From positions 3,224,001 through 3,288,000 of the forward strand of contig NC_086097.1 of assembly GCF_963921235.1 (NCBI RefSeq): a DNA stretch of 64,000 bases, given 5' to 3'. This DNA is from Mobula hypostoma (Eukaryota). This document shows, piece by piece, positions 1 through 64,000 of the stretch (positions within the stretch are counted from its first letter, which is position 1; every line of letters starts with the position of its first letter). Under the pieces are notes generated by a model. The model saw only the letters and a list, made by a program, of their open reading frames with translations, did no database searches and was not told the origin of the DNA. The position numbers and the translations under genes are program-made.

Positions 1-490
1 AGGTTGATGAAAGTGATTCCAGGATTGAATAACTTGTCATATGAAGAGCGCTTGATGGTTCTGGCCTGTATTCACTGGAACTCAGAAGAATGAGGCGTGA
101 CCTAAATTGAAACCTATTGAATGCTGAAAGGCCTTGACAGAGTGGATGTGGAGAGGATGTTTTCTATGGTGGGAGAGTCTAAGACCAGGGGACACAGCCT
201 TAGAATAGAGCGGCATTCTTTTAGAATGTAGATGAGGAGGAATTTCTTTAGCCAGAGAGTGGTGAATCTGTGAATTTCATTGCTACATTCAGTTGTGGAG
301 GCCAAGACTTTATGTATACTTAAGGCAGAGGTTGATAGATTCTTGATCGGTCAGGGCATGAAGTTATATGGGTGGATGGGGGGGAGGGGAAGGCAGGAGA
401 TTGGGGCTGAGAGGAAAATGGATCAGCCATGATGAAATGGCAGAGCACTCCTGATGGGCCAAGTGGCTGAATTCTGCTCCTATATTGTTA
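1..490 (+). mobile_element. CR1 LINE 3' end fragment (RT C-terminus + 3' UTR), decayed
   Basis: Degenerate LYSLE.RRMR.DLIE / RTRGHSL / NFFSQRVVNLWN motifs, followed by the CR1 3' UTR motif ...gggccaagtggctgaattctgctcctat. Confidence 0.85.
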
Positions 491-1359
491 TCGATATCCT
501 ATCTTGTTATCGATGAGGCAGAAATTGAATAAATTAATGATGAAAATGGAAAGAAGGACATTTGCTTCTGGATAGGGTAAATGGCAAAATATACTCTCTT
601 GTTTATTTGCCTGTTTTCCATATTAGAAATTCATTGTATAATTTTGCTGATATGTGATGTGATCATTAGTGGAGAACAAAATGCTATATTATTTCATGAC
701 TGGCCTTTGTTCAAATTAGTTCCTGATAGGGGTTCTTTGGGATTAACTCTGCAAAGTTCACAGCTGGATACGCAGTTTCCTATCAGCAATCTCCTTTTAA
801 ACTAGAAAATGCAGAGCTTTACTATCACTGACCACTCTCAAGAAAAGAAGTAACTTGTCTGAATAGAGTCCTCAGTGTTTCTTTTACGTTACATTTGTGC
901 AAGTGTTAAATTTAGATCAGGACAAGGAAGGATTGCATGTATGTGGATTAGCAGGCTCAAATTCAAGTTTATTGTCGTCTAACTTGACTGTACATAGATA
1001 GAACCAAATGAAACAATGTTCCTCTAGATCATAGTGTACCCACAAAACATATAAGACACACAGCACATAAAACAGAAGTCCTCGTCCTGATGCTCCTTTC
1101 CCTCCTTCCTGACAGTCATGGGTCAGATAGATTGTGGGATGACAAAACAATGCTTTGGTTTCTGCTTGGCTGCAAGAGAAAAGCCTGCCTTATCTCTTGA
1201 TGGTGGCATCAACGTGTTACACACTGAGCATTATAACAACTTTATTAGCTTATGAACACCTTATGATGTCAGTTCACCACCACCTTCTCAAGGGAAACTT
1301 GAATGCCAATTAAAAGTTGGATTAGAGACCATGTCTTGGGTAGGTTCGTTGAATGAACT

Positions 1360-4300
1360 CAGGCCTTTCTTTTTGGAGTAAAGGAAGATGAGAGATAATT
1401 TAATAGAGGTGTATAAGGAGGTACTTCTCCGTGGATTGTCACCTTGTCATGCTTGTGTGGTCCTGTGATCCCGAGAGCAATGCCGTCTGGAGCTATGCTC
1501 CTGGTAGGGTCACCCATGGCGGTAAGGTCGAGGGTGAGGTCCCTGACAAAGAACAATCCAACCAAGACCTCAATGTGGAACAGACGGACAAAGTTACTTC
1601 GAACTCAACGGCTGTGAGGGCGGATGAAGACTGCAACAAATCCATCAGCTTCAATCGTCGTGGTTTCCATGCCATTGGAATCAGTTGGTTGAATTGTGAA
1701 GTATCGTGTGCTTCTTGGAGTGCAACATCAAATACACGCTCTGTGGGCCACTTCTTCAAGTCTTTCTGCAATCAGGGGAGGGCGACGGGAGCAGTCAATA
1801 TGATGGCTGGAAGCTCCTAGTCAAGAACTGGCACAAAAGCGGTGAATACTTGATTCAGTTGATCAACTTTTGGACAGAAGCAGGAAAGTTGTTCGACAGC
1901 AGTATTCACATCTGAGCAACCCTATTTAGGATCCACTCTGCTCACCCTGAACTGGGAAGGGGCTAGAAAAGGTGCCCCAAAAATAGTCTGCTTCACCCTA
2001 TCCTGTCTGGAAAGCCGTGTCCAGAGGGATCACAATCATGTGGTCGAAAAACATCGAGAAGTGAACTTGTGAAATTTGGAAGCTGGAATATATGAAATCT
2101 GATGGATAGCCCAAACTCAGACCGACCAGAGAGGAGAACGGCCCTTGTTGCCCGGGAACTCCAAAAATTCAACTTTGACATTGTTACTCTGAGTGAGACC
2201 CGCAGAGCTGGAGAAGGGCAACTAAAGGAAGAGCAAGGTCAATACACCTTTTTCTGGAAAGAACTTTATCCTGAACAACCGAGGATCCATGGAGTAGGTT
2301 TTGCCATCTGAAACAGCCTACTTCAGAAGCTGACAGAGCAACCACTGGGAATCAACGAACGTCTCATGACTCTGTGAATCCAACTTGTCAAGAACCAACA
2401 CGCCACCATCATCAGCGCCTATGCTCCAATTCTGGACACTGAAGATGAAGTAAGGATGAACTTCTGTGCCCAACTTGACACGTCCTTTCCTCTGTTTCCA
2501 ACAACAACAAGATCATTCTCTTGGGAGACTTCACTGCCAGAGTTGGGAAAGATCATAGGCTCTGGACCGGAATAATAAGCAAGGAAGGAGTTGGCAAGGT
2601 CAACGCCAATGGAATACTCCTCCTCACCAAATGTGCTGAACACAACCTGGTGATTACAAACACCTTATTTCGCCGGAAAAACAGGCACAAAGTCTCCTGG
2701 TAGCATCCACGCTTCAAACGTTGACACCTCATCGACTACATCATCGTACGATCTTGGGATCAACAAGATGTACTGATAACAAGAGCTGTTACTGGTGCTG
2801 ACGAGTGCTGGACAGACCATCGACTCATATAGTCCACCATGAGAATGAAGATTTGGCCCAAAAGGGAACACCAAAATCAGAACACTATTAAGAACTTCAA
2901 TGTTGACATCCTTCAAGACATCAGCCATGTACAGGAGTTCCAACAAAATCTTCAAGAACAACTGCCTCAACAAATCCCACCATCTGTAGAAGAACACTGG
3001 AATCAATTGAAGAATGCTATCATCACATCCTGCAAAGAAACCATTGGTTCAAGATGAAAAAACATCAGGATTGGTTCGATGATAACGACAAACTACTCCA
3101 ACAACTCATCAACTAAAAGAGAAAAACTTTCATCACCTTACACAATGACCAACAATCGGCTACCAAAAGGAAACACTATCAGGAATGCAAGGCTACAGTT
3201 CAGAAGAGCACCCGAAACCTGAAAAACTAATGGTGGAGGAAGAAAGCTCAGGAAATCCAACAACTAGCAGACGCCAACGACACGCGAGCTTTTTTCAACA
3301 CAACTAACGCTATTTTTGGCCCATCCACACACGGTCAAGCCTTTCTCAAAAGCAAAGATGGTTCAACCATCCTGAAGAACAATGCTGACATCAATTCTAG
3401 ATGGAGGGAGCACTTTGAAGACCTTCTAAATCAAACCGTCTCATTTGACGGGAAGGTGATTAACAACATTCCAAAACAACCCGTTGATGACTCCCTAAGC
3501 AAAATACCAACACTTGACGAAGTCAAGGAAGCCATCAAAACCTTGGAAAACAACAAGGCCGCTGGACTCGATGGAATACCAGCTGAGGTCTACAAAATTG
3601 GAAGTAACCCGCTTCATTATCAGCTGCATCAACTTCTCATCAAGATCTGGATAAATGAAGACGTACCAGCAGGCATTAGAGACTCAGCAATCGTTACCAT
3701 CTACAAAAGAAAAGGCAATCGATCTGAATGCGGAAACTATCGTGGAATTTCTCTGTTAGCAACAGCAGAAAAGATCCTCACCTGCATCATGAACTACCAG
3801 CTCAAGCCTTTAGCTGAGAAGATCCTTCCGGAGACACAAGCCGGTGTTAGACCATCAAGTGGAGCAATCGACATGATCTTCACAGTGCGACAACTACAAG
3901 AAAAATGTCGTGAACAACTTCAACCTTTGTACGTGGCATTCACTGACCTCACCAAAGCCTTTGACTTTGACATAGGGAACTCCTATGGGATGTCCTATCC
4001 ACCTATGGATGCCCTGAAAAGTACATTCGAATCCTGAGACTCCTCCACGATGGTATGCTTGCCACAGTCATGGTCAGCAACAGTAACTGTGAGCCTTTTC
4101 AAGTTAGATCAGGAGTAAAACAGGGATGCATGATTGCCCCAACTTTGTTCACCATCTTCAATTGCGACAATCATCATATTATCAAGGACGACCTACGCCC
4201 AGGAATCGAAATTGTCTACCGAATAGATGGCAGACTTTTCAATCTTGCCCATCTCAAATCCAAAACGAAGACATCCACGAGTTCCAATACGCAGATGACA

Positions 4301-5625
4301 ACAGTGTTGCAGCTCTTTCAGAAAACCACCTACAACAGATTCTGACTGCCTTTAACCGTGCATACCACGAAACTTAGACTTACCGTCAATTCCAAGAAGA
4401 CTCAGATCATCTATCAACCGTCACCAATTAAGACAAATCGGATAAAACATCAATTCAACTTGGCGAAATAACCCTGGAAAACATGGACTACTTTCCGTAT
4501 CTTGGAAGTCACCTCTTCTCCAATGTCGACCTTAATGACGAGATCCAACATCGTCTTAAGTGCGCTGGAACAGCTTTTGGATGCCTCCGAACAAGAGTCT
4601 TTCATGATCGTGACATCCGAACAGACACCAAAATGTTAGTGTACAAAGAAGTGGTAATTCCAGTGCTCCTGTATGCATCAGAAACCTGGACAACATACTG
4701 ACGACATCTGAAGGCACTTGAAAAGTTCCATCAACGCTGTTTTCAAAACATCTTAAGTATCAGCTGGGAAGATAGAAGAACCAATGTCAGTGTGCTAAAT
4801 GAAATAAAAACAACAAGCATTGAAGCCTACGTCATCAAGAACCAACTGAGATGGAGCGGTCATGTTGTTCGGATGAAAGACGAACGTCTGCCGAAACAAA
4901 TCTACTCCCAGCTTAAAGAAGGCAGACGTAAAAGAGGCGGACCACAGAAGAGATTCAAAGACGTCTTAAAAGCCAACATGAAGAAATGTAACATCGATAT
5001 CAACAATTGGGAAACCAATGCCAAGGACAGGAAACTCTGGCAAGCCATCAACCGAGAAGGAACAGCAACTTTCGAAGCCAACAGATGTGCAGAATTAGAA
5101 GAAAAGAGAAGAGAATGGAAAGAGAGACAGCAACAGCCAAAGCCCGATCTGTCATCTGGAACTACCTGTCCTGAATGCGGAAGAACTTTCAAAGCCAAGA
5201 TTGGACTCATAAGCCACTTGAGAGCCCATAAGTAGATCAACAGAACGAAGACCATTGTCCTCGACCTCGAGGGATAGCCACGACGACGACGATAAGGAGG
5301 TAAAGGGTGTACACTGAGTGGACAGCCAGCACCTTTTTCCCGGGGCAGCAACGGCTAATGTGAAGGGGCATAATTTTAAGGTGTTGGAGAAAGTATAAGG
5401 AGGGATATTTTACTCAGGGAGTGGTGTGCTTGGAACACACTGGGGAGGTTGTGGTAGAAACAGATACATTAGGAACATATATGAGATTTATTGATAGGAA
5501 CATGGATGAAATAAAAATGGATGGCTAAGTGGGAGGGAAGGTTTAAATTAATAGAGTAGATTAAAAGGTCAGCACAGCATTGTGGTCATAGGGCCTGTAC
5601 TATGCTATAAGGTTCTGTGTTGTCT
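1360..5625 (+). mobile_element. CR1 3' fragment split by the RTE insertion (1360-1423 and 5303-5625)
   Basis: CR1 RT C-terminal sequence (ttggag..aaggaagatgagag..ttaatagaggtgtataag) stops at the RTE TSD and resumes after it, running through to a CR1 3' UTR. Confidence 0.75.
1424..5291 (+). mobile_element. Full-length but inactivated RTE-clade LINE (APE endonuclease, RT, C-terminal C2H2 zinc finger)
   Basis: 11-bp TSD ATAAGGAGGTA at 1413-1423 and 5292-5302; (CGA)n tail. ORF fragments: ERRTALVARELQKFNFDIVTLSETR, GDFTARVG, CGNYRGISLL, AFTDLTKAFD, GVKQGC, QYADD, RWSGHVVRM, CPECGRTFKAKIGLISHLRAH. Many stops and frameshifts. Confidence 0.95.
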
Positions 5626-5861
5626 ATTAGCTTAGCCTGTGAAGCCCACATTCCCCTGAATGGATATGAAATATTATAGTACTCTATATGGGCTATGAGA
5701 CTATTGATTACATTGCCATCACTGAGGTCTTGTCATTACCTAGCTACGAACTACACAAATTTTGAATTATATTTGACTTATGTGATAATATTTTGTTTTA
5801 TGTGCGGTGCGTGGTATGTCTTGTGGGTGCACTGTGGTCTGGGGAACATTGTTTCGTTTGC

Positions 5862-6025
5862 AGCACACACAAATGGCTGGAGGAACTCAGCAAGTCAGAT
5901 ATCATCTGTGGAAATGAATAAAGAGTTGACGTTTCAGGCCGAGACCCTTCTTCGCTACATAATGCTGAGTTCCTCCAGCATTTTGTATGTGCTGCCCCGG
6001 ATTTCCAGCCTCTGCAGAATCTCTT
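5862..6025. mobile_element. Penelope-derived short inverted-repeat element inside a LINE 3' tail
   Basis: gctggaggaactcagca ... tgctgagttcctccagc inverted arms; partial hammerhead-like segment gttgacgtttcaggccgagacccttc. Confidence 0.7.
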
Positions 6026-6228
6026 GTGTTTATGGTTTGTTATTTTGTTTGGGTTGTATATTCTGTATGTACAGTCAGATGACAATAAACTTGGAACTTG
6101 AAGTTAAAAACCAGAATCAGGTTTAAGGAAAAATAAATTTTGTCTGATTCACTACCACTGCTCACCATTTACCATTAATGAGTTTAGAAATAATGAGAAT
6201 GGTTGTTATGTATTTAAATATTTGTACC

Positions 6229-6372
6229 CTGATGCAGGCAGACAGTCTCTGAAGAGTATTGATAATGGCTGGGGTCACCCATCTTGTAAAAAGAAGGCAA
6301 TAGCTAACCACTTTTGTAAAAAAATTTGCCAAGAACAGTCATGGTTAGACATAGCACCTAATGATGATGATG
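6229..6372 (+). mobile_element. RTE-related SINE 3' fragment
   Basis: gaaggcaatagctaaccac resembles the Bov-A/RTE-SINE motif; ends in a (TGA)n tail. Confidence 0.5.
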
Positions 6373-6406
6373 AATTTAGTATAATATGATAACTTTTACT
6401 TTACAG

Positions 6407-6582
6407 GGTCACATGAAAACTTGTTCTCAGCCTTTGCATGAAGATACGTTTGGCGGCCATCTTAAAGTAGGATTAGCACAGATAGCCGCAATGGAAATTT
6501 CCAAAGGGAATCATCGTGATAACAAAGCCGTCATTCGTTACTTGCCGTGGTTATACCATTCTCCTTCCGCGATGCAACAAGG
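6407..6582 (+). CDS. UNC79: UNC79 internal coding exon (GHMKTCSQPLHEDTFGGHLKVGLAQIAAMEISKGNHRDNKAVIRYLPWLYHSPSAMQQG)
   Basis: Acceptor ttttactttacag, donor GG|gtaac; peptide recognised as the conserved vertebrate UNC79 C-terminal region; phase 0 to phase 2. Confidence 0.95.
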
Positions 6583-6823
6583 GTAACACTATGAACTCTA
6601 GCAGTGTTGTGGAATAAACATCTGTCTCTAGAAATCAAAGTATCTTTATATTTAAGATAACATTTATTCTAACTATTCTGATTAAGATTATATTAACACA
6701 TTAAGGAAGCAAATGATAAAAGTGCAGAAAGTATGTGAATTAATATTAAATGCATATCAATCTATGTAAATGTCTGATTGTGCAATTGTGATTAATTTTT
6801 TTTCTTTTTCCAATTTGTTGTAG

Positions 6824-7007
6824 TCCAAAAGAATTTATTGAGTGTGTCTCCCATGTTCGTCTTTTGTCATGGCTGCTACTGGGTTCTCTTAGCCATAGTG
6901 TAGTGTGTTCAGGATCCACGTCATGCATGCCTATTCCTTTGGATGCTGGTTCACATGTTGCTGATCATCTTATAGTTATCTTGCTTGGATTTCCCGAGCA
7001 ATCCAAG
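6824..7007 (+). CDS. UNC79: UNC79 coding exon (PKEFIECVSHVRLLSWLLLGSLSHSVVCSGSTSCMPIPLDAGSHVADHLIVILLGFPEQSK)
   Basis: Acceptor tttgttgtag, donor AAG|gtaatg; first base completes the Gly codon of the previous exon; absent from the ORF track, translated by hand. Confidence 0.95.
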
Positions 7008-7219
7008 GTAATGTGAATGTTTCACAAATTTAGAAAATGCAGTTCCATGGTTTTAAAATTGCAAGATCTGCACTATCTAATAATGTAAAACTGATGCTCT
7101 AAATTTCCATTTTTGGCTTCTATCCTACTAAGTGAATGGCTTTACGATATTTATTCAGAAATTCTGACAGTCCTCTGTCAATTATTTGGTAAGTGGTTAA
7201 CAGAAACAAGTACCTAGAT

Positions 7220-7297
7220 CAGGGGTTTCCAACTTTTTTTATGCTATGGACCCCTACCATTAACCGAGGGTCCATGCACCGCAGTATGGGAACCCCT
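7220..7297. mobile_element. hAT-type MITE (~80 bp)
   Basis: Terminal inverted repeats caggggtttccaa ... tgggaaccccta; related copy at 46123-46202. Confidence 0.65.
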
Positions 7298-7524
7298 AGT
7301 TTAAAGCAAATTCTTCCATTGCAACTGCAGTCTAATTATCTTGATGCTTCATTCAATGCTGGCTAAGTTATAAGATTCTGGAATATATACATCACTCAAT
7401 TCTGTGTGTGTGTAAGTGTACGTAGTCACAAAAATTAAATATTTCACAAATTATTCAAATATCGGTTCATTTCATATCCTTAATAGCTCTGAAGTAATAG
7501 TTATCTGCAATTTAATTAACTAAT

Positions 7525-7730
7525 TGATTTAGAGATACAGCATGGAACAGGCGCTTCCAGCCCAACCAGCCACACTGCCCAGCAACCATCTATGTAACAT
7601 TAGTCTAGTCATGGGACAGATTACAACGACCAATTAACCTATCTTTGGACTGTGGGAGGAAATTGGATCATCCTTACAGACTGCTGGAATTGAACTCTGA
7701 ACTCCAGAATGACTCTAGCTGTAATTATTA
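7525..7730 (-). mobile_element. HE1/V-SINE-like fragment
   Basis: tttggactgtgggagga core; related fragments at ~14660-14720, 35810-36000, 56005-56285 and 63290-63465. Confidence 0.6.
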
Positions 7731-8514
7731 TCAGTTCAGTTATTTATCTAAAAACCATTTATAAGTGTGTCTTATAATAATTCTGTCACCTGTAAGTATC
7801 ACAGTAAGGTTATTATCAATGGTGTAAAAGCACCCATTGAAATTCTGTATGTTATTGATAGTTGTACTGGTCATAGTAATCTAGTCTTTCATTGGAACTT
7901 TAACATTTTTTATAATCCACCTGGATTTCATCTCCACTGGATGCTGCATATAAAATGTGAGAGTAATTTTGCTGTTTTGCTGGTGAAGGTGAAGCAGTGA
8001 TGATAAAAATTCATCCAAATGACTGCTCCGGTATATTTTGCAGGGCAGTTGACCACAAAAAAGAAACATGAGGAAGATTAAACTTAGGACAAAGTAGAAT
8101 GGTTTATAGGTGGCTTCTTATTTAGGTATTTGAAAGTTGATTTTAAATTGGATGTGAGGATATAACTGAACTTTGCAGGGTACAAGTCTTGGCATTCTGA
8201 AATCAAGAAAAATAAGTTTAAGTTTAAAGTTAAGTTCGAATTTAATGGTCATTCAACAATACACATGTAACAGTTAAATGAAATAGTGTTGTTCTCAGGC
8301 CAAGGTGCAGCAAACAGTACATGCAGTCACATAGAGTCACAAAAAGAAATAATAATAATAATAAAAATAATATAAACCAAGTCCCTGAGTGTCATGAGCT
8401 GTAGATTGATAGTGTGTGGGTGTTGCCCTGGAGCCACGTTTCTGCAAGAACATGACCACAGCAGTTTGTCATGTTACAGAGGTGCTGAAAACCTAATCTA
8501 AGAATATGAACTGT

Positions 8515-8660
8515 TCGATGCACTCAGCAGATCAGGCAGCATCTGCTGAAAGAGAAATGGTGTTAATGTTTTCAGTCTGACGCCCTTCATCAGAACAGAA
8601 ACATTGACCCTGTTTTTCTCTTCCCACAGATGCTGAGTGTTGCCAGCATTTTCTGTTTTG
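8515..8660. mobile_element. Degenerate Penelope-derived hairpin with a decayed minus-strand hammerhead
   Basis: cagcatctg ... cagatgctg inverted arms; minus strand reads CTGATGA agggcgtcagact GAAA. Confidence 0.6.
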
Positions 8661-8954
8661 ACTGGTAGTTTTGCATTTGGTTGCAAGTGGCAACACAGGG
8701 GTTAGAAGAGTCAACAACTTTATATTTTGTTTCCTTAGTTTTTGACAATTAAGCTCAAGCATTTGTCAAGAACAGTGGATGGGGGAAGAAAGTGTCGAAG
8801 GCTTACATATGGAAACTGACTGTCTCCTTTTGTGTGCTAGTGATGTGAACCCAAGGTTTATTGTAGATTTCAGCTGTGAGCTGTTACTAAAAATATTCTA
8901 CAAATAGTCAATGCCTTACCACCTACAGTTTAACTATATATATATATATAAAAA

Positions 8955-9492
8955 ACTGCACAGAAGTCTCAGGCACATATATGTAGCTAGGGTGTCTAAG
9001 ACATTAGTTTCGGTATACGAGGGCACCTAAGATTCTTGAACAGTATTGTATTTGTCAACGTGGAGCAGAGAGCAGGTTGGTAAATCTGGTGAGAGCAATG
9101 AATGTTGGGAATGGCAAGCATGGAGTGCCAGGGGAGGGTTGTGTGACAGGTGGTAGAGAGGGAGTGCCGGGGCAGTGAGGGCAGGGGTGTCGTGGGTGCA
9201 GACAAACCCAACCCTTGAGACACCAGGCAAGGTCATTTGATTCCAAACAACTGGTTTATTGATCATTACAGAATGTCTCTCTGTTGCTTTCCGCGCTTTC
9301 CGCTCTCTCCGCTCTCACTGCCTCCTTCCCACTCTCAGTCCACAATAGAGACCCATATCAGAATCAGGTTTATCATCACTCACATATATCATGAAATTTG
9401 TGATTCATACATACAATTACATACAATTACTACAGTATTGTGCTAAAGTCTTAGACACCCTAGCTATATGTGCCTAAAATTTCTGCTCAGTA
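8955..9492. mobile_element. Non-autonomous Tc1-like composite element, copy 1
   Basis: TIR-like ctgtgcaaaagtcttaggcac occurs as a small hairpin at each end; internal ~400 bp shared with 31950-32484. Confidence 0.75.
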
Positions 9493-9727
9493 ATGTAGCT
9501 TGTTGAAATATTCTAATTCAGCTTCAGTTTTCTTCACTAGGAATTCATAATGAAAAACAACTGTTTAAAATCAAGAAAATAAATACCTTCATGTTACCTC
9601 AGAAATATATCAATGTATTTCACAAATAATAAATTAATTTGAAGGATAGCAACTGTTGCGTAGAGAGGCACGTCAACCATTTACAAAACACCAGACTACT
9701 GTAGGTAGCAAAGAAATAGGTGGAAAA

Positions 9728-10185
9728 CAGAACATCAAACAGTACAGCACAGGAACAGGCCCTTTGGCCCACAGTGTGGTGCTGAACCAAATAAATTAGC
9801 CAACTAAAACTAATCCCTTCTGCCTCCACAATGTCCGGACCTCTCCATTTTCCTCATATTCATGTGCCAATCTCAGCGTCTATTAAGAGTTCCTAATGTT
9901 TCTGCCTCTACCAGCACCCCAGGCAGTGCATTCCAGACACCCATCACTCTGTGTGTAAAAATAACTTGCCCCTCACATCTCCTGTGATATTAGTTCACTC
10001 ACCTTAAATGCATGTCCTCTGATATGAGACATTTCAACACTGGATAAAAAGATAGTCTGTGTACTCTGTCTATGCCTCTCATAATCGTATAAACCTCTAT
10101 CAGATCTCCTCTCAGCCTCTAGCACTCCAGAGAAAACAACCCAAGTTTGTCCAACCTTTCGTTATAGCACATGCCCTCCAATCCT
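9728..10185 (-). mobile_element. CR1 3' fragment
   Basis: Reverse-complement CR1 3' UTR (agtacagcacaggaacaggccc) and RT C-terminal motifs. Confidence 0.8.
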
Positions 10186-10744
10186 TGGATTTTCAGAAGG
10201 CCTTTGACAAGGTGCCACACATGAGGCTGCTTAACAAGCTATGACCCCTTGATATTACAGGAAAGATTCTAGCATAGATAAATGGCATGAAGTATTTAAT
10301 GAGCAGAAATGTAACAATGAAACACATCAAATTCTCTGATTAATGAAGAGTACAAAACACTGAAGGTTTGAATTTAATGTATCTTACATAATTTAAAACC
10401 TGTGCCTAGTACTGTTATGGTAACAGGACTTTAGGCTTTGGAAGTGGTCCATTTTATCAGTTTCTGAACAAAGGTAACTACATGGGTCATTTCTGTCTTA
10501 GTTCATTTCTGCTGTAATAATGTGAAAATGCTGCTTCAACCATATTTTCTGCAACTTAAGTGTAATGCAGAGTTATTTTTTAGTAATAACCTTTACAAAG
10601 CCCTTGCATTTTAGTTTTTCTTTAAATAAAGTGAGGAATGCATTATTTTCTGATAAATAGTTTGAGAATGATATAAATGAAGAAGGACTGTTTCTATCTG
10701 ATTCCACTAATCAATGCATACCCTGATGTATAATACTCTATCTG

Positions 10745-11185
10745 AGGAACTAGATTATAGGAAAAAGCTGAATAGGTTAGGGCCTTATCCCTTGGAAGGT
10801 AGGAGAATGTGATAGAGGTATACAACATTATGAGGGGTATAGATAGGGTAAGTGCAAGCAGGCCTTTTCCACTGAGGTTGGGTAGAGACAACAACTAGAG
10901 GTTATGGATTATGAGTGAAAGTTGAAATGTTCAAGGAGAATATGAGGTGGAGCCTCTTTGGTCAGAAGCAGATGAGGGTGTGGAATGGGCTGTCAGCGGG
11001 TGTGGTAGATGCAGGTTTGATTTCAAAATTTAGGAGAAATTTGCATAGGTACATACATGAATATGAGGGGTATGGAGGGCTATGGTCTGGGTGTGGGTCG
11101 ATGGGACTCAACAGATTAATAGTTTGGCATGAGCTGGATGTGCTAGAGGGCCTGTTTCTATTCTGTAGTGTTCTATAACTGACTC
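10745..11185 (+). mobile_element. CR1 3' fragment
   Basis: IEVYNIMRGIDRV / RVWNGL motifs; ends gggcctgtttctattctgtagtgttctat. Confidence 0.8.
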
Positions 11186-11597
11186 TATCTGGTGCATTGA
11201 TCTCAAGATAAGTGCATTGCCAATCAATGCACTGTAATGTAATAGATCTTAATGATTTGGAAAACTTTGAATCAATTAATAAATGGTTTCAGATTCAAAT
11301 AATTCCTCATTTTTGTGTCAATGTTGAAGTGTATTACACTGAAATAGTCTCAAACCTCAGAGTTAGTTAATCTTTCTACAAACGTTTGTAATTTAGCAAG
11401 TTTTCCATTAGTCCTTTGTGTTTGTGCAAATGTTTATAATTACAAATAGCAACAAGTGCACAGAGTTGTGTGAAATCTATGTGCATGTAGTATTTAACAT
11501 GAGAGGAGTGCTGACTGATGTCCAGTGTAACGATCATAAATCAGATGAGAGGAGTGCTGACTGATGTCCAGTGTACATTTTGCTTTTTGTTTTGCAG

Positions 11598-11795
11598 GCC
11601 TCTGTACTGCACATGTGCTCTCTCTTCCATGCGTTTATATTTGCTCAGCTGTGGACAGTCTACTGTGAGCAAGCGGCATCCACCCCACCTCCACAGAGTC
11701 AGAATGAATATGTCTCTACAGCCATTCTAACCGCCCTGGAATTCTGGAGCCGAGTGACTCCGAGTATTTTACAGCTGATGGTTCATAATAAAGTT
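11598..11795 (+). CDS. UNC79: UNC79 coding exon (ASVLHMCSLFHAFIFAQLWTVYCEQ...LEFWSRVTPSILQLMVHNKV)
   Basis: Acceptor tttttgttttgcag, donor GTT|gtgagt; 198 nt, phase 0-0; conserved UNC79 peptide. Confidence 0.95.
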
Positions 11796-12104
11796 GTGAG
11801 TAACCATCAGAATATTTTCACCCTTGTTTGATTTGATATTTATTGCAATGTGTCAAGAAGGTGGCATCCATCATTAAAAACCCCATGACACAGGACATCC
11901 CTCTTCTCATTGATACCAGCAGTGAGGAGGTACAGGAGCCTGAAGACACTCACTCAATATTCCAGAAACAGTTTCTTCCCTTCCTCCATCAGATTTCTGA
12001 ATTGACAATAAATCCATGTACACTACTTAACTAATGTTGCTTTTTTTTTGCACACTACTAATTTAATTATACATATATATTCTTATTGTAAATTGTAGTT
12101 TTTT

Positions 12105-12610
12105 AGGCCACAAGGTGTAGGGACAGAATTAGGCCATTTGGCCCATCGAATCTGCTCTGCCATTTCATCATGGCTGATCCATTTCTGCCTCAACCCCAAT
12201 CTCCTGCCTTCTCCCCATAACCTTTGACACCCTGGCAAATCAAGACTATTGAAGCACCTTCAATTACTCCAAAAGACTGAGGTTTGGTAAAATACTGAAA
12301 GGCTTTTATTCGCTGTACAATACGACCTCCACAGTGAGTGTCTGCCCCCGGACTGAGGGGGAGGGGCAAGTCGAACCCCTTTATACAGGACTCTGTGGGA
12401 GGAGCCACAGGGGCAGTCAGCAGAGGGGTGTGTCCAGACAGGTAACCGAGTTACAACATATATACATGGTTTATCACAACTATATCAACCTCCTCTTTAA
12501 AAATACCAAATGACTTGGCCTCCTCAGTCGTCTGTGGTAATCAATTCCACAGATTCACTACACTCTAGCTATAGAAATCCCTGCTCCTCTGTTCTGAGGC
12601 TGTGCCCTCT
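12105..12610 (-). mobile_element. CR1 3' fragment interrupted by a solo LTR
   Basis: Reverse CR1 3' UTR (gaattaggccatttggcccatc); sequence is continuous across the LTR insertion. Confidence 0.8.
12250..12478 (-). mobile_element. Solo LTR (229 bp), Gypsy-like
   Basis: TG...CA termini; 5-bp TSD ACTAT (12245-12249 and 12479-12483); TATAAA and AATAAA on the minus strand in promoter-then-polyA order. Confidence 0.85.
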
Positions 12611-12939
12611 GGAATTTTATCATTACCTATTACACTGTACTGCTGCTGCACAACATATGCCAGTGATATTAAACCTGATTTGGATTCCGATGAAAACTAA
12701 ACTGTCTAAGTGGAAACAAATCAAGTAGTGGATGGATTGAACAATTGTGGAAAGTGAAACAAGTTAATAACTCAAGAATAAGAACAGATAATATTCGAGA
12801 TACTTGGCAGGTTAGGCAATGTTTGTGGAAAGTGGAATGCAGTTAATGCTCCTGAACGAATGCCCTTCGGCAGAATAATGCAAGCCTTTGTACATTTATC
12901 AGAGATTATCAAACCAAAGAGTCAGTTGTGATTTTATGG

Positions 12940-15900
12940 CTCGAGCTGTTGGGGAGGGTTTAAACTAATTTGGCAGGGGATGGGAACTCGAGTGATAGGG
13001 CTGAGGATGGGGCAGTTGTCATACAGGTAATCTTTTTTTCTTCTTTATTTCATTCCATATGTGTTAGGGCACAGTTACTGCAGTGAGAATGGCTCCAAGG
13101 GCATTGTTTTGTTCTGTTTGTGAGATGTGGAAATTCAGGGAGACCTCCAGCCTCCCAGATAACGACATCTGCACTAGATGCACCAAGCTGCCGCTCCTCA
13201 GAGAACGCAATAAGTAACTGGAGCTGCAATTCGAAGACCTTTGGCTCATACTGGAGAATGAGGAAGTGATAGACAGGAGCTACAGGGAGGTATTCGTCCC
13301 TAGGATGCAGGGGGCAGGTAACTGGGTGACTGTTGGGAGAAGGAAGGGAAGTGCACAGCCAGTGCTCAATACCGCTGTGGTTGTTCCGCTCGATAATAAA
13401 TCTATCACTTTGGATACTCTTGAGGGAAGTTGCAGTGTCCAGGTCTGTGGTGCTGTGGCTCAGGAGAAAAGAGGTGAGGAGGACTGCAGAGGTGATAGGA
13501 GACTCCACAGTCAAAGGAGTAGAGGCAGGATTTTGTAGGCATGATAGAGAAACCTGGATGGTATGTTGCCACCCATGGGATGTATCAGATCAGGTCCATG
13601 GCATTCTAAATGAGAAGGGTGAACAGCCAGAAGTCTAGGTACACATTGGCACCAATGACATGGGTAGGAAAGTTGAGGAGGTCCTCAAGTGAGAGCCCTA
13701 TAGAAAGCTGAAAACAGGACCTCCAGGGTAGTAATTGCTGGATTGCCAGTGAGAGTAAGAACAGGATGATTTGACAGGTGAATGTGTGGCTGCTGACCTG
13801 GTGCAGGGGGCAGAGGATCAGATTTATGGATCATTGGGATCTCTTCTGGGGAGGGTACGACCTGTGCAAAAGGGACAGACTTCATCTGGACCTAAGGGGG
13901 ACCAATATCTTTGCGGACAGGTTTTCCAGAGCTGTTCGGGAGGGTTTAAACTGATTTTGCAGGGGGATGGGAACTGGAGTGATAGTGCTGAAGATGAGGT
14001 AGTTGGTTTACAAACAAAGGCAATGTGTAGTGAGACTTCTAGCATGAATAGGCTGATGATAGGGCAAAATTGCAAAATCAGTGGGATGATTTGTAATGCA
14101 AAAGGTGGACAAAATCGAGAAGGGTGAATACAAGACTGAAGGTGTTATATTTGAATGTACGCCGTATATGGAATAAGGTAGATGAACTTGTAGCACAGTT
14201 ACAGATTGGCACGTGTGATGTTGTGGGTATCACTGAATCATGGACGAAAGAAGATTACAACTGGGAGCTCAATGTCCAAGGATACACATTGTATTGGAAG
14301 GACAGGCAGGTAGGCAGAGGGATGGTGTGAGTCCTGTTAAAAGATGAAATCACATCACTTTAAAGAGGTTAGAGGGTGTTGAATCATTGAGGGTAGAGCT
14401 AAGAAGCTGCAAGGGTAAAAAGATCCTGATGGGAGTTAATTACAGAACCCCAAACATTACTGAAGATGTGGTCTACAAATTACAAGAAATAGAAAATGCA
14501 TTTAAAAAGGGTACTGTTACAATTGTCATGGGGGATTTCAATATGCAGGAAGACTGGGAAAATCAGGTTGGTGTGAGATCCCAAGAGGGAGCATTTCTAG
14601 AATGCCAACAAGATGGTTTTTTTCGAAGAGATTGTGGTTGAGTCCACTAAGGGTTCAATTCTGGCGTTTCCTGTAAGAAGTTTGTACATTTATCTGGTGG
14701 ACTGTGTTGGCTTCCTCTGGGTGCTCCAGTCTCCTTCAACATTCTGTATCAGTATTATAGTGGCGAAAAAGGAATTACAGAGGCTTGAGAGAGGAGCTGG
14801 CCAAAATTCATTGGAAAGGAACACTGGCAGGAATGAAGGCAAAGTAGCAATGGTTGGAATTTCTGGAAGAAACTCAGAAGGCACAGGATATATACATCCC
14901 AAAGAGGAAGAAATATTCTAAAGGCAAGATGACACAACCGTGGCTGACAAGAAATCAAAGCCAACATAAAAGCCAAAGAGAGGACATATAATAGAACAAA
15001 AATTAGTGGGGAGTTAGAATATTGGGAAGCTTTTAAAAGCCAACAGAAGGCAACTAAAATTGACATAAAGAAGGAAAGGATGGAATACAAAGGTAAGGTA
15101 GTCAATAATATTAACGAGGTTACCAAAAGCTTCTTTAGATAAATAAAGTGTAAAAGAGATGTGAGAGTAGATATCTACTGGAAAATGATGCTGGAGAGGT
15201 AGTATGGGGACAAGGAAACGGTGGATGAAGTGAGTAAGTATTTTGCATCAGTCTTCACTGTGGAAGACACTAGCAGTATGCCAGAAGTTTGAGAGTGTCA
15301 GGGGGCAGAAGTGTGTGAAATTGCCATTACTTAAGGAGAAGGTTCTTGGGGTATACAGCAAGGGTTCCAAAAGAGGTGGCTGAAGAGATTGTGGAGGTAT
15401 TGGTAATAATCTTTCAAGAATCACTAGATTCTGGAATGGTTTCGGAAGACTGGAACATTTTAAGTGTCACTCCACCCTTTGGAGGGAATCAGAAGAAAAT
15501 AAATTATAGACCAGTTAGTTTGACCTCAATGCTTAGATAGATGTTGGAGTTGATTGTTAAGGATGTGGTCTCAGGGTACTTGGAGGCACATGATAAAATA
15601 GGTCGCAGTCAGCATAGTTTCCTTAGGGAAAAATCTTGCCTAACAAATCTGTTGGAATTCTTTGAAGAAATAGCAAGCAGGACAGCCAAAGGAGAATCGG
15701 TGGATGTTGCGTACTTGAGTTTTCAGAAGCCTTTGGCAAGGGCCACACATGAGGCTGCTTAACAAGCTATGAGCCCATGGAATTACAAGAAAGATTCTAA
15801 CATGGATAAAGCAGTGGCTGATTGGCTGGAGGCAAAGAGGAGGAATAAAGGGAGGCTTTTCTGGTTGGCTGCTGGTTGACTAGTGGGGTTCCACAGGGGT

Positions 15901-17080
15901 CTGTGTTGGGATCACTTTTTTTTACATTAAATGCCAATGACTTTGATGATGGAGTTGATGGCTTGTGGCCGTTTTGGAGGACAACATGCAGATGGGTGGA
16001 GCGGAAGATAGTTTTGAGGAAATAGGTTACAGAAGGCTTAGGAGAATGGGCAGAGAAATGGCAGATGGAATACAAAGAAAGGATGTGTATGGTCATGCAC
16101 TTTGGTAGAAGAAATAAAAGTCTAGACTATTTTCTAAATGGAGAGAAAATTCAAAAATCTGAGGTGCAAAGGGACTTGGGAGTCCTCGGTGCAGGATGCC
16201 CTAAAGGTTAATTTGTAGTGAGGAAGGCAAATACGATACTAGCATTCATTTTGAGAGGATTTGAATATAAAAACAAGGATCTAATGTCGAGGCTTTATAA
16301 GGCACTGCTGAGGCCTCACTTGGAGTGTTGTGAACGGTTTCCGTTCTCTTGTGAATCCTAGAAGAAAGGATGTGCTGATTTTGGTGAGGGTTCAAAGGAG
16401 GTTCACAAAAATTATTCTGGGATTGAAAGGCTTGTCATATGAAGAGAGTTTGATACCTCCAGGCCTCGACTCACTGGAATTTGGAAGAATGAGAGGTGAC
16501 CTCGTTGCAAGCTGTCAAATGTTGAAAGGCTGCGACAGAGTGGATGTGAAGCGGATGTTTCCTATGGTGGGGGAGTCTAAGACAAACGGATGTAGGATAA
16601 GAATAGAGAGGTATCCTTTTTAGAAAGGAGATGAGGAGGATTTCTTTAGTCAGACAGTGGTGGATCTGTGGACTTTTTGCCACAGACAGCCATAGAGGCC
16701 AAGTCTGTGTGTATATTTAAGGTAGAGATGGATAGATTCTTGATTGGTCAGGGCATGAAGGGATATGGGAAGAAGGCAGAAGATCGGGGACTTGATGGGC
16801 CAAATGGCCTAATCCTAATCTTGCAACACACATCAAAGTCGCTGGTGAACGCAGCAGGCCAGGCAGCATCTCTAGGAAGAGGTATAGTCGACGTTTCGGG
16901 ACGAGACCCTTCGAAGGGTCTCAGCCCGAACCGTCAACTGTACCTCTTCCTAGAGATGCTGCCTGGCCTGCTGCGTTCACCAGCAACTTTGACGTGTGTT
17001 GCTTGAATTTCCAGCATCTGCAGAATTCCTCGTGTTTACGTTTTTAATCCTAATCTTATAATTTATGGTTTTATGGTCTT
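12940..17080 (+). mobile_element. Near full-length decayed CR1 LINE (ORF1 Zn-finger/zipper/SGNH esterase; ORF2 APE-RT)
   Basis: CSVCEMW...ICTRC, VIGDSTVKG, HIGTND in ORF1; LYLNVRRI, GITESW, VMGDFN, NYRPVSLT, GVPQGS, RVQRRFTK in ORF2; CR1 3' UTR. Confidence 0.9.
16823..17044. mobile_element. Penelope pLTR-derived foldback (90-bp arms) with 13-bp TSD
   Basis: Arms 16823-16912 and 16913-17002 are near-perfect reverse complements; TSD TAATCCTAATCTT at 16810-16822 and 17045-17057. Confidence 0.9.
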
Positions 17081-17084
17081 AAGA

Positions 17085-19995
17085 TGTAACGTCCAGTGAG
17101 ACTGTGAGGAAGGACAGGCAGCTGATAGGCCAAAACTGCAGTTAGTGGGATGAGCTAAAGTGTAATGGGGTGAGGCATAATTGAAAAAGGGTGATGGATA
17201 CAGGACTGAAGGTGTTATATTTGAATGCACGCTCTACATGGAATTAAGTAGATAATCTTGTATCGTATTTAGAAATTGACAGGTGTGATGTTGTGGGAGT
17301 CGTGGCTGAAAGAAGATCATAGTGGGGAGCTTAACATCCAAAGCTATACAATGTATCAAAAAGATGGGCAGGTAGGCAAAGGGTAGCTGTGATGGTGTAA
17401 AATAAAATCTAATCTTTCGAAATAGGATCAGAAGATATTGAACCCTTGTGTGTAATGTTAAGAAATGGCAAGGGTAAAAAGACCCTGATGGGAGCTATGT
17501 ACATACGGTGCTGGGTATAAAGTCCTTGGCAGTGGACTGAGCTTTGTGCTTCACATGCTTTTGCAAAAGAGTTGTTGATGAAATCGCCATGAGGAAAGCA
17601 GCCAGTGGGCTGCCTGGTGTTTCACTTTACCCTGTTGAGGTTTTCCACTTCATTCCAGCAGTAGTCATCAGAAATGTGACAGAAGTGACTAGTATGTATA
17701 ATTACACAATAGTATGTGGTGATACACTGGTATAACCACGCGGCTGTTATTCATCAGTAATACGAGGGGTTCTACAGATGCTGAAAATCCAGAGCAACAC
17801 TCACAAAATGCTGGAGGTCAGGCACCATCCATAAAAATGAATAAACAGCTGATGTTTTGGGCTGAGATGCTTCTTCAGGACTGGAGATATTCACCAGTAG
17901 ATTGAGAGGAGATTTGATAGAGGTATACAAAATTATGAGGGGTATGTGCAAGCAGGCTTTTTCCACTGAGGCTGGGTGGGACTACAGCTAGAGGTCACGT
18001 GTTCTCAGTGAACAGAATAAAGTTTAAGGAAACATGAGGGAAACTTATTCACTCAGAGGATTCTGAGAGAGTGGAACAAGCTGCCAGCACAAGTGGTGCA
18101 TGCGAGCGTGATTTCAATCTTTAAGAGAAGTTTGCATAGGTACATGGATGGTAGGAGTATGGAGAGCTTTTCGTACGAGTGCAGGTCAATGGGAGTAGGC
18201 AGTTTAAATGGTTCAGTATACATTAGATGGGTCAAATGGCCTGCTTCTGTGCTGTACTTTTCTAGGACTCTATGAACAGGACTCCAAACAGTAGCCAGCA
18301 TGTGGGATACAAATTATGAGAAATTGAAAAGGCATATAAAAAGGGCAATGTTGCGATAGACATGGGGGATAGTGTGAAGGTAGATTGGGAAAATCAGGTT
18401 GGCAATGGATCCCAAGAGAGGGAATTTGCTGAATGCTTATGAGATGACCTGTTGTTCAATCTACTGGATTTGTGTTATGTAATGAAGTAGACTTGGTTAG
18501 GGAGTTTAAGGTAAAGGAACCTTTAGGAGCCAGTGTTCATAATGTGATATAACTCACCCTGCAATTTGAGAGGGAGAAGCTAAAGTCAGATTACTGAGGG
18601 ATGGGAGAGGTGCTGTCCAAAGTTATTTGGAAAGGAAAACCAACAGGGATGACAGCAGAGCAGCAATGGCTGGTGTTTCTGGGGGAAATTCAGAAGGCAC
18701 AGGGTAGATGCATTCCAAAGATATAGAAGTATTCTAAAGGGAAGATGAGGCAACTGAGGCTGACAAGGGAAGTGAAAGACAGCATAAAAGCAAAAGAGAG
18801 GGTATATAATACCACAAAAATTAACGGAATGTTAGAAGCTTTTAATAACCAACAGAAGACAACTAAATAAGCCATAAGGAGAGAAAAGATGAAATTTGAA
18901 GATAAGCTAGCCAATATTATCAAAGAGGATACCAAAATGTTTTTTTCAGATATATAAGGTGTAAAAGAGATGAGAGTGGATATCGGACTACTGGAAAATG
19001 GTGCTGGAAAGGGAGCAATGGGGGACAAAGAAATGGCAGAGAAACTTCATTATTTTGTGTCAGTCTTCACTGTGGACAATACTAGCGGTATGCTAGAAAT
19101 TGGAGAGTGTCGGGGGGCAGGAGTGTGTGAAGTTGCTATTACTACAGAGAAGGTGCTTCAAAAGCTGAAAAGTTTAAAGATAGATAAATCTCATGGACTG
19201 GACGGACTACACCACAGGGTCTGAAAGAGGTGACTGAAGAGACTGTGGTGGCATTAGTAATAATTGCTCAAGAATCACTAGATTCTGTAACAGTTCAGTA
19301 GGGCCGTGGGATACCAACCCACTGCCCTTTACTGTGCATATTGTCTTGTTTATTATTTATTGTGATGCCTGCACTATTTTGTGCACTTTGTGCAGTCCTT
19401 GGTAGGTCTGTAGTCCAGTGTAGTTTTGTGTTGTTTTTCATAGTTCAGTGTAGTTTTTGTATTGTTCATGTAGCACCATGGTCCTGAAAAATGTCGTCTC
19501 GTTTTTACTGTGTACTGTACCAGCAGTTATGGTCGAAGTGACAATAAAAAGTGACTTGACTTGACTGGAAAATTGCAAATGTCACTCCACTCTTCAGAAG
19601 GGAGAGAGGCAGAATATAGGAAGCTATCAGCCAGATAGTCTGACCTCAGTGGTTGGGAAGATGTTGGAGTTGATTATTAAGGATGAGGTCTTAGGGTACT
19701 TGGAGACACATGATGATATAACCATATAACAATTACAGCACGGAAATAAACCATCTCGGCCCTTCTAGTCCGTGCCGAACTCTTACTCTCACCTAGTCCC
19801 ACCGACCTGCACACAGCCCATAACCCTCCATTCCTTTCCTGTCCATATATCTAACCAATTTAACTTTAAACGACAATATTGAACCTGCCTCAACCACTTC
19901 TGCTAGAAGCTCGTTCCACACAGCTACCACTCTCTGAGTAAAGAAGTTCCCCCTCATGTTACCCCTAAACTTTTGCCCTTTAACTCTCAACTCAT
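17085..19995. mobile_element. Cluster of CR1 fragments (+ strand EN and linker pieces; - strand 3' end at 19715-19995) with a decayed PLE terminus at ~17770-17885
   Basis: CR1 motifs YFVSVFTV, KSHGLDGLH, NFFTQRVVAVWNEL; PLE terminus cagatgctgaaaatcc...ttcaggact. Confidence 0.75.
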
Positions 19996-20049
19996 GGCTG
20001 AAGTCAGCATGGTTTCCTCAAGAGAATTCTCGGAAGAAGTAACAAGTCC

Positions 20050-21264
20050 GGAAGAGGAAAGGAGTTAAGGAGCCAGTGCAGATTACCCCTGTGGCTATCC
20101 CCCTCAACAAGAGATAGATCACTTTGGATAATGTTGGGGGCTGACCAAGCAGAGGATAGTCACAGTGGTTGGGTCTCTGGCATTGAGTCTGCCTCTGTGA
20201 CTCAAAGGGAAGTGGGAGAAGTGGTGTGCTGTGATCTTAGGGTTTTCCTCAGTTAGGGGACTGGCCAGGAGGTTCTGTGGGCAAGAACGAGATTTTCAGA
20301 TGGTTAGTTTCCTCCCAAGTGCCAGGGTCTGGAACATCTAAGATTGAGTCCTCAGCATTTTTAATTAAGAGGGTGAACAGCCAGAAGTTGTCGTCTATAT
20401 AGGTACCAATAATGTGGGTAGGGTGAATGATGAGGTTCTGAAAATAGGGAGTTCAGGGAGTTGGATGCTAAGTTAAAGGGCAGGACCTCCAGGGTTGTGA
20501 TCTCTGGATTGTTACCTGTGCTACATGCTGGTGAGGCTAGAACCAGGAAGATTGTGTAGTTTAACACGAGGCTAAGAAGTTGGTGCAGGACGGACGGCAT
20601 AAGATTTTCGGATCACTGGGTTCTCTTCCAGGGAATGTGGGACCTGTATAAAAGGGATGGCTTGTACCTGAATTGGAGGGCAACTAAAATCCTCGTAGGA
20701 AGTTTTGTTAATGCTGCAGAGTGGGGTTTAAACTGGAGTTGCAGGGGGATGGGAACCAGAGTGGCAGAACAGTTCGTGGAGAGGTTGTGGAGACAAATGT
20801 TGGTAAGATCTCAGACAAAGTCAGGAATGAAAAGTTTGAGCATGGTGCAACAGGTGTCCTGAGCTGCATAGGTTTCAATGCAAGAGGTATCGTAGGAAAG
20901 GTGAATGAGCTCAGGGCATGGATCAACACCTGGAATTACAAAGTTGTAATGACTTCATTGCAGGAGGGGCAGGACTGGCGGCTCAATATTTTGAGTTTCT
21001 ATTGTTTTAGATGTGACAGAGCGGGAGGGATTAAAGGAGGAAGGGTGGTGTTACTAGTCAGGGAAAATGTCACAGTAATGCTCAGTCAGGATAGACAGGA
21101 GAACTCTACTAGTGCGGCATTATGGGTGGAACTGAGAAATAAGAAACATATGACCCTGTTAATGGGGCAATATTACAGACCACCCAGCAGCTCCAGGGCT
21201 TTAGAGGCACAAATTTGTAAAAGAGATCGCAGACTGTTGCAAGAAACATAAGGTTGTTATAGGA
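20050..21264 (+). mobile_element. CR1 ORF1 esterase end plus ORF2 endonuclease start
   Basis: DLYKRDGLYLN, FNARGIVGK, RCDRAGGIKGG, YYRPPSS. Confidence 0.85.
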
Positions 21265-22695
21265 ACACATATCAAAGTTGCTGGTGAACGCAGCAGGCCA
21301 GGCAGCATCTCTAGGAAGAGGTGCAGTCGACGTTTCAGGCCGAGACCCTTCGTCAGGACTAACTGAAGGAAGAGTGAGTAAGAGATTTGAAAGTTGGAGG
21401 GGGAGGGGGAGGGGGAGATCCAAAATGATAGGAGAAGACAGGAGGGGGAGGGATAGAGCCGAGAGCTGGACAGGTGATTGGCAAAAGGGATACAAAAGGA
21501 TCATGGGACAGGAGGTCCGGGAAGAAAGACAAGGGGGTGGGGGGGAGAAAGCCTAGAGGATGGGCAAGGGGTATAGTGAGAGGGACAGAGGGAGAAAAAG
21601 GAGAGTGAGAGTAAGAATGTGTGCATAAAAATAAGTAACAGATGGGGTACGAGGGGGAGGTGGGGCATTAGCGGAAGTTAGAGAAGTCAATGTTCATGTC
21701 ATCAGGTTGGAGGCTACCCAGACGGAATATAAGGTGTTGTTCCTCCAACCTGAGTGTGGCTTCATCTTTACAGTAGAGGAGGCCGTGGACAGACATGTCA
21801 GAATGGGAATGGGATGTGGAATTAAAATGTGTGGCCACTGGGAGATCCTGCTTTCTCTGGCGGGCAGAGCGTAGGTGTTCAGCAAAGCGGTCTCCCAGTC
21901 TGCGTCGGGTCTCGCCAATATATAAAAGGCCACATCTTGAGCACCGGATGCAGTATATCACCCCAGCCGACTCACAGGTGAAGTGTCGCCTCACCTGGAA
22001 GGACTGTTTGGGGCCCTGAATGGTGGTAAGGGAGGAAGTGTAAGGGCATGTGTAGCACCTGTTCCGCTTACACGGATAAGTGCCAGGAGGGAGATCAGTG
22101 GGGAGGGATGGGGGGGAATGAATGGACAAGGGGGTCATGTAGGGAGTGATCCCTACGGAAAGTGGGGGTGGGGGGAGGGAAAGATGTGCTTAGTGGTGGG
22201 ATCCCGTTGGAGGTGGCGGAAGTTACGGAGAATAATATGTTGGACCCGGAGGCTGGTGGGGTGGTAGGTGAGGACCAGGGGAACCCTATTCCTAGTGGGG
22301 TGGCAGGTGGATGGAGTGAGAGCAGATGTACGTGAAATGGGGGAGATGCGTTTAAGAGCAGAGTTGATAGTGGAGGAAGGGAAGCCCCTTTCTTTAAAAA
22401 AGGAGGACATCTCCCTTGTCCTAGAATGAAAAGCCTCATCCTGAGAGCAGATGCGGCGGAGACGGAGGAATTGCGAGAAGGAGATGGCATTTTTGCAAGA
22501 GACAGGGTGAGAAGAGGAATAGTCCAGATAGCTGTGAGAGTCAGTAGGCTTATAGTAGACATCAGTTGTCTCCAGAGACAGAGACAGAAAGATCTAGAAA
22601 GGGGAGGGAGGTGTCGGAAATGGACCAGGTAAACTTGAGGGCAGGGTGAAAGTTGGAGGCAAAGTTAATAAAGTCAACGAGCTCTGCATGCGTGC
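21265..22695 (-). mobile_element. 5'-truncated Penelope-like element (Neptune type): RT C-terminus, Cys linker, GIY-YIG endonuclease, pLTR
   Basis: CKRNRCYTC, GVIYCIRCSRCGLLYIGET, RFAEH, LEEQHLIFRLGSLQPDDMN; 14-bp TSD AGGTTGTTATAGGA at 21251-21264 and 22696-22709. Confidence 0.92.
21324..21361 (-). ncRNA. Minimal type-I hammerhead ribozyme in PLE pLTR
   Basis: Minus strand UAGUC-CUGACGA-AGGGUCUCGGCCU-GAAA-CGUC-GACUG: helix I UAGUC/GACUG, both core boxes, ACGU palindrome as helix III, GUC triplet. Confidence 0.85.
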
Positions 22696-22719
22696 AGGTT
22701 GTTATAGGAGGTAATTTTA

Positions 22720-23534
22720 CCTGCTCTACTCCTCTGTACTCATGACTGTGTGGCTCAGTATAACTCAAATGATACCTGTAAGTTTGTTGATGGTACAACC
22801 TTTGTTGGTAGAATTTCAGATGAAGAAGAAATGAAATATAGCAGCTAGTTAAGCGGTGTCACAGCAACGACTTTCCACTCAATGTCTGTAAGACGGAAGA
22901 GTTGGATGTGGAGTTCAGGAAGGGTAAGACGAGGTAACACGAACCAATCCTTATGGAGGGATCAGAAGTGGAGAGAGTGAGCAGTTTCAAGTTCCTGGGT
23001 GTCAAGATCTCTGAGGATCTAACCTGGTCTCAACATACCGATGCAGCTATAAAGAAGGCGAGACAGCAGCGATATTTCATTAGGAGTTTGAAGAGACTTG
23101 GTTTGACACCTAAATATTCAAAAATTTATAAAGATGTACTGTGGAGAGCATTCTGACAGGCTGCATCACTGTCTGATATGGGGGAGGGGAGCTACTGCAC
23201 AGGACCGACCGAAAGAAGCTATAGAAAGTTGTAAAATTAATCAGCTCTGTCTTGGGTACTAGTCTCCATAGAATCCAGGAGATCTTCAAGGAGTGGTGAC
23301 TTGGAAAGGTAGCGTCCCTTATTAAAGACCCCATCACCCAGGACATACCTTCTTCTCACTGTTACCATCATGAAGGAGATACAGAAGCCTGAAGGCACAC
23401 ACTCAGCGATTCAGGAACAGCTTCTTCCCCTCTGCCATCCAATTCCTAAGTGGGCTTTGAACCCATGAACGCTGCCTCACTTTTTTTTATATATATTGTT
23501 TCTGCTTTGCACTATATTTTCAAACTATTTAAGA

Positions 23535-23566
<32 letters not shown>

Positions 23567-23690
23567 GTTTAATTTATTTACCAATTTATTTTTTTCTTTC
23601 TGTATTATCATGTATGGCATTGTACTGCTGCTGCTGCTGCTAGGTTAACAAATTTCACATGCTGGTGATAATGAACCTGGTACTGATTCT
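22720..23690 (+). mobile_element. Rex1/Babar LINE 3' fragment
   Basis: EVERVSSFKFLGVKISEDLTWSQH, RQQRYFIRSLKR; 3' tail ...ctgattctga. Confidence 0.85.
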
Positions 23691-23744
23691 GACTGGGGTG
23701 TAGTGGACAGTGAGAAAGGCTACCATGGCTTGCAGAGGGACTTG

Positions 23745-24605
23745 ATTTGACTTTATTTCTTAAATCCTTCACATACATACATGAGCAGTAAAAATCTTTA
23801 CACTATGTCTCCATCTGAATGTGCAATTTATAGTAATTTGTAATATATAGTATGTACAACAGGACAGTCAATATAACATAGAAATACAATTTTATCAGCG
23901 TGAATTAATCAGTCTGATGGCCTGGTGGAAGAAGCTGTCCCGGAGCCTGCTGGTCCTGGCTGCAGTACCGTTTCCCGGATGGTAGCAGCTGGAACAGTTT
24001 GTGGTTGGGGATGACTGGGGTCCCCAATGATCCTTTGGCCCCTTTTTACGCACCTGTTGCTGTAAATGTCCTGAATAGTGGGAAGTTCACATCCACAGAT
24101 GTGCTGGGCTGTCTGTACCACTTTCTGCAGAGTCATGCGATTGAGGGAAGTACAGTTCCCATACCAGGGAGTGATGCAGCCAGTTAGGATGCTCTCAATT
24201 GTGCGCCTGTAGAGAGTCCTTAGGATTTGGGGACTCATTCTAAACTTCTTCAACCATCTGAGGTGAAAGAGGTGCTGTTGTGCTTTTTTTTACCACACAA
24301 CCGGTATGTATAGACCACGTGAGGTCCTCAGTGATGTGTATGTTGAGGAACTTAAAGCTGTTCACCCTCTCAACCCCAGATCTATTCGTGTCAATAGGAG
24401 TTAGTCTGTCTATTCCTCCTGTAGTCCACAACCAACTCCTTGTTTTTGCGACATTGAGGGAGAGGTTGTTTTCTTGACACCACTATGTCAGGGTGATGAC
24501 TTCTTCTCTGCAGGCTGCCTGTTTATTATTTGAGATAAGGCTAATCAATGTAGTATCATCTGCAAATTTAATTAGCAGATTGGAGCTGTGGGTGGCCACA
24601 CAGTT
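23745..24605 (-). mobile_element. Rex1/Babar LINE 3' fragment inserted in CR1
   Basis: ERVNSFKFLNIHITEDLTWS, TIESILTGCITPWYGN; flanked by contiguous CR1 RT sequence. Confidence 0.85.
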
Positions 24606-25440
24606 GTGGGATCTGCATTAGTTGGAAAAATGGGCTGAAAAATGATAGATAAAATTTAATGCAGACAAGTTCAAGGTTTTGCACTTTCGTAGGACCAACT
24701 AGTGTTGGTCTTACATAGTGAACTGCAGGACATTGAAGGGTGTAGCAGAACAAAGGGATCTGGGAATGCAGGTCTATTATTCGTTGGAAGTAGCATCATG
24801 GGTAGATAGGGTCATAAAGAATGCTTTTGGCATGTTGGCCTTCATAAATCAATATATTGAGTACAGGAGATAGGATGCTATTTTGAAGTTGTAGAAGACA
24901 TTGGTGAGGCCAGTTTGGAGTATTGTGTGCGGTTTTGGCCACCTACCTACAGGAAAGATGTAATCAAGGTGGAAAGAGCACTGAGAAAAGATACAAGAAT
25001 GTTGCTGGGTCTGGAGGACCTGAGTTATTAGAAATGATTGAATAGGTTAGGACTGCATCTTTTAAAATACAGAAGACTGAGAGAAGATTTAAGAGAGGTA
25101 TACAAAATTATGCTGGGTATAGATGGGATAAGCACAAGCAGGTGAGGTTAGCAGAGTTCATGGGTTAGGAGTGAAAGGTGAGAAGTTGAAGGGGAACATG
25201 AGGGGAAATTCCTTTAATCAGAGGGTTGTGAGAGTGTGGAATTAGCTGCCAGCAGAAGTGGTGCATGAGAGCTCAATTTCAATGTTTAAGAGACGTTTGG
25301 ATGGGTATATAGATAGTAAGGGTATGGAGGGCTATGGACCAGGTGTAGATTGATGTGAGTGGGCAGTTTAAATGGTTTAGCATAGACTGGATAGGCCGAA
25401 GGGCCTGTTTCTGTGCTATACATCTCTAAGACTATGACTC
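24606..25440 (+). mobile_element. CR1 3' fragment (begins ~23693, interrupted by Rex1)
   Basis: FNADKFKVLHF, LVRPVWSIV-type motifs and CR1 3' UTR. Confidence 0.8.
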
Positions 25441-25444
25441 TAAG

Positions 25445-26655
25445 ATAGACGAAAGAGAATCAGTGGATGTTGTGTACTTGGATTTCCAAAAGTCCTTTGA
25501 CAAGGTGCCACTTAACAAGATAAAAGTCTATGGTATTACAGGGAAGATTCCAGCGAGGATTGAAGATTGGCTGACTAGCAAGAAAAGAGTGGGAATACAG
25601 AGGACCTTTTCTGGCTGGCTGCCGCTGACTTGTGGTGTTCCTCAGGGGTCTGTGTTGGGATCACTTTTTTCACATAATACAGAATGATTTGTATGACAAA
25701 ATTGATGGTTTTGTGGCCATGTTTGCAGACAAAACGAATATAGGTGGGGGCAAGCAGTTTTGAGGAAGCAAGAAGCCTGCAGAAGGACTTAAACAGATTG
25801 GGAAAATGGGCAAATAGTAGCAGATGTAATATAGTGTCAAGAAGTGTGTGGTCATGCACTTTGGTAAAAAGAATAAAGACATTGATCATTTTCGAAATGG
25901 TTAGAAAATTCAAAAATCAGAAATGCAAAGGGACTTGGGAGTCCTTGTGCGGGATTTGCAAAAGGTTAACTTGCAGGTTGAGTCTTTGGTAGGGAAGGTA
26001 AATTCAATATTAGCATTCATTTCGAGAGGACTAGAATATAAGAGCAAGTTTGTGATGCTGAGGCTTTATAAAGGATTGGCTAGACCATATGGAGTATTGT
26101 GAGCAATTTTGGGTCCCTTCTGTAAGAAAACATATGCTGATAATGGAGAGGGCCTAGAGGAGGTTCATAAGAATGACTTTGGAAATGAAATCGTTAATGC
26201 ATGAGGAATATTTGATGGCTCTGAGCTTATACTCACTGGAACTTAGAAGAATGGGGGGGGGGGGTGGTGGAATCTCATTGAAATCTATCAAATATTGAAA
26301 GACCTAGATAGAGTGGATGTGGAGAAGATGTTTCCTCTAGTGGGGGGAATCTAGCACCAGAGGACACAGCCTCAGACTAGAAGGATGTTCATTTAGAACA
26401 GATATGAGAAGGAATTTCTTTAGCCAGAGGGTGGTGAATCTATGGTATTTATTGCTACGGATGGCTGTGGAGGCTAAGTCTTTGAGTATATTTAAAGTAG
26501 AGGTTGATAGGTTCTTGATTAGTCAGTGCATCAAAGATTACGGAGAGAAGGCAGGTAAATGGGGTTGAGATGGATAATAAATCAGCCATGATGGAATGGC
26601 ACAGCAGAGTCAGTGGGCCGAATGGCCTCATTCTGCTCCTATGTCTTATGGTCTA
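25445..26655 (+). mobile_element. CR1 RT plus 3' UTR fragment
   Basis: VDVVYLDFQKSFDKVP, GVPQGSVLG; 3' end ggccgaatggcctcattctgctcctatgtcttatgg. Confidence 0.88.
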
Positions 26656-26791
26656 GAAATCCTGACTACCAGGTATTTACAACTCCTCTTTTTATTTCCG
26701 ATCTCCAGCATTAATTCTGTTTTGATTTGTACAATTATGTTAGACAGTGTTTCCAAGCTAATTTATCAAATATTTTTGGTTTGCGTTGCAG

Positions 26792-26869
26792 ATGGTGGAA
26801 ATGGTTTGCTTGCATGTTATCAACTTGATGGAAGCTCTACAGGAGTGCAATTCAGCCATCTTTGTGAAG
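26792..26869 (+). CDS. UNC79: UNC79 coding exon (MVEMVCLHVINLMEALQECNSAIFVK)
   Basis: Acceptor ttgcgttgcag, donor AAG|gtgac; 78 nt, phase 0-0; continues the conserved UNC79 peptide. Confidence 0.93.
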
Positions 26870-27194
26870 GTGACGATATTTTTGTTTTTCCAGCTGTTAT
26901 TTATATATCATGATTTTTATACAGAAATTTCAAAATATTCATGATAACTAATTGGCAATCATTTCCCTTTTTAAGAAAGTCAGATTAAATGCCTTTACAC
27001 AATTGTAATGAAATCTGTTATTTTGGAATACCTATATTAAAGTTGTCCTGTTCATGAAAACAGGGAAAAAGTTTTGGTATCTGACTATCATGGTGTTAAT
27101 GAAACGCTGTAATTGGAACAGTTGTAAGTCTAGTGCAGTATAATCAGTTGCATGCTTTAGGGAGCATGCATTTCGTATGAGATAATAAGACAGT

Positions 27195-27785
27195 AAGATA
27201 TAGGAGCAGAATTAGGCCATTTGGCCCATCAAGTCTGCTCTGCCACGTTATCATAGCTGATCCAATTTTCCTCTCAACCCCAGTCTCCTGCCTTCTCCCC
27301 ATACCCCTTCCTGCCCTGATCAATCAAGAGTCTATCAATCTCTGCCTTAAATACGCATAAAGGCCTGGCCTCCACAGCTGCCTGTGGCAAAGAATTCCAC
27401 AGATTCACCACTCACTAGCTAAAGAAATTCCTCCTCACCTCCATTCTGAAAAAACACCCCTCTATTCTGAGGCTGTGTCCTCTGGTCTTAGATTCTCCCA
27501 CTGTAGGGAACATCCTCTCCACACTCACTCTGTCAATGCCTTTCACTATTCAATAGGTTTTAATCCCTTATTCTTCTGAATTCTCGTGAATACAGGCCCA
27601 GAGCCATCTCACGCTCTTCATATGACAAACCATTCCATCATGGAATCATTTTTGTGAACCTCCTTTGAACCCTCTCCAGTTTCAGCACATCCTTTCTAAG
27701 ATAAGGGGCCCAAAACTGCTCACAATACTCCAAGTGAGGCCTCACCAGTGCTTTATAAAGTCTCAGCTTTATATCCTTGCTCAAT
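27195..27785 (-). mobile_element. CR1 3' fragment (same subfamily as 25445-26655, inverted)
   Basis: taagatataggagcagaattaggccatttggccc is the reverse complement of the CR1 3' end. Confidence 0.88.
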
Positions 27786-28859
27786 ATTCAATATAAATTT
27801 GTAAAATTTACATGGTCAATGCCTCATACTTCAACAGAAGTTGACACATTTTTACTTAAATGCAATTATTTTTAATAATTTACTGTAACTGTTATAATAT
27901 TTAACATTTCAACTATTGTATATATTATAAAATACTGAAAAATTACAGTTTATACACGTTATATTGTAGTTGTAGTTCTTATAATTAAAAAAAACCATTA
28001 TTCCTTTACGGTTGGATTAAATGCACCATTATTCATATAATAGTTTGAATTGTGCTGTACATTTGCTGGCATCTCAATAGAGCACTGGTCAGCTTGTTCC
28101 CAAATTCCATAAAGCATCAGCATCATCATGTCATAGTTAGGAACTTCCTGAAAGACAGACATCTGATCTTCTGCTCTCCTGGTGGACTCAGAACTGCGTC
28201 CGGGGACAGAGTTCACATGATCTGAGCTGATGGCATAATTCTGTATGTTATGTTGGTTAATACACCTACAGTGTATTTCATTATGATGTTGACTAGTGTG
28301 ACATTAACATGTACTGAAATGTTTTGTTACTTTTGGAGTTTGGTAACCGGTAATATTTCATTTTAAAAGTGTTCTTGATTAGACGATAGTCAAGCAGGTT
28401 CACAAATTAGTAAATTAGTAGCATAATTGGCAGCAGCAGATAACCTTGATCCATAATGTAGTCACTGCAGAATAAATATGTTGTTGCTCATAAATTAGAC
28501 ATCGTCTGGCGTTTGCATCATTGAAGGTAGAGTTCAGTCTGGCGAAGTGGTCCGACCCTGGCAGAGAAGAGTTTAAAATTACAATACAATCCTGAGCACA
28601 CACTTATTTGATTTTTGATTTTGGTAACATAATTATTGTACCAGTTTGTGACAAAACTGTGAACAGTTAGTTGAAAGCTCATTTGGAAGGACAAAAGTAT
28701 TGTTGAAAGATATCACAATTGATGAATTGTTCATTTAGATTGCAAAGTAACATATAATCCTTTGGAAATTGTACACTTAAGGGAAGATTTGTAGAATGAT
28801 CAGCTTAATATCAGTTGTTGAAGAATTTGTGATGATTATAACAAGGAATGCATTATTCC

Positions 28860-31800
28860 GTAAGACATAGAGGCAGAATTAGGTCATTTGGCCCTTTGAT
28901 TCTGTTCTGCTATTCGATCGTGACTGATTTATTATCCCTCTCAACCCCACTCTTCGATTTTGCTCTGTAAACTTTGTGACCCTGACTAATCAAGAACCTA
29001 TCAACTTCCACTTTAAAGATACGCAAAGACTTGACCTCCACAGCCACTGGTGGTAACAGATCCCACAGATTCACCACCATCTGGCTTAAGAAAGTCTTCC
29101 TCATCTCTGTTTTAAATGGATGTCTTTGCATTCTAAGGCTGTGCCCCCTGTTCCTAGACTCACTTACTATGGGAAACATCTACTCTATCTAGGCCTTTCA
29201 ATATTCAACAGGTAATGTCAGATTAATGTTGTTAACTGGATCATCAGATTTGTGGACGACACTAAGATTGGATCGGGGCCAGCTGGGAAAATAGCCTGAA
29301 AAATGACAGATGCAATTTAATGCAGACATGCAAGGTGTTGTGCTTCAGTCGGACCACACAAGGTAGGTCTTGAACATTGAGTGATAGGGCACTGAGGAGT
29401 GCGATAGAACAAAGAGATCTGGGAGTATAAGTCCATAATTCATTGAAAGTGGTGTCACAGGTTGAGAGGGTCATTATAAATTGAAGTATTGAATACAGGA
29501 GATGGGATGTTATGCTGAAGTGGTATAAGACGTTAGAAAGGCCTAATTTGGAGTATCGTGTGCAATTTTGGTCACCTACCTCCAGGAAAGATGTAAGTAA
29601 GGTTGAAAGAATACAGAGACAATTTACAGTGATGTTGCCAGGACTGGAGGACCTGAGTTATGAGGAAAGATTCAATAGGCTGGGACTTTATTCCTTGGAA
29701 CATAGAAAATTAAGGGGAGATCTGTTAGAGGTAAACACAATTATGAGGGGTATAGATAGGGTAAGTGCAAGCAGGCTCTTCCCATTGAGGTTGGGTGGGA
29801 CTGCAACTAGAGGTCATGGGTTCGGGGTGAAAGATGAAAAGTTTAAGGGGAACATGAAGGGAAACTTTTTCACTCAAGGGGCCATAAGAGTGTGGAACAA
29901 GCTACCAGTGCCAGTACTGCATGCCAGCTTGATTTCAGTGTTTAAGAGGAGATCAGATAGGTTTATGGATGGTAGGGGTATGGAGGGCTATGGTACAGGT
30001 TGTTGGGAGTAGGCAGTTTAAATGGCTTGGCACTGACTAGATGGGCCAAGGGGTCTGTTTATAGAACGTAGAAGAGGACAGCACAGGACCAAGCCATTTG
30101 GCCCACAATGTTATGCCAAACCAGATAAAAACTAGTCTAAAACACCCACACACTAATCTCTCCTACTGACACCATGTCCATGTCCCCCCATCTTCCTTTC
30201 ATCCATGTGCCTATCCAAACGTCTCTTAAAAGCCTTCCTGAGAAAGCTAAAGAAATTTGGCCTGTCCCCTAAAACCCTCACTAATTTTTATAGATGCACT
30301 GTAGAAAGCATTCTTCTAGGGTGTATTACAACCTGGTATGGAAGTTGTCCTGTCCAAGACCGGAGGAAGCTGCAGAAGATCGTGAACACAGCCCAGCACA
30401 TTACACAAACCAATCTTCCATCCTTGGACTCACTTTACACCTCACGCTGTCAGGGCAGTGCCGCCAGGATAATCAAGGACACGACCCACCCAGCCAACAC
30501 ACTTTTTGTCCCTCTTCCCTCCGGGAGAAGGCTTAGGAGCTTGAAGACTCGTACGGCCAGATTTGGGAACAGCTTCTTTCCAACTGTGATAAGACTGCTG
30601 AACGGATCCTGACCCGGATCTGGGCCGTACCCTCCAAATATCCGGACCTGCTCTTGGTTTTTTGCACTACCTTACTTTCCTTTTTCTATTTTCTATTTAT
30701 GATTTATAATTTAAATTTTTACTATTTACTATCGATTTGTACTCCAGGGAGCACGAAGCGCTGAATCAAATATCGCTGTGATGATTGTATGCTCTAGTAT
30801 CAATTGTTTGGCGACAATAAAGTATAAAGTATGTATTACCTTTACCACCATACCAGGCAGTGCATTCCAGGCGTCCACAACTCTCTGAGAAAAAGTATAA
30901 CCCTTACATCCCCTTTGAACGTACCCCCCTCTCACCTACAATGCAAGCCCTCTGGTATTAGACGTTTTAACCCTGGGATACAGATACTGTTTGGTACACT
31001 ATCTATGCCTCTCATAGTCTTATAAAGCTCTGTCAGATCTTCCCTCAGCCTCCACCACTCCAGAGAAAACAATCGAAATTTTTCAGGCCTCTCGTGATAG
31101 CACATGCTCTCTAAACCAGGCAGCATCTCGGTAAACCTCTTTTGCACCCTCTCCAAACCATCAACACCCTTCCTATTGTGGGGCGGCCAGAACTGTGCGT
31201 AATACTCTAGATGTGGCCTAACCAAAGTTTTATAAAGCTGCAGCATAACCTCCTGAATTTTGAACTCAATGCCTCGACTAATAAAGCAAACATTCTGCAA
31301 GCCTTCTTAACCACCTTATTGACCGGTGTAGCCACTTTCAAGGACCTATGAACTTGGATCCCAAGATCTCTCTGCTGAGCAACACAGTTAAGGAACTTGC
31401 CCTCAACAGTATACTGTCTCCTTGCTTTTATCCTAACGAAGTGCAAGACCTCACATTTATCTGGGTTAAGACCTCGCATTCGTCAGCCCATATCTACAAC
31501 TGATCTATATCATGTTGCATTCTTTGCCAGTCTTCTGTAGTATCGACAACTCTACCAATCTTCCCATGAGGGACTTTGTCAAATGCCATACTAAAATCCA
31601 TGTAGACAATATCCACTGCCTCATCAATCTCTCTCATCACCTTGCCAAAAAACTCAATCCAGTTGGTAAGGCACAACCTGCCATGCACAAAGCCATGCTG
31701 AATGTTCCTCATTCAGCCATGGGTTTCCAGATGCTGATATATCCTATCCCTAAGAATGTTCTCCAGCAATTTCCCTATACCTGATGTGAGACTCACCAGT

Positions 31801-31860
31801 CTATAGTTCCCAGCATTTTCTCTTGTTCCCTTCTTAAATAGAGGTACAACATTAGGCCTG
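28860..31860. mobile_element. CR1 cluster: - strand 28860-29210, + strand 29275-30060, - strand 30062-31860 (split by Rex1)
   Basis: ORFs with LYKTLVRPHLEY, LERVQKRFT, MDFSMAFDKVPH, NFFTQGAIRVWN. Confidence 0.85.
30233..30830 (+). mobile_element. Rex1/Babar LINE 3' fragment, relatively young
   Basis: Open frame FLRKLKKFGLSPKTLTNFYRCTVESIL...LPSGRR...SFFPTVIRLLN; tail caataaagtataaagta. Confidence 0.88.
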
Positions 31861-31949
31861 TTTCTGTACTGTACTTTACTATGTCTCTATCACCTTACAT
31901 CTTCCGCTTATGCGAGAGGATAAAGGCATATTTGTAGTGCCTTCTATGA

Positions 31950-32484
31950 AGTACTGGGCAAAAGTCTTAGGCACCCTAGGTATATAGTATATGTGCCTAA
32001 GACTTTTGCACAGTGCAGTATTTGTCAACATGGAGCGGAGAGCGAGTTTATAAATCTGGCAGAAACAAAGGAAGTTGGGAATGGCGAGGGTGGAGTGCCG
32101 CGGGAGGGGTGTGGGACAGATGGAGTGCCAGGAGCAGGGTGCAAACACACCAAGTCCTGAGTCACCAGGCAAGGTAATGTAATTTCAAACAATTGGTGTG
32201 GGGTTAATCATTACAGAATGTCTCTCTGGTGCTTCTGGATCCCTCCCCTCTCCCTTCCCCTTTTCCCAACCAAGATTCCCCTCTCCCTGTCCCTTCCCAC
32301 TCTCAGTCCACAGTAGAGACCCATATCAGAATCAGGTGTATTATCACTCACATATGTCATGAAATTTGTTTTTTTTTGCGATAGCAGTACAGTGCAACAC
32401 ATGAAATTACTACAGAGCTGTGCAAAAGTCTTAGGCAGCACAGCTGTATATATTGTATGTGCTTAAGACCTTTGCACAGTACTG
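31950..32484. mobile_element. Non-autonomous Tc1-like composite element, copy 2
   Basis: agtactgggcaaaagtcttaggcac...gtgcctaagacttttgcacagt hairpin at the left end, a second such hairpin at the right end. Confidence 0.78.
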
Positions 32485-32509
32485 TTCGTTGTGTTTTTCA
32501 ATATCTTTT

Positions 32510-33670
32510 GAAAGATCTTTCAAGAATCATTAGCTTCTGGCATGGCCTACCAAGTTAAGAGCCCCTCATGTTACAGGAAAGTTCTTGCCATGGTTAGAGC
32601 ATTGACTGATTGGTGGGAGGCAGTGAGTGGGAATAAAGGGATCCCTCTCTGGCTGACTGACAGTGACTAGTAGTGTTCCACAGGGGATGGTGTTGGGACC
32701 GCTTCTTTTTATGTCGTACATCAGTGATTTAGTTGCTGGAATAGATGGCTTTGCAGATTATACAAAGATTGATGGCGGGGCAGGTAATGTTGACGAAACG
32801 GGTAGGTTGCAGAAGAACTTTAGATCAGGAGAATGGGCAAGAAAGTGGTAAATGAAATATAATGTTGGAAAATGTATGGTAATACTCTTTGATAGAAGAA
32901 ATAGATGTGCAGACTATTTTCTAAACGGGGAGAAAATGCAAAAATCTGACATGTAAAGGGACTTGGGAGTCCTTGTGCAGAAGTCACTAAGAGTTAATTT
33001 GCAGGTTGAGTTGGTGGTGAGGAAAGCAAATGCAATGTTAGCATTCATTTCAAGAGGTCCAGATTATAAGAGCAGGGATGTGATGCTGAGGCTTTATAAA
33101 ACACTAGTGAGGCCTTGCCTTGAGTATTGTGAATAGTTTTGTGCTCCTTATCTAATAAAAGATGTGCTGGCATTGGAGAGGGTTCAGAGGAGGTTCACAA
33201 GGATGATTCCAGGAATGAAGGGATTATTAAACGTGGAATGTTTGATGGCTCTGGGTCTTTACCCGCTGGAATTCAGAAAGATGAGGGGGAATCTCATTGG
33301 AGCCTTTTGAATGTTGAAAGGCCTAGCTGTGGAAAGGATGTTTCCCATGGTGGGGGAGTCTAGGACAAGAGGGCACAGCCTCAGGATAGAAGGGTGTCCA
33401 TTCAAAACATTTGCGGAGAAATTTCTTTAGCCACATAGTGGTGAGTTTGTTATCACAGGCTGCTGTGGATGCCAGGTTGTTGGGTGTATTTAAGGCAGAA
33501 ATTGATACGTTCTTGATTGGACATGGCATCAAAGGTTAAGGGAAGAGGGCCGGGGAGTGGGGCTGAGGAGGGGATAAAAAAAGATCAGCCTTGATTGAAT
33601 GGTGAAGCAGACTTGATGGACCAAATGGCCTAATTCTACTCCTATAACTGATGATCTATGGTCTTATGGT
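32510..33670 (+). mobile_element. CR1 RT plus 3' UTR fragment
   Basis: VPQGMVLGPLLF, FADYTKI, CR1 3' UTR. Confidence 0.85.
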
Positions 33671-36000
33671 GTGAAAATTTGACTGACTTATTCAAAAGGC
33701 GAATATGTGTCTGTTATTTACATTGACTTTCAGGCATCAAATAGTCCTTTTTAAATCTACAATTACAAATGGAATTTAATAGAATTAAGTGGAAATTGTT
33801 GACTTGTTTAGAAAATTCGCTAAGTGGAAGGTGTAAAAATTAATCTTGGTAATATACACATAAAATCATATCGCTAATGTAAATGCTGGAGGAACTCGAG
33901 AAGACTAACTAGAAGGTGAAGCAAGGTGAGAAAACGTAAAGGGCTGGAGGAGAAGGAATTTGATAGGATCAAGATCTTGATTGAACCTTATTTATGATCA
34001 ACATTCAAGATTGATTAATGTCATTTCCAGTACACAGTGTAAAGAAGAACAAAATAGATATTAGTCTGGATCTGATGCAGCACACAAAAAAATAAGATAA
34101 AGAACACAACAATAAAAACAGATTAAATATCAATACATAAGATAGCTTATATACATAGAATGATTGTAGTCCACAAAGTGACACTAGGCACAGGAGTATC
34201 TGTGCATAAGGAGACTCTGACAGGAAATGATAAATGAGCAGTGGTAGGGGGTGGGTGAAGTTGTTGATCAGTTTTCCTGCTTTGGGAAAGTAACTGTTTT
34301 TGAGTCTGATGGTCCTAGCATGTTGTCCTCCTCTTCACAATATTAACTTTCCTTGTTACTGTACTTGTATAAGGCCCAGGGCTGTGGCAGCGGGGATATT
34401 GTATGCAAGTCTGCTGTCCCTAATTAAAAAGGGAGTTTTACTTGTGATCAGGGGAACGCAGTGAAGGTTCAGAAGGGGTAGGAGGATTATTCCATGAGGT
34501 GATTGAACCTATACTTTTTGAAGTTAGGGCCAATCTCCTTAAAACAAAAAAAAACCTTGTGAGGATTGGCCAGGTAAATGTGGGGAGGATTCTTATCTGG
34601 ATGGGTTGTTTGAATCCGGGGGAGGGGGTGGTCACAGTTTCAGAGTGCCATTCACAACTGAGATAAGAAACAAAAATTCTCACTCAGGAGATGGTGAGGG
34701 TTGAAATTCTCCACCCAAGAAACTCAAGAGAGAAGCAATAGGTTTTTGGACAATAAGGAAATTAGTGGATGTGTGGTTAGTTCAAGAATGTGACTCAAAT
34801 ATCAAAGGTCAGCCATAATCCTGCTCGAGCTCTCAAGTTCCTTCTACTGGTCTCTTAAATGTAAAGAATCTGTCTCAAAAGATCATTGGCAGGTCAGTTT
34901 TTTTGTGCTACATTCCTAAACTGTGGAATTCAATATCTAAGGCTATATGGGATGTATAGTTGCAACTTGAACAAACCAATGCCACTACTGGTAACCCCAC
35001 GGGTAGTTATCCTTCCATGACATGCCCTCTGATCAATCCAATAAAAATGTTCTTAAAAGGGGAAGAACTGTATTTGATCATATATTAGCAACTAGCAAAA
35101 TGTACAATCTTGAAGCGATGTAATTAAGTGGTCGACATTGGATATGATATCTGACATTCCCCAGCTCTAACCTGCCTAGAACAAAGCCTGAATAGGTAAC
35201 TAAACCCTTCACTTTTACCACGCCCCCACCCATGTGACTAGTTACTATAATAAATGCATAACCCAGAGTACAATGCGAATAGGAAACAGATGTATGGTAC
35301 CTATATCCTAGCCCCCTAATTCATACACTGTAAACATTACAACTACATACTACAAAAACACAGGAGTCGTGAAATCTTAACATTCACACAATATTCTCTT
35401 TTTGGTAAGTGGTCTATCCTGGATTGTGAACTTCTCTTGACAAGCCAGGTTGCTCCTCCTGACTGCATTCAGGAAAATCTGTCTTGAATTAGTGCTGCCA
35501 AAGTTTATCCAAGTTCAAAACTGAAATCCTGTTAACTGTCAGCTCTGGCTGAGTGTAGTCTCTTCCATCATCATGGTCTCATGTCACTGTCCGTTAACAG
35601 TCCAACCCAGCATTCTTCTGATTGCATAGGGTCTGTCATTAACACTGTGCATCACTTGTATTGGCTCCAATATCTTGGGCACAGTCACCCGTCAACAGCT
35701 CGATTTCTGAATCAGTACAGGTGGTGTTTCTTCCTTCATGGATTTAGGGTATCATTACAACAGACTGTACAGATTATAACTATACTAAGGGGAGCTGGTA
35801 AGGTAGATTTATTTATTCATTTATTCCGAGATTAAGCTCAGCAGCCCAATGGGCCGCACCACCCAGAAACCCACTTATTCAACATTAGGCTTATCGCAGG
35901 ACAATTTACAATGGCCAATTAACCTGCTAACCAGTGCATCTCTGGGCTATGGGAGCACCTGGAGAAATTTACACAGTCACAGGGAGAAATTACAAACAGT

Positions 36001-37255
36001 TTAGATTAGATTAGATTAGATTCAATTTTATTGTCATTGTACTGAGTACAGATACAAAGCCAATGAAATGCGATTAGCATCTAACCAGAAATGCGATTAG
36101 CATCTAACCAGAAATGCAAAGAATAGTGTTATTTACAAAATAACTGCAAATAAAAAGTAAGTGCTACAGCACACAAATATAAAAGTACTGAGACAGTACA
36201 ATATGGATGCAATACTGCTTAGCGCTGTGATGTGAGGTTCAGCAGGGTCACAGCTTCAGGGAAGAAGCTCTTCCTGTGCCTGCTGGTGCGGGAGCGGAGG
36301 CTTCTGTAGCACCTACCGGATGGGAGGAGAGTAAAAAGTCCATGGTTAGGGTGAGATGCATCCTTGTTAATGCTTTTCGCCCTGCCCAGGCAGCGTTTAT
36401 GATAGATGTTCTCAATGGTGGGCAATTGGGTGCCGATAATTCGCTGGGCAGTTTTCACCACACGCTGGAGTGCTTTGTGGTCTGATACGGGGCAATTGCC
36501 ATACCACAGTGAGATGCAGTTGGTGAGTATGCTCTCAATGGTACAGCGGTAAAAGTCCGTCAGTATCCTGGGACAGAGGTGAGCTTTCTTGATGCTCCGC
36601 AAGAAATAAAGGTGCTGTTGCACCTTTTTGATCAGGATGGAGGAGTTCAGGGATCAGGTGAGATCCTCGTAAATGTGGACACCAAGGAATTTGAAGCTTG
36701 ATACACGCTCCACTACAGCTCTATTGATGTAGGACGTGAGTGTGGCTCCTAGCATGCCTGAAGTCCACAATGATCTCCTTGGTCTTCTGGGTGTTAAGGG
36801 CAAGGTTGTTATCAGCACACCATGCGGCCAGGTGCTGGACCTCGTCCCTGTAGGCTGTCTCGTCATCCCCTCTGATCAGGCCAACCACCTTGATGTTGTC
36901 TGTGAACTTAATTATGGAGTTAGAACCATGTACAGGAAAGCAGTCATAGGTGAAAAGGGAGTACAGAAGAGGGCTCAGCACACAGCCGTGAGGCACACCG
37001 GTGTTCAGGGTGAGAGTGGAGGAGGAGAGGTTGTCTAACTTAACTGATTGGGGTCTGTTAGTCAGAAAGTCCAAGGTCCAATTGCAGAGGGATGAACTGA
37101 TACCAAACTGGCGAAGTTTGGCGATCAGCTTGGAGGGGATCACAGTATTGAATGCCGAACTAAAGTCAGTGAACAGCATTCTGACGTAAGAGTTGGGGCT
37201 GTCCAGGTGGGTCAGGGCAGAGTGAAGTGCTGTGGAGATGGCGTCCTCTGTTGGA
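36001..37255 (-). mobile_element. Rex1/Babar LINE, 5'-truncated (RT domain)
   Basis: [49 protein letters not shown]; (ATCTA)n tail; 23-bp tandem duplication at ~36066-36115. Confidence 0.9.
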
Positions 37256-37736
37256 ACTGGCATTGACTTCTGAAGTCTGATGCCCTAAGCTGTAATAGTG
37301 TCATGTTAACTGCTATGCTACTATGGTGCTCTAAATGGAGAGACATTACTGGTTAACACATCTAGAATTACGGGATATAATCTAAAAATGAGATTTTGGC
37401 TTTTGGAATTAAGTTATAGATCGTTTCTGTATGAGGGAAGAAGTACAAAGTTAGAACTCCTTTCCATAGATGATTTTGGGCTATTTGTTAATTTTCAAAT
37501 TGATAATTAACTGCTATAATTAACTTTTCAGATCTTCATTATGGAAGCAAAGTAAATTAATTTAGGAATCTACAAGAGTCTTCTGAAGTTTGCTATTGAT
37601 TGCAGTTGAATACATTCCAGATCTTGCTGATATTGTTACTGGAATAATGTGGGAAACTAATCTTCAATAAAAAAAAATTTTGATATTTTAGCTGCTGGAG
37701 CAAGCGTAATTTATAACTTTTTTTTTCTTTAAACAG

Positions 37737-37778
37737 CTTATTCCTATGTGGTTACCGATGATTCAGTCAAATTTGAAG
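37737..37778 (+). CDS. UNC79: UNC79 coding micro-exon (LIPMWLPMIQSNLK)
   Basis: Acceptor ttttttctttaaacag, donor AAG|gtgagt; 42 nt, phase 0-0. Confidence 0.93.
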
Positions 37779-37896
37779 GTGAGTATTAATTGCTTTCTCC
37801 AAAAGTTCTAATGTACCTTCATATTGTTTTCTTCTTTTAATAGTTATAACGGTAGCTAATGCACTTCTAATTTTCCACGTGGTCTGTGATCAACAG

Positions 37897-38097
37897 CATC
37901 TATCAGCAGGTCTGCAACTACGCCTCCAGTCAATCCAGAACAATGTCAACCATCACATTCTGCAGTCACTGCAGGGGCCTGGGCCAATGAGCACAAGCTC
38001 ATCAGTGCTTCGCAAGTGGCTGCAGTGTGCTCAGTTCAAGATGGCTCAGGTGGAAGTACAGTCGTCAGAAGCTGCATCTCAATTTTATCCTCTCTAA
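37897..38097 (+). CDS. UNC79: UNC79 last coding exon (HLSAGLQLRLQSIQ...QFKMAQVEVQSSEAASQFYPL*)
   Basis: Acceptor caacag; TAA stop at 38095-38097; recognised UNC79 C-terminus. Confidence 0.95.
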   Translation, partial: HLSAGLQLRLQSIQNNVNHHILQSLQGPGPMSTSSSVLRKWLQCAQFKMAQVEVQSSEAASQFYPL

Positions 38098-39314
38098 GAT
38101 CCTTGCAAACTTTAATGATACTGGACTTGAAACTGTCTTGTTCCCTTTCTTGACACTGCTAAAACACGCCACCAGTGATTAGCCTTGGTAACTTAACCGT
38201 TTCTCCTACTTTACAGTTACAGTGAAGATTAATTTAAAAGCAAGACAACTGTGTACAAACATTGAAATGAAATTGTTTCTATTATAGTGAGTATTTTGTA
38301 GTTTATCAAGGTTCTGAAATATCAAAATCTGAAAACCTCTGAAATCCAAATGTTGTTTCAAGAATATAATACACATTGAGTACCCCTTATCCGAACTTCC
38401 AAAATCCAAAAATCTGTGAAATCTGAATTTTGTCTCTGAGCCGTAACATGACATCACAAATGTAAAATTACACAAGATAGTGGGAGTGTGCAGTGGTGAT
38501 GTGCAGGTCTCTGCACATCATAGACAGTTCTGAGAAATGACTTTATATGTGTAATGAACAGAAGTTAATGAAAAATAGTGAAATGAAGATCTCGAATGTG
38601 TATTGGCAGCTTCGGAGTGACCATGTCCCACTTACGAAGTGCTGATCATGAAACCAGCAAATATCTATTCCATCAACCTGAAAATGAAGGTAATTGTGAA
38701 AATTCAGGTGGCTGGTTTGCAGAAATTTCAGAAAAGGCCGTGCATTAAATGTTTAAAGCTTTGTGGATGAAAGTCTTAACACCAGAACAGGTCTATAATG
38801 CTGATTGTTTTTATACCTTACATAAAACCCCAAAAAAGTAAGATACAAATACAGTGTACTGCAACCTTTTAATCAAAGGATGATATCATAGGTGGAGAAT
38901 GAAAGCCTGCTGTTGTTTGTTGTTTAACAGCTGATTCTCCCGATCTGTTACGCTACTCTTGTTACCCTGCACACATTATATTTTCATTATGTTAATGGTA
39001 GGTAATAAGTTCTTCTGTTCAGTACATATAAAACCATAAGATGTGGGAGCATAATTAGGCCATTTGTCCCATGGAGTCTGCTCTGCCACTTCTTCATGAC
39101 TGATCCATTTCCTTCCCAGCCCCAATCTCCTGCCTTCTCCCCATATCCCTTCATTCCTGACTAATCAACAATCAACCTCTGCCTTAAATATACATAAAGA
39201 CTTTTCCTCCACAACCACCTGTTGCAATGGATTCCACAGATTCATCACCCTCGGGCTAAAGAAATTCCTCCTCATCTCCATTCTAAATGGACACCCTTTT
39301 ATTCTGAGACTAAA

Positions 39315-40812
39315 TGTCATGGTCCGGTCCGTGAAGTCCCCATTCCGGTTTATGGTCCGGTCCATGGACTCAGGACTCTGGGTCTTTCAGCTGACCTTTG
39401 TTTGAGTTAATCATAGGCACCTGATTCCCATCTTTGGGCTTGCAATATAAGTAGCCTTGGGATTGAGTGTGGGCTGCTGGTTTGTCTCGTCAATCCCCCT
39501 TGGACCAACCTGCTGATGGAAGGCTAGTGAAACCATTTGTGATGTCTAGGCCTGGTTGGAGGACAACTGTTTCATGGACCCTTGTTGCCACTCGTTGGAG
39601 TGGTCTTTGTGGTATGGATTTGGCTGTTTCCTGGGCCAGCTGAGTGGCTACCAGCCACTCCGAGCTAGGTAGGGATCCGGCTGTTTCTGTAGCCAGCTGA
39701 GGTTGCTGGCTGAACTGAGACTTGGAGCTACCCCAGAGCAGAGATGGAACTGTCTGTTGTTCTTTGGCGTTTGTCTCTTCTTGTCCTTGCCTCCATGGGG
39801 TAAGCCAGGCCATTTTTCCGTTGCCCTGCAGGGGGATCTGTCTTGTCTTGTCCTTGCCTCTGTTGGGTAAGTCCAGCCGTTCTGCCATTACCTGACGGAG
39901 AGACCTGTCCCACCTTGGTGTGGAGATGAAGTTGAGTCCCAGCTTGTCGTAGGATAAGTCCCAGCTCTATGTCTATGTTCTGTCCTATCTCAGGTTTGTG
40001 TTGTGTTAAAGATGAGTCCTGGCTTGTTGAAGGATAAGTTCCGGCTCTATGTTGATGTTCAGTTCCCAGTCTGTCTCTCAGCTCCAGTCTCCGAGTTATC
40101 AGCCTCCGCATTTCAAGACGAAGAACCCAAGCCTCGAGGGTCCCAAGCCAAGCTCCAAAAACCCAAGCCTCGAGGATCCCAAGCCAAGCTCCAAGAACCC
40201 AAGCCTCGAGGATCCCAAGCCAAGCTCCAAGAACCCAAGCCTCGAGGATCCCAAGCCAAGCTCCAAGAACCCAAGCCTCGAGGATCCCAAGCCAAGCTCC
40301 AAGAACCCAAGCCTCGAGGATCCCAAGCCAAACTCCAAGAAACCAAGCCTCAAGGATCCCTAGCCAAGCTCAAGACCTAAGATCCCAGCCTGCAGCCAAG
40401 CTCAAGGCCCAAGACCCCAAGCCTCAAGAATCCCAAGCCAAGCTCAAGGCCCAAGACCCCAGCCGGCAGCCAAGCTCAAGACCCAAGACCCCAGCCTCAA
40501 GCCAAGCTCAGGCCTCTAGACCCCAGCCACATCCTGTCCTGAAACCATGTCATGTTCTTGCCTGGTTCCGGGGTCTGAGCCTGAGGCAAGACCCAGGTTC
40601 TAGGTCCTTGTCCAGTCTCGGGCTCGGAGTCCAAGCCTTGTCTCCTAGTCCATGGTTCCTAGTCTGGTCCCGCATTCCCTAGCCAACTCTGCGTTCTTGT
40701 CCCTGCTCCTTGCCTGAATCCGGTCACGTCCCTACTCTAGTCAAGTCCTGTTCTTTGTACTTCAGTGTCTGTGTCTTGCATTTGGGCCCGTTTCCAGCAC
40801 CCTATTGTGACA
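39315..40812 (+). mobile_element. Large solo-LTR-like element (1498 bp) with internal minisatellite
   Basis: TGTCA...TGACA termini; 5-bp TSD CTAAA (39310-39314 and 40813-40817); aatca..cacctg..tataa LTR-like promoter segment. Confidence 0.85.
40123..40374. repeat. 36-bp tandem repeat, ~7 copies, decaying into shorter variants up to ~40530
   Basis: Unit GAACCCAAGCCTCGAGGATCCCAAGCCAAGCTCCAA read directly from the sequence. Confidence 0.95.
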
Positions 40813-41191
40813 CTAAATCCTCCTGACCGAGACTCCCCCACCATATGAAACCTCCTCTCCACATCCACTCTATCAAAGACTTTCAACAATCAATAGATTT
40901 CAAAGAGATTCCCTCCCCCCCCATTCTTCTGACTTCCATTGAGTACGGGCTCAGACCATCAAATGGTCCACATATGGGGAGCCTTTCAACCCCGGAATCA
41001 TTTTCCTGAACCTCCTTTGAGCCCTCTCCAATGTCAGCACATCCTTTCTTAGATAAGAGGCCCAAAACTGCTCACAATACTCCACATGAGGCCTCTCCAG
41101 TGCTTTATAAAGTCTCGAGATTACATCCTTGCTTTTATATTCAAATTCTCTCAGAATGAATGGGAACATTGCATTTGCCCTCCTCACAACA

Positions 41192-42105
41192 GGTTCAAAG
41201 GTTCATTTTATTGTCAAAGTATGCATATACACTACAACTCTGATATTTGTCTACTCCAGATAGCCGTGAAATACAGGAAAACCTTGGGAGCTGTTGAAAG
41301 AAAAGACATCAAATCCTGCACATGAAAAAGAAAAAGAAACCAAACTTGCAAACCCCAAACCCCCCACCCCCTACCCCTCACCTTGCACAAAAAACTAACA
41401 GATGGCCTTCCTTGCAAAAAACACCAATAGCATCAACCCCCCCCAACCCTTCCGTCACACACACAACCTGACAGATCGCCCACACAGTGAAAAACCAACA
41501 CAAAGATCAGATCCCAAATCCCCAATCCCTTGCTCACGCAATAAGTAACATATCGCCCAGCCGCCAATTATCAAAAAGAAAGAAAACACAGAAAACTGAA
41601 TGAGACCAATATAAACTACAGTCCAATAATCACATAAATCTCAGTATTTCGAAAGCAGCCTACGTTAGCACTGAGGAGAGTGGCCACATGTACTCAGTCC
41701 TTCCATGAAGAATGACTGCCATGATGGTTACGAACGTTGTGACCCAACCACCAACCGGTCAACCCCATGGCCTCCGTGGAGAGTGACTGGCAGCCTCTCC
41801 GTATTCATCTCGATGCTCAATCTTCCTCAATACTTCAAAGTGGAATTGTTCGTGTCCCCACACCCCGTCTCTAGATTTCTCATAAGAGGCAGCTCGTGCT
41901 CTCGGTCCTCTCCAAGAACAGCAGAACACTAGGTCATTCAATCGAATTCCAAACTACACATTACAGGCCCCAGCAGTTTCCAAAACACAATCAAGACAAA
42001 AAGAATAAGCAGAAGATGTAGAGAAAGTGAAATAATTGAAGAGATTAGCTATCTGGAAGATGTTGGCCGAGGAACCATTGTTCACTGGTGCCATCTTGAC
42101 CATTG
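41192..42105 (-). mobile_element. Non-autonomous LINE-like insertion with YY1-type 5' end
   Basis: Minus strand begins gtcaagatggcacc and ends caataaaatgaacctttgaac; interrupts CR1; no credible ORF. Confidence 0.55.
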
Positions 42106-43692
42106 ACGTAACCTGCAAATAAAACCTTTAGGGAATCCTGCACGATTATTCCCAAAACCCTTTGCACTCCAGATTTTTATATTTTTCTCTCCATTTAGAA
42201 AATAGTGTATATTTTATTTCTCTTCTCAAAGTGCATGACCATACACTTTCCAACTGTATTCCATCTGCCAATTCTTTGCCCATTCTCTTCATCTGTATTA
42301 AGTCCTACTGTAGCCTCTCCGCTTCTTTAACACTACCTGCTCCTCCATCTACCTTTGTATCATCCACATACTTGCCCGCAAAGCCATCAATTCTGTTATT
42401 CAAATCTTTGGCACATACTATAAAAAGAAGCAGTCCCAACAGTGACCCCTGTGGGACACCAATAGCCTCCAGCAGCCAGCCAGAAAAGGCTCCCTTTATA
42501 CGTATGACGAACAAATATAAGAGAAATACTGCTTAGCAGTAGCACACAAGTTCAGAGCCAGAAATTATGGTGATCCCAAGCTATCTCATTATATATTCCA
42601 AAATCCAAAATCCAAAACACTTCCAGCCTCAAGCATTTCAGATAAGGGGTACTCAACCTGTAAGACAGTTTCAGACTTGCACATCAAAAGTGCTGCATGC
42701 TACTTACTTGGGAAGGCATGTTAAGTTACTAAATTAAAGATATATTTTACATGTCTTTGCATTTCATCACTTAATTACTTTCATCGGCATCCTCTCCACT
42801 GCAATCTTGCAGTTGAACACTTAACTACAAACATGTTGTGTATCCTTTTTGCAATCTCAGATCTTCTCAGTACTTTGCTGTTAATTATCAACAAGGATCT
42901 GTCAGATTATCTACTCGGTGCAATGTCAGATCGAGTAATGTCCTGCCGTTAAGGGTGCTGGAGTAAGTACAACTCCACTGGAAAATATGCTGTACTTTTT
43001 TTCTATTGACATTTGCTGGGATCTATACCTTTGACTGTTCACATGCAAAAAAAATGGCCTAATTCGTGTTCCAATTCTGTCTCTGGGAACTTGCAAACTA
43101 CTGAAAAACAATAGGAAGGATCTATTTTGCAATAATGCCAGAAGAAAATTAGTATTTTGCCCGCTGGTAAACAACCAGGTTGTTTATGTAAATAATACCA
43201 TTAAATCAATGTTAACATAGAAATACAAAAATAGAAAATAAATGGATCTTTTTATTCTATTGATAATTGTACATAGTTTCCTGTAAGTTATCATTCAGAT
43301 TATAAAATTAGAAATCAAAATTAAATTTTGTGTGAATAAGAATATAGAAGATGAAAATACATTTTTGTAAGGTATAAGGAATAGTCTGATGCAAATTGTT
43401 ACCATTCTTTTTAATACTTCCATTTATGTTCTATTCTGACCCAGCAGTCTTTGTAACCATTCTGCTTATCATGTCTGTTCCAGCAATGAAATTGAATTTG
43501 GTACCAATATGTTCAATATTGTACTATGCTCAATGAACTGACATTGTTAGAAAATAAAAGAGGTGAAATGTCAATACTGTCATTTCATAAGACCATAAGA
43601 CGTGGGAGTTGTAATGTATGGACCTAATTCTTTTAGAGCAATGACGCCCCCCCCCTTAGCGCTATGTATTGATTTGTTGTCTACCCATGCGC

Positions 43693-43697
<5 letters not shown>

Positions 43698-43726
<29 letters not shown>
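43698..43726. repeat. (CT)n microsatellite
   Basis: Read directly from the sequence. Confidence 0.9.
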
Positions 43727-43730
<4 letters not shown>

Positions 43731-44151
43731 CAATGGGAATACACCATTTAAAGCCATCTGCCTTGTGTGCACTTTTATTTACTTGTTTTTATTTTTAATT
43801 ACTTTTCTACACTTGTGCACAGACACAACAAGAATAGAATTTGCCACTTGGCACATCGAGCCTGTTCTGCATTCCGTCATGGCTATCTATTATCCCTTTG
43901 CCAATGCCTGATAAAGCCTTTCTCATTTGAAAATTTAGCAATTTGGAACTATCAACTTTTACATATTATGGAAAGTAGTTTTTATTTACCACAAAGTGTC
44001 ATTTTTTTTAAACTTATGAACATGGATTTGTCAATGTGCATTATTCATATTTAGGTATTAGTATGAATTATGACTATAATGTGCAGAAAATACATATATT
44101 TCTTGTAAATTCTACTTCACACTAACATTAACATTATGTTAATTTAATATA

Positions 44152-44714
44152 TACTCAGTGACCACTTTATTAGGTACAACTGTACAATTGCTCATAAATC
44201 TACATATCTAATCAGCCAATCATGGGGCAGCAACTCAATGGGTAAAAGCATGCGGACATGGTCAAGAGGTTCAGTTGCTGTTCAGACCGAACACCAGAAT
44301 GCGGAAGGAATGTGATCTAAGTGACTTTGACTGTGGAATGATCGTTGGCACCAGACGGGGTAGTTTGAATATCTCAGAAAGTGCTGATGATCTGGGATTT
44401 TCATGCACAACAGTCTCTAGAGTTTACAGGGAATGGTGTAAACAACAGAAACAACATCCAGTGAGCAGCAGTCCTGTTGGCGAAAATGCCCTGTTAATGA
44501 GAGAGGTCAGAAGAGAATGGCCAGACTGGTTCAAACCGACAGGAAGGCGACAGTAACTCAAGTGACCGTGTATTATAATAGTGGTGTGCAGAAGATCATC
44601 TGTGAATGAACAACATGTCAGACCTTAAAGTGGATGGGCTACTTCAGCAGAAGACGATAAATGTACACACAGTGGCCACTTTCTTAGCAAAAGGAGGAAC
44701 ACTAATAGAGTGTA
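44152..44714 (+). mobile_element. Internally deleted Tc1/mariner element
   Basis: TIR-like ctcagtgaccactttattaggtaca; transposase N-terminal HTH remnant DLSDFDCGMIVG.R...ISE.A..LGFS.TTVSRVYREW. Confidence 0.82.
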
Positions 44715-44919
44715 TGGCAGTCAGCTAATTGAAGATTTTTTTGCTTTTTTATTATAAATATTGCTAATATTACCATCTGAAAGACAAAGCTTTTTAATTT
44801 ACATGAAATGTATTGTGTAATTTATGTAGAATAAAGTCACACTGACCATAGTGTCCCAGGGACCATCAGTAAGTTAGAACATAAAACGGGAATAGGCCTG
44901 TCAGCCCACATTGTAGATA

Positions 44920-46070
44920 TAAATATACAATGGGGAGGGGGGGGTTGGAATTAGAAAGTGCTCTGTATGAGGAGGATTTGAGCCTCCTGGTAGACTCATT
45001 ACTATCAACATCTAGACAATGCACAGGAGCGATTAAGATGGCTCATAGAATGTTTGGCTATATGATGTGCTCAGTGGCGTTTGAGTCTGGAGACGTTCTC
45101 CTTAAGCTGTATAGTGCACCTGTGAGGCCAGGCCTTGAGTACCGTGTACAGTTTTGGTTTCCATATAGTGTGAGGGATGTGAAGCCACTGGAGAGAGTCC
45201 AGAGCAGGGTGACTATACCCATTCCAGGTATGCAGGGCATGAACTATGAAGAAAGACTGAAATAATTACATCTTTTTGGCCTAAATGGATGTAGAATGAG
45301 AGGAAACCTGATAGAAGTGTTCAGAATCATTCAGGGTATAACACAGAGCGTCATAGGAAGTCATTCCTGCCTGTGGCCATCAAACTTTACAACTCCTCCC
45401 TTGGAGGGTCAGACACCCTGAGCCAATAGGCTGGTCCTGGACTTATTTCCTGGCACAATTTACATATTATTATTTAACTATTTATGGTTTTATTACTATT
45501 TAATTATTTATGGTGCAACTGTAACAAAAACCAATTCCCCCGGGATCAATAAAGTATGACTATGACTATAAGGAAAGTGGATGCCTGCAGCTGCTTCAGG
45601 ATTAATCCATCATCAAGGACACAGAGCCATAGGTGGAGAGTGGTGAAAGGGAGATTTCTTTACACAGGAGTAGTGGGCACGTGGAACAAACTATCCAGCT
45701 GTGTAGTTGAGAGTAGTACCTTGGAGACTTTTAAATCTAAACGATTGTTATTTCAACACACTATGTGATTAGGAATTTGGCAAGCTTTGTCGGGTTGAAT
45801 GACTTGTTCTTGTCAGAAACTTTCTAATGTCCAATGTTGTGCCGAACCAATTAAATTAGTAATCAAATGGCCAACTAATCTCTTCTGCCTACACAATGTC
45901 CACATCCCTCCAGTTTCCTCACATTCATGTACCTATCTAAATGTCTCTTAAAAGTCTCTAATGTACCTGCCTCTACCACCACCCCAGGCAGCACATTCCA
46001 GACATCCACCACTCTGTGTGTAAAAAAACCTGCCTCTGACATTTCCTTTAAAGTTATCCCCCAACTCCTT
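44920..46070. mobile_element. CR1 fragments (+ strand 44920-45830 with a Rex1 tail at 45340-45570; - strand 45830-46070)
   Basis: LYSAPVRPGLEYRVQFW, LERVQSRVT, FFTHRVVDVWN. Confidence 0.75.
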
Positions 46071-47869
46071 AAATGATTGTAGTTGTGCAGTAATGGCCTT
46101 TTTAATAAAGATTGACTTAGACCAGGGGTTCCCAACCTGAAGCCCACAAACCCCTTGATTAATGATATTGCTCCATAACATAGAGAAGGTTGAGAACCAC
46201 TGATTTACTGTTTGTAGACTAAAAGCATAGTAGAATAGAATAATGCATTGTTTTTCTTGTTTATAGTGCTCCCATGCTTTGAAAAGTCCTATCTGTCCAG
46301 GCTTTACACTGTGAATGAGTTCATTACTGACAAGTTGCACTTGCCTCTTTGGATACACACTGATGTTAGATCCCAGCCATTGTTTACAACACTCTTTCCA
46401 GATCTAGGTTCATATGAAGATGACCTTTTAGCCGACACTTCATGGCAATTCCTTTTCTCCATGCTCTACAAAGAGCAATATAAAAATTGTGTATCACAGT
46501 TTGAACTGGATTGAAATGCTATTTAGTAGCATTCCTGTGATTATAGAAACTCACATTTTACCTGCTTGAAGAAAAATATCATTATATTTTTTGACAAAAA
46601 TGTTTATTTTGTAATTATTAATGAAGAAATTCTCATGTGTGTGGACATGGATTAGGAACAGCAGTTCCTGCTAATGTTACTGATTAATGCTTTTCTAAAC
46701 TCATTTCTCATAATCATAATAATCATTACGTTGTCAGAGATAAGGTGATGAAAGTAAAATTAAGAAAAATGCCCTATTCCCTGTACTAAAAAGTCTACGA
46801 TATGCCCATTCTATTGCAGATTTGTGATTTGACTTGAATGATTTTGTGAGAGCAATTTCAATGTGGTGCTAAATTTGAAGGTCACTAACAGGAATTTAGT
46901 GCACAAAAAATCAACTGTCATTTAAATTGTTATTTGCCTCATGGAAAACCAAATGATAGGTAAATCATCTTAAAGGTGATGTCAATAACCGATGGTTGAT
47001 GGTTTGGGGAAACGGATTTGGGGAAATCAATTTGTTTCCCTTCCTTTTGAAGTAATAAAATGCATTTTACCTCAGAAAAAAATTAGTGTTTATTTATTTA
47101 GAGGTACATTGTGGACCAGGCCTTGCGGCCCAGTGAGCCACACTGGCCAGCAACCCACCTGTTCCGGAGGCCCAATCAGCGAGGGAGCAAAGCACAGTGA
47201 ATTAAATAAAAGTACAGAAGGGACAAGCGTGGGGGTCATTGTTGGGAGTAGGAGTGTCAGGCTTTGGCTCAAAGGAGGCTTCAGCTCAAAAAGGCATTGG
47301 CTTTGGCTGAGCTTCTGTTAAAGTTCCCTTGTTGTTTTCTCTTATCGTACCTGGTGTAGTAAATAACCGCTGTGAGCTCTTCGTGCCGGATGTTGGAGTC
47401 CTGGGAGACCCAGAGTCTCCCAGTGAACTACGTCTGCATGAAGTGCATCCGGCTGCAGCTCCTTGAAGACCGCGTTAGGGATCTGGAGCAGCAGCTGGAT
47501 GATCGGCTTGTACAGGAGAGTGAGGAGACAATCGATCAGAGTTACAGGGAAGTAGTCACCCCGAAGGTGTAGGAGGCGAGTAGCTGGGAAACTTTCGGGA
47601 GAAATGGAAATATGGATAGTTAGCTAGCACAGAAAACCCTTGTGTCCATTCCCCTTAGTAATAAGTATAGCATTTTGGACACTGTTGTGGGGATGACCTC
47701 CCAGGGAATGCCACGGAGACCGGGTTACTGTCACTGAGCAGGTATCCGTGGTGCAGAAGGGTAAAGAGGGAGAAGAGGGGAGCCGTAGTAATACGGGACT
47801 CAACAGTGAGGGGAACAGACAGGAGATTCTGTGGACGTGAATGAGACACCTGGATGGTATGTTGCCTGA

Positions 47870-49900
47870 GGAACACTCATTATGCGCTGGAGGAACTCAG
47901 CAGGTCAGTCAGCATCAGCTGAAAAGATTAGTCGACGTTTCAGGCCGAAACCCTTCGTCAGGACTGAAGGAAGAACTTTGGGGAGGGTTTGAAGAATGCT
48001 GGTAGTTGAAAAAAACAGCAATTTGAAAGACAAAGGAGTGGGGGAGGGGAAGCAGGGAGGTGATTGGCGGGAGAACAATGCGCAGTAGTAGAAGGAGGCG
48101 GAACTATGAGGGAGGTGATGTGAAATAGGGATAGAGGAAGGGAGGGGGAGGGAATTACTGGAAGTTGGAGAATTCTATGTTCATACCAAGGGGCTGGAGA
48201 CTACCTGGACGGCATATAAGGTGTTGCTTCTCCAACCTGAGTTTAGCCTCATCATGGCAGTAGAGGAGGCCATGTACGGACATATCTGAATGGGAAGCAG
48301 AGTTGAAGTGGGTGGCTACCGGGAGATCCTGTCTTTTGTGGTGGACGGAGTGGAGGTGCTCGACAAAGCGGTCCCCCAATCTGCGTCGGGTTTCACCGAT
48401 GTAGAGGAGGCCGCACCGGGAGCACCAGATGCAATAGGTGACCCCAACAGACTTACAAGTGAAGTGTTGCCTCACCTGGAAGGACTGTTTGGGGCCCTGA
48501 ATGGTGGCAAGAGAGGAGGTGTAGGGACAGGTGTAGCACTTACGCTTACAGGGATAAGTGCCGGATGGGAGATCCGTGGAGATGGACGTGCGGATAAGTG
48601 AGTCGCGGAGGGACCGATCCCTGTGGAAAGCGGAGGGGGCGGGAGAGGGAAAGATGTGCTTCGTGGTGGGGTCCTGTTGAAGGAGGCGGAAGTTGCGGAG
48701 GATAATGTGCTGGATCCGGAGGCTGGTGGGGTGGTAGGTGAGGACAAGGGGAACTCTGTCCCTGTTGTGGTGGCGGGAGGATGGGGTGAGGGCCGAAGTG
48801 CGGGAAATGGAGGAGATGCGGGTGAGGGCACCATTGATCACCGTAGAAGGGAAACCACGATCCTTAAAGAAAGAGGACATTTGAGATGTCCTGGAACGGA
48901 AAGCCTCATCCTGGGAGCAGATGTGGTGGAGACGTAGGAACTGGGAATAGGGAATGGCATTTTTGCATGTGGCGGGGTGGGAAGAGGTATAGTCGAGGTA
49001 GTTATGCGAGTCAGTGGACTTGTAGAAGATCAGTGGACAGTCTGTCTCCAGAGATGGAGACCGAGACATCGAGAAAGGGGAGAGAAGTGTCAGAGATAGA
49101 CCAAGTGAATTTGAGGGCTGGGTGGAAGTTTGAATTAAAGTCGATGAAATTGACGAGCTCAGCATGGGTGCAGGAAGCAGCACCAATGTAGTCGTCAATG
49201 TATCGAAGGAAAAGTTGGGAGCAGTACCAGAATAGGTTTGGAGCACAGACTGTTCCACATAACCAACGAAGAGGCAGGCATAGCTGGGTCCCATGCCAGT
49301 TCCCATAGCCACACGCTGAGTCTGAAGAAAGTGGGAAGAGCCAAAAGAGAAGTTATTAAGTGTGAGAACCAGTTCCGCCAACCGGAGGAGGGTAGTGGTG
49401 GTGGGGAACTGGTGAAGTCTATTATCCAGGAAGTAGCGGAGGGCTTTGAGGCCTTCTTGATGGGGAATGGAGGTGTATAAGGATTGGACATCCATAGTAA
49501 AAATGAAATGGTTGGGACCGGGGAACTGGAAGTTATTGAAGAGGGCATGGGATGTATCCCGGATGTAGGTGAGGAGGGACTGAACAATGGGTGACAAAAT
49601 GGAGTCCAGGTAGGCAGATACAAGTTTGGTGGGACAGGAGCAGGCAGAAACTATGGGTCTATCTGGACAGTCAGGCTTGTGTATCTTGGGGAGGAGGTAA
49701 AACCGTGCGATATGGGGTGTGGGAATAATGAGTTTAGCGGCTGAGGATGGAAGGTCTCTGGAGTTGATAAGGGCAGTGATTGTGCGGGAGACAATGGTTT
49801 GATGTTTTTTGGTGGGGTCCTGTTCCAGGGGTAAGTAAGAGGAGGTGTCAGAGAGCTGCCGTTTGACCTCAGTGAGGTAGAGGTCCGTCCGCCAGACTAT
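47870..49900 (-). mobile_element. Penelope-like element (Neptune type), 5'-truncated, RT + GIY-YIG pseudogene
   Basis: FYLLPKIHK..RPIVS, MDVQSLYTSIPH, AMGTGMGPSYA, out-of-frame RYIDD, CKRKCYTC, GVTYCIWCSRCGLLYIGET; pLTR at 47870-48150. Confidence 0.93.
47930..47965 (-). ncRNA. Minimal type-I hammerhead ribozyme in PLE pLTR
   Basis: Minus strand AGUC-CUGACGA-AGGGUUUCGGCCU-GAAA-CGUC-GACU. Confidence 0.83.
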
Positions 49901-49948
49901 GTTGGTATGTTATGGTGTGCTGCCTCCCAGCTGCCAGGGTCAGGGATG

Positions 49949-50667
49949 TAAACAACAGGAATTCTGCAGATGCTGGAGATTCAAGCAACATACATCAAAG
50001 TTGCTGGTGAACGCAGCAGGCCAAGCAGCATCTATAGGAAGAGGCGCAGTCGACGTTTCAGGCCAAGACCCTTCGTCAGGACTAACTGAAGGAAGAGTGA
50101 GTAAGGGATTTGAAAGTTGGAGGGGGAAGGGGAGATGCAAAATGATAGGAGAAGACAGGAGAGGGAGGGATAGAGCCGAGAGCTGGACAGGTGATAGGCA
50201 AAAGGGGATACGAGAGGAGCATGGAACAGGAGGTCCGGGAAGAAAGACAAGGGGGGGGGGTGACCCAGAGGATGGGCAAGAGGTATATTCAGAGGGACAG
50301 AGGGAGAAAAAGGAGAGTGAGAGAAAGAATGTGTGCATAAAAATGAGTAACAGATGGGGTACGAGGGGGAGGTGGGGCCTTAGCGGAAGTTAGAGAAGTC
50401 GATGTTCATGCCATCAGGTTGGAGGCTACCCAGACGGAATATAAGGTGTTGTTCCTCCAACCTGAGTGTGGCTTCATCTTTACAGTAGAGGAGGCCGTGG
50501 ATAGACATGTCAGAATGGGAATGGGATGTGGAATTAAAATGTGTGGCCACTGGGAGATCCTGCTTTATCTGGCGGACAGAGCATAGATGTTCAGCAAAGC
50601 GGTCTCCCAGTCTGCATTGGGTCTCACCAATATATAAAAGGCCACATCGGGAGCACCGGACGCAGTA
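49949..50667 (-). mobile_element. Penelope-like element 3' fragment (same subfamily as 21265-22695)
   Basis: Near identical to 21265-21960; GIY-YIG C-terminus plus pLTR. Confidence 0.92.
50047..50084 (-). ncRNA. Minimal type-I hammerhead ribozyme in PLE pLTR
   Basis: Minus strand UAGUC-CUGACGA-AGGGUCUUGGCCU-GAAA-CGUC-GACUG. Confidence 0.83.
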
Positions 50668-51420
50668 TGACTTGGATCACATCTACAGCATTTTGGAGGG
50701 GGAGGGAGAGCAGCCAGATATCTTGCTACATATTGGTATCAATGACATAGGAAGGAAAAGCAATGAGGTCCTGAAGAGAAAATTTAGAGAGCTGAGAAGC
50801 CAGGCCTCCAGGATAGTAATTTCTGGATTGCTACCTGTATCACCTGCCAGTGGGGGTAGAAACAGGATGATTTGACAGATAAATAATCAGGTTCTGGGAT
50901 CACTGGGATCTCTTCTGGGGGTGGGGGGGGGCAGGTATGTCCTGTTCAAAAGTGACAGGTTGCACCTGAACCCGAGGAGAACCAATATTCTGGTGGGCTG
51001 GTTTGTTAGAGCTGTCGGGGAGGGGTTAAAATAATTTGGCAGGAGGATAGGAGCTGGAATGAAGGAACTCCAGATAGGGCAGATGGTAAAAGAGCAAAGA
51101 TAGCGTGCAGTCAGACTGTCAGGAAGGGCAGGCAGATGATAGAACAAAATAGCAGCCAACAGAGTGAGTATCAGTGCAATAAGGATCCAAAATCAAGAAG
51201 GCCAGCAAATACAGCACTCAGTGTCATATGGAGTGTAAGAAATAAGGTGCATGATCTTGTTTGCACGATTACAGATTGTCAGGTATGATGTTGTGGCAAG
51301 CACTGAACCATGATTGTAGCTGGGAGCTGAATGTCCAAGGTTACACGTTGTGTCAGAGGGATAGGAAGGCAGGTGGGGAGCGGGGTGTGGTTCTGCTGGT
51401 AAAGAATGGCATCAAATCAC

Positions 51421-54312
51421 CCATTGTACTTGGCCTATCAGTGGTGTCAACAGAGCTTTACCAAGAGGGATTTCTCACAGGTCGGCGGCAGTTATTTGAA
51501 AAGGAAAGTTCGAGAGCGTCTGTCCATTGTACGTGGCCTATCAGCAGCGTCCACAGAGATCTATGAACTAAATAAAAATACAGAAGGGATAAGTGGAGCA
51601 GCCATTGTTGGGAGAGGCCAGTGGCAAGAGTAGAAGTGACAGGCTTTAGCTCAGAGGAGACATTGGCTCTGTGTAAAGCATCTGTTAAGGTTTCCTTTTT
51701 GTTTTTTTTTTACCTCTCTTTCTGTACCATTTAAATGGCTGTGGAGTGTTCTTCATGCCGGATGCTGGAGAACTGGGAGACCCAGAGTCTCCCGGGGAAC
51801 TACATCTGCGTGAAATGCATCCAGTTGCAGCTCCTTGAAGACCGTGTCAGAGATCTGGAGCAGCAGCTGGATGATCTTCGGCTTGTACGGGAGAGTGAGG
51901 ACATAATTGATCAGAGTTACAGGAAAGTAGTCACCCCGAAGTTACAGGAGGCGAGTAGCTGGGTGACCGTCGGAGGAATGCAAATAGGCAGAGCAGAGCA
52001 CCCCTCTGGCCATTCCCCTCAAAAACAAGTATACCGCTTTGGATACTTTTGTGGGGGATGACCTCCCGGGAGAATGCCACAGCGACTGGCTTACAGGCAC
52101 TAAGCATGGGTCCATGGTGCAGAAGGGAAAGGGAGAAGAAGGGAGTGGTGGTGATAGGGAGGGGGAGCAGCTAGATGTCTTGCTACATAAAATACTCAAG
52201 ATGGCGCCGGTAACTGGCGACTCTGCGTGTGCTCTCCCGAGCAAACTGCCCCCTACACTATCCTATATTAGTATCAGTGACATAGGAAGGAAAAGCAATG
52301 AGGTCCTGAAAAGAGAATTTAGAAAGCTAGGTAGAAAGCTGAGAAGCAGGACCTCCTGGGTAGTAATCTCTGGATTGCTGCCTGTGCTACGTGGCAGTGA
52401 GGGTAGAAACAGGGTGATTTGGCAGATAAATGTGTGGCTGAGAAGCTGGTGCAGTGGGCAGGGCTTCAGGTTCTTGGATCATTGGGATCTCTTCTGGGGG
52501 TATGACCTGGTGAAAAGTGACGGGTTGCACCTGAATCTGAGGGGACCAATATTCTCATGGGGATGTTTGTTAGAGCTGTTGGGGAGCGTTTCAACTAACT
52601 TGGTGGGGGGGGGGAAGGAACTGGAGTGAAGGAACTCAGGAAAGGACAGATGGTAAAAAAGTGAAGATAGCGTGCAGTCAAATTGTCAGGAAGGGCAGGC
52701 AGGTGATGGGACTCAATTGCAGCCAACAGGCTGAGTATCAAATCATTAGAGTTGCAGAGTCAGAAAGGATAGCAAATATGGTACTCACAGTGTTGTATCT
52801 AAATTCATGTAGTGTAAGAAATAAGGTGGATGATGTTGCAATATTACAGATTGCCAGGTATGATGTTGTGGCCATTACTGAATCCTGGCTGAAGGATGGT
52901 TGTAGTTGGGAGCTGAATGTCCAAGGTTACATGTTGTATCAGAGGGACAGGAAGGTAGGCAGAGAGGTTGGTGTGGCTCTGCTGGTAAAGAATGGCATCA
53001 AATCAGTAGAAAGATGTAATATAAGATCGGAAGATGTTGAATCCTTGTGGGTTGAGTTAAGAAACTGCAAGGGTAATAGGACATTGATTGCAGTTAGTGT
53101 ACATATGGGCCTCCCAACAGTGGCTGGGAGGTGGACCACAGGTTACAACAGGAAATAGAAAAGGCAAGTCAAAAGGGCAATGTTATGGTTGTCATGGGAG
53201 ATTTTAACATGCAGGTCGCTCAAGAAATCAGGTTGGTAATGGATCTCAAGAGAGTGAGTTTGTTGACTGCCCAAGAGATAACTTTTTAGGGCAGTTTGTC
53301 ATTGAACCTACTAGGGGATCAGCTATACTGGATTGAGTGCTATGTAATGAACCGGAGGCAGTTAGGGAGCTTAAGATAAAAGAACCCTTAGGAACCAGTG
53401 ATCACAATATGATTCTGTTCAACTTGAAATTTGATAGGGAGAAAGTAAAGTCTGATGTAGCAGTATTTCAGTGGAGTAAGGGCAATTACGGTGGTATGAG
53501 AGAGGAGTTGGCCAAAGTAAATTGGAAGAAGCTCCAGCAGAGATGACAGCAGAGCAGCAATGATGGGTGTTTCTGGGAAAAATGAGGAAGATACAGGGCA
53601 TGCGTATTCCAAAAATGAAGAAATACTCAAATGGTAAGATAGTACAACCATGGCTGACAAGAGAAGTCAAATCTAATGGAAAAATGATAGAGATGGCATA
53701 CAACAAAGCAAAATTTAGCAGGAAGATAGAGGATTGGGTAGTTTTTGAAAACTACAAGGAGCAACTAAATAAGGCATTAGGAGGGAAAAGATGAAATATG
53801 AAAGCAAGCTAGCAAACAATATCAAAGTGGACAGTAAAAGCTGTTTCAAATATGTAAAAAATAAAAGAGAGATGAGAGTGGATATAGGACCGCTAGAAAA
53901 TGAGGCTGGAGAAATAGTAACAGGGGACAAGGAGATGGCAGATGAAATAAATGAGTTTTTTGCATCAGTCTTCACTGTGGAAGACATAAGCAGTGTGCCA
54001 GATGTGTGTGAGGGAAGAGAAGTGGGTGAAGTTTCTATCACAAGGGAGAAGGTGCTCAAAAAGCTGAAATATCTAAGGGTACATGAGCCATCCGGACCAG
54101 ATGAACTGCACCCTAGGGTTCTGAAACTGTTAGCTGTAGATATTATGGAGGCATTAATAATGATTTTTCAAAAGTCATTGGATTCTGGCATGGTGCCAGA
54201 CTAGTGGAAAATTGCAAATGTCACTCCACTATTCAAGAAAGGAGGAAGAGAGCAGAAAGGAATTTATAGACCAGTTAGCCTGACCTCAGTGGTTGGGAAG
54301 ATGTTGGAGTCA
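51421..54312 (+). mobile_element. CR1 5' portion: 5' UTR, ORF1, ORF2 EN and linker, truncated at the RT start
   Basis: MAVECSSCRM...YICVKC, ISGLLPV, DGLHLN, VAITESWL, LGTSDHN, FASVFTVED, SGPDELHPRVLK. Confidence 0.9.
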
Positions 54313-54314
54313 AG

Positions 54315-55050
54315 AGAAGGGGAAAGAGCACAAGGTGGAGAGCGTTACGTGAATCCAAATGAAGGGTGAAGGTAGCAAAGTGGGAGAAGGGGGAAGATGG
54401 AATAATGTGTGAAGTTGAGATGTTGATAGGTGGAACAAACAAAGTGCTTAAAAAGAATATATTATTTGTTAACTTATTTGTGGTAATATTACTTTGTGTT
54501 GTGTGTGAGAGTTATATGTACTGTGTTGTGTGCCTTGGCTGTTTCATTTGGTAGTATACATGTGTATGATTGAATGACGATAAACCTGAAGAAGAATCTG
54601 ATAGGAGAGAACAGTACACCATGAATAAAGGGAAGGTGTAGGTGATGGGCAGGTCTGGTGAGGGTAGGGGAAGGGAATGGGGCCAGAAAGAAGGCGAAGG
54701 AGGGGGGGAGACAGAGGAAAGTGGTTACAATAATTGATACCACCATCAAATTTGATACTACCAAGAAGGAATCTGAGACGTGGCTCCTCTGATGTGCCTT
54801 AATATAAAACCATAAGTCATAGGAGCCAAATTAAGCCATTCAGCTATTGAGTCCTCTCCCCTATTCCATCATGGCTGATTCGAGATCCCACTCAAACCCA
54901 TATCCTTTGATGTCCCGACAGAAGAAGAGGTCATGGACAGACATGTCAGGGTGGGACTAGGATGTGGACTTAAAATGGCTGGCCACCAGGAGATCCTGGT
55001 TGTTATAGCGAATGGAGTAAAGGTGCTCGATGAAGTGATCTCTAATCTGC
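54315..55050 (-). mobile_element. Old, decayed PLE fragment with nested LINE tails
   Basis: atggacagacatgtcagggtgggactaggatgtggacttaaaatggctggccac resembles the PLE GIY-YIG C-terminus. Confidence 0.6.
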
Positions 55051-57029
55051 TATCCAGTGGCTAGATTGCAAATCCTAATGCTAAGGCTCTCAATAGCAAT
55101 AAAGTACATTTAACACTAAAAATAATTATTAGCTCTGGGTAATGAGATTTCAGTGAAGCACCCACCAAATTTAATAATGCAATGATACGGTGTAAAATAG
55201 TGTTGTCATCTACAGTTACTTGTTACGTTTGTTACTACTCCTCAACCATCAGGCTCTTGAACCAAAGGGGGTAACTTCAACCAACTTCACTTTCCCCATC
55301 ATTGAAATGTTCCCACAAACTATGGACTCACTTTCAAGGACTATTTATCTATTATTATTTCTTTAATTTTGTATTTGAACAGTTTGGTGTCTTCTACATT
55401 CCAGTTGAATGCCCAAGTTGGGTTGTCTTTCATTGATTTTGTTATGGTTATTATTCTATAGATTTAATGAGTATGCCCAAAAGAAAATGAATCTCAGGTT
55501 TGTATATGACAACATATATATACTTTGATAATAAATTTCCTTTGAATTACAATATGGAAAGAGATGTTTTCACTTAACAGCATAATGGAGAGCCATGGCT
55601 CTGTTTAAGAAAATTATGTAAATGTGAAATTGTGTGTACAGGAGTTACTTCTGTCCTGTACTAGCTCTGTTCCTTCTAAGCTGTGTGTGTGTGTGTGCAG
55701 CCACAGTCACTGAAATACTCCCGTGCACATAGTACTTGTTACCACGCAGCTGGAATTTCCTTTATATAATGCTTTATTAAAGTGTCACACAGCTTTCAGA
55801 CTGGAAAAGATGTTCTGCTCAGAAACAATGGTTGGTCCACACAACTTAGAGGGAATGGTGCAGTAGAAGATACAGTCTGGATGTGTAACTAAAATGAGGG
55901 GTAGGAAACTGCAATGGGGAAATTTAGGGTGTTCAGGTGACTTTTGTTTTCCCTCCAGAATGCAAACAAAGTACTGGATCTTTCTGCCCATTTCTAAATT
56001 TATTTACTTAAAGCACAGAGCAGGCACGTCTGGCCCACCAAGCTGCATATCCAGCAACCCACCAATTTAACCCTAGTCTAATCAAGCAACAATTTACAAT
56101 GACCAATTTGCCTATGAACCCGTACGTCTTTCGACTGTGGATGGAAACCAGGACATCCAGAGGAATCCCATAGGCACACGGGAGAATGTACGCTTCTTAT
56201 AGACAGCGCCAGAATTGAACTCTGAACTCTGACGCCCTGAGCTGTGATGGTGTTGCATTAACTGTTACGATGTTGTGGCACCTCTGATCTAAACGAGTGA
56301 AAGATAAGGTCAATTTTTTTTAAGCAACACAAGTCAATCTTTATTGAAAACTTAAGTATTAATACATAACAATTTTTGTTACAATAAACATGGCTTGAAG
56401 TTTCTTTTTTTTAAATCTGAGCTTACGTACTTGTCAGATTGCTTTTAAAAAAATAACGATGTATGAATTTACACATAATTGAATTGGCTCAGAAAGGAAA
56501 TGTCAAAATTTGTTTATGTTATCCAATGTAAAACGGTGCTTTGCTTTAAAATTGCTTTTTGGAAGACAACACTAACCTAGACTAAGTAAGTACCAAAATA
56601 GTATGTTTATATTTATTAAGCATAGTGTTCAATAGTCAATTTCTTTTTAAAAGTGTGCCCTTTTCCACTATTCTTTGCATTTCTGGTCAGATGCTAAATG
56701 CATTTCATTGGCTTTGTATCTGTACTCGGCACAGTGACAATAAAGTTGAATCTAATCTAATCTAATCTTAACAAAAACATACATAAACTCCCTACGGTGA
56801 TTCTGTTGTGCCTGTGTTGAATATGGTGGTTTACTTTTTTTTATTTTGCTCGTAATAAGAGATTTCAATTTTGAGTTGCAGAATTTTACCGAATGAGGAG
56901 ATTTGTGTATGGTGGTGTGCAGTATAGTGCTGTATGACAGCCTTTCTCTTCAAAGATAAAGTCAATTTAAGCCCCTTTTCCATTAGTCAACTGCTCTAAT
57001 CAAACATTTATGTATTCTGACTTAAATCA

Positions 57030-57845
57030 GGCTGCAGTTTATTGACTACAGCTCAGCATTTAACACAATCATTCCTACAGTTCTGATGACACTGGCGCAC
57101 CTCAGGGATGTGTGCTTTGCCCACTGCTCTACTCTCTCTACAACCATTACTGTGTGGTTAGGGACAGCTCCAGTGTCATCTATAAAGTTATTGGTGACAC
57201 AACCATTGTTGACAGAATTTCAACAGGTGACCAGATATATCAGCTGGTTGAGTGGTGTCACATCAACAACCTTTCACCCAACGTCAGTAAGACCAATGAA
57301 CTGATTGAGGACTTCAGAAAGGGTAGGGCGAGGGAACTCACACCAGTCCTTATCTTAACTATCCTGGGCCCAACAAGTCAATGCAGTTACAAAGATGGCA
57401 TGGCCGTGGCTATATCTCATTAGGAATTTGAGGAGATTAGGTATGTCACCAAAGACACTCGCAAATTTCTATGGATGTATTGTGGAGAGCATTCTGACTG
57501 GCTGCATCACCGCCTGGTGTGAGAGGGCTGCTGTAAAGGATCAAAACAAGCTGTAGAACATTGTGAAATCAGGCAGCTTCATCAAGGGCATTCTCCTCCC
57601 CAGAATCCAGGATATCTTCGAGGAGCGATGCCTGGAAAGGGCAGCATCCATCATTAAGGACGACCATCATCTACGTCATGCTTTGTCTCATTGCTACCTT
57701 CAGGAACAGTGATTCAGGAACAGCTTCTTCCCCTCTGAAATTTGATTTCTGAATAAATATTGACGCCACGAACACTTCCTCACTACTTTTTATGTTTTAT
57801 TTTTGCACTACTTATTTAACTAATATATATATATCTATTGTAATT
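57030..57845 (+). mobile_element. Rex1/Babar fragment
   Basis: FIDYSSAFNTI, GAPQGCVLCPLLYSLY, ESILTGCITAW. Confidence 0.85.
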
Positions 57846-57847
57846 AC

Positions 57848-59330
57848 ATAGAACAGAGAATAGTACAGCACAGTACAGGCCCTTCGGCCCACAATGTTGT
57901 GCCGACCCTCAAACCCTGCCTCCCATATAAGCTCCCACCTTAAATTCCTCCATATACCTGTCTAGTAGTCTCTCAAACTTCACTAGTGTATTTGCCTCCA
58001 CCACTGACTCAGGCAGTGCATTCCACGCACCAACCACTCTCTGAGTAAAAAACCTTCCTTTAATATCCCCCTTGAACTTCCCACCCCTTACCTTAAAGCC
58101 ATGTCCTCTTGTATTGAGCAGTGGTGCCCTGGGGGAGAGGCACTGGCTATCCACTCTATCTATTCCTCTTATTATCTTGTACACCTCTATCATGTCTCCT
58201 CTCATCCTCCTTCTCTCCAAAGAGTAAAGCCCTAGCTCCCTTAATCTCTGATCATAATGCATACTCTCTAAACCAGGCAGCATCCTGGTAAATCTCCTCT
58301 GTACCCTTTCCAATGCATCCACATCCTTCCTCTAGTGAGGTGACCAGAAATGGACACAGTACTCCAAGTGTGGCCTAACCAGAGTTTTATAGAGCTGCAT
58401 CATTACCTCGCGACTCTTAAACTCTATCCCTCGACTTATGAAAACTAACACCCCATAAGCTTTCTTAACTACCCTATCCACCTGTGAGGCAACTTTCAGG
58501 GATCTGTGGACACGTACCCCGAGATCCCTCTGCTCCTCCACACTACCAAGTATCCTGCATTCACAGTTTTTATTATATACTGCAGTGTCCTGCTGCCACA
58601 AAACAACAAATTTCATGACCTCTGCCGGTGCTATTAAACCTGATTCTAATTCTGATAATTCAGTTTGGAAATTGGGTTCCATTAAATTCCAGAGAACTGA
58701 ATTTCAGATGCGAAATACAAAATGCAAAGAACTGAGGCTGCACATTTTGTCTTCTGCATTTTATGACAATCTGCACTGCAGTTGCTCGGAATTACAATTT
58801 TAATAATATTGACATAAATGAATTTTCTCATATACTAATGTGGGAAACAGAGCATTAAATTAGACCATACAACCTAAGATATAGGAGCAGAAGTAGGCCA
58901 TTTGGCCCATCGAGTCTGCTGTGCCATTCAATCATGGGCTGATCCAATTCTTCCAGTCATCCCCACTCCCCTGCCTTCTCCCCATAGCCTTTGATGCCCT
59001 GGCTAATCAAGAACCTATCTATCTCTGGCTTAAAAACACCCAATGACTTGGCCTCCAAAGCTGCTCATGGCAACAAATTCCACAGATTTACCACCCTCTG
59101 ATTAAAGTAATTTCTCTGCATCTCTGTTCTAAATGGACGTCCTTCAATCCTGACGGCGTGCCCTCTTGTCCTAGCCTCCCCTACCATGGGAAATAACTTT
59201 ACCATATCTAATCTCTTCAGGCCTTTTAACATTTGGAATGTTTCTATGAGATCCCCCCATATTCTCCTGAACTCCAGGGAATACAGCCCAAGAGCTGCCA
59301 GACATTCCTCATACATTAACCCTTTCATTC
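57848..59330 (-). mobile_element. Two CR1 3' fragments (57848-58560 and 58862-59330)
   Basis: LERVQRRFTRMLPGL...[29 protein letters not shown]. Confidence 0.88.
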
Positions 59331-59469
59331 ATCTCCCTGCTGAACACAGCCTACTGCCATTTGGACAAGCAGAGCAGCACTGTGAGGATCATGTTTTCTG
59401 ATTTCTCAAGTATCTTCAATACCACACAGCCCTCATTGCTGGAGAAAAGCATTCAATGCAGGTTGGCAC

Positions 59470-60770
59470 TTCAAGCAACACACATCAAAGTTGCTGGTGA
59501 ACGCAGCAGGCCAGGCAGCATCTCTAGGAAGAGGTACAATCGATGTTTCGGGCTGAGACCCTTCGTCAGGACTAACTGAAGGAAGAGTTAGTAAGAGATT
59601 TGAAAGTGGGAGGGGGAGATCCAACATGATAGGAGAAGACAGGAGGGGGAGGGATGGAGCCAAGAGCTGGACAGTTGATTGGCAAAAGGGATATGAGAGG
59701 ATCATGGGACAGGAGGCCGAGGGAGAAAGAAAGTGGGAGGGGGAAGCCCAGAGGATGGGCAACAACGGATGGGGTACGAGGGAGAGGTGGGGCATTAGCG
59801 GAAGTTAGAGAAGTCAATGTTCATACCATCAGGTTGGAGGCTACCCAGACAGAATATAAGGTGTTGTTCCTCCAACCTGAGTGTGGCTTCATCTTTACAG
59901 TAGAGGAGGCCATGGATAGACATATCAGAATGGGAATGGGACGTGGAATTAAAATGTATGGCCACTGGGAGATCCTGCTTTCTCTGGTGGACAGAGCGTA
60001 GGTGTTCAGCGAAACGGTCTCCCAGTCTGCGTCAGGTCTCGCCAATATATAGAAGGCCGCATTGGGAGCACCAGACGCAGTATATCACCCCAGCCGACTC
60101 AGAGGTGAAGTTTCGCCTCATCTGGAAGGACTGTTTAGGGCCCTGAATGGTAGTGAGGGAGGAAGTGTAAGGGCATGTGTAGCACTTGTTCCGCTTACAA
60201 GGATAAGTGCCAGGAGGGAGATCAGTGGGGAGGGATGGGGGGGACGAATGGACAAGGGAGTTGTGTAGGGAGCGATCCCTGCGGAAGGCGGGGGGGAGGG
60301 AAAGATGTGCTTAGTGGTGGGATCCCGTTGGAGGTGGCGGAAGTTACGGAGAATTATATGTTGGACCCGGAGGCTGGTGGGGTGGTAGGTGAGGACAAGG
60401 GGAACCCTATTCCTAGTGGGGTGGCGGGAGGATGGGGTGAGAGCAGATATGCGTGAAATGGGAGAGGTGCGTTTGAGAGCAGAGTTGATGGTGGAGGAAG
60501 GGAAGCCCCTTTCTTTAAAAAAGAAGGTCATCTCCCTCGTCCTGGAGTGAAAAGCTTCATCCTGAGAGCAGATGTGATGGAGACGGAGGAATTGCGAGAA
60601 GGGGATGGCATTTTTGCAAGAGACAGGGTGAGAAGAGGAATAGTCCAGATAGCTGTGAGAGTCAGTAAGCTTATAGTAGACATCAGTAGATAAGCTGTCT
60701 CCAGAGATAGAGACAAAAAGACAGAGGGAGGTGTCGGAAATGGCCAGAAAGGGGAGGGAGGTGTCAGAAA
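59470..60770 (-). mobile_element. Penelope-like element, 5'-truncated
   Basis: Same subfamily as 21265-22695; SHSYLDYSSSHP, IPFSQFLRL, RVPLVLTYHP; short duplication at the 5' junction. Confidence 0.92.
59537..59574 (-). ncRNA. Hammerhead ribozyme variant (helix III palindrome mutated to ACAU)
   Basis: Minus strand UAGUC-CUGACGA-AGGGUCUCAGCCC-GAAA-CAUC-GAUUG. Confidence 0.65.
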
Positions 60771-61834
60771 CCATTGTATCGTGGATAATGGACTGCCTGA
60801 CTGGCAGACCACAGTTTGTGCAGCTTCAGAGCTGTGTGTCAGACATGGCTATAAGCAGCACTGGGGCCCCACAGCCGACTATATTGGCTCCCTTCCTGTT
60901 TACCCTGTATACCTCAGACTTTCGATACAACATTGGGTCATGTCATCTGCAGAAATTCTCTGACGACTCAGCAATAGTTGGGTGTATAGAGGGAGGATGG
61001 GAGGATGAATACTGGGCCCTGGTGGAGGACTTTGTCAAATGGTGCAAGCTGAATCATCTGCAGCTCAACATCAGTACGACAAAGGAAATGGTGATGGACT
61101 TTAGGAAGACTAAGCCTGCGCTACTCCCTGTTACTACTGATGGAGAGGATATTGAGGTGGTGAGGACCTACAAGTACCGGGGGGTGCACCTGGATTACAG
61201 ACTTGAGTGGAGCACCAACACAGAGGCTGTGTACAAGAAGGGTCAGAGTTGCCCCTACTTCCTGAGGAGACTGAGGTCCTTTGGAGTATGCGGGCCTCTC
61301 CTTCACGTTCTCCCAGTCTGTTGTCATCAGTACAATCTTCTATGCGGTGGTATGCTGGGGCAATGGCATCAACATGGGTGATGCCAACAGACTTGATAAA
61401 CTGATTAGAAAGGCTGGCTCTGTTATAGTAGTCAAACTGGACAGACTAGAGGCTGTGGTAGAACAAAGGACCCTACGGAAAGTCCAGGCAATTCTGGAAA
61501 ATGTTTCTCACCCTCTGCAGGTCACCCTGTCTGACAGAGGTGCACGTTTAGTAATAGACTAAGACAACTGTGCTGCTCCAAAGAGCGATATATGAGGTCA
61601 TTCTTACCCTCAGTCATTAGGCTCTATAATGAGTCAACCTATAGCCGGGGAAGGGATGAGCCCCTCCTGTTAGACTATTTGAGGTAATTTATTTTCTATT
61701 CTTTCTACTTCTCTTCTAATATTTGTGTATCTGTGGACTTTAAATGCTACTGTGACACTGTAATTTCCTTTCGGATCAATGAAGTATCTATCTATCTGTC
61801 TATTACACTTGGCAGCATTGGGGTTCAGAGTTGA

Positions 61835-63272
61835 ATCCCACAATCCTGATTGAGAAGTTGCAGAACCTGGGCCTCTGTAGCTTCCTCTGCAATTGGATCC
61901 TTGAGTTCCTACCCGGAACATCACAATCTGTGTGGATTGGTGATAGGTCAAGAGGGCACGGCTTCAGGATTGAAGGACATCCTTTTGGAACTGAGATGCA
62001 GAGAAATTACTTTAGTCAGAAGGTGGTAAATCTGTGGAATTTGTTGCCACGAGCAGCTGTGGAGGCCAAGTCATTGGGTGCATTTAATGTAGAGATAGAT
62101 AGGTTCTTGATTAGCCAGGGCATCAAAGGGTATGGGGAGAAGGCAGGGGATTGGGGATGACTGGAAGGATTGGATCAGCCCATGATTGAATGGCGGAGCA
62201 GACTTGATGGGCTGAATGGCCTACTTCTGCTCTTGTATCTTATGGTCCTATGGTCTAACATCTCCTCTTTGCTGATGATCAACACTGGTGCACCTCAGGG
62301 GGGTGTGCTTAGCCCACTGCTCTACTCTCTATATACCCATGACTGTGTGGCTAGGCATAACTCAAATACCATCTATAAATTTGCTGATGATACAACCATT
62401 GTTGATAGAATCTCAGGTGGTGATGAGAGGGCGTACAGGAGTGAGATATGCCAACTAGTGGACGGTACCACAGCAACAACCTGGCACTCAACGTCAATAA
62501 GACAAAAGAGCTGATTGTGGACTTCAGGAAGGGTAAGATGAAGGAACACATACCAATCCACATAGAGGGATCAGAAGTGGAGAGAGTGAGCAGTTTCAAG
62601 TTCCTGGGTGTCAAGATCTCTGAGGATCTAACCTGGTCCCAACATACTGATGTGGTTATAAAGAAAGCAAGACAGTGACTATTATTTCATTAGGAGTTTG
62701 AAGAGATTTGGCATGTCAACAAATACACTCAAAAACTTGTACAGATGTACTGTGGAGAGCATTCTGACAGGCTGCATCACTGTCTGGTATGGAGGGGCTA
62801 CTGCACAGGACTGAAAGAAGCTGCAGAGAGTTGCAAATCTAGTCAGCTCCATCTTGGGTACTAGCCTACATCTTCAGGGAGTGGTATCTCAGAAAGGCAG
62901 TGTCCATTATTAAGGACCTCCAGCACCCAGGGCATGCCCTTTTCTCACTGTTACCATCAGGCAGGAGGTACAGAAGCCTGAAGACACATACTCAGTGATT
63001 CAGGAACAGCTTCTTCCCCTCTGCCATCCGATTCCTAAATGGACATTGAACTCTTGGACACTACCTCACTTTTTAAATATTATTTCTGTTTTTTTGCGTG
63101 ATTTTTAAATCTATTCAATATACATACACTGTAATTTATTTATTTATTTATTATTATTTTTATTTTATTTATTACTATTATTTTGTCTCTTCTATATTAT
63201 GTATGCCACACATTGAACTTAACAAATTTCACATCACATGCCGGTGATAATAAACCTAATTCTGATTCTGAT
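61835..63272 (+). mobile_element. Rex1/Babar fragment with a nested CR1 3' end (~61945-62255)
   Basis: [40 protein letters not shown]; the CR1 tail interrupts it after VWIGD. Confidence 0.85.
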
Positions 63273-64000
63273 GCCCTCTGAAAGCAGTTTATATATTCCT
63301 CCCATGAGTGAGTGAGTTTCCTCCCACAGTCCAAAGACGTACTGGTCAGTAGGGTAATTGGTCACTGTGAATTGTCCCATGATTAGGCGAGGGTGGAATA
63401 GATGGGTTGCTGGATAGCACAGCTCATTGGGCCTGAAGGGCCTGTTCCACACTCCCTCTAAGTAAATAAAACGTGTGAATAAATGCATGGAACATGAAAC
63501 AGAGCTGATGAGTTGTAAGAGTTCAGGTGAAAGGAATGCTCAAACTGGAATGTTAATTTGCTCGCTGACCTGCTGACCATTCCGAGCGGGTTTCAGTTTT
63601 TAGTTCAGGCTTTCTACGCATGTGAAATGTTTCTGCTGTCTGATGGCCGGTTCTGTCTGAGTATGCCTCTACGTGGGATCAGATGAAACAGTGTATTAGA
63701 GTGGTCAAGCCTTCATGGTCTACATCTCAGCAGCCTGGTTTTACTCCTGCAGAATGTTGGAGCTTTGTTCAGCATTAGAGATATTGTTTCTGATCCGTGG
63801 TTTGTCCGTACATTAATTTTTGTTCTGAAATATGTTTGATTCCTAACTGGTATCTGACTTCGTAGCCTGTGTGAAATGGTGGTACCTGTTAGTAATGAGT
63901 AATGGAGAGAGGGCAAATAACACTGGATGTGTATTTACAAGCCCACTCTACACTGAGTGAAGGCAGTATTGAAGAGCGGAGGCAGTATTGAAGAGTGAAG

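Follow-up and report, generated by a model that had tools for sequence, protein, structure and literature searches.

A minimal type-I hammerhead motif behind the endonuclease of Neptune-type Penelope-like elements in a ray genome

Results

The element carrying the motif

The stretch of DNA analysed here (64,000 nucleotides, hereafter the window) consists mostly of repeats. It holds a tandem array of a 36-bp unit with open frames on both strands (40085-40408), a 177-aa frame that ends in a C2H2 zinc finger below the Pfam cut-off (4702-5235) and is placed just behind an RT frame (3231-4037), and other retroelement fragments with RT, ALKBH8_N-like and GDSL esterase-like frames (29485-30612, 36721-37284, 51988-53158 and 60680-61381).

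The hammerhead motif that is the subject of this work is carried by a 5′-truncated Neptune-type Penelope-like element (PLE) of 1.43 kb, located at 21265..22695 on the minus strand and assigned to a subfamily that we call A. The element was recognised by tblastn with relatives, and its bounds were given by a 14-bp target-site duplication, an exact 14-mer that occurs only at 21251 and 22696 and flanks the 3′ end (21251..21264) and the 5′ end (22696..22709). Its five best protein matches, with 65-79% identity, are named from Hypanus sabinus and Mobula hypostoma. Broken RT-thumb frames, detected by tblastn with relatives, precede the remnant of a C-terminal frame (21668..22189, minus strand, stop codon at 21668-21670), which contains a CX4CxxC linker and a GIY-YIG endonuclease. 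The latter was identified by Pfam (25.8 bits for a cut-off of 22.6) and in alignment A2. Behind the stop codon, a pyrimidine-rich 3′ UTR of 306 nt (21362..21667, minus strand), delimited by its sequence and by alignment of subfamilies A and B, leads to the motif at 21324..21361. The element is then closed by a tail (21265..21323, minus strand), which comparison with other tails shows to be of the short form, ending 64 nt after C17. The motif is therefore 306 nt behind the GIY-YIG stop and 64 nt before the end of the element. This is the segment that forms the pLTR, so that the location in a PLE terminus, as claimed by the original prediction, is correct, with a single 3′ end being present here.

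The Neptune-type assignment was also supported, the placement being made by motifs, namely a C-terminal GIY-YIG domain and a CX2-5CxxC linker of Neptune length. Such a linker is the feature given for Neptune and Nematis by Craig et al. 2021 (PMC8557442), and in alignment A2 its finger reads CKRNRCYTC in subfamily A and CKRKCYTC in subfamily B (see below). The finger is separated from the next conserved C by 23 residues; the Neptune1_Nv row has 27 at this place and the Nematis_C4 row 7, as counted by eye on four rows of figure S2 of the same paper. Within the endonuclease, A2 places the CCHH residues at C83, C86, H121 and H127. The order RT then GIY-YIG was found in the B copy, where an RVT_1 match below the Pfam cut-off is followed by GIY-YIG, and tblastn with the full-length relative P0012 covers residues 214-822.

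Anatomy of the motif at 21324..21361

Read on the minus strand from 21361 to 21324, the motif is UAGUC CUGACGA A GGGU CUCG GCCU GAA ACGU C GACUG. It was classified as a minimal type-I hammerhead by its sequence, a topology descriptor, fold evaluation and model R1, which gives it 52.8 bits, this copy being itself among the sequences used to build R1. Helix I has 5 bp (21357-21361 paired to 21324-21328). It is followed by the CUGACGA core block (21350-21356, C3 being 21356) and by an extra A at 21349, between 9 and 10.1, after A9. Helix II has 4 bp (21345-21348 with 21337-21340) and is closed by a G10.1-U11.1 wobble: the 10.1-11.1 pair is formed, as G-U, and the usual G-C state is absent. Next to the GAA (21334-21336), helix III at 21330-21333 is the loopless ACGU palindrome GAAACGUC. 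C17 is 21329, so that cleavage is predicted between 21329 and 21328. Of the core consensus positions given by Perreault et al. (PMC3088659), C3 U4 G5 A6 N7 G8 A9 and G12 A13 A14 A15.1 U16.1 H17, all 13 are present in the motif. We therefore read the same letters, and the same predicted cut after GUC, as in the minus-strand hammerhead first proposed, and its minimal type-I form with a palindromic helix III is equally apparent from the full core, the short helix I, the closed helix II and the ACGU.

Other copies and remnants in the window

Equivalent motifs had been announced at 47930, 50047 and 59537. All three exist (47929-47966, 50047-50084 and 59537-59574, all on the minus strand), but the palindrome has been lost from the third. 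The motif at 47929..47966, found by descriptor, fold and model, belongs to subfamily B; its palindrome is intact and its helix I has 4 bp. It is part of a 5′-truncated subfamily B element with RT and GIY-YIG domains (47864..49902, minus strand), recognised by Pfam, tblastn and a 9-bp target duplication (47855-47863 and 49903-49911), whose RT is frameshifted around the YIDD motif. The motif at 50047..50084, found by the descriptor, is a subfamily A copy. Its carrier element, at about 49949-50668, has a long tail and ends 103 nt after C17. The last motif, at 59537..59574, also belongs to subfamily A and was found by descriptor, fold and tblastn in an element at about 59470-60771. It has ACAU for ACGU (G16.2 to A), which breaks the helix III palindrome, together with a canonical G10.1-C11.1 pair. 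Among the four intact copies of the window, three have the G10.1-U11.1 wobble and three the ACGU palindrome.

The region 47864-50668 consists of two independent PLE insertions of different subfamilies, about 40 bp apart and in the same orientation. We rejected a reading of the two as one pLTR-ORF-pLTR unit, since a separate 9-bp duplication flanks B, whose likeness to A is 75%. No complete pLTR-ORF-pLTR unit was found in the 64,000-nt window, where the motifs are single 3′ ends of truncated copies. The 50047..50084 hammerhead lies in the same orientation as that of B, 2118 nt upstream of it, and the two have matching ACGU and AGUC/GACU sequences. Judging from these letters, a hypothetical read-through transcript over both copies could in principle form a mixed dimer.

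Shorter remnants were also detected. One is a head-to-head pair of hammerhead-tail ends of 222 bp (16823..17044), supported by the model, the tail profile and a 13-bp target duplication (16810-16822 and 17045-17057). Its arms, one short-tailed and the other long-tailed, are joined inside the core at 16912/16913, and CUGA is lost from both. The insert with its duplication (16810-17057) sits within the 3′ end of another repeat. A degenerate inverted pair at 5867..6040 has a partial hammerhead and tail on the minus strand (5867-5958) and an inverted tail on the plus strand from 5963. In an older inverted pair of a third subfamily (8501..8659), a degenerate hammerhead is found on the minus strand (8558-8600) and the plus arm starts at GAAA. 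A degenerate hammerhead-tail remnant at 17790..17887 (minus strand), detected by the model and the tail profile, has lost G12, and a further single piece at 12786-12875 was faintly seen with the 16-motif model and the tail profile. We considered whether the short inserts start at the cut site, and rejected this for the three inverted pairs, whose forward arms retain bases 5′ of C17. Insertions of this inverted, truncated form are known for PLEs, as is an optional tail (Craig et al. 2021, PMC8557442). Six 3′ ends could be measured in the window, and they fall 64-72 nt (four ends) or 103-105 nt (two ends) after C17; these two classes match the optional 30-40-bp tail described for PLEs. A block of the tail, at 21275-21310 and equivalent positions about 20-55 nt behind the cut site, is kept in all subfamilies of the window, even where the hammerhead has decayed, and is a candidate binding or priming signal.

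Occurrence expected by chance

The loose pattern CTGANGA-N10-40-GAAA matched the window 15 times, against a mean of 7.98 in shuffled sequence, and 2 of 100 shuffles reached 15. The enrichment of this pattern alone is slight. Searches with hammerhead models had been suggested as a check. The Rfam scan of the whole window returned no match at E≤1; the topology descriptor, by which the helices are demanded as well, found five sites against a mean of 0.095 in 200 shuffles. Sites having in addition a palindromic helix III numbered three, against a mean of 0.015 (200 shuffles).

A pattern scan was also made on contigs of other origin. No match was found in the viral contigs scanned, and three in contigs of prokaryote genomes (L001, L002 and L003). 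The L002 motif is placed behind a PLE ORF, L001 has the full motif with no ORF detected, and L003, which has the core only, was excluded. L001 and L002 belong to a bacterial metagenome-assembled genome with contigs bearing PLE-type hammerheads, and these contigs are probably animal DNA in a bacterial bin.

Conservation between element lineages

Subfamilies A (21k copy) and B (48k copy) were compared over aligned columns. Identity was 35/38 in the hammerhead, 153/308 in the UTR, 43/63 in the tail and 230/307 in the endonuclease coding sequence. The hammerhead differs in this respect from the UTR (Fisher p 1.6e-7), from the tail (p 0.007) and from the endonuclease coding sequence (p 0.015). Selective conservation of the motif across two subfamilies, as had been proposed, is thus upheld for the transposing lineages (35/38 against 50% in the UTR), but not for the single copies, which are truncated and whose core shows CpG decay.

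From 459 related stretches confirmed in a scan of metagenomes, the best 80, all of them metagenome contigs, were analysed. The 25 motifs that the descriptor found in these 80 loci are all in sense orientation and follow the endonuclease within 700 nt (43,791 nt in total). The antisense strand of this downstream DNA gave none, nor did 74,251 nt of sense-strand sequence upstream of the endonuclease. Twenty-three of the motifs come from the 63 loci that extend at least 300 nt downstream, and two from shorter loci. The other 40 of these 63 loci fail the strict descriptor; in most of them the motif is there but has one or two changes in the core. All 25 motifs have the extra A, G10.1 and a loopless helix III of 4 nt, albeit up to 8 nt were permitted. 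Helix III is an exact palindrome in 19 of them (AUAU in one) and AUGU in four, the descriptor script favouring palindromes wherever a choice existed. In twelve related loci, a further motif is found upstream in the opposite orientation, which is what one would expect of inverted partners. The same topology and position were thus found in elements that are 40-53% identical in the endonuclease and whose helix sequences differ.

Sixteen motifs were aligned (alignment A3): the four window copies, 10 of the 20 distinct descriptor matches and 2 of the 3 pattern matches. Pairing was found in 92.6% of cells, compared to 22-38% in slid controls. Helices I and II covary: of 11 pairs, 9 have substitutions in both partners. 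Since the descriptor or pattern by which rows entered A3 itself requires helices, there is some circularity in these pair counts. What A3 shows is that the sequence of the helices is free to vary; it is no proof of helices independent of how the rows were chosen. The extra A is present in 16/16 rows, and the 10.1-11.1 pair is G-C in 12 and G-U in 4. The invariant positions are the catalytic ones, for which the rows had been selected.

A core change, U4C, was found in 21 of 60 equal-length matches of one related Neptune-like family, mostly in one upstream sequence type; this count excludes 18 of 78 matches, namely those that differed in length or family, those that were weak and a few more. The carriers are L017:1874-1915, L082:753-794 and 19 further matches. 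In a natural U4C hammerhead, activity was considerably lowered in vitro, yet enough for viroid infectivity (PMC3088659). The U4C subfamily has thus spread while bearing a change that is reported to weaken cutting.

Abundance and variation in sequencing runs

Among the 24 runs listed, 17, under four organism codes, hold at least half of the words of 21200-22700, and runs X18-X20 a small share. Contigs matching 49915-50200 numbered 71,471 in X1 and 6,097 in X9, which we guess to be RNA. On this segment, a single read was obtained from raw DNA run X21 and none from X22. Contigs of other subfamilies depart from the reference en masse at 50047/50048 and at 50081-50083, which are the helix I ends, and contigs also depart at 49950, the tail end; these points are among the 12 loose-end positions listed for X1 and X9 (six from X1). 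Several contig joints of depth 15-65 link 50082-50083 to 50045-50047, the two hammerhead ends, and one joint of depth 49 links 50051, the base after C17, to 49950, the tail end.

Depth-weighted changes of CpG type in X1 reach 3.9-7.0% at C17, G16.2, C15.2 and G8; at three CpG positions that lie beyond the core, the figures are 9.0-10.6%. Positions 15.2 (5.3%) and 16.2 (5.1%) are changed to much the same degree, a symmetry that decay after insertion would produce. Variants above 15%, among those listed, affect 0 of 22 core and helix I positions and 18 of 229 positions elsewhere, a difference that is not significant (p 0.18). At 11.1, C accounts for 18.8% of X1 depth and G10.1-U11.1 for the majority, about 81%; these X1 shares are rough, contig depth not being copy number. 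No G12 change occurs among the 40 X1 variants listed, which suggests that U11.1 was inherited from master copies rather than produced by decay.

Folding and predicted cleavage

Minimal hammerheads (min-HHRs) have been reported in the pLTRs of metazoan PLEs, including Xena, Poseidon and Neptune of fish (Cervera & de la Pena 2014, PMC4209133). The class that the original prediction cited as established, PLE pLTR hammerheads presumed to act as dimers through their palindrome, has therefore been described in fish since 2014. According to this literature, a monomer cannot close helix III, and two copies swap strands, ACGU pairing with ACGU, to form a double hammerhead. The 21324 monomer, in a nearest-neighbour calculation, favours an inactive fold in which the core GACG pairs with CGUC, at −11.0 kcal/mol for each strand. 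The double hammerhead has −11.5 kcal/mol for two strands and is not the energy minimum, the tertiary energy of the core being outside the model. The fold of the motif is no better than that of shuffled sequence (z −0.61), and none of the seven stretches folded beats its shuffles (z from +0.04 to −1.39).

Published activities of PLE hammerheads are weak or conditional. A tested min-HHR monomer remained uncut, and dimers and trimers were cut weakly (Cervera & de la Pena 2014, PMC4209133). Cleavage of dimers is reported by Lunse et al., cited in PMC6765202, and 1 of 9 Xenopus dimers was cut (Li et al. 2026, bioRxiv 10.64898/2026.07.22.740005). The Anolis Poseidon hammerhead cuts only with the protein of the element (Frangieh et al. 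2024, PMC11167929). In the same study, C3G/G8C rescue demonstrates real hammerhead chemistry in the Poseidon element, the PAc hammerhead can be dispensed with when insertion takes place in vitro, and read ends at the site are absent from Anolis RNA-seq. The function of PLE hammerheads was called unclear by Craig et al. 2021 (PMC8557442).

Discussion

The motif at 21324 has the letters and the topology of a hammerhead, stands behind an endonuclease, and is conserved across element lineages. The best explanation, which we consider likely, is that it is the minimal type-I hammerhead of endonuclease-bearing PLEs, located in the pLTR-forming segment of a very abundant Neptune-type family of a ray, probably a myliobatiform. 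These copies may be, or may formerly have been, catalytic. In tandem masters, the motif would cut slowly and under some conditions, trimming transcripts that read through or are multimeric, and most of the RNA used for insertion would stay uncut at its 3′ motif. The presence of an intact motif and tail at 21324 implies that the template RNA was uncut or re-joined there. The 21324 copy itself would belong to a dead insertion, a single 3′ end carried along passively, with no partner nearby and probably no role for the host. Several findings count against this explanation: the calculated preference of the monomer for an inactive fold, a folding no better than that of shuffled sequence, the G10.1-U11.1 wobble of this copy, the non-significant avoidance of core and helix I by common variants, the 40 of 63 related loci that fail the strict descriptor, the partial circularity of the pair counts, and 5′ joints of the three inverted mini-inserts that miss the cut site.

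Neptune hammerheads might even have been selected for slow cutting, since the 3′ copy must survive reverse transcription. This idea, which we regard as rather unlikely, draws on the majority of G10.1-U11.1 in two ray subfamilies that are 75% alike and on the related spread of U4C. Wobble and U4C together hint that slow cutting is tolerated or favoured.

Alternatively, the motif may derive from a hammerhead but be kept mainly as a structural or protein-binding signal together with the tail block, cutting being vestigial or selected to be weak. By simple sequence logic, each intact genomic copy with a tail came from an RNA that was uncut or re-joined, and G10.1-U11.1 makes up about 81% of X1 contig depth. 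The 21 of 60 matches with U4C, a change reported to lower activity in vitro (PMC3088659), would also fit, as would the reports that hammerhead mutants insert normally in vitro and that no Anolis RNA-seq ends were seen (PMC11167929), or that Naiad elements proliferate without the motif (PMC8557442). Against this, the constant positions of the 16 aligned motifs are the catalytic ones (the rows having been chosen for them), the palindrome persists through ACGU, AUGU and AUAU, which is sensible only for the dimer geometry, and C3G/G8C rescue was obtained in a Poseidon element (PMC11167929). We consider a mainly structural role unlikely.

It is very unlikely that the motif is a parasite of the element, in which short hammerhead-plus-tail units, similar to retrozymes, would follow a cut-and-circle cycle of their own. 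The four short hammerhead-tail inserts of the window, one of them with a 13-bp target duplication, the contig joint of depth 49 from 50051 to 49950, and the origin in PLE termini that Li et al. 2026 (bioRxiv 10.64898/2026.07.22.740005) give to animal retrozymes speak for it. However, we saw no such units in tandem array in the window, the 21324 copy is attached to coding sequence, and the short inserts correspond to the inverted, one-tail-long form of ordinary 5′-truncated PLE insertions (PMC8557442), with joints that destroy the core. Finally, chance likeness, or descent alone without selection on the motif, is hardly tenable. In its favour, common descent links the four copies of the window, the loose core pattern shows scarcely any enrichment and Rfam gives no match. 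Against it, the same topology and place recur in elements whose helix sequences differ and whose endonucleases are only 40-53% identical, three strict matches stand against 0.015 expected, and the zero counts in control strands speak against a descriptor artefact.

We thus retain the minimal PLE hammerhead as the preferred reading. By itself, the ray motif brings little and no new principle. Convenient test material is nevertheless provided by an abundant family that varies naturally at 11.1 and by a compatible pair 2.1 kb apart, and if the slow-cutting reading is true, the wobble and U4C variants would offer a graded series for probing the role of PLE hammerheads.

Comparison with known systems

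Elements of the Neptune clade as described by Craig et al. 2021 (PMC8557442) share with those of the window the RT, the CX2-5CxxC linker, a GIY-YIG domain with CCHH and the long linker, as well as 5′ truncation, an inverted truncated partner and the optional 30-40-bp tail. They differ in that the window has no full-length or tandem copy, and the clade was assigned here by motifs. The Poseidon element PAc of Anolis carolinensis (PMC11167929) likewise carries its hammerhead in the pLTR region, and the tail behind it can end at either of two points. It belongs to another clade, however, without the linker finger, and its ORF begins inside the hammerhead.

Animal non-LTR retrozymes (bioRxiv 10.64898/2026.07.22.740005) contain a type-I hammerhead related to PLE termini, and one from a chondrichthyan is reported. 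They are tandem non-coding units, whereas the 21324 motif is a single copy behind coding sequence. The motif was ruled out as a non-LTR retrozyme on these grounds, with no tandem units in the window.

Neither sharks nor rays are named in those parts of the main text of PMC4209133 that were covered or in one supplement, and in the literature on Penelope hammerheads in sharks and on elasmobranch Neptune elements, as far as it was accessible, we found no publication on this ray Neptune family. The min-HHRs of PMC4209133 are among the known systems closest to the motif. They too are type-I, with a helix I of 4-5 bp, one unpaired nucleotide separating 9 from 10.1, a palindromic 15.2-16.2 and no loop 3, and they occur mostly as single copies at truncated elements, with some opposite-strand pairs. 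The difference resides in helix II: G10.1-C11.1 is called highly conserved in that paper, whereas in the ray family, in which helix II has 4 bp, three of the four intact window copies and most of the contig depth have G10.1-U11.1. The ray Neptune family is a new addition to a hammerhead class known since 2014, with a wobble replacing the usual G10.1-C11.1 pair.
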